A stretch of DNA of 64,000 nt from Octopus sinensis (taxonomy: Eukaryota): NCBI RefSeq assembly GCF_006345805.1, contig NC_043006.1:53940001-54004000 (forward strand), given 5' to 3'. Shown one piece after another: positions 1 to 64,000 of this stretch. Below the pieces are notes generated by a model that worked only from the letters and a program-made list of their open reading frames with translations, ran no database searches and was not told the DNA's origin. Position 1 is the first letter of the stretch, and every line of letters starts with the position of its first letter. Made by a program: the position numbers and the translations under genes.

Positions 1-369
1 TTGAGGGAGAGGATAGTCACAGTATTTGACAGATGCTTTATTTTATAGACCGAAGAAGGATGAAAGTGAAGGCGACATCGGTGGACTTCAAACTCGAAAT
101 GTAAAGAGCCAGACCAAATACTGCAAAGCATCTTGTCCGTCAATCTACCGATTCTGCCATTTCACTCACCGATAATGATAATCTTATCTCTAATCTTTTA
201 AAAGAATCCTCGCATTTTCAGCACAAAAGTATTTAGCTGAACGACTAAACATTGTTCAATGATCTGCTGTTCCTTATGATCCATGGCATTGTCTATGCCG
301 TGATTAAACTACACACTCGGAATGCGCACTGTTTGACTCTTTGCACGAGTTGTACTATCTTCATTATCA

Positions 370-607
370 TTAACACATTATCTATCCTGTGTATTGCATG
401 AAATACACAGGGTATATTTGCCTGGTATCTGTGCATCATATCAGATACACATTCACCAATTTTTTCAGTTACCAGATTGACTTGGGACATATGAAAGGAA
501 AACTTATATTTCTCAGAACGTATGAAACAAAGGCTAATTAAGTCTGAAAACATGTATGGACGTAGAGGACAATCTTATGAAAATTCTTTGGACAGGCAAA
601 GAATTAA
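370..607. mobile_element. piggyBac-type MITE, copy 1 (degenerate)
   Basis: TTAA at both ends (370-373, 604-607); right end ggacaggcaaagaa; internal sequence homologous to 911-1151. Confidence 0.6.
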
Positions 608-910
608 TAGAGACGTTGACGAGGACCTACACTAATGAAAAAAAAAATTAAAAGTAAAATTGTAGTAGAGAGTTGAATTTTTGATTAGTTTATGAAATTA
701 GAAACTTCATATTCCAGCCTGTACTGATGGATTGTATGGAGTTCATCCGGGGTGATATTCTCGATGGTTTGTAGTCTCCTGATTATCACTATTAGACACG
801 TCGAAGGAGATCTACACTAATAAAAAGAAATTCAATAGAAAATTGAATCTGTGATCGGTTTACAAAATTAATTAATCGTACCAATCAGACTCAACTGAAG
901 ATATCATGAA

Positions 911-1151
911 TTAACATTTTGCCTGTCCTGTGTATCACATGTGACACACGGAACATATTTCTTTGGCGTCTATGCATTATATATGATACACAGTCCAAAT
1001 TGCTTTCAATTACCAGGGTAACTTGAAACTTATGAAAGAAAGGCTTTATATCATTCAGAACGTATAAAGCAAGGGCTGACTAAAAGTTTGAAAACAAGCA
1101 TGGTCGTTTAGGACAAACTTGTGAAAATGCTTAAGACAGGCAAAGGGTTAA
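911..1151. mobile_element. piggyBac-type MITE, copy 2
   Basis: TTAA-cattttgcctgtcc ... agacaggcaaaggg-TTAA: terminal inverted repeats with TTAA target duplication. Confidence 0.7.
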
Positions 1152-1814
1152 TTTGTACAAAGTATACGGGACGACATACAAGTGAGTCTAAGTGATCAAC
1201 TACTTGAAATAGCAACCAACTCTTTCAAAGAAAGGAAGGTCATGTTGGCTAATGTATTACTATATATACACGTAACAATGAATGGGCTCTGATGGAATGC
1301 CTTTGTTCATAGAACAGCTCGATCAGGACTGAATTGTAATGCAGTTAAACAACAACAGCAACAGCAGCAGAGACAGCAGTAGATGCCGAGAGAGCAGCAA
1401 CAGCAGCAATTTCAGTGATACATTTCTAATAAGTAAAACAACAGCTTGAACATAACTTTATCGAGATAATGATAGAAAGAACATGGCAGGCATAACCAAC
1501 AACACTATAAGCCTTACATTTTAACGTAACTCTATAACCCTCGTTCATCATACATGTCGTAGTAAAGTAAGCTATGATTATTTCTTGGGTTTAGAGGTGA
1601 AATGTTTTGGTTTACAAATGATAAATTGTTATGAATCTCGAGCTTTACAACTGATCTCAAGCAAGTCGTAATATTTGAAATAATAACAAAATACTACTGA
1701 AAGTTTCAGCAGCCGTTATTACTCGCAAATTACAGAAGTAACTAGATCCAAATCCAATTGTATACTTTGTCATCGGAATACTACATAACATTCGGGACAT
1801 GAGATATATATATA

Positions 1815-1846
<32 letters not shown>

Positions 1847-1850
<4 letters not shown>

Positions 1851-1988
1851 CAAAATGGGACAAGAACGCAAAACATTCAAATAGATGATACAAAAAACAC
1901 GGACGGGTCTTTCGAAGCCTCTAATCTTCAGTCAAGAACCGGATCATCCTCGCAATTTCGGCTGATTAATCTTGTACGTACACCTTGT

Positions 1989-1992
<4 letters not shown>
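1847..1992 (-). mobile_element. PLE pseudo-LTR-like short unit in (TA)n
   Basis: Flanked by (TA)n; related to 23562-23657 and 10460-10622; only a half-hammerhead (cagccGAAA on minus) remains. Confidence 0.4.
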
Positions 1993-2063
<71 letters not shown>

Positions 2064-2156
2064 TATATATATATAATAAGGGTAAAATTAATTAATTAAT
2101 AATTAATATTTTACCAAGTAGTTCAGTATGTCAAAAAACATTATCGGTAAACTTAT

Positions 2157-2433
2157 ACATAAAATTTTATAATTATGAGTATATTATAATTAGGGTTCAG
2201 CAAAAATTTACTTCACCACATACCGAAATTTAGAAATAGCAGTTAAAACCCGGATAGATTCGTTTTTTTTTTCTCTTTACCTGCGTGGGTTGTTGAGTAT
2301 TACTATCTGAGAGATTTTCTTCTAGTAGTGAAATAGTTGCTTTAAACTGGTATTTCTAAATTTCGGTATGTGGCGAAGCAAATTTTTGCTGAACCCTAAT
2401 TATAATTATACTTATAATTATAAAATTGTATGT
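2157..2433. repeat. Foldback inverted repeat, ~92 bp arms
   Basis: 2157-2248 is the near-perfect reverse complement of 2341-2433 (ttagggttcagcaaaaattt / aaatttttgctgaaccctaa; cataccgaaatttagaaata / tatttctaaatttcggtatg). Confidence 0.9.
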
Positions 2434-2865
2434 GTGGCTGTGTGGTAAGTAGCTTGTTTACCAACCACATGGTTCCGGGTTCAGTCCCACTGCGTGGCAC
2501 CTTGGGCAAGTGTCTTCTACTATAGCCTCGGGCCGACCAAAGCCTTGTGAGTGGATTTGGTAGACGGAAACTGAAAGAAGCCCGTCGTATATATATATAT
2601 ATATAATATATATATAATATATATATATATATATTGCGTGTGTGTGTTGTTGTGTGTCTGTGTTTGTCCCCCTAGCATTGCTTGACAACCGATGCTGGTG
2701 TGTTTATGTCCCCGTTACTTAGCGGTTCGGCAAAAAGAGACGGATAGAATAAGTACTGGACTTACAAAAGAATAAGTCCCGGGGTCGAGTTGCTCGATTA
2801 AAGGCGGTGCTCCAGCATGGCCGCAGTCAAATGACTGAAACAAGTAACAGAGAGATAACAGAGAT
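2433..2865 (+). mobile_element. tRNA-headed SINE family A
   Basis: A-box-like tggctgtgtggt, B-box-like ggttcagtccc, internal (TA)/(TG) tract, tail ggcggtgctccagcatggccgcagtcaaatgactgaaac; many copies in window. Confidence 0.9.
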
Positions 2866-4386
2866 ATATATAAATACTATGTACAAGTTCTTCAATTCAG
2901 CATCTACAAATGCGAACGCTACTTCTTGAGTTCGAACGAGGTTAACCAAAACTTGATATAAAATGACAATTGAAAAGAATATGAAGAGAAGATTACAAAT
3001 TATCTTAAGATACCAATTTTAAAATGTACAAATATAGTGTATATTGAAATACAGAAGGGTTGTCATAGCTAAGGTTATTCGATACCAGCCCACTAAACAA
3101 AAGACCAACATCATTGATTTTTTTAGTAGCGTAGCTCGTCTGATGAGCTATGTTTCACGAGGTTCGCCTGATAATGAGCCATATCTCATGCGATCCACCT
3201 AATGATGAGCTATGCCGCATGCAGCCCGCTTCCCGGAAAAATTTACCTGTGATACTTTTCTTTCGGAGACACAGGAAGTTTAAGCAATATCTCCTCCTAA
3301 CTGCATTTATTTTCAAGAAATTTAGAATAGTTGATATTAATGGAGTTATCTGCCCTACTTGCTTTTAGATTTCAAATATCCTCTGTGGGTGTTTTAGTTT
3401 TCTAATTACAAAATGAATCTCAAGAAATCGAAGTCTTTCAATTCATATTACATTTTAATGACTCCATCACACACAAAGCATGGCATTGCTAACTAGCTAA
3501 AAGATAGAGAGATAGAGAGAGAGAGACGGGGGAGAAAGAGATACAGACAGACAGAGAAAGAGAGAGAGAGAGGCCACAAAATTAGGTTTGCCCATTGAAA
3601 ACCTCTTTTCCTAATCCCCCACCACCACTTTTTCTTTTTATTTCAGTAAAAAAAAATTATCTACCACTTAGTAAATCTTATCGCAAAAGTCCTTCTTAAT
3701 GAAATCAATCTAATGTTGACACTTGTAGAAAATAAACGAGGCAACAAATCAAGTATTCGAAGAAAAAAAACAGGGACTTTTATAAACTCATTTTCTTTTC
3801 GTTTACATTTATTTATTTGTTTGTTTGTTTGTTTGTTTCGTATTTTCTTTCCGTTTAATCTGTATCTTTTGTATACAATTATATCAGTGGTGGTTAGATG
3901 TCTTTCGAGAGGTGTTACAAAGTTCATTGCTCTATGATTATTATTTTGTTGTTTTTTTATTTTTTTATATATTACATTTGAGATAAAATTACTAAGGAAA
4001 GGTCTTCAACTGTGAGAGTAAAACCTTACGGAAGATGAATTTGGCTCCCTTTGAAAACAAAAGTCATTGATTTTTAGAATAGATTTCTTTGATTTGGGGC
4101 AGAACAGCGAAGAAAAGATAAATAAATCAATTTTAGCGTGGATGCACATGAATGAATAACTTTTTGCACAGTAGTCACCTTAAGCATTAATTTATGGATG
4201 AGAAATACATAAATATCTATTTAAAATACACCTCTTCCTCTTCTCTCTCTCTCTCTATTTCTCATGTCTTCCTTTATCATTATATCTTTATTATACATAG
4301 TTGCAAAAACATTAGATATGTATACACTGAGCTGTATATATATAGTATGTGTAAACACACCAGTGCACATACACTTTCAAATATTG

Positions 4387-4819
4387 GGATCTTTTCGGTT
4401 TGAACGGCAGTTTTTTTCTAGTGGTGTCATATGAAATTGTCACCCATAATTATGACCCTAGTATCGATCTATTGCATTTCAATCTGTTTTAGGGTTAGGG
4501 TTAGTTAGGGGTAGGGGTAGGGGTAAGGGAAAGGGTATCTTTTTTTTTTCACAAATGTAAATAAACCCAATCTGTTTCTTAAACGAGGGACATATTCATA
4601 CGACGCAGAATGTTTTTAACTCAATGGACGTCAGTGATTGGTTGAAATTGCAGAAATTGAAGAAATTAAAGACCAAATATCTTACAAATTATAGAATTTT
4701 CTCAATAAAGCTAAGAGAAAAAGATGTTTTATAAATACATTCTACCAGTATACGAAGTTTAAAATTTTTTAGTTACCTAGAAATTATGTTAAAAACTGCC
4801 GTTCAAACCGAAAAGATCC
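4387..4819. mobile_element. Non-autonomous DNA transposon (MITE) with GGATC termini, 8-bp TSD and internal TTAGGG-like repeats
   Basis: TIR ggatcttttcggtttgaacggcagttttt / aaaaactgccgttcaaaccgaaaagatcc; TSD aaatattg at 4379-4386 and 4820-4827. Confidence 0.9.
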
Positions 4820-4879
4820 AAATATTGTAATAAACACACACACACACACACACACACATACATACATACATACACACAC

Positions 4880-4910
<31 letters not shown>

Positions 4911-5218
4911 CAACACACACACACACACACACAACACACACATGCTTGTGCGTGTAAGGTAAAGTACTGACAGAAGCAGAAGGTCATGAATTCGGGGAGA
5001 GGTAACAGTCGATGGTATCGACTCCACTATTCAAATGGTACTTTATTTTTAATAAAATGGCAAGGATGATTATGCTGAGATTTGAACTCAGAATGTAAAG
5101 TATTGTAACTGAATACCACAAGGTAGATTGGCCATCACTCCGCTCTCACTCGAGTTATCAAAAAGTAATTAAAACATATTTTACTGTAATTACTCCGAAT
5201 TTTTGCGGTGTCGATTTT

Positions 5219-5380
5219 CGATCTCTCTCTCTCTTTCTCTCTCTCCCTCTCTCTTTCTCTCTCTCTCCCTCTCTCTTTCTCTCTCTCTCCCTCTCTCTTT
5301 CTCTCTCTCTCCCTCTCTCTTTCTCTCTCTCTCTTTCTCTCCCTCTCTCTCTCTCTCTCTCTCTCCTCTCTCTTTCTTGT
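5219..5380. repeat. (CT)n polypyrimidine microsatellite
   Basis: Direct observation; representative of dozens of (TA)n, (CA)n, (CT)n, (TAGA)n, (TACA)n and (TAA)n tracts. Confidence 0.95.
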
Positions 5381-6413
5381 TTGTTAGTACTACTCTGACC
5401 GGTTCATGCGAAAGTCCAACACGTCATACGTACGTACGTACCTACATACATCCTACATACATCATACATCATACATACATACATACATAAAAATACAAAT
5501 ACATACATACATACGACGTACGTACATACATAAGTAGATGCATAGGTAAGTACGTACATACATGTATACACAAATAAATATGTTGAAACTGATACAAATA
5601 CACGTATACACATGTATGTAAAGGTATACGGACGCATACAAATACACAAATATACCGACAGGCGTACGTACATCTGAATGTCCATATGTACACATGCACA
5701 CATACATACGCTCACAAAAACAAATACACACACACACACATATACGCGCGTGCACGAACACACATATACGTACGTACACACGCACACGCATACGCATACG
5801 CTCATACTGTTGCATGCCAAAAGTTGTTTGATCGTTATGTAATGTAACCTCGGCGAAAGATAAGATAAAGAACGACTGGTTGTTTGTACGACACGTGTCT
5901 CCTGCCCTTGGACCTTTCCTTCTGGGCTGAGTCTGATACGAAGAAAGCCATTCAGATGTCTTTTAGATTACTTGTGCTTCCTTTATAAAATCTCTCTCTC
6001 TCTCTCTTTTCCATACGCACGCATATATTTATACACAAACGCATTTATACATACAAGCATCCACACATATATTTACGTTTGAAAACTAAATATATGAAGT
6101 TTGAAAACTAAATATATACAGATTAAAGGAACCAGCTGTCTATGTTACTAAATAGATTCAAACAACAACAATAACGGTAGCAGCAGCAACACCAACAACA
6201 ACAAATCATACACAAGATGGTTTCAGTTCAAAACAACTCACAGAATACATACTCCACATCAGGCCTTTTCATACTTTTCTAATCGTCCCTCACATTACAC
6301 ACGTTTCTTTTAAAGAAATTTGTCACAACACCTCTACCACCATTCCATACAAACACACATTTGGTTGGTCTTCTTTGTTTGAAGGAAATTCCACATTATT
6401 TTCAGTAAATTTA

Positions 6414-6610
6414 AGGCGACGAACAGGCAAAATGGTTACGGTGCCGAATAAATTGCTTAGCGGCATTAATTCTGGTTTTCATATTGTAAGTTTGACTGCC
6501 TTTCATCCATTCGGGGTAGATAAATTGAATAACAATTGAGCACTGTGGTCGATGTAATGGACTTCCCATTCCTTCAAAATTGTTGGCCTTATACGCAAGT
6601 TAGGATTATT
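6414..6610 (+). mobile_element. SINE family B (degenerate)
   Basis: ggcgacgaacaggc head and gcctttcatccattcgggg core as in 34807-35036. Confidence 0.65.
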
Positions 6611-8015
6611 TCCAGTAAAATTAAACATTGGCGATTTTCTCTGCGAAAGACTAGATAGACACTTGATTCTTATCCAGAGAGCCTTCACACTCCTGATCTC
6701 AATAAAATTTTGATGAACTTAGATTCCATTTGCGAATAGGGAGTTATTAAATAATTGAGTGGACGGATGTTAATAAAATCAATCATTTTAATTGCATCTT
6801 CTAACACATTCAGCACTGCAGAAATTTCTTTAAACAATAAAATGTCTTGATGAATCATATTGGGTTGTCCGGAAAGTTTCGTGCCGATTTTTAAAGGAAA
6901 GAGAAAGGTCAATAAATACTTGCCATTACATTTTTAATCAACCAAATATGAACCATTTTGTTTCACAATGCGTCTCCATCTTTCCTTTAACTTGAAAATA
7001 CCCTCTTCCCAGAATTGAGGTGGTTTCATGGCAAAGAATTCATCAACGTATCTTTTTACGTCATCCAAGGAATTGAATTTTTTACCATTAAGACTATTCT
7101 GCAGAGACCTGAGTAAGTGGAAATCCGAAGGAGCAATATCTGGTGAATATGGAGAGTGGGGTAACACATCTTAGCCGAGTTGCAGCAATTTTTGTCTGGT
7201 TCCTAAAGCATCAAGTGCCGAAAATGAACTTTCTTATCTTCCATTTTAAAGGGTTACAGAGTTAACACAGGTTATAGGAACATAAACCTTCTTCCAGGAA
7301 AAGATAGCTTAAACTGTGCTTTAAATGGAGATGTTGTCAAATCCTATTTTATGGACTCAACCATGTTCTAAAATAAGTCGAAAGGTAAGCTGCTATAAAT
7401 CGGCACGAACTTTCCGGACAACCCAATACAATGAGTGAAAGCGTTAGGATTTTTGTTTATAGATTTTATTTTAACTTGAAATGCAATTATCCTTCCTGCC
7501 ATAGCTGTTGTACCATCAGTACATGTTCTAGCACAGTTATTCCGCATTCAAATATCTGAAGGAATCGCCTACATTTTGAAAAATATTTCCACATACCATA
7601 CGTTCATCTGAAGATCAACAGAACAAGTCTTCTTGAACAAGTTTTCAGGACATATATCAATAATTGTGCTAAGTTTGAAATGTCAGCCATTTCATCCAAC
7701 TGACTTGCAAATTTAGTGGGTTTTTTAAAATTTTTTACTTCTTCCAATAAATTTCTCCAATTGATCCGCGTTAATTTCTAAACTACGACTACCAACAGTA
7801 TTACTTGACAAAGGAACATTCCTCAATTCATTTGCATATTTTTTCCATGAGCAATTACAGCTATCGTAATCACTTCAGGTAACACAGGTTCTTCACCGAT
7901 ACGGCATGTTTTCCTTTTTAGTTTTTGCAATTAAATAAACAGCTTTGAAATATGCCCTTAAAAGTATTTCACTGTATCTAAAGGGGGAATATATGTTCTG
8001 CAGGAGATTCTGTTA
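6610..8015 (-). pseudogene. Decayed hAT (Charlie/Buster-like) transposase, interrupted by a mariner
   Basis: Minus-strand motifs VPLSSNTV, LDEMADISNLAQLL, CTDGTTAMAG, FTHC|MIHQ and IKMIDFINIRPLN; multiple stops and frameshifts. Confidence 0.85.
6860..7426 (-). mobile_element. Internally deleted mariner
   Basis: TIRs ttgggttgtccggaaagtttcgtgccgattt / aaatcggcacgaactttccggacaacccaa; TA TSD; ORF 6934-7167 with HSPYSPDIAPSDFHL and C-terminal NGSY. Confidence 0.95.
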
Positions 8016-8152
8016 GCTTTTCATATATATATATATATATATATTTAGGTGCACTAAACATATTTATTTAGTGTAGTACCACAGCTACTACAACTATCAC
8101 CACCATCATCACGAGCACTACTACTACTACTACCACCACCATCACCTGCACC

Positions 8153-8206
<54 letters not shown>

Positions 8207-8250
8207 ACATATATAAATATATATATACACATGTATACATATATATATAT

Positions 8251-8285
<35 letters not shown>

Positions 8286-8307
8286 TTAGATATATATATA
8301 TACACAT

Positions 8308-8344
<37 letters not shown>

Positions 8345-8480
8345 CTAGCACTATGACCCGGCGTTGCTGGGTCATAGTGCTAGTGCATGCATATACAGCT
8401 GCGTGCATGCGCACATACACGCGAGTACTGTCCAAATCTCCGACCAATCACATACAGGTAGCTGGCATTCAATTGGCGTA
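8345..8480 (-). mobile_element. Helitron-like 3' end fragment with palindromic terminator
   Basis: ctagcactatgaccc-ggcgttgct-gggtcatagtgctag; same terminus at 10673. Confidence 0.6.
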
Positions 8481-8492
8481 TATATATATTTA

Positions 8493-8862
8493 GGTGACTG
8501 CGTAGTAAGAAGCTTACTTCCCAAGCACATGGTTCCAGGTTCAGTTCACTGCGTGACACCTTGAGCAGGTATCTACTCTTATAGCCTCAGACAGACCAAA
8601 ACTTTTCTAGTGGATTTAGTAGACGAAAACTGAAATGGGGGGGGAGTGAAAGAGAGAGAGAGAGTCTGTCCCACACCACCACTGACAACCGGTGTTGGTT
8701 TGTTTACGTCCCCGTAACATAGTGGTTCGGCAAAAGACACCGATAGAATAAGTACCAGGATTTTAAAAAAAGTAAGCACTGGGGTTGACTCCTTTGACTA
8801 AAAATTCTTGGAGGCGATCCCTCAGCGTGGCTGCAGTCTAATGACTGAAGTAAGAAAAAGAT
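8493..8862 (+). mobile_element. SINE family A
   Basis: Homology to 2433-2865. Confidence 0.85.
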
Positions 8863-8869
8863 AACGCGA

Positions 8870-9203
8870 CACTCCGTCACTTCCGATCAACGGAACAGCC
8901 TGCTCGTGAAATTAACGTGTAAGTGGTTGAGCACTCCACAGACACGTGTACCCTTAACGTAGTTCTCGGGGGAGATTCAGTGTGACACTGAGTGTCACAA
9001 GGCTGGCCCTTTAAAATACAGGTGCAACAGAAACAAAAGAGTGAGAGAAAGTCGTGGTGAAAGGATACAGCAGGGTTCGCCACCACCCTCTGCCGGGGCC
9101 TTGTGGAGCTTTAGGTGCTTTCGCTCAATAAACACTCACAACGCCTGGTCTGGGAATCGAAACCGCGAGTCCGCTGCTCTAACCACTGTCTCATTGCCCC
9201 TCC
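8870..9203 (-). mobile_element. tRNA(Arg)-like-headed SINE family D, tail T1
   Basis: Head with ggtttcgattccc B-box on minus; body homologous to 53225-53576. Confidence 0.85.
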
Positions 9204-9464
9204 AAGTAAAAAATAGAATATATATTAGAAGAAATAAGGTACTCAGATATCTGGATGGTTTTATATTTACAGATTTTTATTAATATGTCACATGTTTTTA
9301 TAAATCATATATTAGCGCTTGCATCTACTCTAGTAGACTCTCCAGATTTGACTCTGGAGAGTCTACTCACCAGGTCACGATAACTATCACAACGAAAGCC
9401 ACTACCACCACCACGTATTTCTTAACCAAAACAACTGCCCAACACAACAACGTAAGACTACTAT

Positions 9465-9466
<2 letters not shown>

Positions 9467-9521
<55 letters not shown>

Positions 9522-9775
9522 ATCTAATACTATTACCACAACACTATCACCACCATTAACACTACCCTCACCTTCACGGCCATCACCACTAAAACCACTC
9601 CAACCACAACCGCCTCCATCACTGAAACCACAACAGCAACAAGCACAACCACCACTACCACCACCACCACCATCACCACCACCAACACCACCACCATCAC
9701 TACCACCAACACCATCATCATCATCATCATCATTATCATCATCATCATCCCCACCACCACCGCCATCAGCATTAA
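9467..9775. repeat. Compound trinucleotide microsatellite (ACT)n/(ACC)n/(ATC)n
   Basis: Direct observation; explains the poly-V/G/D/M ORFs at 9402-9785. Confidence 0.9.
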
Positions 9776-10214
9776 CCATTAGCAAAGTTTATTTTCAGAT
9801 TAATGTTCCTGAAAGAAACAGTTTTTATCTCTTGGAATTATATTTGGGCAAAGGTGGTGGAGGTGGTGATGGTGGGGTAACTAATTCGAAGAGGCTGAGT
9901 TTGCGGGGGTGAAAGGATGTGAGAGGAGAATGGTGAGTTATTTGAGTTTGAGGTGTTAGGGATAAGGGTGGCGAGGACCTTGTTTCCCTTTTTGTACTTT
10001 TCAGTTGAATACCTCTCTCTAATGTGTCGTCTGATAGGGCCCTTTAATGCAGTGTGGATGTGCCAGACTTTGTGTGTGTACGTGTGTGTGTGTGTGTGGT
10101 GTGTGTGTGTGTGTGTGCGCGCATGCGTGAATGTTACTATACGCCATCACGACTAGCCGAAGTATACACACACACACACACACACTCACACACACATACA
10201 CACATATTTACATA

Positions 10215-10433
10215 CAGGGTTGCCCAAAATCCTGAAAGGGTTTCAATTTTTGATAACTCCTCAAAGCTTTTGTTTTAAATTTACAATATCATACCATCAT
10301 ATACAGAATATAAAGGAGATATATAATGCAGACTTGCTGTGAAAATTCGTGTCTCATAATTTACCTTTAAAAGATAAAAATAATGAGAATTTATTTAAAT
10401 TTCAAAGTCCTCACCGACTTTTGGTCCATCCTG
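10215..10433. mobile_element. Tc1/mariner-type MITE (degenerate)
   Basis: TA-cagggttgcccaaaa ... ttttggtccatcctg-TA. Confidence 0.55.
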
Positions 10434-10631
10434 TATCAACATACACTCAATGGATATCACTGTCCGAAATAGTCATGACTTCTGGTACTTGACTGATGAA
10501 AGAAAGCCAAGAATGGCCCGTCCTTTTTTTGCCTGTCCTTCTAATTGTTGTTTCTCTTTCCCGCTTTTGTGTTGTCTATCTGTCCGAACGTTTTAATGCC
10601 CTCTATTCCGTTGTGTTCCGTTTATATATAG

Positions 10632-10671
<40 letters not shown>

Positions 10672-10672
10672 A

Positions 10673-11775
10673 CTAGCATTAAAGACCCGTCGTTGCCGGG
10701 TCATAGTGCTAGTGCATGTATATATGTGTATATATATATGTACATATTACATGTACATCTATATATATACATCTACACATAAAATACAAAATACAAAGTT
10801 ATATCTTGATATCGCTAGTGATAACAATACTCAAAATATATAACAGACTGGAATTGTTAGCCCGTCTCTTGTAATTTCAATCAATTGTATCTTGTCCTCC
10901 CTCATGTATAGAAGTGTGGACTTTCTTCTATCGAAGACATTTTAACAAAAATACTTCCGTGTAAACGGTGAAAATATTGTCAATTTCTCCAAACAGGGAC
11001 ACAATTCAATGTTTAAACAATATCCAAAGCTCCTTCTCCCAAAGGGGGGAGGGTACGGTTTACAATTATTTAACAAATACACCACAACAACGCTTCCCTT
11101 ACGATGAACCACCAAACGTGATAACAATGGTTAAACAGAAATAATAATAACAACAAACCTTACGGTAAACCAAAAAGCAGTACTCTGTTGAAGCTATAAG
11201 CCTTTATGGATCAGAAATAAACTAACAGCGGTACTCAGTAGAATGCTTAATGCTAGCTAATTAGCAAATAATCTAATGTAAAAGCCGTGCACACCTCCAT
11301 CTGGACTATTTCATTTCTGCACTTAAATTTTATTTTTCATTTATTCCCATGCATGTGAAACCACTGATTCAAGTTCAAGTCATTGCTGCAATTTTATACC
11401 AATTTCTATTTTTACTTTTGTTATGTTACGATAATATTATACTTTAGTTTGATTTTAATTATTACTTACTACATATAATTCAATTGTTATTATTATTTTT
11501 ATTGTTAAAGTGAAAGTATCTGACATAAAATAGAGAAATGTTTTTGTTTCACTTTTAACACGTAATACTGAAATAGTGGAGAAGATATGATATTGCCATG
11601 GGCTCGCTCTAGTCAAGAAGTTGAACATTTTTTTGCCCATGAAACTACATGGACCCTAAGTAAGGCATGTGTAAAATTTGAATGAAATTGGTTGTGTAGT
11701 TCCCAAGTTTTAGGGAAACACACAGGCAGACAGACAGACACACACACACACATTCTTAGTTTTATATATATAAAG

Positions 11776-11776
<1 letters not shown>
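10673..11776 (-). mobile_element. Non-autonomous Helitron-like element
   Basis: Minus strand starts TC-tttatatatataaaa followed by a (TG)/(GTCT) microsatellite; ends with a GC hairpin then CTAG; lies in (TA)n. Confidence 0.7.
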
Positions 11777-11836
<60 letters not shown>

Positions 11837-11904
11837 TGTGTGTGTGATCAGGATTCAAATGAATGCACCATTTTCCATCTGTTGCTCTGTTGTTTTATAT
11901 ATAT

Positions 11905-11972
<68 letters not shown>

Positions 11973-11984
11973 TATTCTTTCTTT

Positions 11985-12270
11985 GCGGCCACGCTGGGGC
12001 ACCTCCTTCAAGGATTTTGGTCGAATGAATCGCCCCCAGTACTTACATTTTTTTAAAGCCTGATTGGTGTCTTTTGCCGATTGTCAAGCGGCGGTGGGGT
12101 CAAGCACACCCTCACACACATATACACACAGACAAACGAGCGCGTTTGCCAAATCCACTCGCAAGGCTTTGATTGGTCCATGTTGATATAATAGAAGACA
12201 TTTGCCCAAGGTGCCACGCAGTGGGACTGAACCCGAAATCATGTGGTTGGGAAGCAAACTTCCTACCACA
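11985..12270 (-). mobile_element. SINE family A (internally deleted)
   Basis: Reverse-complement homology to 2433-2865. Confidence 0.8.
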
Positions 12271-12326
12271 CACACACACACACATACACATATATATAAA
12301 TTATATAAAAAGGATATAGATATATA

Positions 12327-12423
12327 CTAGGGTACTACATAAACACCTGCTTCGCTAAAAATAGAAGTCAAAATACTTCTAAGTCACTATTTTGACTTCT
12401 ATTTTTAGTGAAGCAGGTGCTAG
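12327..12423. repeat. CTAG-bounded 32-bp-stem hairpin
   Basis: 12344-12375 pairs with 12388-12419 (one G-T); CTAG at both ends. Confidence 0.85.
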
Positions 12424-12556
12424 TATATATAAATATATTTATATATCTTATATATAACTTATTAATTTGCCTGTACAGCTCGCAGCCACTAACGTTATTA
12501 TTTTCAGAAATAATATCATTCTTTTATATTTGCGTGTGTGTGTATGTGTGTGTGTG

Positions 12557-12627
<71 letters not shown>

Positions 12628-12899
12628 CATAATTAAGGAATGAAACACTTTCTGCCATGGCATTTGAAACCTTGATCAAACTTTTAGAAGATACGATTAT
12701 TAAATACGTAATTTTAATAATGAAAGCATTCCAAATATTTGTTGCATATAGGTGTGCATGTATGTATAACTACCACTCATTTAGAAATAGCCTTTCTACA
12801 TCTCCTTTCTTGACTAGTCACCCCAAATAGGGACCGTTTCAGATATTCAGCTGCTAAGAACAGATACTAAACTTTGATGTTGGGCAAAAAACCGAGAAG

Positions 12900-13120
12900 T
12901 GAGTGGTTAGGGTGTTGGACTCATAATCGTAAGATAGTGGTTTCGATTCCTGGACCGGGCGGTGCGCTGTGTTCTTGAACAAGTCATTTCATTTCACGTT
13001 GATCCAGTCCGTTCAGCCGGCAAAATGAGTAATTCTGCGACGGATCGGCGTCCCGTTCAGGTAGGGAATATATTCCACGAAAACCGGGAAACCGGGAAAC
13101 CTATGAGTCTATATGACTCA
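12900..13120 (+). mobile_element. tRNA-headed SINE family C, tail T5
   Basis: gtggttagggt...ggtttcgattcc head; catttcacgttg...ccagtcc..tcagc core as in 45825-46070. Confidence 0.75.
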
Positions 13121-14050
13121 AGAAAGATCTCTATCCTATCTAAATTGGTATGTAGTCGTGTTTTCAATATACCAGAGGCCGTTCCTCATTTATACAAATA
13201 CACGCACACTCACACAAACACATACATGTTTATAGGTATACATGCATGCGTTTGTGCATATAAATATAAGTATGCATGTATGTATATGTGTATATTATTA
13301 AACGCATGTGATAATGGTGCCAATGTGTGTTTTCATGTATGTGTGTGCGCGTGTATTGCACAAAATACAAACTATAATTTCATACAAAACAGACCAAATT
13401 CAGAACCCCAGTTGACCTTCCTGTGAGATGACGATCCGGCTATTTTTCACTGAAATATCTGTTAACCAAAACAAAATCTCTTTATTGCAAATTCCATTCC
13501 CAAATGATATTCTTCAGTCATTAGTTCTCCAAGACGTATTCTTCATTCATAAATTCAGCATGTGCTCGAATGAATATTTCTGTATGAATCGCCTTTCCCA
13601 AAAATTTCAATCATAGACATCTGGAAAGATTCTAAAACTACGTCTCTGTAACTTAGCGATTCGACAAAAGAGAACGACAGAACACGTACTAGACCTTAAA
13701 AAAAAGTACTGGATTCGATTCGCTCGACTAAAACCTTTCAAGGCAATGGTCCAGCCTGGCCGCGGTCTAATGACTAAAACATGTAGATGACAAAAGATAT
13801 ACCCAATATACACTTTGAAATTGGAACTAATGGGGGAGGATGCCTGTAAGTAGTCCCTTGCTCTTCTAGAAATAGAAATTTACCACAAATTACAATGTAG
13901 TCCCTGATATATAGAAAGAAGGGATGATCACGCCTAGAATGTTTTTGATCACGGGTCTGATTAGTAAGGGCTGACATAGACAGTGAAATAACCGTGGAGT
14001 ATGTCGCCAAGAGCCGCCCTTAAATTTGCCTGGCGTATGAGCCTATACAG

Positions 14051-15455
14051 CAGGCATAAACAACTTTTTCGAGAAGCGGGCCGCATAAGACATGGATCAT
14101 CATCAGGTAAGCCGCACTACAAAAAAAAAAAAGAAGGATCTTTTCTATTCTGAAGCCAGTTTTTTCAAATTTTTCCTACTGAACCAAACAATTTGAAACT
14201 TCGTATACTGGTAGAATGTGTCAAAAGTAAACTTAATTGTAAACCAGAATGAAAACGGAATTGTAACTTCTAAGTTTAACGTTGTTTAATAATTAGAATT
14301 TTAACCAATGATATTCCGTCATTCGGCTTTATTTTATTTACTCCGTCTCGACCACCAATTTCGTGACGTATTAAACATCTTAAATGTAAACAAGCGCATC
14401 CTTCTAATTATTTAACGTACTCATGTTTCCAGGATCCTATAGTCAGCCACCTTCTAATAACAATATTTAAAACTAGTTAATAAGCCACATGTATTAAATT
14501 GAAAATGTTTCCATTCTGTATGTCTGCATGTATGTGTGTGTGTATGTATGTGTAAGTATGTGTGTGTGTGTATGTATGTGTAAGTATGTGTGTGTGTGTA
14601 TGTATGTGTGTGTATGTATGTATGGCCGATTCATCGTAATTACGATGAATCGGCCATACATACATAGATACATACACACACACATACATGCAGACATACA
14701 TATACACATACACCGAGTAAAAAATTTCAGTTATCTCTCTCTTTCACACATTACTCTCTCTGTCTCTTCACACACACTAACAGAAGCACTCACTTACACA
14801 ACATACTGTCTCCCACACCCCATCAAACACACACACACACACACATGTACATCAATGCTTCCCCTAGACGGTAACTTCAAAGACAAACTTCCCTCGTCAT
14901 AAAATCGCTTCCTCTTAGTCTCTTTCGCTCTCATTACTTATGTAAAAAAATAAAAGTTTTTTACGGAAATCGACGGAAAACTTGTGCTACGACAAGCGAA
15001 ACTTCGCCGAAATGTAATATTAAAAAAGCAAAGAGCTGGCAGAAACGTTAGCACGCCGGGTGAAATGCGTAGCCGTATTTCGTCTGCCGTTACGTTCTGT
15101 GTTTGTTTACAGTGTTCCGAACGTTAGTACGTCACAAAAGCGCTTTCTACGTCACACTAATAGAATGCAGTCAAGTTTTACACATGGAAACAAACAATCT
15201 GATTGGTTAAAATTCGCAGTTTTAATCTACGATTAAAGTCATAAAATAGATTTTTCTCAAATAAACTAGTTCCAACCTGTGTCTTGTTTTGCTAGACTCT
15301 ATCAGCATACGAAGTTTCAGAATATTTAGTTAAGTAGAAAGATCTGTGGTCCTGGCTTCAGAATTGAAAAGATCCAAAAAGAAGAATATATAAGTAATTG
15401 TTTCGTTAGGCAAGCCATTCAGAATTTCCCGCGGGCCGCAGTTTGCCCATGACTA
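14051..15455 (+). mobile_element. hAT/Charlie-type MITE split by a nested element
   Basis: caggcataaacaac ... tttgcccatgacta ends; subterminal gcgggccgca motifs; TSD ctatacag/ctatatag; uninterrupted relative at 59911-60055. Confidence 0.7.
14136..15375. mobile_element. GGATC-terminal DNA transposon with 8-bp TSD (same group as 4387-4819)
   Basis: TIR ggatcttttctattctgaagccag / ctggcttcagaattgaaaagatcc; TSD aaaaagaa on both sides. Confidence 0.85.
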
Positions 15456-16017
15456 CTATATAGGCTTCTGCAACAAACCCGTAATTGCTGCCCCTATAAA
15501 AGTATCATCCGAGTCAGAACACTCTCTTGCTCAAAAGACACTTTCTAAGCTAAGTAACTGGACTTAGAGCTAAACAATATCACCAACAACTACAAAACTG
15601 CTTATAGCATTTCTCACAGCTACCAATATCTATAAAAATCATTACTACATATAAAAGCAATTCCTCTGAAACCAAACTAACAATTTGCTATATTTACATT
15701 TACGCAACATTATCAATACACTTCCTCTAACCCTTATCTTACAAAGTCCTCCAACACTAAGAGACACACTAATACTTTCATAGACACCACGACTTCGCAT
15801 TCCTCTACTAACAGTAAAAACTGCACCAATCGTTATACATTACATCACAAACATCTGTGTGATGTATATTGTGATTTGTTCCTTAAAGTATTTATCATAC
15901 AATAAATAAATAGAATAAAATAAACTCAGTAGGGCTTGTTCTTCTACAGTTTTTCTATTTACTTATCAGTCGGCCTACCTATTTGTCAGCCCGTCTGTCT
16001 ATCTATCTATCTATCTA

Positions 16018-16066
<49 letters not shown>

Positions 16067-16332
16067 CTTTCTCTCTCTCTCCCCCCTCTCTCTCTCTCTC
16101 TCTCTTTATATATGTATATAAATTAGAGAAGAATCACCATGATATAATTAAATCATAATATATAGAATAAAAATTAAATATACGATTAAACCTATACCCA
16201 TAATTAAGTAAAGTACAAAATAATAAATAGTATATAGTTAGTAAAAAGCAAATATACGTCACGATGTGTTACCGCTACTGTATATAACTCACTTTGATAT
16301 TTATCATTGTTAAAAAGACTATACATATATAC

Positions 16333-16386
<54 letters not shown>

Positions 16387-17228
16387 AGAGAGAGAGAGCG
16401 AGAGATGTATATATACCTTTTGTCTATTATATGTAGGGAAGTAAATATGTGAGCGAGCATGATCTCCCTCGCCTTCCTTCCCAAACTAATATATAAAAAA
16501 ACATTTTTTATCAAAAGACATGTATCATTAACACCACCACCCCAGTCAAACACCTAAAACATAGAAAATTACTAAGAGAAAGAATTTGGAAAAACATCTG
16601 ACCGTTATATTTTTCACTAAAGGTCAGCTATGCAAAAGGCTTCATAAAACACTTCTTTAACAACCCACCACCTCCCAACTCCACCCCTAATCAAGTATCT
16701 TGTTTGACCATTCACTATTTCCTTTCAGCTCTTATTCATCAACACCCTTTCACTCCCACACCGATTAACAAGCCCAAACCCCACTTCAAGCACACCCAAA
16801 TCCCAAGGAATTTTTTTTTAAATCTCCCTACCTAAGTTAACAAAGAACTTACTATCTACGAACTAAAGTGTAAAATCAATATTACTAAAAACTAGAAAAT
16901 AATAAATTAAACTGATTAGACCTACCATTGAAGTCGTTTTATATATATATATATATATATATATAATAATTTTGCCTCTTTTTATGGAGACAAAAGGGTT
17001 CATAGGTCTACAAAAAAGGAGTGCTCAAATGAAATGACTAGTAATGGGACCGCGGCAGTGAACTCCCGAAATGGCCATAGGTATGTCTTAACTTGATTTT
17101 GTGGAATTCTCTTACGCTCCTTGGACTTCAACATCCATGGTTTTTATGAAACGAACTATTTTAATATATTTTTAATTGAGGGGAGTAAAAACTTTTTTTA
17201 GTCGACTGATATATATATATATATATAT

Positions 17229-17342
17229 AAGAGCTCCGCTCGAAACGTCATACCCTCCTTCTTCCATTTTCCTGAGCGCCTAATAATAATAATACTGTAA
17301 TTGTTCCACGTGTTGTTGTTTTTTCTGTTTTCCCGTTTGGAT
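17229..17342 (+). mobile_element. 5'-truncated hammerhead unit (subfamily F1)
   Basis: aagagctccgctcGAAAcGTC then the same body as 23213-23403; flanked by (TA)n; CUGANGA missing. Confidence 0.75.
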
Positions 17343-17454
17343 ATATAAATATATATATATATATATAATATATATATTAAAGATTTTTAGTATATACCTT
17401 CTTGATAATCTGTTCTATTATTGTATTTTTTGTAGTATTATATTTTTACTTTCC

Positions 17455-18070
17455 GTCTTCTCCAGTTTCAGCTCAGAGCTGCGGCCATGCTGATGCACCG
17501 CCGCTTTGCTGCACTGTTATTACTAAGAGCCTCCTCTACTTTGTGGCACTTGGTGAAGAATGGAGTTTGATATAGCTACCCTCATTTGCACCTCTTGTCG
17601 TGAGGTAGGTTCATCAGGGACTCTCGACAGGAAGTGGTCCAGCTTTGATCTAAAATCCCCTACATCTACTTTGTGCAGGTTCCTCAGACTCTTTGAGAGA
17701 ATATTAAAAAGCTGTAGGCCCTTGAAACCCAGGCTGTTGCAGTAATTGGCCCTGAAGCGTGATGGCGTTGCTGGGATCTTTGGCACAATGCAGTGTCGTC
17801 CCGTTCTGGCACTGGTGTAGCTTTCACTGCCAAAATTTGGCTCAATTCCTTCCAGGATCTTCCAGATATACATTACTGCATACCTCTCCCATCTTCTCTC
17901 CGGGGAGTAGAGTCTTAGCTGTTTCAACCTTTCCCAGTAGCTAAGCTGTTGCAAAGAGACGATCTTCTTTGTGAATCTTCTCTGGATTGCTTCAAGGTCT
18001 GCTGTTAATTTTACACTGATGGGTGACCATAGCTGTGAGCAGTAATCCAGGTGGCTGGGGACGAATGTCT
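17455..18070 (-). mobile_element. CR1-like LINE, 5'-truncated 3' end (RT thumb and 3' UTR)
   Basis: ORF 17523-18134 contains HLDYCSQLWSP, LEAIQRRFTKKI and LSYWERLKQLRLYS; the part upstream of ~18070 is flank. Confidence 0.9.
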
Positions 18071-18203
18071 GTGTTTTTATATATATATTCTTTTTATGTG
18101 TTGTGAAGCTATGGAAATATTTATATATGATCAAATGTATGGAAGCGTGTTATATAAAGTCGTTAACTCGAATTTTATGTTGATCTCATATCAATGTATA
18201 TAT

Positions 18204-18248
<45 letters not shown>

Positions 18249-18388
18249 CACACACATCTGTCTAAGCATTTATTTAATTATCTATCAATCTCTCAGTCTC
18301 AATGTCTAATCGTCTGTCGAGTTATCTAGTCATCTCTCTCTCTGTGTCTTTCTTTTCTCTCTCTCTCTCTCTCTCTCTCTTCTCTATA

Positions 18389-18435
<47 letters not shown>

Positions 18436-18465
18436 TTCGCCACGATAGATCGCTAGCCATTAAAC

Positions 18466-18530
<65 letters not shown>

Positions 18531-18571
18531 GAAGATAGATAGATATAGATAGATAGATATATAAGATAGAT

Positions 18572-18673
<102 letters not shown>

Positions 18674-19302
18674 TCCCACGCTTTTGTGACAGTCGCAATG
18701 CATAAAAAAATATTAACACTAAAAGTTATCAACCTTTGTAGAATACTGCTGCCGCCATCAGCAACCGTCAAATTTCGACAGTAAGAAGCTTCCAGAACAA
18801 TCTCGTGAAATGGAAGTCACAGATAAATTATCGTCTGCTTGTGTGAAAAGTAAAATCTAACGGAAATCAACACAGCTGAACGGAAGGCATATGTTTTTCA
18901 AGTAATGCACATACGCACGTACACATGCACACATGCACACACGCACACACTCAGATACATACATACATACATGCAAACATATAAACACATGTATACACAT
19001 ATATGTGTGTGCGTATATGTTAGTATGTATGTGTGTGTGTTTGTGTGTGTATGAGTGTGTGTGTATGTCTGCGTGCATTTATATACGCACATATATATAT
19101 ATATATATATATATATCTGTATGTATGCATGCATGCATGTATGTATGTATGTATGTATGTATGTATGTATGTATGTATGTATGTATGTATGTATGTATGT
19201 GTAGACGTGTGTAGGTATGCATATATATGTGTATGAGAAGGGCGTGTGTTGAAGTAGAAGAAGAACAGCAACAACAACAGCAATATCAACAGCAACAGCA
19301 GT

Positions 19303-19695
19303 GAAGGTGCAATGGCCCAGTGGTTAGGGCAGCGGACTCGCGGTCGGAGGATTGCGGTTTCGATTCCCAGACCGGGCGTTGTGTGTGTTTATTGAGTGAA
19401 AACACCTAAAGCTCCATGAGGCTCCGGTAGTGGGTGGTGGCGACACCTGTTGTACTATTTTGCTCCAACTTTCTCTCACTCTTTCTTCCTGTTTCTTGTC
19501 CCCGACTTCCTCCGCAACCGCTGAACCTGGATGCGCATTCATCCATCCGTCGATGCTCTCGGTGTCGGGGGTTGACCCGCTTTCTCTTCTGCGGGTCTTA
19601 TGAATAGCAAAGGACCATGTTTCAGACTTCTCCCACTACAGACAATCCTGGGGCGCGATCTTGTGAGCTCTGGGACGAAGACCGCTTCGCTCAAA
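19303..19695 (+). mobile_element. SINE family D, tail T2
   Basis: tRNA-like head tggcccagtggttagggcagcggactcgcggtc...ggtttcgattccc; distinct 3' half ending in (CAAA)/(CAA). Confidence 0.85.
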
Positions 19696-19734
19696 CAAAC
19701 AAACAGCAACAACAATAGTAACAATAATAGCCTC

Positions 19735-20077
19735 CTCTTTTCTAGGCACAAGACCAGAAATTTTGGGGGAGGGGACCAGTCGATTTGATCGACACCAGTA
19801 CGCAACTGGTATTTAATTTATCGACTCCCAAAGAATGAAAGGCAAAGTCGACCTCAGCAGATTTGAACTCAGAACGTAAAGACAGACGAAATACCTATTT
19901 CTTTACTACCCACAGAGAGGACAAACAAGGACAGACAAACGGATTAAGTCGATTGCATCAACCCCAATGCGTAGCTGGTGCTTATTTAATCGACCCCGAA
20001 AGAATGAAAGGCAAAGTCAACCTCGGCGGTGTTTGAACCCACAACGTAGCGGCAGACGAAATACTTATTTCTTTACT
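19735..20077 (-). mobile_element. SINE family B multimer
   Basis: Repeated B-box plus gtcgactttgcctttcat core units joined by aagaaataggtatttcgtc. Confidence 0.85.
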
Positions 20078-20629
20078 GCGGTATTGGTTTGTTTACATCC
20101 CCAAATTTTAACGATTCCTCAAAAGAGCCCAACAGAATAAATACTAGGTTTTTTTTTTTAAATAAGTACTAAGAGTCGACTTGTTCGACTGAACCCTTCA
20201 AAGCACTACCCCAGCATGGCCGCAGTCCAATGACTGAAACACGTCAAAGACAAGAGATAAAAAAATTTTGCCGGAAAATTAGCGTAAGCACAAAATTTTT
20301 TTGTTTTTGCTTTATGCTCTCTGTTTCTCGAAATGGTGAGTTCCGGGAAATTGAGAAAGCTTTTATTTGTAGTTTCTAATACTACAGTATCAGCCATGTA
20401 CCTTTATGTAAATGAGCTACGTCATTCACAATCTTCTTATGTTTTTAGTATTTCTTCACTGCGTTCTTTTGACAGTTTGGGAAGTAGAGGTAAGTGTTCC
20501 CTAATGAATCATCAGAGAAATTAAATTAATCAGAACCTCATTCGAAGCCGTTGAAAATCGCCGTGACTTAATCCTGGTAACTAATTTTATTGTAAGACTA
20601 AATATATTTTTAGTAAACACATGGTTAGG

Positions 20630-20680
<51 letters not shown>

Positions 20681-22186
20681 GTATGTATGTATGTATGTAT
20701 GTATGCATGCATGTATTTAATAGTCTTTAGTAAGTCAATGTTGTCAATAAGTTAATGCAAGGAACATTAAAAACTAATTTACTACTAACAGTATTACTGC
20801 TGTTGCTACTACTACTACTGTTGCTGTTGCTGCTGCTACTACTGCTACTACTACCACTACTACTAACATTACATCTGTTTTATTCACTAATGAATTTAGG
20901 GTTAGGGTTAGGGTTAGGGTATTGAAACGAATTAAAATTGAAGTTGAAAAATTATGGTGAAGGGGGAAAAAAACCAGGTCAAGCTCTGATTCTTGCAAAA
21001 GACATATTTGCTTTTATTCTGGGAGAATCGAATCGACAAAATAACCCCTAACGTCTCTCTTGCCGGAGAGTGAGTCAAGAAAATAGAACAGCAGAGGAAT
21101 AAAACCTGGATGGATTGGTAAAGTATTTAACTAATGCTTTCTATAATTTTCGAAACACTTGACTCATTTCTGGTTTTACCATCAGAAACTTAACTATAAA
21201 ACGCCGCAAAGAAAAATGTATGGACGAATCTTCGTCATTTTGTCAAAGAATCCCCAATTTCCAGTTGAAGTACTCACTCCGTCAAAAGAAATGTCCCTAC
21301 TATAGAGATTAAATGATATCATTGACGAAGCTGCTGAAAACAATCAAGAATGGCACTATTAAGGAACTTACTGAAAACAATCAACAATCAAATATATAAT
21401 GGGTTGTTTTTTTTTAATGTCAAAGAGAGGGAAGAGTTTAAAATTACTGCTTATAGAAGTTTTAACTTGTAGAAACTGTTTCTTGCCTTCAATTCTGATT
21501 GTCAAAGTCAATAGAAACAGAAAGAGTGTTTTTTTTATGGTAGAACTCTTTGATTTTAACTTGTGATGAAGTGTGACCCACATCAACAATATATATTTCT
21601 TGAGAAACTACAATCAATCGGATTGAAATATTTTGTGGCATTCAGGAAGATTTTTATTTTCTTCCTTTCGTAAATTGTTAGTTTTCTATACAATTATATA
21701 TATATACATTTTTTAATGGAACATTTTATGTTCGTGATTCTCGCTTTCTAATACCTAAAATTCTAAATCATATATTTAGTATCATTGTGTGATGAGGTCT
21801 TTACGGTTAAATGACAGGCTCTTTTGAGAGCCTGGAATGTTAATTTATCCGAGTAGAATCATCATTCATAGGATTTATGCCGCTTATAAGAGTTATGATC
21901 TTCATAATCCTTGTGAATTGTGCCATTCACAATCTTATTGGTCATTGTAAATTTGTAAATTTACGCTACTTTCCTTTGGCAGTTTGCAGGGCAGAAGTTA
22001 CCGCGGTCCTACAAAAGCCCCAATCTTCCGAACCAAATCATTTACAGAATAAATCAATGATCCCTGATGATTCTTAAGAACAAAACTAATTAATGCGAAT
22101 CATAATCCAAGCAGCTAAATATTCTTCGGGTTAACCACTAACCAATAAAACTAAAGATATATGTATGGGATATAACTGTATATATA

Positions 22187-22231
<45 letters not shown>

Positions 22232-22928
22232 TGTGTGTGTGTGTGTGTGTGCAATCACCGACGTCTTGGGACACTAAGGATGATCAAACTTGCATTTAGT
22301 ATATTTGCAAACCAACTAAATGAAGGAGCCTCATTCGACCCACTAGCAATAACAAAAAATTTCCTTAAATCATATCTTATCATGCTAGATTAAAGCCAAA
22401 TCAACTCCCTAATTATAACCATAACTCAATAATTATGAACCTCGATATTTGTATTGTCTGATAATTCATTAAGTCATAATTACAGCTAAATGTGATATAT
22501 AATTGCTTAAAAATTCAGTTTTGTTCCAAGACCTCTATCAGGCTAGACCCATATTAAACATAGCCTGTTAGTTAATTTTATTTACTTACCACTAAATAGC
22601 TGTAAACAATATAAGTTAATTACTTAACTTATATATAATTAGGGTTACGAGGAAAAAATGCAAATTTTCGACTTGCTTTTTATTAATTTTCTTTTCATAG
22701 TTATAATTTGCACTAAAATAAATCCGGCATTGAGAAAAACTCTATGGTTTCCTCTCTGCTTCGGTGCCTTAACCACCTGCTTATGTTGTTTAATGGTTAA
22801 TCCGGTTCACTTTAGTGTTTTTAAACGATAATGCTCACATTGAGTATATCCTCACCAAAAAAGAAAATAGGAAGGTTTTTTTATCGTCTGCTGGCAACAG
22901 AAGTGATAATAGGTAAAATAATAATAGC

Positions 22929-23167
22929 GTGAGATATAAACAGTAGCAATACGGCATCGTAACGTATAATTGCCAACCACGTGTGGCGTCCTATACAGGA
23001 CAGTGCTACTGGTGTTTATAGCCCGGACACAGAATGTGTGTCGTTAGCCAGCTGGAAGAGATGTCTTCCTGGGGCTATAAATGCCAGTAGCAATGTTCTG
23101 TATAGGACGCCACACTTGGTTGGCAATTATATATTACGATTCCTTATTGCTACTGTTTACATCTCAC
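22929..23167. repeat. Foldback inverted repeat, ~95 bp arms
   Basis: 22929-23024 is the reverse complement of 23072-23167 (e.g. gtgtggcgtcctatacag / ctgtataggacgccacac). Confidence 0.9.
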
Positions 23168-23212
23168 TCAGAGATTTAACATAGCTTATTTCTCCTATGT
23201 GACCGTGTGTGT

Positions 23213-23403
23213 ACCGTTGGCGATTGTTTTTTCCTCCGTCTTCCCTTCTTTGGATCTTTCCTTTTCCTATGTTTCTGATGAAGAGCTCCGCTCGAAACGT
23301 TAGACCCTCCTTCTTTCCTTCTTTCCTGAGCGTCCAATAATACTATACTTGTCCACGTCCTCGCGTTGTTGTATTTTCTCTTTGTGTTTTCATGTTTGGA
23401 TTA
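23213..23403 (+). mobile_element. ~190 bp hammerhead-bearing unit, subfamily F1 (PLE pseudo-LTR or retrozyme-like)
   Basis: Close inverted copy at 43270-43460; ends in (TA)n. Confidence 0.8.
23271..23305 (+). ncRNA. Minimal type I hammerhead ribozyme
   Basis: gttt-CTGATGA-a-gagc/tcc/gctc-GAAA-c-GTT-agac; stems I and II pair; stem III is a loopless ACGT palindrome. Confidence 0.75.
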
Positions 23404-23452
23404 ACTATATATATATTATATATATATATATATATACATATGTATGTATTTA

Positions 23453-23525
<73 letters not shown>

Positions 23526-24739
23526 CCAAAGTGTACGTACGCTGCTATATGTTTTATATATAAAAAATACAAAACGGGACAAGAACGCAAAACATCAAGA
23601 CAGACGATACAAATAAAACAAGGATGGGTCATTCGGAGTTTTCTATTCTCAGTCGAGTTCCATATGGTTGGGAAGCAAACTTCTTACCACACAGCCACGC
23701 CTGTACCTAATGTATATATGTATATTTTATCTGTCTACTTACCTGTCTATTTATCATCTATCCATATATATATATAATATATATTAGAAGAAATAAGGTA
23801 CTCAGAAATCTTCAGAAATCTCAGAAATCTCAGAAATCACATACATACATACATACATACATACAGCCATACATACATACACACACATACACACACACAT
23901 ACGCACGCACATACACATATATATTAAATGTATGTTGTTAATTCGTCAAATTGTGTTCAAATTCACGTTTTTCTCACCAACGTGTTGTTGTTGTCGTCGT
24001 CGTTGTCGTTGATGATGATGATGATGATTGTTGCAAATATTTGATTTATCTCAAGAACATATAACAAATAAAAACAACGGCTTGAGTTTTTCTAATCAGA
24101 TTTATCGTTGAATGATTATTGGCCCAGTTTACATCAAAGGAAAAGATATCCTTCTACAAAAAAAAAAAAGAAAAAGAAATTCACTGGGGGTGTTTTCTCA
24201 TACACTTATCCTGGTTCATGTGTAAAGAGATTTGAATTCTGTCTTACGAGTAAATGAGATCATTGAGAGACGTGAAATTCTTATATATTGCTCGATGTAG
24301 ACCCACCTACATCATCATTAAAGACATCAAGATATTTCATGACGTCACCGAATTTCATTTGCTCACTGTTTGTAAATTGACATGACACCGCTTCTTTCCA
24401 GCTTCACCTACAACATTGTTCTAGGCCACGTACCCTCGCAATCGAGCAGAAATAGTAACCAAATCTCCCTGAAATACAACTCTATCAGCTAAAATAAAGA
24501 GGTACACATTGGATGACGCATTTCTAGATATGCTATATATGATAAAAATCATTTTTTTTAAAGTGGGAAGGTTCACAGCTGATACAGCTTAAATTGTAGA
24601 TTTGCTGGATTATGGCTAACCTGAGGCTAAGCAACAACAACAACAACAACAACAACAATAAAACAATAAATTTCATGGAAAGTATTTACACCTCGCTGAA
24701 CAGTGTTACAAAACATTAAATACCGTCAGTGAAATATTA

Positions 24740-24793
24740 CGTGGTGATATCAGAAAGTTCCAGGACTAATTATCTATTATATAAAATCTGTTT

Positions 24794-24828
<35 letters not shown>

Positions 24829-25870
24829 CTTCTAGGATCTCGGGCATCCTCCATCCGATGCGCTCAAATTTGATATGTAGATAACGACGGTATCAGGGCG
24901 TGTATAAGTCTTGAAAAATTACAAAAATCGATTCCAGGTGAGAATGCGATCGATAAAGCCGTGGGAACGTGCATTTGTACGCGCAAGTACATAAAAAAAG
25001 TCTATCTTTATTTCTTCTTTTACTGGTGTCTCAAATTTAGGTTACATCAATGTTTCTCAAAGAGGATGCCTATGGGACGGTCGGACGAGTTGTTTTGAGA
25101 AAATTTGGTTTAAATGTTTGACAACTCAGCACCGTCCATTGGATGTGGGGCCTTTTGCTCGTGCTTAATAAAAACTAACTTATTTACTTAGGTTTTAACA
25201 TCATTTACTTTGAAATAGTCACCTTACACAGCAATACACCAATTACAGCATTCCTGTCACTTTTGGAATCCGGCCTGGAAGTCGTTTTCCGTAAGCGAGT
25301 CGAGGACCTTCTGCGATTCGCTCCGGATCTCGACAACGGTATTAAAACGGCGGCCTTTGAACTGCATTTTCGTCTTGGGGGAAAAGATGGAAGTCCGCAG
25401 GTGTTAAATATGGCGAATAGGGCGGGTGCAGAAGCGATACCATGTCGCTTTTGGCGAGAAATTCACGAGTGAAGAGTGGTCGGTGACAGAGTGCATTGTC
25501 GTGACGAACCCACTTCTTCGCGCTCCACAGATCCGATCGCTTTTGCCGAATGCCCTCCCTCAAACGCTTCAAAACGCCGTACTAGAACTCTCGATTGACG
25601 GTCTGAACCTGAGGAACAAAGTCTCGATGCACAATACCACATTTCTTGGGTGAATCCCGTGACAGGTCTTCCGGATAGCTCATCGTCTTTCAGAGACGTT
25701 CTTTCGCTTTTGAAGCGCCCATGTCACATGAAACATTGCATACGACCCATTGTTTCGTCTCCTTAAACTTTCCGAAGCATGCTCAATGTTTCTGTACCAG
25801 ACTTCCCAAGTTTAACGCAAAATTTCGCGTTAGTTCTTTGTTCCTGTCCATGACAAAATAGCAGACTACA
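24740..25870 (-). mobile_element. Decayed mariner with nested Helitron
   Basis: TA-cgtggtgatatcagaaagttccaggact end; transposase remnants HDNA...HPPYSPYLTPADFHLFP and GDYF; second TIR not identified. Confidence 0.8.
24773..25161 (+). mobile_element. Non-autonomous Helitron inserted at A|T
   Basis: 5' TC-tattatataaaa plus (TG)n; subterminal hairpin ccgtccattggatgtgg; 3' CTCG (CTRR variant); no TSD. Confidence 0.7.
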
Positions 25871-25920
25871 GCCTCACACGTAATCGCAAAAATACAAATT
25901 TCACAACTTTTTTTTATTTT

Positions 25921-26097
25921 TTACTACCCACAATGGGCTACACACAGAGGGGACAAACAAGGATAGACAAACGGATTAAGTCGATTATATCGACCCCAGT
26001 GCGTAATTGGTACTTATTTAATCGACCCCGAAAGGCTGAAAGGCAAATCGACCTTGGCGGAGTTTGAACTCAGAACGTTTCTGCCAGCTCGCCGCCA
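25921..26097 (-). mobile_element. SINE family B
   Basis: Reverse complement of 34807-35036; another copy at 26392-26606. Confidence 0.85.
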
Positions 26098-28234
26098 TTT
26101 TTTTTTTGCATCAGATTGTATGGTGAATCTTGTCATCACAAAACCATCAATAGTAGCAAATAAATGCATCATATGTTTACTTCACAACAACTTGCGAAGT
26201 AAACACAGCGGTTCACTTTGGCACGCTACTTCATGAAAGTCACTGCTAGCTCTCACTGCGCACGCAATCATGTGCTGCCATCTGTTGGCGTGTATAACTC
26301 TATCAGAATACAACCTTCTCGATCCTTCGGCCAATATATATGCACTTTAACGTCACAACTAGAAGTTATTCTCACCCACTCTTCATAAACATTGGTTTCA
26401 AAATTTTGACACAAGGCCAACAATTTCAGGAAAGGGGTAAGTCGATTGCATTGACCCCCAGTACTCAACTGGTACTTATTTCATCGACCCCGAAAGGATG
26501 AAAGGTGAAGTCGACCTCGGTGGAATTTGAACTCAGAACATGAAGACGGAGAAAATGCCGGTAAGCATTTAGCTAGGTGTGCAAACGATTCTGTCAGCTC
26601 ACCATCTTACTCTTTATAAATATTCCAATCTATAAAATGTTGTAGGGACATTAGAACACATCACAAATATTTTTTTTAATTTATTTGGTTTTTCTGAATA
26701 AAAAATTATTCTAATACATGTCTGAGTAATTGGTGCACAGGCACAACACCCAAAATGCTACCTAAAATACTGAAAGAGGCTGGAACTGAAACACGCATTA
26801 TCGATCAGCAGAAAAGTCGTATGCGTATATATTATATTAATACATGTATGAAACATTTTATTTTAATGAGAAACCATTTTAAAAAAATTAGCGTAGTAAA
26901 CCGACGTAAATTAGCACCGATGACTTTTTTAAAGTCTTCGTGACTGACAAGAGAAAGGAATGAAATTATTCTCAGACAGGAATCCAACCCAAATGTTTGC
27001 AAGTGAGTGGACTCTACTAAAAAACATCCCGAAAGACCTTGTGTGGTGTTACACAGAATTGGTCCTCTGCATGACATTCTACACCGTGTTTACCCTCTAA
27101 ATATCATTCACAAATATCTAGTCATCCCGAGGTTACGGCCATCATTCATTCACTAGGGTACATACACGTCACTGCAGTCGGAGGAACCCGTCTCTCAACC
27201 TTGTCCAGCATCATCTATTTTGGACTGGTAGAAGACCTGAAAAGTATCACGAGAAACAGGAGCGCTTGGGGGAAAATGGTTTTGATCCTGGCAGCCCACC
27301 AGAAGCGATAGGTAGACATCTGTTTCAAGTATTTTGCCTTATTCACCATGTTAGGCATGCAGGTTCGTGAGGATACTTTGGGGGGGGGGTACCTAGGCGA
27401 AATTTGATTTAGAATTCAGATAGTTGGAACAAATTACTCGTACAGCAAGGCATTTGATCCGACATTCTTACAGTTCTGCCAATCCACCACTATGGATTGG
27501 CGATTTTTCTTCGACCCTCGAAAACATGAAAGATAAAGTTGACTTCAGCAAGATATGATCTCAGAATGCAGAGATCAAAAGCTATGAATTTACCATTTCG
27601 AGGCTATAGTAGAAGACAGCTATTACAGCTACCGCGCTGTTGTATCACACACGAAATCAAGTAGTAGAGCAAACTTCACAACCACAGAGTTATGTCTGTG
27701 TCCCAATTTGTTTATAGCCCCTTGACATCCCGCTTGAACTTGAACTCCACCTCTTCAAGTGATCCCCACTCCCCTGCCTATCAACGTTATCTCAGAAATT
27801 CTCGGAACTCATCTGATTGTATTCTAAAGCTTCCTTCTGTAGTTGTCTATGTAGCAAACACACACCCTAACACGTATATATAAGTATTCATAATCATATC
27901 TACCCATAATCATATGCCCACGTTTATACATATTTATATATTCACATATTGGATCATCTCTTAATATGTCTGCCGTTATCGGGGCTCATGTGTTTGAATT
28001 CACTTGGTGACGTCAATATTTGGCGTCGTTTCAATTTTATCAACCACATCCTGTTATCGGTGGTGACAATTCGGTCAGGTGAGATACTGTCGCCAGCCTC
28101 AGACATATTATATGGTAACAATAGCTCTCAACTGATTTCTTATATAGTCAGGAAAGCACAGAAAGCAAATAAAACTATTCCTACTTCGACGGACTGCTGT
28201 GGCGAACGGAGACAGAATACTGCGAAAGGTCGAT

Positions 28235-28690
28235 AACAACCCCTGAAATACAGGAAGCAATGACTAACTGCACAAGTGATAAATCGCCTGGTTTGGATGG
28301 TCTGCTCTACGAGCTTTACGCTTACATACCAGACTTGTTCTGCGACTTCTTGGCAAACGTTTACTGCGACCGGCAACAGAATGGGAGAATTTCTAGTGTT
28401 GTGAACCGAGGAGCGGTGGCATTGCCGAGAAAAGACCAGAACAAGAGAGACTATATTGATAATTTTAGGTCCATAACTCTGCTAAATGCAGAGTTCAAAA
28501 TTTTGGCCAAGATATTAGCAACGAGCTTGGTACTTGTAGAGGATTATCTGGTAGTGAAGCGCAGACATGCGCCATCCCGAAAAGATTCATCCACTCAACT
28601 TCTACCTCATGCGATACATCATAGAGAAAGTGGTTAAAGAACCTAGCACGGGTGAGACGTGCTGCCTTCTAGCTATTTCACTGATAGATG
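28235..28690 (+). pseudogene. L1/Tx1-like RT N-terminal fragment
   Basis: KSPGLDGLLYELY...DNFRSITLLNAEFKILAKILA; frameshifted. Confidence 0.8.
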
Positions 28691-28727
28691 GATGAGAGTA
28701 ACGAAACTCGTGCAAGTGAACGGGCCT

Positions 28728-30583
<1,856 letters not shown>

Positions 30584-30586
30584 GAG

Positions 30587-31136
30587 TGAGAGAGCAGTGC
30601 ATGCCATCAAAGTGACACTGGGGTAAAATATACGAAGCCCAATATACCCATCATGACTACCCGTCTGATAAAGGTACACCAGGCACATGCATCACAACCA
30701 TATGTGCGCGACATGGTGATCTCATATCAAGATAAACAGCACATGACCTTGCAGGTGGGGCCCAGTTAGAATTTTCTTCAGATTGAGTAGCCCATCCCGC
30801 TCAAACGGTCCCTGAATAAGGGTTGTTTAAGGATGTTGAAAGAACCACCCATGTTTCCAGAGGTGAACTATTCAAACCCCAAAGAATCCCTCTCAACACA
30901 TGGCTATGATGCTCCCCCACTACTTCTGCTTGTGATCAGAGATGCACATATGTCAGCCACGAAGGGACATGCTCAACTGGTTAAGGTCAAACAACTGACA
31001 AGCAAATCTGTGGTATTGAGCAGAATATTTGCTGTAGCCCATCTTTTATACCAAGACAAAACAATGTACATGATAACACTTCCAATCAGTTAAGATCAGA
31101 AGCCATGAGAGCCACTGCCTGGTACTGCATCAGGGC

Positions 31137-31138
<2 letters not shown>
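30587..31138. mobile_element. ~550 bp non-coding insertion within (TAA)n
   Basis: Complex sequence sharply bounded by (ATT)n on both sides; no tRNA boxes, TIRs or ORF recognised. Confidence 0.55.
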
Positions 31139-31192
<54 letters not shown>

Positions 31193-31210
31193 TATTATTA
31201 TTATTATTAT

Positions 31211-32110
31211 CCGATTCAATTGCATTTTATTTCATCTTGTGACCGGGTCTCAACCAGGGACGTAAGGTATGTACATATTAGATGAAGAGAAACTTCCTGA
31301 GAATGTAGGTGGTTGATGTCAACACAATATTTTTAGTCTCATAGATTAATTTCCCAGGGATCTGGTCAAAACATTTGTCAGTGCCTTTCTTGATCATTCC
31401 TAGGGCACCTATAACAACAGGGATGGTTTTAGGTTTTAATTGCCACGTCCTAGATATCTCAATCTCAAAGGCCCTTATAATTCGACAGTTTTTCACATTC
31501 CTTTACTGACACGCTTCTCTCAGTAGGCACTGTCACATCCATTAACAGACATGCTTTTTGTTTTAGGTCTTTGATGACTATGTCTAGTCTGTTATCATTT
31601 ATTTGCTCTCTGTGTGTATCCCATAATTCTATAGGATGGTAACGTTCTCTGTCTCAGTGACTGGCTCTGGATGGTGTTCATGCCAGTTCTTAGGGTGCGG
31701 GATACCATAGTGACGGCATATTACCCAGTGCAAGTATTGTCCAACTTGATCATGCCTGGTTTTATATTCTGTAGGAGCAAGGACTGAGCAACCGGCAACA
31801 ATGCGATCAATACTCTCGAGTATGTCATTTCAGAGTCTACACTTTGTGTCTACCTCATTGTGTGTGACATTAGCTTGATAGTTTCGAGTGGGGAGATTCT
31901 GATCTTGTGCCGCTAGTATAAATACTTCTGTTGCGGCTTTCAAACCAACACTCTGCAGCCCCTGATGGCTCTTCTCCCATCTACATCAGCTTCCCCAGCT
32001 CTTTTGGGGCATTGCCTATGCAATGGTTTTTTTCTTGACACAGTCTTGATATTCCTTCAAGCTTTCTTGTTTGGCTTTTTGCTTTTTTTACACTTATTTA
32101 CTGCCTTAGT
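31211..32110 (-). mobile_element. Dong/R4 LINE 3' end (CCHC finger and restriction-like endonuclease), second subfamily
   Basis: EIEISRTWQLKPKTIPVVIGALGMIKKG; ends in (TAA)n. Confidence 0.85.
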
Positions 32111-32483
32111 GGGTCGTATGTCTGTTCTTATCATCATCATGTATATGCAAACATGTATGTGTGTGTGTGTCTTTGAGATCGTTTTTTCTCCCCCACCACC
32201 GCTTGATAACCGGTGTTGGTTTCCTTACATTCCTGTAACTAAGCAGCTTGGCAAAAGACACCGATAGAATAAGTACCAGACTCATACATGATTTTATCAA
32301 AATGTGGAACTTTTCTCGCTGATTTTGATCCACAGATCAACCTAGATTTTGTCTTGATTGACAAGAAGTTTACTCACTCACATAAGAATGAATGTCATTG
32401 CAAGTGGCAGTAGGAACGCAGTCCAAATCTCTTATGGGTTAACTATTTATGTGTAGACGAAATAAATTTCTTTGTGTGTTAAA

Positions 32484-32812
32484 CACTGGTTCTCAACTGG
32501 GGTCCATATAGTCCCTGAGGATCCATATAAGATTTAGGAGGGGGTCCACGAAACAAAATAATAAATTGGGGACCCACAATAGTATTTTAAGAGTCCCTGA
32601 AAAAATTTGCTTTAGATATAAGTACTGCAAGAAACAGTTAGGTTTCTTTTTCTATCATTTTATATAGTTCAACTACACAAGTTAATGTGTGAACCACAAA
32701 ATAGGAATTTGAAAATAACACTAGTTTTTAAACATTGAATGGCTATGGGGACCCACCAGAATATGATAGTAATCAAAGGGATCCATGAATAAAAAATGGT
32801 TGAGAACCCCTG
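32484..32812. mobile_element. hAT/Charlie-type MITE
   Basis: cactggttctcaac ... gttgagaacccctg TIRs; repeated ggggtcca-like subterminal motifs. Confidence 0.75.
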
Positions 32813-32877
32813 GTTTAAAAGAATAAAGTAATTTGCAAGTGTTAGTTAATAATTCTATTCTGAATAGCTAATAAAAT

Positions 32878-33250
32878 ATATAAGGCTGAAGTATGGCAGG
32901 TTTGGTAGCCTTCAAGTAACACTATCTCCTCCGAGACCCTGCGGCGCAAGTTGGCCAAAATTGCGAGTATATTAGAAGAAGGCTTGCTCTTCATTCCGTA
33001 GAATATAAAATTCAAATCGGACCATGTTAAGACCAAAAAATTATTTACATCAAAAAGGTTCTTTTTTTTTCTAGGAAAATCCCTATTTTTTACGATTTTG
33101 TGACTGCTGTGTCGCCATTTTTCGGTGTATTTCAACCAGAAAAATGTTCAATTAAAGAGAATAACAAGCTACATAATGCAAAATTTTTACTTTTCAAAAA
33201 TTCCAATTCTAAAAGGTCGAAACAAACCCGAGCAACGCCGGGCGAAATAT
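32878..33250 (+). mobile_element. Non-autonomous Helitron-like element
   Basis: tatataaggctgaag start and cccgagcaacgccggg terminal hairpin; terminal CTAG not seen. Confidence 0.55.
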
Positions 33251-34179
33251 ATAATTTCTCTCTCCGTAGCACTCCCAGAAATGCCATCTCGCATCCTCTC
33301 GGGTGCAAGCAGCCCACGTTGGCAATCCTTGGATTAGATATTTGACAAGAATTTATAGAGGGAAAGGCAGATTTATTGACAGAATAGAGAGACGATAATA
33401 GATAAACTCTTGTACTCATATAGAGAAAGGGTAGACAAAATACAGACGTACCCGTTAGATATACACTCACACATACACACGCACACACACGAACACATGC
33501 ACATACACACACACACATATATTTATTAATAAATACACAAGCGAACATATGCTGAAGCTGACACAATAACTGCTCCTATATATATTTATTTATACGGTTG
33601 CGCATTCCCTCACCTCCTTACGAAACACAAATATACATATACATAGGCGTTAACGGACACACATACCACACATACATGAAAATACAAATATGCAAACATA
33701 CACAGACATAGATACCCCATATGCTATATATACTGACAACACACAGACAACACACACACACACAACACAACACAACACAACATACACACACACAACACAA
33801 CACAACACACACACACACAACACACTACATGTTCCAAATATTCGACGCACATATTTCACGCCTGCTTTACAAGAAGCAAGACTGCAGTTCTTTAGCGACA
33901 TCGAGAAACTAGAAAACGGGTATGTGTGTGCATCTGAGTCTATCATATACGGGTATGTGTGCCGGCGTCTGCGTGCGTGCAACTGTGTTTGTGTGTGTAT
34001 ATGTCTGTCTGTATAATGTGTGTGTGTGTGTGTGTGTATGCCTGTCCTTCTGTCTGTCTGTATAAGCCTGTGTGTGTGTTTGTCTATCTGTATAAATCTA
34101 TGTGCTTGTGTGTGTATTTATCCGTCTGTCTGTCTATCTATCTGTATAAGTATGTGTGTATTTATCTTTCTGTCTGTAT

Positions 34180-34227
<48 letters not shown>

Positions 34228-34544
34228 CCAATTCAGGACTGTTTGGGTTTTCTATGGTCTGCTGCATTCCACATCAAACAGAATTCATAGATGCCTTCTG
34301 TATTTGGTTACCATGGTTACACATCTGAGACGCGGCTAATTGCTGTTGATTCTAGTTGTGACACGGTTTCTCTGATTTTCTTTTTCTTCTTTTTGTATTC
34401 CTCTTTCTTCCTTTCTTTCGTTTATTCTTTCCTTCTGCTCTTTCTTTGTAATTTCTCTGCTCTTTGTCTTCTCTTGTGTTCTAATCCATCTTTCTATCTC
34501 TATGGACGTGTGTGTTTGTGCGTGTATTCTTCTTTTATTCTTTT

Positions 34545-34750
34545 TACTTCTTTCAGCCGTTTGACTGCATCCATGCTGCAGCACCGCCTTGACGGGTTTC
34601 AAGTCGAACAAATCTACCCCAAGACTTATTTTTTAAGCTTGGTACTTCAATCGGTCTCTTATGCCGAACCGCCTAGTTACGAGGACGCAAACACACCAAC
34701 GACGGTTGTCGAGGGGGGTGGACAAACACAGACAAAAACACTCACACACA
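34545..34750 (-). mobile_element. SINE family A 3' half
   Basis: Homology to the family A tail. Confidence 0.75.
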
Positions 34751-34771
34751 CATAGATACAGTACATACTGT

Positions 34772-34806
<35 letters not shown>

Positions 34807-34807
<1 letters not shown>

Positions 34808-35036
34808 GGCGGCGAGTTGGCAGAATCGTTAGCACGCCGGGCGAAATGCTTAGCGGTAGTTCGTCTGCCGTTACGTTCTGAGTTCAAATTCCGCCGAGGT
34901 CAACTTTGCCTTTCATCCTTTCGGAGTCGATTAAATAAGTACCAGTTACGCACTGGAGTCGATCTAATCGACTTAATCTCTTTGTCTCTTCTTGTTTGTC
35001 TAATCTATGTTTAGCCCCCTGTAGGCAATAAAGAAA
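34807..35036 (+). mobile_element. SINE family B (MetaSINE-like central domain)
   Basis: ggcggcgagttggcagaatcgttagc head, gagttcaaattcc B-box, gtcaactttgcctttcatcctttcggagtcg...aagtaccag core; assignment to the Meta domain is from memory. Confidence 0.85.
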
Positions 35037-35049
35037 TATATATATATAT

Positions 35050-35690
35050 TGATGGGGTCTTCCGGTTTATGAAATTACTATGGGTTTCCCATCCATAAAG
35101 GGTGTGGCTTTATGGTGTATCGTCAGACCCCAAAATCTGTTGGCCTAAGACCTCTTCAAAATATGGAAGGGGAAAAAGCCTCGCTGTGAAGGCAAACAAT
35201 AGGGGATTATCTTCCTTTGCCATTGGCTATCGACTTCCGGCTGTGCCGCCATCTTGCGAATTCCAAAGCGCTCGCAGAAATTTCCTAAAATGTAAACATG
35301 GCCCGAGAATCTCCGTTCTGGAGTTAAAGATGCTCCGTGGTTCGAGCGAGTCTTTTAGGATTCTCGCGCGTTCAGCTATGCATAACTTGCAACACTTCGT
35401 CCCGTTAATGTAGGTTTTTCAAGGATTTTCCATGCGATCGAGCACGGGATCCCATCGTCCTTTACTTGCCAGACGTGACTGGCCAGCAATGTTACATATT
35501 TCCTTTCCGGAACTCTGAAAGAGGACCTACCCAGCAACTGTTGCGATTCCTGCATGGACAACCTGCCTCTGCCTGTGGTTTAGGGGAGCTAACTAAAATG
35601 CTCTTGATATTAGGGGCACAGGTAAACGAGACCCTAACGTTGTGCCGGTTGAAAATGGGCCCGTACCTATAGGAGCTAGTGAACTACTTT
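35050..35690 (-). mobile_element. Penelope-like element remnant (Neptune-like C-terminus) with 3' UTR
   Basis: Minus translation IFNRHNVRVSFTCAPNIKSIL...CPCRNRNSC // LASHVW...SIAWKILEK // YINGTKCCKLCIAE...FNSRTEILGPCLHFRKFL; GIY-YIG core deleted. Confidence 0.85.
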
Positions 35691-35871
35691 TTTGATATAC
35701 ACTGCACCACATCTTAGAGTGTGCTTTTTCTCTGAATTTTTCCCTGGATTTTTCTCTTATATATATATAAGAGAAGAAAATGGATATAATAACAATGCGA
35801 AACTCATGATTTACGCTGGCATGTCTTTAATTATATAGGTAACAAAGAACTAAGAAGCAGAGATGAGGGTG

Positions 35872-35922
35872 GCATTTACGATCGCTTCGATTTACTGGAG
35901 TAGGTAAATCTCTTCAGAATGC
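35872..35922 (-). ncRNA. Type I hammerhead motif (A15.1 to G)
   Basis: gcatt-CTGAAGA-gatttac/ctactcca/gtaaatc-GAAG-cgatc-GTA-aatgc; 5-bp stem I, 7-bp stem II, palindromic CGATCG. Confidence 0.75.
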
Positions 35923-36154
35923 GAGTATAGATAGATGCATCGGTTAGGATGCGAAAACGATTGATACACATGTGATAGTAATGTAAACAAATTGGTAATT
36001 CTTATATTGAAATTTTGTTCTTGCACTGGTAAATTTGCTGAGTAGAGGTTTGCTTGTGGTAGATTGGCTAGTTTCGTTGGGTAATTAGGGCAGGGTGTGT
36101 ATTATTTAGGTGCGGACTACCTCGTTTAATTAAGCACATTTTTTCTCACGTGTT

Positions 36155-36560
36155 CATAAACACACCAGCATCGGTCGTCAAGCGATGGTGGGGGTAGGGG
36201 GACAAAGATAGATACACAAATACATACATACATGCATATATATATATATATATACGACGGGCTTCTTTCAGTTTCCGTCTACCAAATTCACACACAAGGC
36301 TTCGGTAGGCCCGAGGCTATAGTAGAAGACACTTGCCCGAGGTGCCACGCAGTGGGACTGAACCCGGAACAATGTAGTTGACAAGCAAGCTTCTTACCAC
36401 ACAGTCACGCCTGTTGCAGACGTGGCTATGTAGTGGAAAGACCTTGCTTCCTGACAACGTAGTATTGGATTCAGTGCCACTGCGCGGCCCCATAGACAAT
36501 AGTCTTGGGGCGAGCAAAGTTTTTTCAGAGGATTTGCTAGACGAAGACTGAAAGGAGTGT
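36155..36560. mobile_element. Two head-to-head SINE A copies
   Basis: 36155-36412 on minus and 36418-36560 on plus. Confidence 0.75.
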
Positions 36561-37022
36561 GTGTGTGTGTCTGCACAATACTACTGATAGAGTGGTATAA
36601 ATACATATACCGCTCTATCTCTTTGTATATCGATTCTGTTTATATAACTATGTATCTGTTTATTGTCTTTCTAATCAGCTTTCTGTTTGTCAGTCTGCCT
36701 CTTTCACGCTTTCTACCTGTCATTCTTGTGCGCGTTCTGCTTCATTTTGAATTTGTGTTTCGTAACTTTCCTTCTCTACCTTCTTTCCTAGCACCTATTT
36801 TTACTTTCCTTCATTCTGCCCCCCTTCTCTCTCTCCCTCTCTCTTTGCTACCATAATCATTCTGTACATGTGCGTGTGTATATACACGCTAGAGTGCGTG
36901 AGCAAATGTGTATGCGTGCATACATACATACATACATGCATACATACATACATACATACATACATACATACAAACATACATACATACATACATACATACA
37001 TAATGCATACACACACACACAC

Positions 37023-37064
<42 letters not shown>

Positions 37065-37094
37065 ATATATATATATATATATATATAAACTTAG

Positions 37095-38960
37095 ATATGT
37101 TTCGACCAGGCCATGTCTAACTTAATAGCATCACCTGATAGGATTACCTAAATCCTTTTTATGTCAAGTTTTGTGTTATAGTCCTTTCAAGTAGAGAGTT
37201 CTTGTTGTGTGAGCTGTATCCAGGTATAGGTGGCTTATCTGGTATTCCTTGAAGAAATTTGACCAAATTCCATTTAAAAGTGATGGGATCCTTTTCCTCT
37301 TTGATCCGTTTTGGGTCAATGTTAAATAGGGCAGGGCCTGTTGAGGAAAAGAAATTGTGTCGCAGGCCGGCAACAGCACTACAGGCACTGATTGGGAGTC
37401 CGCGCACCTCTACCGGCCGATCAAACTCCCGCCGAGACTTTTCTATAGTCTCACGCAGGTACTGCCGTCAAGAGGAATTCTCGAGCAACTTGACACGGTC
37501 ATCCGCGTAGGAGCTAGGAGAATCCTACATCTCCCGGAGACCACTTCCGCTTCCTTTTTATACAGCAGCCGGTGTGATGGCGGATTAAGTATTCACCAGA
37601 TGGTGAGACTAATCCCGAAGTGTGTCATCCGCCGTAATATGTTATGCTCCTAAATTGAGCAGAGGACGTATGGCCTGTGGTCCTAGCCTTGGATGAACCT
37701 TGAAACTAATGTTCAGGTCGTTTGGGCAATGCTGGCGGGATATTCTCCACATCGTGCAAATTATGTACCGCTCGCGACGGCGCTGGAGAGAGTAGAGATT
37801 CAAGGCTTTAAGGCGGTCCCAGTAATCAAGATCAGTTATGCCCTTAATTCGTTTAGTGAATGATCACCGGGGTGATTCAATTTTAGAGATGTTTTGTTTT
37901 GTATGGGGAAACCAAAGGGGTAGCAGTATTCGAGGAGGAGAAAAGTGGAATGATGACACCTTGCTCTCTGGACCGGGAGGTTCTTAAGATCCAGGAGCTT
38001 ATCCTACGAGCTATATCGAACTTTTGTTGATGTGGGCACTCCAACTGAGATTGTTATAAACAATTAATCCTAGGTCTCTGAGATTATTAGATGCCGTGAG
38101 CGGTTCCCCTGAAGGAAGAGAATATGGCTGTTTTAGTATAGTCTTTCTTCCAAAATGCATCTGCCCAAATTTTCCCTCGGTTAGTTGCATTTTGGTTTTG
38201 TCTGCCCATTGATTCACCGCATATAGATCAGACTGGAGTTGAGTTAGGTCTTCTTCATTGATGATTTTCTGGAGCTTAGTGTCATCAGCAAATATTTTCA
38301 CTTTGCTGTGTTTTACAGCGCTGGAAAGGTCGTTTCTATAGATTATAAAGAGGAGCAGACCCAAGACAGTCCTCTGTGACTTTTGCAGGGCTTGAGTGGA
38401 TTTCATCGACCACAACATGTTGTGTTCTATACGCCAGGAAATACTCAATCCAGTGTAGAAGTTTCCCACGGATTCCAACATTTGACAAATTTGAGTGTAA
38501 GCTATAATGGTCAACGCTGTCGAAAGCTTTACTGAAGTCAAGATATATGACATCAGAGTTCGAACCTGTTCCCAAGGTTTTACGTATATCCTCAATGTGG
38601 TGTAAGAGCTGTGTTAGACAGTCCCTGCCACAGCGAAAGCGATCCTGATTTCCATTTAGGAGTTTGTGGATCTCCAGAAAGGCAGCTATCATTGATCTTA
38701 CCACTCTTTCAAACATTTTAATGATATGGGAGGTGAGTGAGTTTGGACGATAGTTGACTGCGAGGGATCTGATTCCCAGTTTGAAAATCGGGATGACAGA
38801 TTAGGATAGGAGTTGTTTCGGTATATAACCTGAGTCTAAAGAATTTCTCCAGAGGTTGGTGTCTACATTCCTTCAGGAGGCTAGCAGGGAATCAATCTAT
38901 CAGAGCCCACAGTAGAATAGTATTTGACCTCATTTATTGCCGATATGATATCTGAGGCAT
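37095..38960 (-). mobile_element. CR1-like LINE fragment (RT)
   Basis: DVIYLDFSKAFDSVDH, KIFADDTKL, LDYWDRLKALNLYSLQRRRERY; frameshifts and internal deletions. Confidence 0.9.
37370..37630 (+). pseudogene. R2-superfamily-like RT thumb fragment inserted in the CR1
   Basis: LPPRLFYSL...LEQLDTVIRVGARRILHLPETTSASFLYSSRCDGGLSI. Confidence 0.7.
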
Positions 38961-38964
38961 ATAT

Positions 38965-39006
<42 letters not shown>

Positions 39007-39126
39007 AGAATTCACAGAAAACAAAAGACGAAGACTGGTGGTGTAGAAAATAAACAGATGTATTACATATATATATATTGATAAAAATGGTAAGACAACA
39101 AAAGAAAGAAAGAGATGCAGTTGTAA

Positions 39127-39187
<61 letters not shown>

Positions 39188-39414
39188 TATATAAGAAAAT
39201 GGGACAACAAGGGATAAATCATATTATGAAATGCATTAGCTTACAGTTGTTTCTGCTATAAGATGTAATATACTCATTGTTGAGTGCCTGGGTAACTGCG
39301 ACACTCCACTTGTAAAATATTTCCTATTCCCGCTCTATATTCGTTTAACACTTCGTTATGAAGCATATGTATTTTGAGTTCTACACCAGGTTATCGGTAT
39401 CGAAATACCTTAGC

Positions 39415-39481
<67 letters not shown>

Positions 39482-39483
<2 letters not shown>

Positions 39484-39692
39484 TTACCACCCACAAGGAG
39501 CTATACACAGAGCAGACAAACAAGGACAGACAAAGGGATTAAGTCGATTACAACGACCCCAGTGCGTAACTGGTACTTAATTTATCGACCCCGAAAGGAT
39601 GAAAGGCAAAGTCAACCTCGGCGGAATTTGAACTCGGAACGGAACGGCAGACGAAATACCGATAAGCATTTCGCCCGGCGTGCTAACGTTTC

Positions 39693-39697
<5 letters not shown>
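39482..39697 (-). mobile_element. SINE family B
   Basis: Reverse complement of 34807-35036; further copies at 41012-41228, 50070-50250 and 63660-64000. Confidence 0.85.
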
Positions 39698-39723
<26 letters not shown>

Positions 39724-39749
39724 AGAATCATTGGATCTCATCTGTAGAC

Positions 39750-39896
<147 letters not shown>

Positions 39897-39959
39897 GCGT
39901 GCGAGTGAGGACAAACGAAAGAACAGGACACTCAACACATTTTGTAGGAGTTACATGTA

Positions 39960-40081
39960 TTATCTAAAACAGTTTGATTCCGGTTCCGTGTTACTTCAAG
40001 TTTCGCAGGGCCCCTAATGGGAGTCCATTAGGGGCCACGAAACTTGAAATAGCACGAGACCAAATCAAACTGTTTTAAATA

Positions 40082-40082
<1 letters not shown>
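39960..40082. repeat. ~120 nt near-perfect hairpin
   Basis: taaaacagtttgatt/aatcaaactgtttta, ttcaagtttcg/cgaaacttgaa, ggcccctaatgg/ccattaggggcc; 4-nt loop gagt. Confidence 0.9.
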
Positions 40083-40119
<37 letters not shown>

Positions 40120-41426
40120 ATGCGCGTGCGTGTGCTTGTACACATATGCATATACATAAATATACATACATATCTATATACATACACACGCACATACATA
40201 CATACATATCTGCTACACGAAATGCGGCGTAGCAAAGTTTTTTCGGAACAACTAAGAGTAAAGACAGTTTCCGCGCCCTTCTTCTCTGAATAAAGTGTTC
40301 TGATTATTTGTTTTAATGACATACTCCCGTCCCGCTTAATTACATTAACATGAAGAATTAATTAACGCCTAAATTAAAGTCAAACCATCACGCAATACTA
40401 CCACTGTAAACTTCGAATTAATGCAGAATGTAGCCTACTAGATACGCTTACACAATTTGTATGCCATTTTGATATATATGTCATCCAGTATTGTTCAAAG
40501 TCACATAGCTAAGGTAATCGCGCAAGCATGCATGATAAATATCCCTAGTTACAAAACTCATGTTTTGTATGAGATACAAGTTGTCAGTAGTATACATGGA
40601 TTATCAACCGGATTTACAAAATAGTTCATAAGATTCAAAATAAAATTTATCATTGCACAAAACTGTATAAGCGGAAGCGCTTGGTTTAGTGGTTAGGGTG
40701 CTCGATTTATGATTGTAAGATTGCGGTTCCTGGACCGAACGTTACCTTGTGTTCTTGAAGACAAACGCTTCATCTCAGCTTGCTCCACTCCGCTCAGCTG
40801 GCAAAAATTAGTAATATAGTGAAGTCGCGACAGGCCTGGCAAACCGGCGATGGATGGTGGCCTTGTCTAAAAACCAAACGGAAAGATACTTCTGAACTGG
40901 CTGGTCAGAGGCCTACCCTGGCGTTGTGTATTACAAAACTGTAAATATATTTATGTTGGTGTGGTTCAGATAGCATTCTAATAGTCATGGTAATATTTTT
41001 CTGTGAGCCAAGGCTGTGAACTGGCAGAATTGTTACTGAGCCGCCGGGCAAAAAGCTTAGCGGCATTTCTTCTGACTTTACATTCTGAGTTTAAATATTG
41101 CCGAGGTCGACTTTGCCTTTCACTTTTTTCGGGGTTGATAAAGTAAGTACTAGTTGAGCGCTGGGGTCAATGTGATCGACTAGGGCCTTCCTACAAAATT
41201 TCAGGCTCCGTGACTATAGTAGAAAGAATATTTTTATATGAGCTAATTCTTCCTTTGCAGCTGCAATTGGATGAAATAAGCTATCAGAACTTAAAGTGTA
41301 AAATTCGTTTTTTGCAATACTAAATGTTGTCGTGACGTATATTTGCCAGCTGGATTTAGACACACTTTCTGTGCTCTATCAGTGTTTGCAAAGGGAAGCC
41401 ATCCTTCCCGTCTTCAACTTATGATA

Positions 41427-41471
41427 CACACGGACTCGAGTTTCTGAGTATTGACCCGTCATCGGCGTGTG
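41427..41471 (-). ncRNA. Type I hammerhead motif (U4 to C)
   Basis: cacacg-CCGATGA-cgggt/caat/actca-GAAA-ctcga-GTC-cgtgtg; 6-bp stem I; palindromic ACTCGAGT stem III. Confidence 0.7.
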
Positions 41472-41609
41472 ACAATCACAGTTGTCGATGAAAAGTAGGT
41501 TCCCTTCACAAACACTTCATTTTACAGTAAATTGCTTTTGAGTATATAAGAATTTATTTCGAGGTGCTGGACCTTTCATACCTCGGGAGAAAAATCCCAA
41601 TCTTCATCC

Positions 41610-41925
41610 TTTACTTGTTTCAGTCATTCGACTATAACCATGCTGGATCATCGCCTCGAAATGTTTTAGTCGAACAAATAAAGTCTGGTATTTATGCTAT
41701 TGGCCTCTTTTGCTAAACCACTTGGTTACAGGAACGTAAACAAACCAACACCGATTGTCGAGCACTGGGAGGGGGACAAACACAAACATAAGAACATATA
41801 CACAACGAACATTTTTCAGTTTCTGTCTATCAAATCCACTCATAAGGTTTTGGTTGGCCCAGCGCTATAGTTGAAGACACTTAGCCAAAGTGCCACGCAG
41901 TGACACTGAACCCGAATCTATGTAT
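41610..41925 (-). mobile_element. SINE family A (old copy)
   Basis: Homology to 2433-2865. Confidence 0.75.
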
Positions 41926-42065
41926 GTATGCGGGTATGCGAGTATGTGTATGTGTGTATGTATATGCGAGTATGGACGCGTGGGGTATATATTTATATGA
42001 GTGTATGTTAATATGCAGAATGCTTCCCTCAATTATTTTCCCTTGTCCCTAATGTTTAGTAGGAA

Positions 42066-42385
42066 CACTCCGTCGGTTACGACGACGAGGGTCCCAGCTG
42101 ATACGATCAACGGAACAGCTTGCTTGTGAAATTAACGGGCAAGTGACTGAGCAATCCACAGATACGTGTACCCCTAACGTAGTTCTCAGGTAGATTCAGC
42201 GTGACACAGAGTGGGACAAGGCCAGCCCTTTGAAATACACGTACAACTCATTTTTGCCAGCCGAGTGGACTGGAGCAACGTGAAATAAAATGTCTTGCTC
42301 AAGGACACAACGCGTCGCTGGGAATTGAACTCACAAGCATATTATCGTGAGCCGAATGCCCTAACCACTAAGCCACGCGCCTTCA
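42066..42385 (-). mobile_element. SINE with head C and tail T1
   Basis: Head as in 47098-47419; tail shared with family D copy 53225-53576. Confidence 0.85.
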
Positions 42386-42762
42386 CACTGTTTAATATAA
42401 GGACAGAACGTATGACTCCTTGAAAATCACGATGGTCATGGCTGAAACCCCATGATGATCAGAGTAGACATGGGGCTAAACTATATTGTCATCATCACCA
42501 GGAACAACAACAATAACAACCACAACAACATCACTAATGACTAGTAGAATCTGTTCTTCGGAAAACCTGTAACGGTAAAGTCGTCAGATGAAGAAGAAAA
42601 GAAAAGAAAAATGGTATTACCACCACTACAACCATCTTCACCACCAAATCCTCTAAATCCCCACTTTTCAAACACACAAAGATGGATTATCTCTTAATAT
42701 TGTATTAATCTCAATGGAATGTTAGTGCACTCAGCTTATGCTTGACAGTACAAGTGTGTAGT

Positions 42763-42823
<61 letters not shown>

Positions 42824-43269
42824 AGTACACATATAGCGTCCTTGTCGTCAGAAGATGACAACTGATTAAATCCGTAACGAGGCTCAATTAGTGATTACAG
42901 CCTGATTAAAAATTTTAAAAAATAAATTAAAATAAAAAAAACTAAAAACAAAACATTGCTGTGGGAAAGTTGAGTTGTGGGATCATTGAGCTAGCTGCGT
43001 ATTCAAACAGGTGTGTGCATGTGTGTGCGTGTGTGTGCGTGTGTATGAGTGTGTGTGTGTGTAAATCTGTGTTTGTGTATGCGCGCCGGCAGTTATATTG
43101 CTTCTCAGAAGAAACGTTTATACGTGCATATGCAACAACATTTGCACGCATACACACACAGCAACACACACTGACACTCTCGCTAATTTTCTCTCTCTTT
43201 CACACTCACACTTTCTCCCTCTCTCCCTCTGTCTCCCTCCTTTTCCACCTCCCTATATGTATATAAAGT

Positions 43270-43460
43270 TAATCCAAATATGAAAACACCAAGAGAAAAC
43301 ACAACAACGCGAGGACGTGGAATAAATATAGTATTATTAGACGCTCAGGAAGGAAGGGAAGAAGGAGGGTTTTACGTTTCGAGCGGAGCTCTTCGTCAGA
43401 AACATAGGAAAAGGGAAGATCCAGAGAAGGGAAGACGGAAGAAAAAAAATCGCCAACGAT
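43270..43460 (-). mobile_element. Hammerhead unit, subfamily F1
   Basis: Inverted copy of 23213-23403 in a (TA)n context. Confidence 0.8.
43369..43403 (-). ncRNA. Minimal type I hammerhead ribozyme
   Basis: gttt-CTGACGA-a-gagc/tcc/gctc-GAAA-c-GTA-aaac. Confidence 0.75.
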
Positions 43461-43462
43461 AC

Positions 43463-43522
<60 letters not shown>

Positions 43523-43523
43523 A

Positions 43524-43558
<35 letters not shown>

Positions 43559-43566
43559 GTGTATAT

Positions 43567-43608
<42 letters not shown>

Positions 43609-44387
43609 GTCATCCCATAAATATTAATATTGATATTATATTAATTATTACCAATCACTACCAATAAACCAAACTACACTTGCCCAATGTGCCACGCAGT
43701 AGAACCGAACCCAGAACCATGTGGTTGGTAAGTTAAGTACTTACCACACAGCCACTCCTACGCCTATATATAAACAATTGTAGCATGGAAGATACAGATT
43801 AGCCGTTCAAAAGCGTACAGTCTGTTAACTTCATTTATACGTTTATTATTTGTATAATAGTGTCAAAATTTTCGTTGCATGAACCGTGACCTGGTCACTG
43901 ACACGAAGCGGAGGTCACAGCTCATGAGGAATAAAATTAATAAATAACAAATAATAAGTTAATAGTCTCTGTATGCTTTTGAATGGCTAGTCTTTGTTTT
44001 TCAAACTGCAATCGTTTTAGTTTCAACGCAGAGTCTAATAACAAATCACCTGTTTGGCAAGTACACCACCGATATTTTAGTTACACTATCTTAGACATGA
44101 TTTTTATTGAACTCAAAATACTTTTTGGAGGCCCGTTCTAATTACTTACTTAAATACTTTCTTGTCAACTGTTTTTAACATTTTCATATTATCATCAAAG
44201 AATGTAAATCTGTATTTTAATACTTTTGTGATAACTAGTATTTGATACAACAAAGCTCATACTAAGCTTTACATTTTATTTTTGACAATCTTTTTCTAAA
44301 AAAAGTGAAACCGGTCAAGTGAATAAACATCTTTAAAATTGCATTTTCAAACCTTCTTTCATATATATATATATATATATATATGTG

Positions 44388-44577
44388 GGGAGAGTTTACG
44401 AAAAAGACAAAAGACGAAGACAGATGGTGTACAAACCAAACAGATGTATTAGTATAACGCTCAGGAATAGAAAAAGTATTTTACGTTTCGAGCCTACGCT
44501 CTTCTACAGAAAGGGACACAGAAAAAACAAGGAGAGAAAAAAAATGTGTGTAGTGGCTAACGATCTATCATGGCGTC
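44388..44577 (-). mobile_element. Hammerhead unit, subfamily F2 (core at 44479-44512)
   Basis: ttt-CTGTAGA-a-gagc/gtag/gctc-GAAA-c-GTA-aaa; flanked by (TA)n; homologous to 51647-51861; fragments at 39003-39064 and 18437-18465. Confidence 0.75.
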
Positions 44578-44592
44578 ATATATATATATATT

Positions 44593-44631
<39 letters not shown>

Positions 44632-45214
44632 AACTGTATTGACCAGACTGACGGATGTTGTTATACACTGCTAGTCACAATACACTTATTCATATAGTTG
44701 AACTTTTCAAATGATGTCATTCATCTAACTAAAGAGTGCAGCCAAAATTTCCTCTGAACGGAATGCCAGTCGATCACAGGTGAGTAGACTTGCGCAACGT
44801 AAAATGAATTGTTTTCTTCAAGAAAACAAGGCATCGCCGCGATCTCATGAACGTGAGCGCAACACCTAAACCATTAAGCTAGGCGCTATCACACACACAC
44901 ACATGAGAATAAATGTATATACATGTATATATATATACGTGTATATATATATATATATGAATATATGTGTGTGTGCATGTGTGTATGTATGTATGTATGT
45001 ATGTATGTATGTATGTATGTATGTATGTATGTATACGTATGTATGCCGTGCACGGCAGCTGGCGTGTGCTGGTGGCCAAAGGACTCACCGTGCGAAACCG
45101 CTGTTTTGGATGTGTGATTCCTGATTATCTCATAAATTTACATAAATAAAAACTGCACATTTCTTACAAAATGCCGTATAAAATACTTTCATATGTTTGT
45201 ACCACAAAATGAAT

Positions 45215-45265
<51 letters not shown>

Positions 45266-45275
45266 TCCAAATGTA

Positions 45276-45306
<31 letters not shown>

Positions 45307-45824
45307 TGTGTGTGTATGTGTGTGTAGTCTTTTATTGGAGCAGAAATTGATAGTTTGTCTCACGACTCGAGTTTCACGGCTCTCCGATGGTCGTCCCGTG
45401 TAATTTGAACTTTAAGTTGCGTGACAATTAACCAGTATTTAAAGCTCCAATGTGTATTCCCGTTCGCATTTTTGTATTCGTAACCCTTGCTATGCGTGTT
45501 TCACCAAGTAAACGTGGAAAATAAACGAAACATGAGTGATTGTTTCTAGGACGTTTCATTACGGCCTCTTACGTACGTGTCATGAACAAAAGGTAATTAT
45601 TAGTTACAGAATGTTACTTATATAATCACAACATACTGTGAAATCATCGGAAATGTGTAACTGTTATACATAACATTATTGAATAGAAAAGAAGTTGATA
45701 GAATCAACTGTCGTGGATCTCCACGGTGCTTTGCTCGATCAGCAATTTTTCAATTCAATATTATGCAAGAAAGCAAGGTGACGAATTGGAGAATCATTAA
45801 TACGCAAGCCAAAATACTTAGTGT

Positions 45825-46070
45825 GGAGGCGCATGGCTTAGTGGTTAGGGTGTCAGCATCATGATCGTAAGATTGTGGTTTCGATTCCTGGACCGGGTGA
45901 CGCGTTGTGTTCTTGAGCAAAACACTTCATTTCACGTTGCTCCAGTCCACTCAGCTGGCAAAAATGAGTAACGCTGCGATGGACTGGCGTCCTGCTGGGG
46001 AACACATACGCCAGAGAAACCAGGAAACCGGGCCCATGAGCCTGGCTAGGCTTTAAAAAAAAGGGCGCAA
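45825..46070 (+). mobile_element. SINE head C, tail T5, nested in a SINE B
   Basis: ggaggcgcatggcttagtggttaggg...ggtttcgattcc; SINE B head at ~45775-45822 and its core resumes at 46081. Confidence 0.8.
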
Positions 46071-46561
46071 AAGCCCGTCCTTAGTTCAAATTCCGCTGTA
46101 GTCGCCTTTGCGTATCATCCTTTCAGGGTTGATGAAATAAGTACTGGTTGAACACTGGGATCGATGTAATCGACTTATATCCATCTCTCGAAATTTCTGG
46201 CCTTGAGCTAAAATTTGAAATCAATATTATAATGCATGAAAGTTACATGCCCCTGGCAATTTGATAACTGTTCTAAGATAGTGTAACTAAAATACGGCTC
46301 TAGGAAGGATCAAGATCAAACTAAATTCAAGAGATATTGGTGAAAAGAAGCAAGAATTAACTGATGAAATAATATTCCCTCTTCTGTCTTTTTTGCTTTA
46401 TTTTGATCTTTATGCTTTTTTTAATGGTTGTGTATGTTGATTCTTGACTATAGATAGATAGCTAGATACATAGACATAGATACATACATACATACATACA
46501 TACATACAAACAGACAGACAAACAAACAGTCAGACAGACAGACAGACAAACAGACAGACAT

Positions 46562-46624
<63 letters not shown>

Positions 46625-47097
46625 TACGACGGGTTTCTTTCAGTTTCCTTCTACCAAATCCAATCACAAGTCTTTGGTCCGCCCGAGGCTATAGTAGAAG
46701 ACCCTTGCCCGAGGTGTCACGCCTACGCCTATTTGATCTGGGTTTTTATATTCTAGTTTCAAATCCATCTGAAGCCAACTTTGCTTTCATCCTTCCATGT
46801 CAATAACATAAAGTTCCTGACAAAGGCTGGTGGCAGATTAATAGACAGAACTTTATCTGCAAAATTCTAGCTCTTTGCCACTATTAAAAACAATTATTCA
46901 CTCTGTTTTTCTATTTTCGATTTAAAAAAAAAAATATCTATGCTTATGTAGATTCCATTATCATTACACATTTTTTTTTTATTTCACTCTGACGTCAACA
47001 ACAAGGATCGCAAATGTTGCGGCGAAAGATTTAACACTAAATAATAAGTATTTAAGTAAAGTTTATGTTTTTCCGAATGACAAATGTATGTCTTTGG

Positions 47098-47419
47098 TGA
47101 AGGCGCGTGGCTTAGCGGTTAGGGTACTCGGCTCACGATCGTAAGGTCGTGAGCTCAATTCGTGGCGACGTGTTGTGTCCTTCAGTAAAACACTTTATTT
47201 CATGTTGCTCCAGTCCACTCAGCTGACAAAAATGAGTGGTACTTGTATTTCAAATGGGCAGCCTTGTCATACGCTATGTCACACTGAATCTCATTGAGGA
47301 CTGGTTTAAGAGTACACGTATCTGTGGAGTACTCAGCCACTTGCGCGTGAATTTCTTGACTAGGTTGTTCTGTTGATCGAATCAACTGCAAACGTCCTCG
47401 TCGTTACCGACGGAGTGCC
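47098..47419 (+). mobile_element. SINE head C, tail T1
   Basis: Homology to 42066-42385 and 63376-63657. Confidence 0.85.
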
Positions 47420-47550
47420 AGTAAGTTAGTATATGTCTTTTACGCTGCAATCTCCTTTTTGCCTAAATTCACTGCTCACTGAACTCCTTCAACTAATATC
47501 AGATACTTCACTATGTTTTATGTTGCTTCGAAGACATCTTCCTTACTATG

Positions 47551-47631
<81 letters not shown>

Positions 47632-48087
47632 GTCTCGGAGTTCAGAATATCCTAGAGGACTTCAATGCTCAGAACTACTTCATCACTTTTGGTTTCTCCC
47701 TTTCCCTTCACTAAGTCTACATGAATACGATATCAGGTGAAACATGAAGTGTGCGCGCGCGTGTATGCACAGACGGAGGAAGCAGGTTATAGAGGGGATC
47801 GACACCTTTGAAAGAGCACATATTCTGCATGAAGAATTTAAGCGTGCTGCTCGAAAGCGCACTGCTAGTGTAGCGAATGGGGAAAGTTTGGTTAGCAATG
47901 TTTGCAGTCGTGTATGCTTGTCATGAGCAGGGATCATTAGCCACCAACGGAGCTCCAAATGCAAAATCTAAATTAATCCCAGAGCGCACAATATTCCTAA
48001 AGGTCAGAATGGCCTTCGTCGGTCACGAGTAGACGGCCATCATACACACAACACACACACACACACCACACACCACACACCACACAC

Positions 48088-48126
<39 letters not shown>

Positions 48127-48162
48127 AAAACAAACACACACAGACACACCACGCACACACAC

Positions 48163-48206
<44 letters not shown>

Positions 48207-48436
48207 GCTTGTGTGTCTTTGTGTTTGCCTCCAATCCCACCCGCACCATTACTTGACAACCGATGTTGGTGTGTTTACTTCCCCATAATGTAGCGGTTCG
48301 GCAAGCGGCCGACAAAATAAGTACTAGGCTTACGAAGAATAAGTCCGGGGGTCAATTTTTTTCGACTAAAACCTCTTTAAGGTGGTGCTCCAGCATGGAC
48401 GTAGTCAAATGACTATATATATACGCATGCATATAG

Positions 48437-48482
<46 letters not shown>

Positions 48483-49041
48483 ATATATGTATATATGTGT
48501 GTGTGTGTGTGTGTGCGTGTAGAGAGAGAGAGTATCTATGTGTGTGTACCGCATACATGTGTGTTTTCTTAGCACTGCATTTAGCAATTGCACGTGTAAT
48601 TGTACAACACATTTTATCAATTGTGTGTGATGCTTTTGTTTGCATGTATAAAATATCTCTGGGATGACTTGAAAAAAATAATAAACGCTAGGTAACAAAA
48701 TGACCTGTCGCTCACCTTGCTCAATCTCTTCGTAGATTAAGACCTTTGACAAATGTCGCAACGTCTCCCTCACCCACACAGCTACCGCAACTATGGACTC
48801 GCCCACCAACTCACCGATAATACAAGTCCACGACCCACATAGTTAGGCCGACCCTCAGGACGCCACATTCTCTTTCTCTCTTTCCCTCTGTCTCTCTCTC
48901 TCTCTCTGTCTCTCTCTCTCTCCCTCTCCCTCTCCCTCTCTTTCCCTCTCTGTCTGTCTCTGTCTCTCTGTCTGTCTCTGTCTCTCTGTCTCTCTCTCTG
49001 TCTCTCTCTCTGTCTCTCTCTCTCTATCACCCTGTCTGTCC

Positions 49042-49136
<95 letters not shown>

Positions 49137-49428
49137 CTATGTACAACATAACCCATCCTTAATACCTACGTTTAAAGAGATACCATTTACCTGTCTTTCT
49201 GTAACAACCTTATGAATTTACCCACCTGACCAGGCGCCTGTCTTATCTAGTAACTAATTTCTTACTCGTCCCTATCAACCTCGAACCAGTCCCTCTATTC
49301 ACACAATCAGCTCTACGGACACCTCCTACCCTACCTAGCTACAAACACCTTCTTCAAAACAACCTTTGTTATCTATGTTTAATTGCACTTACACACACCT
49401 GTCTTTTTACTTATCTACCTGTCTATCC

Positions 49429-49460
<32 letters not shown>

Positions 49461-49461
49461 G

Positions 49462-49508
<47 letters not shown>

Positions 49509-49530
49509 GTCTGTCTATCTATTATATATA

Positions 49531-49591
<61 letters not shown>

Positions 49592-49942
49592 GTTTCTCTA
49601 TCTAGCCGCCTGTTCGCGTTTATGTGTACTCACAAACACGCACACACGCTCACACACACGCACGCACACACACACACGTACACACACACACATGAATGAG
49701 AGAGATAGTTTATAATTTTTATTATTGTTATTGTTCGCGGAATTTGAAGCTTCCTGACTGTAATGTGTATGTGTGTGTGTGTGTGTGTGTGTTTTATGAA
49801 AAGAATGTCATTCTACTTAATTTCGCCCCAGGGTGGGCTGTTCGCTGCTGTCAACTATATACAACGTATTTTGCCTTGTATATCAGATATTTGCACTACA
49901 TAAAGTATACTATTAATATAGTTTACAACTTTTACATTACGG

Positions 49943-49973
<31 letters not shown>

Positions 49974-49988
49974 TGTGTGAGTGTGTTG

Positions 49989-50019
<31 letters not shown>

Positions 50020-50367
50020 TGTGTGTGTTGTGTTGCGTGCGTGTGTGTCGGCGTGAGTGTGTATTTTCCAAGCTGGCAAAATTGTAAAGACGTCATTTCG
50101 CCTAGCGGCATTTCGGCCATTTTTGCGTTTTAAGTTCAAATTCCGCCGAGGTTGTCTTTGCCTTTCAACTTTTCGGGGTCAACATAATAATTATGTATTG
50201 AACATTAGGGTCGATGTAAAAAAATTTGCTTCTCCCTTTAAAATTGGGAGGAGGAGGGACTTGTGCAAAAAGTAGTAGTAGTAGTAGTAGTAGTTGTTGT
50301 TGTTGTTGTTGTTGTGCGAGATATTGTTAGAAGTCCAATCTTTGACTCGTAATATGTATGAATATAT

Positions 50368-50672
50368 CACGTGATCACGTGACCGACCAGGCTATCAGAT
50401 GTTGTTACACATCGCTGGTCACAATGCGCTTCACATTGTTTTAGCCTTCGAATGACGCCACCCCGCTGGCTAAGCGAGCAGGCCAACAGAAGAAAGAGTG
50501 GGAGAAAGAGTGGTGAAAGAGTACAGCAGGGATCACCGCCCCCCTGCCGGAGCCTCGTGGAGCTTTTAGGAGTTTTCGCTCAATAAACACACACAACGCC
50601 CGGTCTGGGAATCGAAACCGCGATCCTACGACCGCGAGTCCGCTGCTCTAACCACTGGGCCATTGCGCCTCC
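50368..50672 (-). mobile_element. SINE family D, tail T3, full length with TSD
   Basis: 14-bp TSD atgtatgaatatat at 50354-50367 and 50673-50686; intact tRNA-like head. Confidence 0.92.
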
Positions 50673-50720
50673 ATGTATGAATATATAAATGTCTGAATGT
50701 ACAGGTGTGTATATATGTAG

Positions 50721-50768
<48 letters not shown>

Positions 50769-51646
50769 GTGTGTGTGCGCGCGTGTGTGTGTGTTGGAGT
50801 ATATTATACATGTTCAGTCATGTACAATATAATCCAATGAGTACGAGGCCCGTCGATGTGAAATTCTCAACTTTGAAACCTTCACAAGATCCCTCATAAA
50901 GCAATACAACAGCATTAATTTGAGGCGTGGAGAGAAACCAACAAGCGTGATTTGAAAACTGTATGCCACTTGGGCTCCTCCGCCTCAAAAATCTCTCCAC
51001 TTTTCAGCACACTTGATGCGTCCCTCCACTCTTTCTGTACACTAATTATCATGAGCAATCCTTCATCCCTAGAATACCCGCGCACAGGAATCTCCTCACT
51101 GCTTATCTCTTTCTTGCAGATTTGAACCTCCAACAGTTTTGACAGAGCGTTAACAGCATCAGCCTCCCCCGTTTCAGAGGGTCTGAAAGAATCGTGGGTT
51201 TTCCCCCTTCATCCAAACACAATAGGTAGGGAAAAAAGGACAATGGAAACCCCAAGGTGAGCCATTGCTGAAGTTCGTTTAAGGACATAACTCGCTCTCA
51301 GTATAGATCTCTTTCTCTCTCTCTTTATATATATACACATACATACATACATGCATACATACATACATACATACATACATACATACATACATACATACAT
51401 ACATACATACATACATACATACATACATACATACATGCGAGGATGTGCTTTAAGGGTGTCACGAAAGGCCTGGTTAGCGGCCCAACCTTCCGAGTTCTTT
51501 TACAGAGCTTAGAAAAACTGAAGGACAACTGCAATAAATGTGTGAATCTGAGAGGGGAATATGTTGAATAGTATCGTAATTAATTGATCGTTCTGTATTT
51601 TCTATTACCCAAAGCCAGAAATATTTCGGCATTTGTGTGTGTGCCC

Positions 51647-51861
51647 GACGCCATGATAGATCGTTAGCTCCTACATGCATTTTTTTCTCTCTTTGTTTTT
51701 CTCCTTGTTTTTTTTTTTCTGCGTATCTTTCTGTCGAAGAGCGTCGGCTCGAAACGTAAAAGACTTGTTCTATTTCTATTCCTGAACGCCATACCAAAAC
51801 ATTTGTTTGTTTGTACTCCACCTGCCATTGTCTTTTGTTTATTTTCGTAAACCTTCCCGTT
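51647..51861 (+). mobile_element. Hammerhead unit, subfamily F2 (core at 51726-51763)
   Basis: tcttt-CTGTCGA-a-gagc/gtcg/gctc-GAAA-c-GTA-aaaga; ends at (TA)n. Confidence 0.75.
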
Positions 51862-51877
51862 ATATATATATACATAC

Positions 51878-51946
<69 letters not shown>

Positions 51947-53161
51947 CTACATGGAAAAATGCGAGCATGAAAAGTGATATTCTTAAGATTATAAACCTGG
52001 AAAGTACAGGACAAGTTATTACACCTGCAAAAGTATAGGACAAACTATTACCTCAAGTAAAGTAAAGAATAAGAAACTTTTTACTTCTTTTTTTGTTCAA
52101 TGTGACTAACGAGGGAAAGAGAACAATTCATGATAGAGTCGTACCGGAATTATTATGATAAACTTACTTGGAAATGGATGCGTGGCGTTCAATCCTATAA
52201 TAATATAAATAATATATATATGCATATATGGGTACAAGACGTCATAAAACGTAAACAACATGAAATACGAAATATGAAAACATGGAATACGAAATTTTTT
52301 GCGAACAACGAAAGAAAACAATGGAAAATAAAACAAGTAACATAAAGAATGACCCTTCATGAGTTGTCGGCTGTTTTATCTATTCCACATTTCGAGCAAT
52401 TGCGACAAAATATGTCCCGCATAGCAAAATAAGATTTGGGACTGGCGGACGGTCAAAGTTGGTTACAAAAACAGGACAGTGAAAACAAACAGTAAGGGCT
52501 GCTAAGCTAGCATGTACACTTGAACACACTTGTACGTAATTGTGTGTATATATATATGTATGTGTGTGTATTCATGCGCGTGAATTCGTGTATATAATCT
52601 AAATGTATGCAAGCAATTCTACACACTAATTTTGTGTGTAATAATTTCTTTAAGCTTAAATGCTCTTATGATTGTGCGTGTTTGTTGGTACGTGAAAACA
52701 TATAGAAAATATACATATATATATACATGCATACACGCATGAATGCATTGTATGTGTCTGTGTGTATGAGTATATCATAAAAATACTTGTGCGCTCATAC
52801 ACACACACACACACAAATATATAGGTATATGAAGACCGACTATTATTTTCCAGAGACTTAAACAAAGAAACAATCTCTCCTGCGGAGAGTTACATAGCCG
52901 TCCATTGGTTGACCCCAGAACTGGTGAGCTAAAAATCATGAATATTTTTGACAAAATAACCTAGATCGCATTGCTATAAACTTCAAAAAATAGGAAAAGA
53001 TAGAAAGTGCATGGATGGATGGATATATATATATATTCATATTAATACGTGTGTATATATATGTATATATATGTATATATATATATATATATATGTACAC
53101 ATGTGTGTATGTCTCTGTGTATGTATGCATTTATGTATACATACATACATAAATACATACA

Positions 53162-53224
<63 letters not shown>

Positions 53225-53225
<1 letters not shown>

Positions 53226-53576
53226 AAGCACTCCGTCGGTTACGACGATGAGGGTTCCGGTTGATCCGATCAACGGAACAGCCTGCTCGTGAAATTAACG
53301 TGTAAGTGGCTGAGCACTCCACAGACACGTGTACCCTTAACGTAGTTCTCGGGGATATTCAGCGTGACACAGAGAGTGACAAGGCCGGCCCTTTGAAATA
53401 CAGGTACAACAGAAACAGGAAGTAAGAGTGAGAGAAAGTTGTGGTGAAAGAGTACAGCAGGGATCACCACCATCCCTGCCGGAGCCTCGTGGAGCTTTTA
53501 GGTGTTTTCACTCAATAAACACTCACAACGCCCGGCCTGGGAATCAAAACCGCGATCCTACGACCGGGAGTCCGCA
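53225..53576 (-). mobile_element. SINE family D, tail T1 (head truncated by the adjoining SINE)
   Basis: Homology to 8870-9203. Confidence 0.85.
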
Positions 53577-53909
53577 GGACCCCCTTCGGTCATGACTGAC
53601 CGTGGGTTTGCACCTAGAAAGTTACCCTTCTAGGCACAAGTCTGGGCAAGATTGTTTATGGAAGATCAGCAGTCGCCCATGCATACCGGCCTCCCCTCTC
53701 CACACCACCAGTGTTATCCAAAGGAAAGGCAACGGCCGATACAGCTTGGCACCTGTGACGTCGCAACTCATTTCTACAACTGAGTGAACTGGAGCAACGT
53801 GAAATAAAGTGTCTTGCTCAAGAACACAACACACAGCCCGGTCCGGGATTCGAGCTCACAACCTCACGATCGTAAGCTCGATGCTCTAACCACTGAGCCA
53901 TGCGCCTTC
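53577..53909 (-). mobile_element. SINE head C, tail T4
   Basis: Close copy at 60685-61014. Confidence 0.85.
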
Positions 53910-53934
53910 AAGTATATATTTTTTTCGTTTCGGT

Positions 53935-56105
53935 TTTTGTCTACTCCTCATGCATAGTCTGACCAACTCTTGTACCTACACCTTAGATCCATCGTGGCGT
54001 CTGATATGGCTTTTTAAACTAGACAATCTATTTAAATGACACCCACATAGATTGCATATCCGATTTGGACCATGAAGAGTTGCTGTTAAGTTCTGATCTT
54101 TATGGATCTTATAATGTTTTCTGAGGTCTCTGTCAGATTTGCAGACCTTATGGCATATATGGCATTGAAAGGTGTGCACAGATATATAGGCAAAATAGTT
54201 GGTGGAGGTTCGTTTTTCATGGGTCTGCAAATGAGATTTGAGCCCAACAAAAGAAAGGCATGGTCTGTCACAAACTGTGCACACAAAAATATCACTGAGT
54301 TTACCTTCTCGATCACAATATTCTTCTTTAAAATCTCTCTTGAGTCTTGCACGTGTTAACCTGGCATCTTCAAACGCTTTCACTCATCTCCACACTTTTG
54401 TTCGCCATGCAGCTCGATCCGAAGTAAATGTTTCTATGGCCTTTGGATCCATTCCAGTTGACTTCATGGTAGTCCTTATACCGTCCTTGAACTTCTTTTG
54501 AACCTTATTCAAAAGTGCAGAAAAATGTTCTACCCAGCGCTTATGAATAGAAGCGGTGTCAGTCAAAAACAAATGACCATTTGTTGTTCTCACTGGAGAT
54601 GTTGAATATTTTAGGCAATATACCTCTTTTACATAAGAGTACAAACCCTTAGCATCATTTTTATCAGCTTCTTCTTGCGCCCCCTTTGCTATGCCAGTCC
54701 ACCATTCCTGTTTAATTTTCCTTAGAGCAGTCTGCACTTTCCCTTTCAGCTTTCTGTGAGCTTCGTTTGAGTTGAAGCTCAAGCACTGAGAAAGAAGAGT
54801 ATTTCCTGTTTTTCTCAAAGTAGATCATGGCCTTATCCGATTTAAATTCCACTGAAGAACTTGCAGCCTGAAATACTTTTGCTTTGAAATCTTCCCATAG
54901 GTTGTTTGGATCAAGATTGATACTTTCTATAGCATCGTGGAATCTTTTCAAGTTGCTTGGTCATTTAAAGTTTGCAGAATTTAACTTTTTGTGTACCTTA
55001 GGACCAAACTGTCCACTTTTAGGCATTGTCGAAAAATTCATTTTTGCACGGACTGGATGATGGTCAGTCCAGCTCTCTGCTCCTCTCATGGCCCGAACAC
55101 TAGAAACATCCTTCATATAACGCTTTCTGATCAAAATATAATCTATGAGATGCCAGTCCTTAGATCTTAATTGCATCCAGGTAGTTATATATTACTTTTC
55201 TGCTTAAACAGAGTGTTGGTAACAACCGTATTATTCTCAATACAAAACGTCAAAAGAGCTACTCCATTTTTATTACATTTTCCAATCCCATGTCGGCCTA
55301 AAACAGGCTATGAAATGTAATCACTTCCAAATCTTGCATTGAAATTTCCCAATATGACCAGCTTGTCAGAAATTGGTACTTTCTTCAGTAATTGTACTAC
55401 TTCGTCATAAACCTGTCCTACAGTTTCATCAGAATAAGACATTGTTGATGCATAAATACTGACAATGTTAAGAAACCTACCTTTTGTCAGTTTATTACGG
55501 CATGACATAATCCGCTCAGATATACCACTTGGAAGTTCTGCAATGGAGAATACTAATGAATTCTTGAGAACAAACCCAACACCAGATTCTCTACGCGAAC
55601 CATCAGGTAGGCCCGTACAGAAGATAGTATGTCCATAAGTAGGTTCATTTATTTGCCCCTCACCAGAGACGAGTTTCAGAGAGTGCAACATCAAGGGAAT
55701 ATTTTAAAGCTTATTTTAAAGCTTACATGCAGTAAGTGCAGTACGCCTTTTTGGCCTCTTGTTGAAATTATCATCTAGAAGTGTGCACACATCCCAAGAG
55801 CCAGAATTCAGAGGATGCTTATTTTTCTTCTTCTTGAAGATTGTTTGACCACAGTAGCAGGATGGTGACCGGGCCCAGCCTATGGCACACTGGGACACCT
55901 ACCGAGTCAGACCTGTTCTCCTGACGTTCCCAAGCCTTTTGTTGGATGGCCGTTGACTACTCATGAGTTCCTCCGCCCTTTGACGGGTCTTAATTTTCGT
56001 CCTGCAGGGTGCCCAACAATCACCCTCTCAGCAAGCAAGCTTGGTGGGATTGCCAATTTAGTGACCGATGACCCGACCATGCAACAGGTAGTACTGGATA
56101 ACATG
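53935..56105 (-). mobile_element. RTE (BovB-like) LINE with APE endonuclease, RT deleted, three C-terminal C2H2 fingers
   Basis: GSWDVCTLLD, ESGVGF, VILGNFNARFG, WHLIDYIL, WTDHHPV, RWVEHFSALLN joined directly to QKKFKD; zinc fingers in ORF 53976-54383; stops and frameshifts. Confidence 0.9.
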
Positions 56106-58126
56106 TGATGTTTGTTTAAAAAAGAGAGATTATGTCTGTGATAAAATAATGAAAGCAATATTTACTAAGCAAATGAACACTATTATACAAAGAAAGAACT
56201 AGACGTAAAATATAAAAATTATTAGAAATGGGAATCAAATGTGAAAATATTATCAAGGGGCTAGTATATATAATATCAACTCGATCATTTCTAAGTCTTT
56301 CTTGCTGTGCAGAATATGCGTCGATGAGCAATTCTAATAAGAACAAAACATATTCCTTGCTTTATCTAGCTTGCTTTAAATAACTAGTTCCACTTCTGCC
56401 TGCGTTGTTTTCATTTTCCCTAAACTTTATGCCTCCTGATATTACTGGAGTTATCTACTTTACATGATGGGAAGGGGATTCTCTACTTTTGAACAACCCT
56501 AGCAGGAGATTTTCTTTCCTATTTACAAAGATGGTGTCAGTTGGTTTGCCTATTTCCATTCTGTTATTACATGTTTGAAACCCTGTTCAACATGTACTTA
56601 CCTTAAGGAACGCTTTCCTGATGAATTTTCGCTGATCGTGCGTGCCTTCTGTACTTCCTCTCTTGTCTAATTTTATCTTTCTTCGATTTGATCCTACGAT
56701 AACACCACTTCGCTCTTTCTTTCTCAGCTTCTTTACTGTTCAAGGATTAATGTCCGAACAGTTAACCATTTCCCTTTCTCCCAGCTTTAGATGTGCATTA
56801 TACACATCTGCCCCTGGTGTGGTCTTGTATCCGTCAAAGGACTACAATGTCATTTCGTCTTCTCAAAAGGAATCAAATATTTTCCGTAACCATTTTCTCC
56901 TATTGATAGTATACACACACTAACCAGCGTTTTATCTGTATCTTCTATCCTTATTGACCATTCTCTAATTTGAATTTACTGACACCACTCGAGATACCGA
57001 AACTATCCTCAGTGCAGAAATGGCCATGACATCCAGATCGACAACTGATGTAGGGAACCTTCTCCTATGTCCATTATGCTTGATACGTTTGCGGTGCCTT
57101 CACTAGTTATTTGTTTCATAGATAAGAGGGTAGTATGCGTGTACGTGTGTAAATATATATGTATACATGTATGCGTGTGTAGGTATGCATGCATACATGT
57201 ATATATATATGTGTTTGTGTGCGCGTGTGTGTAACTTAGCGGTTCGGCAAAAGCGACCGATCGAATAAGTACTAGGCTTACAAACAATAAGTCCTGGGGT
57301 CGATTTGCTCGACTAAAGGCGGTGCTCCAGCATGGCCGCTGTCAAATGACTGAAGCAAGTAAAAAAGTAAAAGAGTAAAGAGTATACGTCTGTCACGTAT
57401 TTCTCTGTGTTTGTGCGCGCGCGTACACACACACACACACACACACACTCTCTCTCTCTCTCTCTCTTTCGCGCGCGTGCACACACACACACACACACAC
57501 ACTCTCTCTCTCTCTCTCTCTTTCGCGCGCGTGCACACACACACACACACACACACGGAGAAATACCTGACAAACTGACAGACAAACAATATAAGAATGC
57601 ACCAGATTAGGAAGGGCTTTCCAGTACAAACGTAATTCGTTTTTATTATTCTTGATAGAAACCCTAATTCTCGGTTTCCGAGTGACAGCTTTGGTATCTA
57701 GGGTCCTCACAACTCACTAACTTACTACCCTTTCTTAGGAATTCGATGTTTGTTCTTAATATTCCTTATATACACACACACACACACGCGCGCGCGCGCG
57801 CGCGCACACACTAACTCACGCACACATACACACACGTACATGCACATTCGCGCGCGCGCGCATGCACACACACACACGTACACATATCCGCGCACTATGC
57901 ATGTGTGCAAGCGGATTATACACATTGTGTTTTACGAGTACGTAACTACGTTTGTGTAAACGTGTGTGTGTGTGTGTGTATGTGTGTTTGTGTGGTGTAC
58001 GAAATAGACTCAGGCATCGGCGAGTAGTGTGCTTCGTAATCATGAGGTTCTGAGTTCCATTCCAGTGCTTGGCATTGAATCGGTTTAAGAATTATGTAAA
58101 GTATGCAAGTATGTGTGGAATACTCA

Positions 58127-58560
58127 GGCGTGGGAGTGGTTGTGTGGTAAATAGCTTGCTTACCAACCACATGGTTCCGGGTTCAGTCCCACTGCGTGGC
58201 ACCTTGGGCAAGTGTCTTCTACTATAGCCTCGGGTCGACCAAAGCTTTGTGAGTGGATTTGGTAGATGGAAACTGAAAGAAGCCTGTCATATATGTATGT
58301 ACGTGTGCGCGTGTGTATGTGTGTATGTGTGTATACGTTTGTGTGTCTGTGTTTGTCCCCCCCCCAACATCGCTTGACAACCGATGCTGGTGTGTTTACG
58401 TCTCTGTAACTTAGCGGTTCGGCAAAAGAGACCGATAGAATAAGTACTAGGCTTACAAAGAATAAGTCCTGGGGTCGATTTGCTCGACTAAAGGCGGTGC
58501 TCCAGCATGGCCACAGTCAAATGACTGAAACAAATAAAAGAGTAAAAGAGAAAGAGAGTA
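58127..58560 (+). mobile_element. SINE family A, full length
   Basis: Complete head-to-tail copy; partial copies at 48205-48412, 57233-57382, 46625-46725, 43675-43765 and 20080-20255. Confidence 0.9.
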
Positions 58561-58986
58561 TTTAAATGTTAATTGAACGAGTACATAATTCGTTCGACGC
58601 CAGATCTATTCTCGTGAGCTTGTGTGGTGCGTTGCGTGCGCGTGTGTATGATGAGAACTTCGCTATTTCTAGTTTGTTTTTTTAGCTATTGATTTTTTTA
58701 ACAAACTTTCTTTTTTCTTATTAGTTAAATCCTTATAAATATTTCTTCTCTCATATAAGAATGATTTGTTTTCCACTAATTATTTGTTCTGTTTCTTAAA
58801 CCTCTGTCCCTCCACACATACACACACACACTTTGTACTGACGGTTGTTGTTCTTGATTAAATTCTTCTCTATCTTCAGATATTTTTGATTGGAAAACTT
58901 ATGTTGTCTTGAATAATTTTTTTAATGTTGTTGTTGCTGCTGTTGTTGCTGCTGTTGCTGCTGTTGTTGTTGTTGTTGTTGTTGTT

Positions 58987-59185
58987 GTTAAGCAACAAGA
59001 CGAGTAAGGGTGATTAGGTGGTGGTCTAGGGCTTAGGGGCGGGAGACCACAGACCTCGGAAAAAAAAACTTTGGTCGTCTTGTTGTAGTCGAGGGCTCTC
59101 CGTTGACGCCCGACACCACTGGGAGAGGTGGCCCTCGAAGTCGCTGGAAATGGAGATCTCCAGGTCCAAATTCTTGAACGGCTGC

Positions 59186-59229
<44 letters not shown>

Positions 59230-59468
59230 CTGCTGTGCTGCTGTTGCTGCTGTTGTGTTGTTGTTGTTGTTGTTAAGCAACAAGACGAGTAAGGGTGATT
59301 AGGTGGTGGTCTAGGGCTTAGGGGCGGGAGACCACAGACCTCGGAAAAAAAAACTTTGGTCGTCTTGTTGTAGTCGAGGGCTCTCCGTTGACGCCCGACA
59401 CCACTGGGAGAGGTGGCCCTCGAAGTCGCTGGAAATGGAGATCTCCAGGTCCAAATTCTTGAACGGCT
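58987..59468. repeat. Tandem duplication of a ~197 bp GC-rich unit within (GTT)/(GCT) repeats
   Basis: 58987-59183 and 59272-59468 appear identical; period 285. Confidence 0.9.
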
Positions 59469-59470
59469 GC

Positions 59471-59526
<56 letters not shown>

Positions 59527-59601
59527 TTGCTGCTGTTGCTGCTCTTCTTCTTCTTCTTCTTCTTCTTCTTCTCTTCTTCTTTCTTCTTCTTCTTCTTCTT
59601 C

Positions 59602-59659
<58 letters not shown>

Positions 59660-59910
59660 TACTATTATTATCATCATCATCATCATCGTCGTCGTCGTTG
59701 CTGCTGCTGTTGTTGTTGTTGTTGTTGTTTAGTCCCCTGAATGAGCAAATTTATAATCAAAAGCGTTTCAGCCAAAATCATCTTGGTCTGATTTTATTTA
59801 TTTATTCATTTATTTATTTATTTATTTAGATATAATGCTTCTTTGATTACAGCATCCAATGTATCCATTTTTTCGCAATTATTTCTAGCAGTTGGAGTGA
59901 ACCCTTAAAA

Positions 59911-60055
59911 CAGTCACAAGCAAGCGGTGGCCTCTAGGACTTTCTGAGTGGCACACCTAAACGAAAAATTATCTTGAATGTTTCGTTGTGCGGTCTGCCT
60001 AATGATGAACCACGTCTTATGCGGCCCGATTCTCGAAAAAGCTTCCCCATGCCTG
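59911..60055 (-). mobile_element. hAT-type MITE
   Basis: Reverse complement of the ends of 14051-15455. Confidence 0.6.
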
Positions 60056-60684
60056 ACATAAAAGACCCTTCTTTGATTCGTAGCTACTATGTCTTAAATG
60101 TAAGTGAATGAATATTTATTACATTTTTCAGTAAAAACTCGTGTTTTCTATTTTTGTTTAGCAATTGCTCTATTCTTGCATCCTCCTATTCTTGGATCTC
60201 TCCTCACTAAATATATTCTTATTTTGCATTCCATTGCATTTGATACCTAGTTTTGCTTTCAGGCCCCCACACTGCACACACAGGCAACCAATACACACCG
60301 AAATTCTCCTCTGCCTTGTCTCGCTACCACTCCCTTACCAACAAGGAGAAGCTAGTCGGGTGACGATGTCATTTCCATTATTCTCTAACAGCTTACTCCT
60401 TCCCTATCCTCACCAAATTCTTCCTTCTTTGTTTCTCCCCAGACAACAATTACAACCCATGAAAATATTCCTGTGTATCATATTGTAGACCTATTAGTAG
60501 ATAAACCATCAAAATATCAAACTGTCACCATTAATTCCAATGAGGAATACCCTACAAAAATAATTTCACATTTGAAGATGAAAAAGTCAATTTTCTTATA
60601 ACTAATTCATTTATATTGTTATACTTGGGGATGGTCATCTTTTGTCAATTAAACACACGCACTATATATTCAACTATGATTGGT

Positions 60685-61014
60685 GACCCCTTTCGGTCAG
60701 ACACTGACCATGGGTTTGTACCTAGAGAGTTACCCTCTGAGGCACAAGTCTGGGCAAGGTTGTTTTATGGAAGACCAGCAGTCGTCCATGCAAACCGGCC
60801 TCCCCTCTCCACGTCACCGATGTTGTCCAAGGGAAAGGCAACGGCCGATACAGCTTGGCACCTGTGATGTCGCAACTCATTTCTACAGCTGAGTGAACTG
60901 GAGCAACGTGAAATAAAGTGTCTTGCTCAAGAACACAACACGCAGCCCGGTCCGGGATTCGAGCTCACAACCTCACGATCGTAAGCTCGACGCTCTAACC
61001 ACTGAGCCATGCGC
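60685..61014 (-). mobile_element. SINE head C, tail T4
   Basis: Homology to 53577-53909. Confidence 0.85.
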
Positions 61015-61029
61015 TGACTATTATTATTA

Positions 61030-61814
61030 TTGTCATTTACTTTTAATCTGCATGTTTGATGCAATCACTTGCCGGGGCACACCCAGCGCCCTAGGGCAAG
61101 TGAAGGTTAAGAGTTGTTGAAATATAGCTGAAAGCTTGGGGAGGGGAAGTAGAGAAATATCTCCATGTAATACAAACACAAACATTTACATTGATAGGGG
61201 TTTTCTAAGGATGTGGGCAGTACTTGTTAGCACAATCTTTTGGATTTCCTTGAGACATGGTTCTCCAGGGATATTGTCTAGGTGTTTCTGACATCCCTTT
61301 TTTTATCATACCTAGGGCACCTACAATAACAGGAACAGTTTTTGTTTTAAGATTCCACATCTTTTGTATTTCGATTTCCAGGTCCTTATATTTACTAAGT
61401 TTGTCAAATTCGTTTACAGATACATTTTTATCAGTGGGGACGCTTACCTCTATTAGTCTGCAGGTATTTTCTTCCCTGTCTTTAACAATTATGTCTGGTC
61501 GATTAGCCTTGATCGTTCTGTCAGTGTTGACTGGAAAATCCCAGAGGATGGTGACATCCTTACCTTCAACAACTGGCTGAGGATGGTGTTCATACCAGTT
61601 AGCAGGAGTGTCGAATTTGTAGTATTTACATATCTTCCAATGTATATACTGTCCTACCCTATCGTGGCGATTTTTGTATTCGTTTGGTGTCAGCACAGGA
61701 CATCCCGAAACGAGATGGTCTATCGTTTCGTCAAATGTGTCACAGAATCTGCATTTAGGGTCAGTACCGTTTCGGAGAACGTTAGCCTGGTAATTTCTGG
61801 TAAACAAGCTTTGA

Positions 61815-61816
<2 letters not shown>
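61030..61816 (-). mobile_element. Dong/R4 LINE 3' end (CCHC finger and PD..D/E restriction-like endonuclease)
   Basis: ORF 61205-61807: CRFC...HLVSGC, RHD, NRPDIIV, KLSKYKDL, VIVGALG; (TAA)n on both sides. Confidence 0.92.
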
Positions 61817-61861
<45 letters not shown>

Positions 61862-61895
61862 GTTATTGTTATTGTTATTGTTATTGTTATTGTTA

Positions 61896-61969
<74 letters not shown>

Positions 61970-61970
61970 T

Positions 61971-62353
61971 ATTTGTTTGACTTTTGCTTTATGTCTGTAC
62001 AAGTTGGCTCCAAGTCTCACTCAGAGACCTCAAGAGACAACAGGTTGGAAGTTCTGTGCCATATATTTGGGGGGGGGGTTTGGTGTTGTACTAGTGAATG
62101 TCTAATACATAAAAATAAAATTTAAAAAAAAAATTAATAATAAATAAATAAATAAAAAATAAAACAAAATAAAATAAATAAATAAATAAATTTAAAAAAA
62201 GTTTGTTTTAAACTTGGGATTACATAGAGAGTATTTTGCGTAGGATATGAGCAGTTTCCATGAGCACTATCTTTTGAATTTCTGCCATTTTTGGGGTTTC
62301 CTGGTATCTGAGTTAGGTAGCAATTAGTCCCTTTCGCTATCATTCCCAGGGCA

Positions 62354-62384
<31 letters not shown>

Positions 62385-62464
62385 TATTATTATATTATTA
62401 TTATTATTATTGTTATTGTTATTGTTATGTTATTGTTATTATTATTATTATTATTATATTATTA

Positions 62465-62520
<56 letters not shown>

Positions 62521-62907
62521 TATTTGTTTGACTTTTGCTTTATGTCTGTACAAGTTGGCTCCAAGTCTCACTCAGAGACCTCAAGAGACAACAGGTTGGA
62601 AGTTCTGTGCCATATATTTGGGGGGGGGGTTTGGTGTTGTACTAGTGAATGTCTAATACATAAAAATAAAATTTTAAAAAAAAAATTAATAAATAAATAA
62701 ATAAATAAAAAATAAAACAAAATAAAATAAATAAATAAATAAATTTAAAAAAAGTTTGTTTTAAACCTTGGGATTACATAGAGAGTATTTTGCGTAGGAT
62801 ATGAGCAGTTTCCATGAGCACTATCTTTTGAATTTCTGCCATTTTTGGGGTTTCCTGGTATCTGAGTTAGGTAGCAATTAGTCCCTTTCGCTATCATTCC
62901 CAGGGCA

Positions 62908-62908
<1 letters not shown>
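61971..62908 (-). repeat. Tandem duplicate of a short Dong/R4 3' end
   Basis: 61971-62354 and 62522-62908 are near-identical, begin at (G)ALGMIAKG and are separated by (TAA)n. Confidence 0.85.
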
Positions 62909-62966
<58 letters not shown>

Positions 62967-63365
62967 GGGCGGTGAGCTGGCAGGATCGTTAGCACGCTGG
63001 ACGAAATGCTTAGCGGTATTTCGCCGGTCACTACTTTCTGAGTTCCAATTCCGTCGAGGTCGACTTTACCTTTCATCCTTTCGGGGTCGATGTAATCGAC
63101 TATTCCCCTCCTACTAAATTTCAGGCCTAAATAAGTACCAGTTACGCGCTGGGGTCGATATAATCGACTTAATCCGTTTTTCTGTCCTTGTTTGTCCCTT
63201 CCGTGTTTAGCACCTTGTGGGTAGTAAAGAAATAGGTATTTCGCCGGTCACTACTTTCCGAGTGCCAATTCCGCCGAGGTCGACATTGCCTTTCATCCTT
63301 ACGATCTAATCGACTGTCCCCACCCCACAAATTTCAAGCCTTTTACCTATAGTAGAAAGGATCAT
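62967..63365 (+). mobile_element. SINE family B dimer
   Basis: One head followed by two core units, each beginning ggtatttcgccggtcactactttc. Confidence 0.85.
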
Positions 63366-64000
63366 TATTATTATTGAAAGCGCGTGGCCTAGTGGTTAGG
63401 GTATTCGGCTTGTGATTGCAAAGGTCGTGAGTTCAATTCCCGGCGATGTGTTGTGTCCTTGAGCAAGACAGTTTATTTCACGTTACTCCAGTCCATTCGG
63501 CTGGCAAAAACGAGTAGTAACTGTGTTTCAAACGGCCAGCCTTATCACACACTGTTTCACACTGAAAATCTCTGAGAACTACGTTATGGGTACACGTGTC
63601 TGTGGAGTGCACGTTAATTACAGGAGCAGGCTGTTCCGTTGATCGGATCAACTGGAAAAAGGCGGTGAGCAAGCAAAATCACTGGACGAAATGTTTAGCG
63701 GAATTTCACCCGCGTTTACGATCTAAGTTCAAATTCTGCTGAGGTCGACATTGCTTTGCATCCTTTAGGCGTCGATAAATTAAGTGCCAGTGAAACAGTG
63801 GGGTCAATGTGATTGACTTACCCCCTCCCCGCAAATTTCAGGCCTTGTGCCTATACTACAAACTAGTATTGCCAACATTATTATTGTTGTTGTTCATGCC
63901 GGGCGAAATCCTTAGCGGTATTTCGTCAGCTGTTACATTCTCAGTTCAAATTCCGCCGAGGTCGACTTTCCCTTTCATCGTTTAGAGGTCGATAAATTAA

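What the first reader, a model, noticed from the sequence alone, without database searches (positions are those of the whole stretch)
44479..51763. Subfamily with a non-canonical CUGUNGA hammerhead core
Seen: both F2 copies have T at core position 6 (CTGTAGA at 44503-44509 minus, CTGTCGA at 51731-51737) while stem I, stem II, GAAA and GUA are retained. Established: A6 is nearly invariant in hammerheads. Inference: the change in two independent insertions suggests the master element propagated with it, implying either a tolerated core variant or cleavage supplied in trans by a canonical partner.
Basis: partly seen in the sequence, partly recalled or inferred. Interest (0 to 1): 0.72.

Follow-up and report, generated by a model that had tools for sequence, protein, structure and literature searches.

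The report
Family-wide U6 hammerhead in Penelope-type repeat
A very abundant short repeat in an animal genome carries a hammerhead self-cutting-RNA motif in which one normally fixed core letter is changed in most copies while the rest of the core is kept, so it is likely a slow but still working natural variant, though cutting is untested.

Summary
Observation confirmed: both copies read CUG-U-N-GA inside a minimal type I hammerhead of the kind carried by Penelope-like elements, in a 190-210 bp repeat flanked by TA/CA microsatellites. Contigs of four public runs (9,000-25,000 laid per run) indicate U6 is the family state: no change at position 6 is among the 40 of 82 difference rows shown, so A6 is probably under 3.4% of depth. 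Apart from CpG decay, the core varies only at N7 (all four letters) and H17 (A or U, G under 1% in three runs), the two positions hammerhead chemistry leaves free. That favours a constrained, probably slow ribozyme over decay. Rescue in trans by F1 is disfavoured: the stem I arms mismatch, and F2's own enzyme half is conserved. Copies span the cut site, so uncut RNA was the template. Cleavage is untested. A natural A6C variant that cleaves slowly is in print; I found no natural A6U, but a key paper (Lünse 2017) was unreadable. This scan noted the same family before on another piece of this genome (e1-9559914). New variant of a known kind.

The parts
44388..44577 (-). F2 repeat, copy A (about 190 bp), between (TA)n/(CA)n microsatellites
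   Evidence: 8,995-25,394 contigs per run lay on it
44474..44517 (-). Minimal type I hammerhead motif of copy A: C3 at 44509, U6 at 44506, A7 at 44505, extra A at 44502, stem II 44501-44490, G12 at 44489, palindromic helix III 44486-44483, A17 at 44482 (predicted cut between 44482 and 44481); stem I arms 44513-44510 and 44481-44478
51647..51858 (+). F2 repeat, copy B (about 212 bp), between (TG)n and (TA)n
51723..51764 (+). Minimal type I hammerhead motif of copy B: C3 at 51731, U6 at 51734, C7 at 51735, A17 at 51758 (predicted cut between 51758 and 51759)
38997..39065 (-). 3' 70 bases of an F2 copy without the hammerhead, between (TA)n runs (likely 5'-truncated insertion)
18438..18465 (+). 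28-base piece like the F2 5' end, alone between (TA)n runs
   Evidence: (E 8e-4)
23210..23416 (+). F1 repeat with canonical A6 core (motif 23275-23301), related family used for comparison
43257..43463 (-). F1 repeat with canonical A6 core (motif 43373-43399), 91% like the other F1 copy

Best explanation
F2 is a very abundant, protein-free repeat, likely copied by a Penelope-like retrotransposon enzyme, whose minimal hammerhead has U in place of A at core position 6 in most copies and likely still folds and cuts, but slowly. Shown: the motif, its family-wide spread, and where it varies. Inferred: (1) the source elements were under selection for the hammerhead core, since new source lineages arose with each letter at N7 and with A or U at H17 but not with changes in the other core or proximal stem positions; (2) like other minimal hammerheads it would cut only as a dimer through the ACGU palindrome, possibly helped by the Penelope protein; (3) U6 would lower the rate or raise the metal need rather than abolish chemistry, by analogy with A6C; (4) slow cutting costs little or helps, because copies span the cut site and so came from uncut (or re-joined) RNA.
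For: Family state: contigs of 4 runs laid on copy A (21,247; 25,394; 13,505; 8,995). N7 is A at most 48-53%, U 20-30%, C 12-15%, G 9-14%. No row for position 6 among the 40 of 82 shown; every row shown has a share of at least 3.4% in some run. H17 is U in 15-24%; G17 is under 1% in X1, X4 and X8, where all T>C places are accounted for. No core adenine has a change at 1% or more in X4 and X8. Non-CpG polymorphisms (3% or more in 3 of 4 runs): 0 of 29 core and proximal stem positions, 2 of 7 free positions (p=0.033), 14 of 91 flank positions (p=0.021). F1 and F2 covary at pair 2.4-1.4 (G-C versus C-G). Architecture equals the min-HHR consensus of Penelope-like elements (PMC4209133). A6C hammerheads cleave at 0.04-0.33 per min in 10 mM Mg2+ and better in Mn2+ (PMC7151607). 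An Anolis Penelope-like hammerhead cuts only with the element's protein, and uncut RNA is the main template (PMC11167929).
Against: No cleavage data. The position-6 bound is indirect: 42 rows were hidden, 2 of them A>T places at 1% or more in X4 and X8, and the second lay meant to settle it gave no difference table. Shares are depth-weighted contig shares laid on a U6 reference, not copy counts, and the four runs are of related genomes, not independent lineages. The p-values are modest and rest on shown rows only. Mutations in the CUGA turn gave low activity in a pairwise scan of another hammerhead (PMC9901934). Minimum-energy folds do not give the hammerhead (z 0.03 to 1.18; stem II formed in 3 of 4 F2 folds). 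Copies are monomers with no piled-up end at the cut site (tables 5 and 6). No autonomous Penelope ORF was found among 19 ORFs scanned, so the Penelope link rests on motif architecture and microsatellite targets.
Confidence: 0.5

Rival explanations
1. The motif no longer cuts. The fold or sequence is kept because the Penelope reverse transcriptase/endonuclease recognises it, and U6 switched cutting off so that the full-length RNA survives as template.
For: Catalytic mutants of the Anolis element's hammerhead inserted normally in vitro (PMC11167929). F2 copies span the cut site and no ends pile up there. CUGA-turn mutants have low activity (PMC9901934). A6 revertants did not take over although N7 changed at least three times.
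Against: Variation follows the catalytic rules (N7 free; H17 A or U, not G), which protein binding alone need not impose. A6C variants still cleave.
Confidence: 0.25
2. Neutral hitch-hiking: a dead hammerhead with U6 was amplified from a few source copies, and the rest of the core looks conserved only because few positions had time to change.
For: Non-CpG changes per position are mostly under 1-3%, so the family is fairly young; p-values are 0.02-0.03 on shown rows only.
Against: Four letters at N7, each 9% or more, beside a fixed position 6 and 8; 14 of 91 flank positions are polymorphic against 0 of 29 constrained ones; the transition A17G is rarer than the transversion A17U.
Confidence: 0.15
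3. F2 RNA is cut in trans by a canonical A6 hammerhead (F1 or an autonomous element) in a mixed dimer.
For: F1 and F2 share the ACGU palindrome that joins dimers and the first three stem I pairs. Copy A's private change lets the F1 arm pair over five positions. Other canonical families elsewhere in the genome were not seen.
Against: With the majority F2 3' arm the F1 5' arm has a G-G mismatch at 2.4-1.4, leaving three A-U pairs at the core (copy B has the majority arm). A pure substrate would not need C3, U4, G5, G8, A9, G12-A14 or stem II, yet these are the conserved positions. Dispersed monomers rarely meet on one transcript (inference).
Confidence: 0.1

Closest known systems
Minimal type I hammerheads (min-HHR) of metazoan Penelope-like elements (Cervera and de la Pena 2014, PMC4209133; read: main text parts 1-2 of 4, supplement file 2 part 2 of 3)
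   Same: Extra base between positions 9 and 10.1, G10.1-C11.1, 4-bp stem I, palindromic two-pair helix III without loop, U-rich upstream flank, dispersed monomers in large numbers.
   Different: All 44 alignment rows seen have A6 (their descriptor required it); the core variant they report is U3-A8. F2 has U6. No link to a full Penelope ORF is shown here.
Bcep176 A6C hammerhead (Perreault et al. 2011, PMC3088659, section 8 and passages; Naghdi-type follow-up PMC7151607, passages)
   Same: Natural substitution at core position 6 with the rest of the core kept.
   Different: A6C in one phage locus, tested active (slow in Mg2+, faster in Mn2+); F2 has A6U, in a minimal dimer-type fold, in a very abundant eukaryotic repeat, untested.
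Poseidon element PAc of Anolis carolinensis (PMC11167929; read: passages and section 3 part 2)
   Same: Hammerhead inside a Penelope repeat, AT-rich targets, uncut RNA as template, 30-40 bp end pieces.
   Different: PAc is autonomous; no position-6 change is mentioned in what I read; F2 encodes no protein.
Metazoan non-LTR retrozymes (PMC7229834, search listing only; bioRxiv 10.64898/2026.07.22.740005, part 1 of 5 read)
   Same: Non-coding, short, type I hammerhead, thought to be moved by Penelope enzymes.
   Different: Retrozymes are defined by tandem units each with a hammerhead; F2 copies here are monomers, and tandem joints appear only in single contigs.
Dimer-cleaving hammerhead variants of Penelope-like elements (Lunse, Weinberg, Breaker, RNA Biol 14:1499; not held; known from a review passage, and recall)
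   Same: Diminished stem III, dimer cleavage.
   Different: Could not check whether it lists position-6 variants.

Membership tests
Hammerhead ribozyme (catalytic class) | Core C3 U4 G5 A6 N7 G8 A9 and G12 A13 A14 | tested here: not met
   10 of the 11 fixed core letters present (with A15.1 and U16.1); position 6 is U.
Hammerhead ribozyme (catalytic class) | NUH cleavage triplet with A15.1-U16.1 pair | tested here: met
   GUA in both copies; GUU in 15-24% of laid depth; GUG under 1% in 3 of 4 runs.
Hammerhead ribozyme (catalytic class) | Three helices around the core | tested here: inconclusive
   Stem II 4 bp; stem I 4 bp in the family and copy B, 3 bp in copy A; F1/F2 covariation at one stem I pair; helix III possible only in a dimer; energy folds do not give the junction.
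Hammerhead ribozyme (catalytic class) | Site-specific self-cleavage after H17 | not testable with these tools
   Only contigs were available; they cannot show RNA ends.
Rfam hammerhead families | Match to a curated covariance model | tested here: not met
   No hammerhead family among the 150 of 179 rows shown at E up to 1, for F2 or for the canonical F1 copies.
min-HHR of Penelope-like elements | Extra base after A9, G10.1-C11.1, palindromic 15.2-16.2, short stem I | tested here: met
Penelope-like element (non-autonomous derivative) | Sequence shared with the pLTR of an element encoding RT and GIY-YIG endonuclease | not testable with these tools
   No genome held; none of 19 window ORFs scanned hit a GIY-YIG family.
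Penelope-like element (non-autonomous derivative) | Insertion bias for (TA)n/(CA)n microsatellites | tested here: met
   All four F2 pieces and the F1 copies abut microsatellites; described for Naiad, Chlamys and Neptune elements (PMC8557442). Not exclusive to them, and the window is rich in such runs.
Non-LTR retrozyme | Tandem units, each with a hammerhead | tested here: not met
   Both copies are monomers; go-back joints only in single contigs.

The most novel reading that the evidence does not exclude
U6 is a selected rate limiter: a hammerhead whose CUGA turn is deliberately detuned so that it cuts only when bound by the Penelope protein or a second copy, letting uncut RNA be copied tens of thousands of times; the first natural A6U ribozyme, and a ready-made natural mutational scan of a hammerhead core.
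Probability: 0.25. Interest if true: 0.72.

Novelty: new variant of a known kind. Interest (0 to 1): 0.5.

Why it matters
What the hammerheads of Penelope-like elements do is an open question: they are nearly universal in these elements, yet weak in vitro and dispensable for insertion in the one reconstituted system. A very abundant family that fixed a normally crippling core change while keeping every other catalytic constraint gives a direct test of whether cutting, slow cutting or only the fold is needed. It also shows that descriptor searches requiring CUGANGA miss whole high-copy families.

Tried and rejected
No genome is held, so no per-copy count. A second lay on a 48-base core stretch, meant to list position 6 directly, returned no differences because the stretch was too short; it laid 18 and 54 contigs from two runs guessed to be RNA, which is no proof of transcription and says nothing on strand or cleavage. 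Exact-pattern scans found 0 matches in metagenome contigs, viral contigs and prokaryote genomes. Translated frames of the element, used to fish out further copies, found no homologue and 2 unrelated repetitive proteins. Rfam gave microsatellite-driven miRNA noise and no hammerhead in the rows shown. Energy folding did not support or refute the fold. A strand-permuted reading, suggested by other notes on this genome, was considered: the downstream CUGAGCG lacks N7-G8-A9 and its U varies to C in 3-16%, so I kept the type I reading. A Pol III SINE reading was dropped because of long T runs in the first 60 bases (sequence, inference). A kink-turn closing the element fits copy A but only 3 of 5 pairs in copy B; left as a lead. 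Literature searches that found no natural A6U hammerhead: 'hammerhead'+'A6U' (2 unrelated papers by listing), 'CUGUNGA', spelled-out cores (4 unrelated by listing), octopus or cephalopod with hammerhead, core-variant terms, supplements of PMC4209133 (file 1 not searchable) and PMC3088659 (0 hits, figures may not be text).
Full report
Observation. Each is followed by an extra A, a four-pair stem II closed by G10.1-C11.1, GAAA, the palindrome ACGT and an A at position 17. The pattern matches twice in the window and never in 100 shuffles. The F2 motifs sit in the middle of a 190-210 bp element (44388-44577 minus, 51647-51858 plus; 77% alike), with a separate 3' piece at 38997-39065 and a 5' piece at 18438-18465, all beside TA or CA runs. 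The window is repeat-rich animal DNA with a U2 match and LINE remnants.

What it is. The anatomy is that of the minimal type I hammerheads of Penelope-like elements: extra base after A9, short stem I, helix III reduced to a palindrome that can pair only between two copies (PMC4209133, main text parts 1-2 of 4; supplement part 2). All 44 alignment rows I saw there have A6, but their descriptor demanded it. Rfam has no hammerhead hit in the 150 of 179 rows shown, not even for F1. No Penelope ORF turned up among 19 of the 117 listed ORFs that I chose to scan, so the Penelope link is inferred from the motif and from the microsatellite targets (PMC8557442, passages).

Is U6 the family state? No genome is held, so I laid contigs of 4 of the 24 listed public runs (four organism labels, three studies) on copy A at 80% likeness: 21,247, 25,394, 13,505 and 8,995 contigs. 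The table shows 40 of 82 difference rows. Position 7 carries all four letters (A at most 48-53%, U 20-30%, C 12-15%, G 9-14%). Position 6, next to it, has no row. Every row shown reaches 3.4% in at least one run, which suggests ranking by share, so A6 is probably under 3.4%; ranking by summed depth or contig number would give a similar or lower bound. The per-run tallies of change types exclude G6 at 1% in three runs but leave 2 hidden A>T places in X4 and X8, so A6 at 1-3% is not excluded. F1 contigs did not contaminate the lay at 1%, since F1's loop changes are absent. A second lay on the 48-base core gave no difference table. Shares are depth-weighted and laid on a U6 reference; they are not copy counts.

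Is the core constrained? Leaving out CpG sites and three changes private to copy A, and counting changes of 3% or more in three of four runs, 0 of 29 core and proximal stem positions are polymorphic, against 2 of 7 positions free by hammerhead rules (N7, H17; p=0.033) and 14 of 91 flank positions (p=0.021). H17 is U in 15-24% while G, the transition, is under 1% in X1, X4 and X8, as the NUH rule wants. U7 cannot be plain CpG decay of copies, because the matching G8A change is not among the rows shown. F1 and F2 swap the stem I pair 2.4-1.4. Against this: the test uses shown rows only, the p-values are modest, the runs are not independent lineages, and energy folds do not produce the junction (z 0.03-1.18), which is expected for a dimer-type motif but gives no support.

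Mechanism. The best reading is a constrained but slow ribozyme. Position 6 matters: CUGA-turn mutants had low activity in a pairwise scan (PMC9901934, passages). But a natural A6C hammerhead cleaves (PMC3088659, section 8), at 0.04 per min in 10 mM Mg2+ and 0.3 in 1 mM Mn2+, and an engineered A6C reaches 0.33 in 10 mM Mg2+ (PMC7151607, passages and table). A6U itself I found untested. In the Anolis element the hammerhead cuts only with the element's protein, and uncut RNA is the main template (PMC11167929). F2 copies extend about 95 bases on each side of the predicted cut and show no pile-up of ends or tandem joints there, so they too came from uncut or re-joined RNA. Slow cutting would then cost little. 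The main rival is that the fold is kept for protein recognition and no longer cuts. Trans rescue by F1 is the weakest: in a mixed dimer the F1 5' arm meets a G-G mismatch on the majority F2 3' arm (copy A's private change happens to pair better), and a mere substrate would not keep the enzyme half that F2 keeps. A canonical partner elsewhere in the genome is not excluded.

Novelty. Position-6 variation is known (A6C); family-wide core variants in Penelope hammerheads are known (U3-A8). I found no natural A6U in ten searches of the held library or in the supplements searched, but Lunse et al. (RNA Biol 14:1499), which surveys such variants on a large scale, was not held, and one supplement file of PMC4209133 could not be searched; either may bear on the claim. 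Notes on permuted and kink-turn hammerheads in this genome (e1-8665826, e1-8807136) prompted me to check a permuted reading, which I rejected, and a kink-turn, which stays a lead.

Verdict. Observation confirmed; propagation of U6 supported; trans rescue disfavoured; cleavage untested. New variant of a known kind, interest 0.5.

Noticed in passing
window 44577-44567 and 44463-44456 (minus): The 5' end of F2 copy A and a stretch 20 bases past the cut site could form a kink-turn-like motif (five-pair stem, three-base bulge, tandem G-A pairs, U-U) enclosing the hammerhead; copy B keeps only 3 of the 5 stem pairs. Motif definition recalled, not from a call.
   Followed up: partly
window 44485-44484: C15.2>U and G16.2>A occur at nearly equal shares (9.1/9.1, 5.1/5.4, 5.5/5.4% in X1, X4, X8; 8.7/14.5% in X3), above the 2-4% at the G12 CpG; may be a linked CG>UA swap that keeps the dimer palindrome, or plain CpG decay. 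Linkage not testable from the table.
   Followed up: partly
window 44515-44514: Two polymorphic positions fall exactly in a predicted two-base bulge of stem I, after which two more pairs can form (assignment made after seeing the data).
   Followed up: partly
window 18438-18465 (+): A 28-base piece like the F2 5' end stands alone between TA runs; its size recalls the 30-40 bp tail between the two reverse-transcription start sites of Penelope elements.
   Followed up: no
window 17229-17377 (+): A third F1 copy that begins inside the hammerhead, just before stem II, directly after a TA run; its triplet is GUC.
   Followed up: no
window 12717-12903 (-): U2 snRNA match, 49.2 bits against a gathering score of 46; likely a pseudogene, abutting another repeat at 12902.
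   Followed up: no
window 29384-30004, 38011-38800, 53976-55703, 61205-61897 (all -): Broken LINE-type remnants: RVT_1, C2H2 zinc fingers, zf-RVT.
   Followed up: partly
window 58926-59558 and 61814-62965: Near-perfect tandem duplications of about 290 and 550 bases (94% and 98%); could be recent or assembly artefacts.
   Followed up: no
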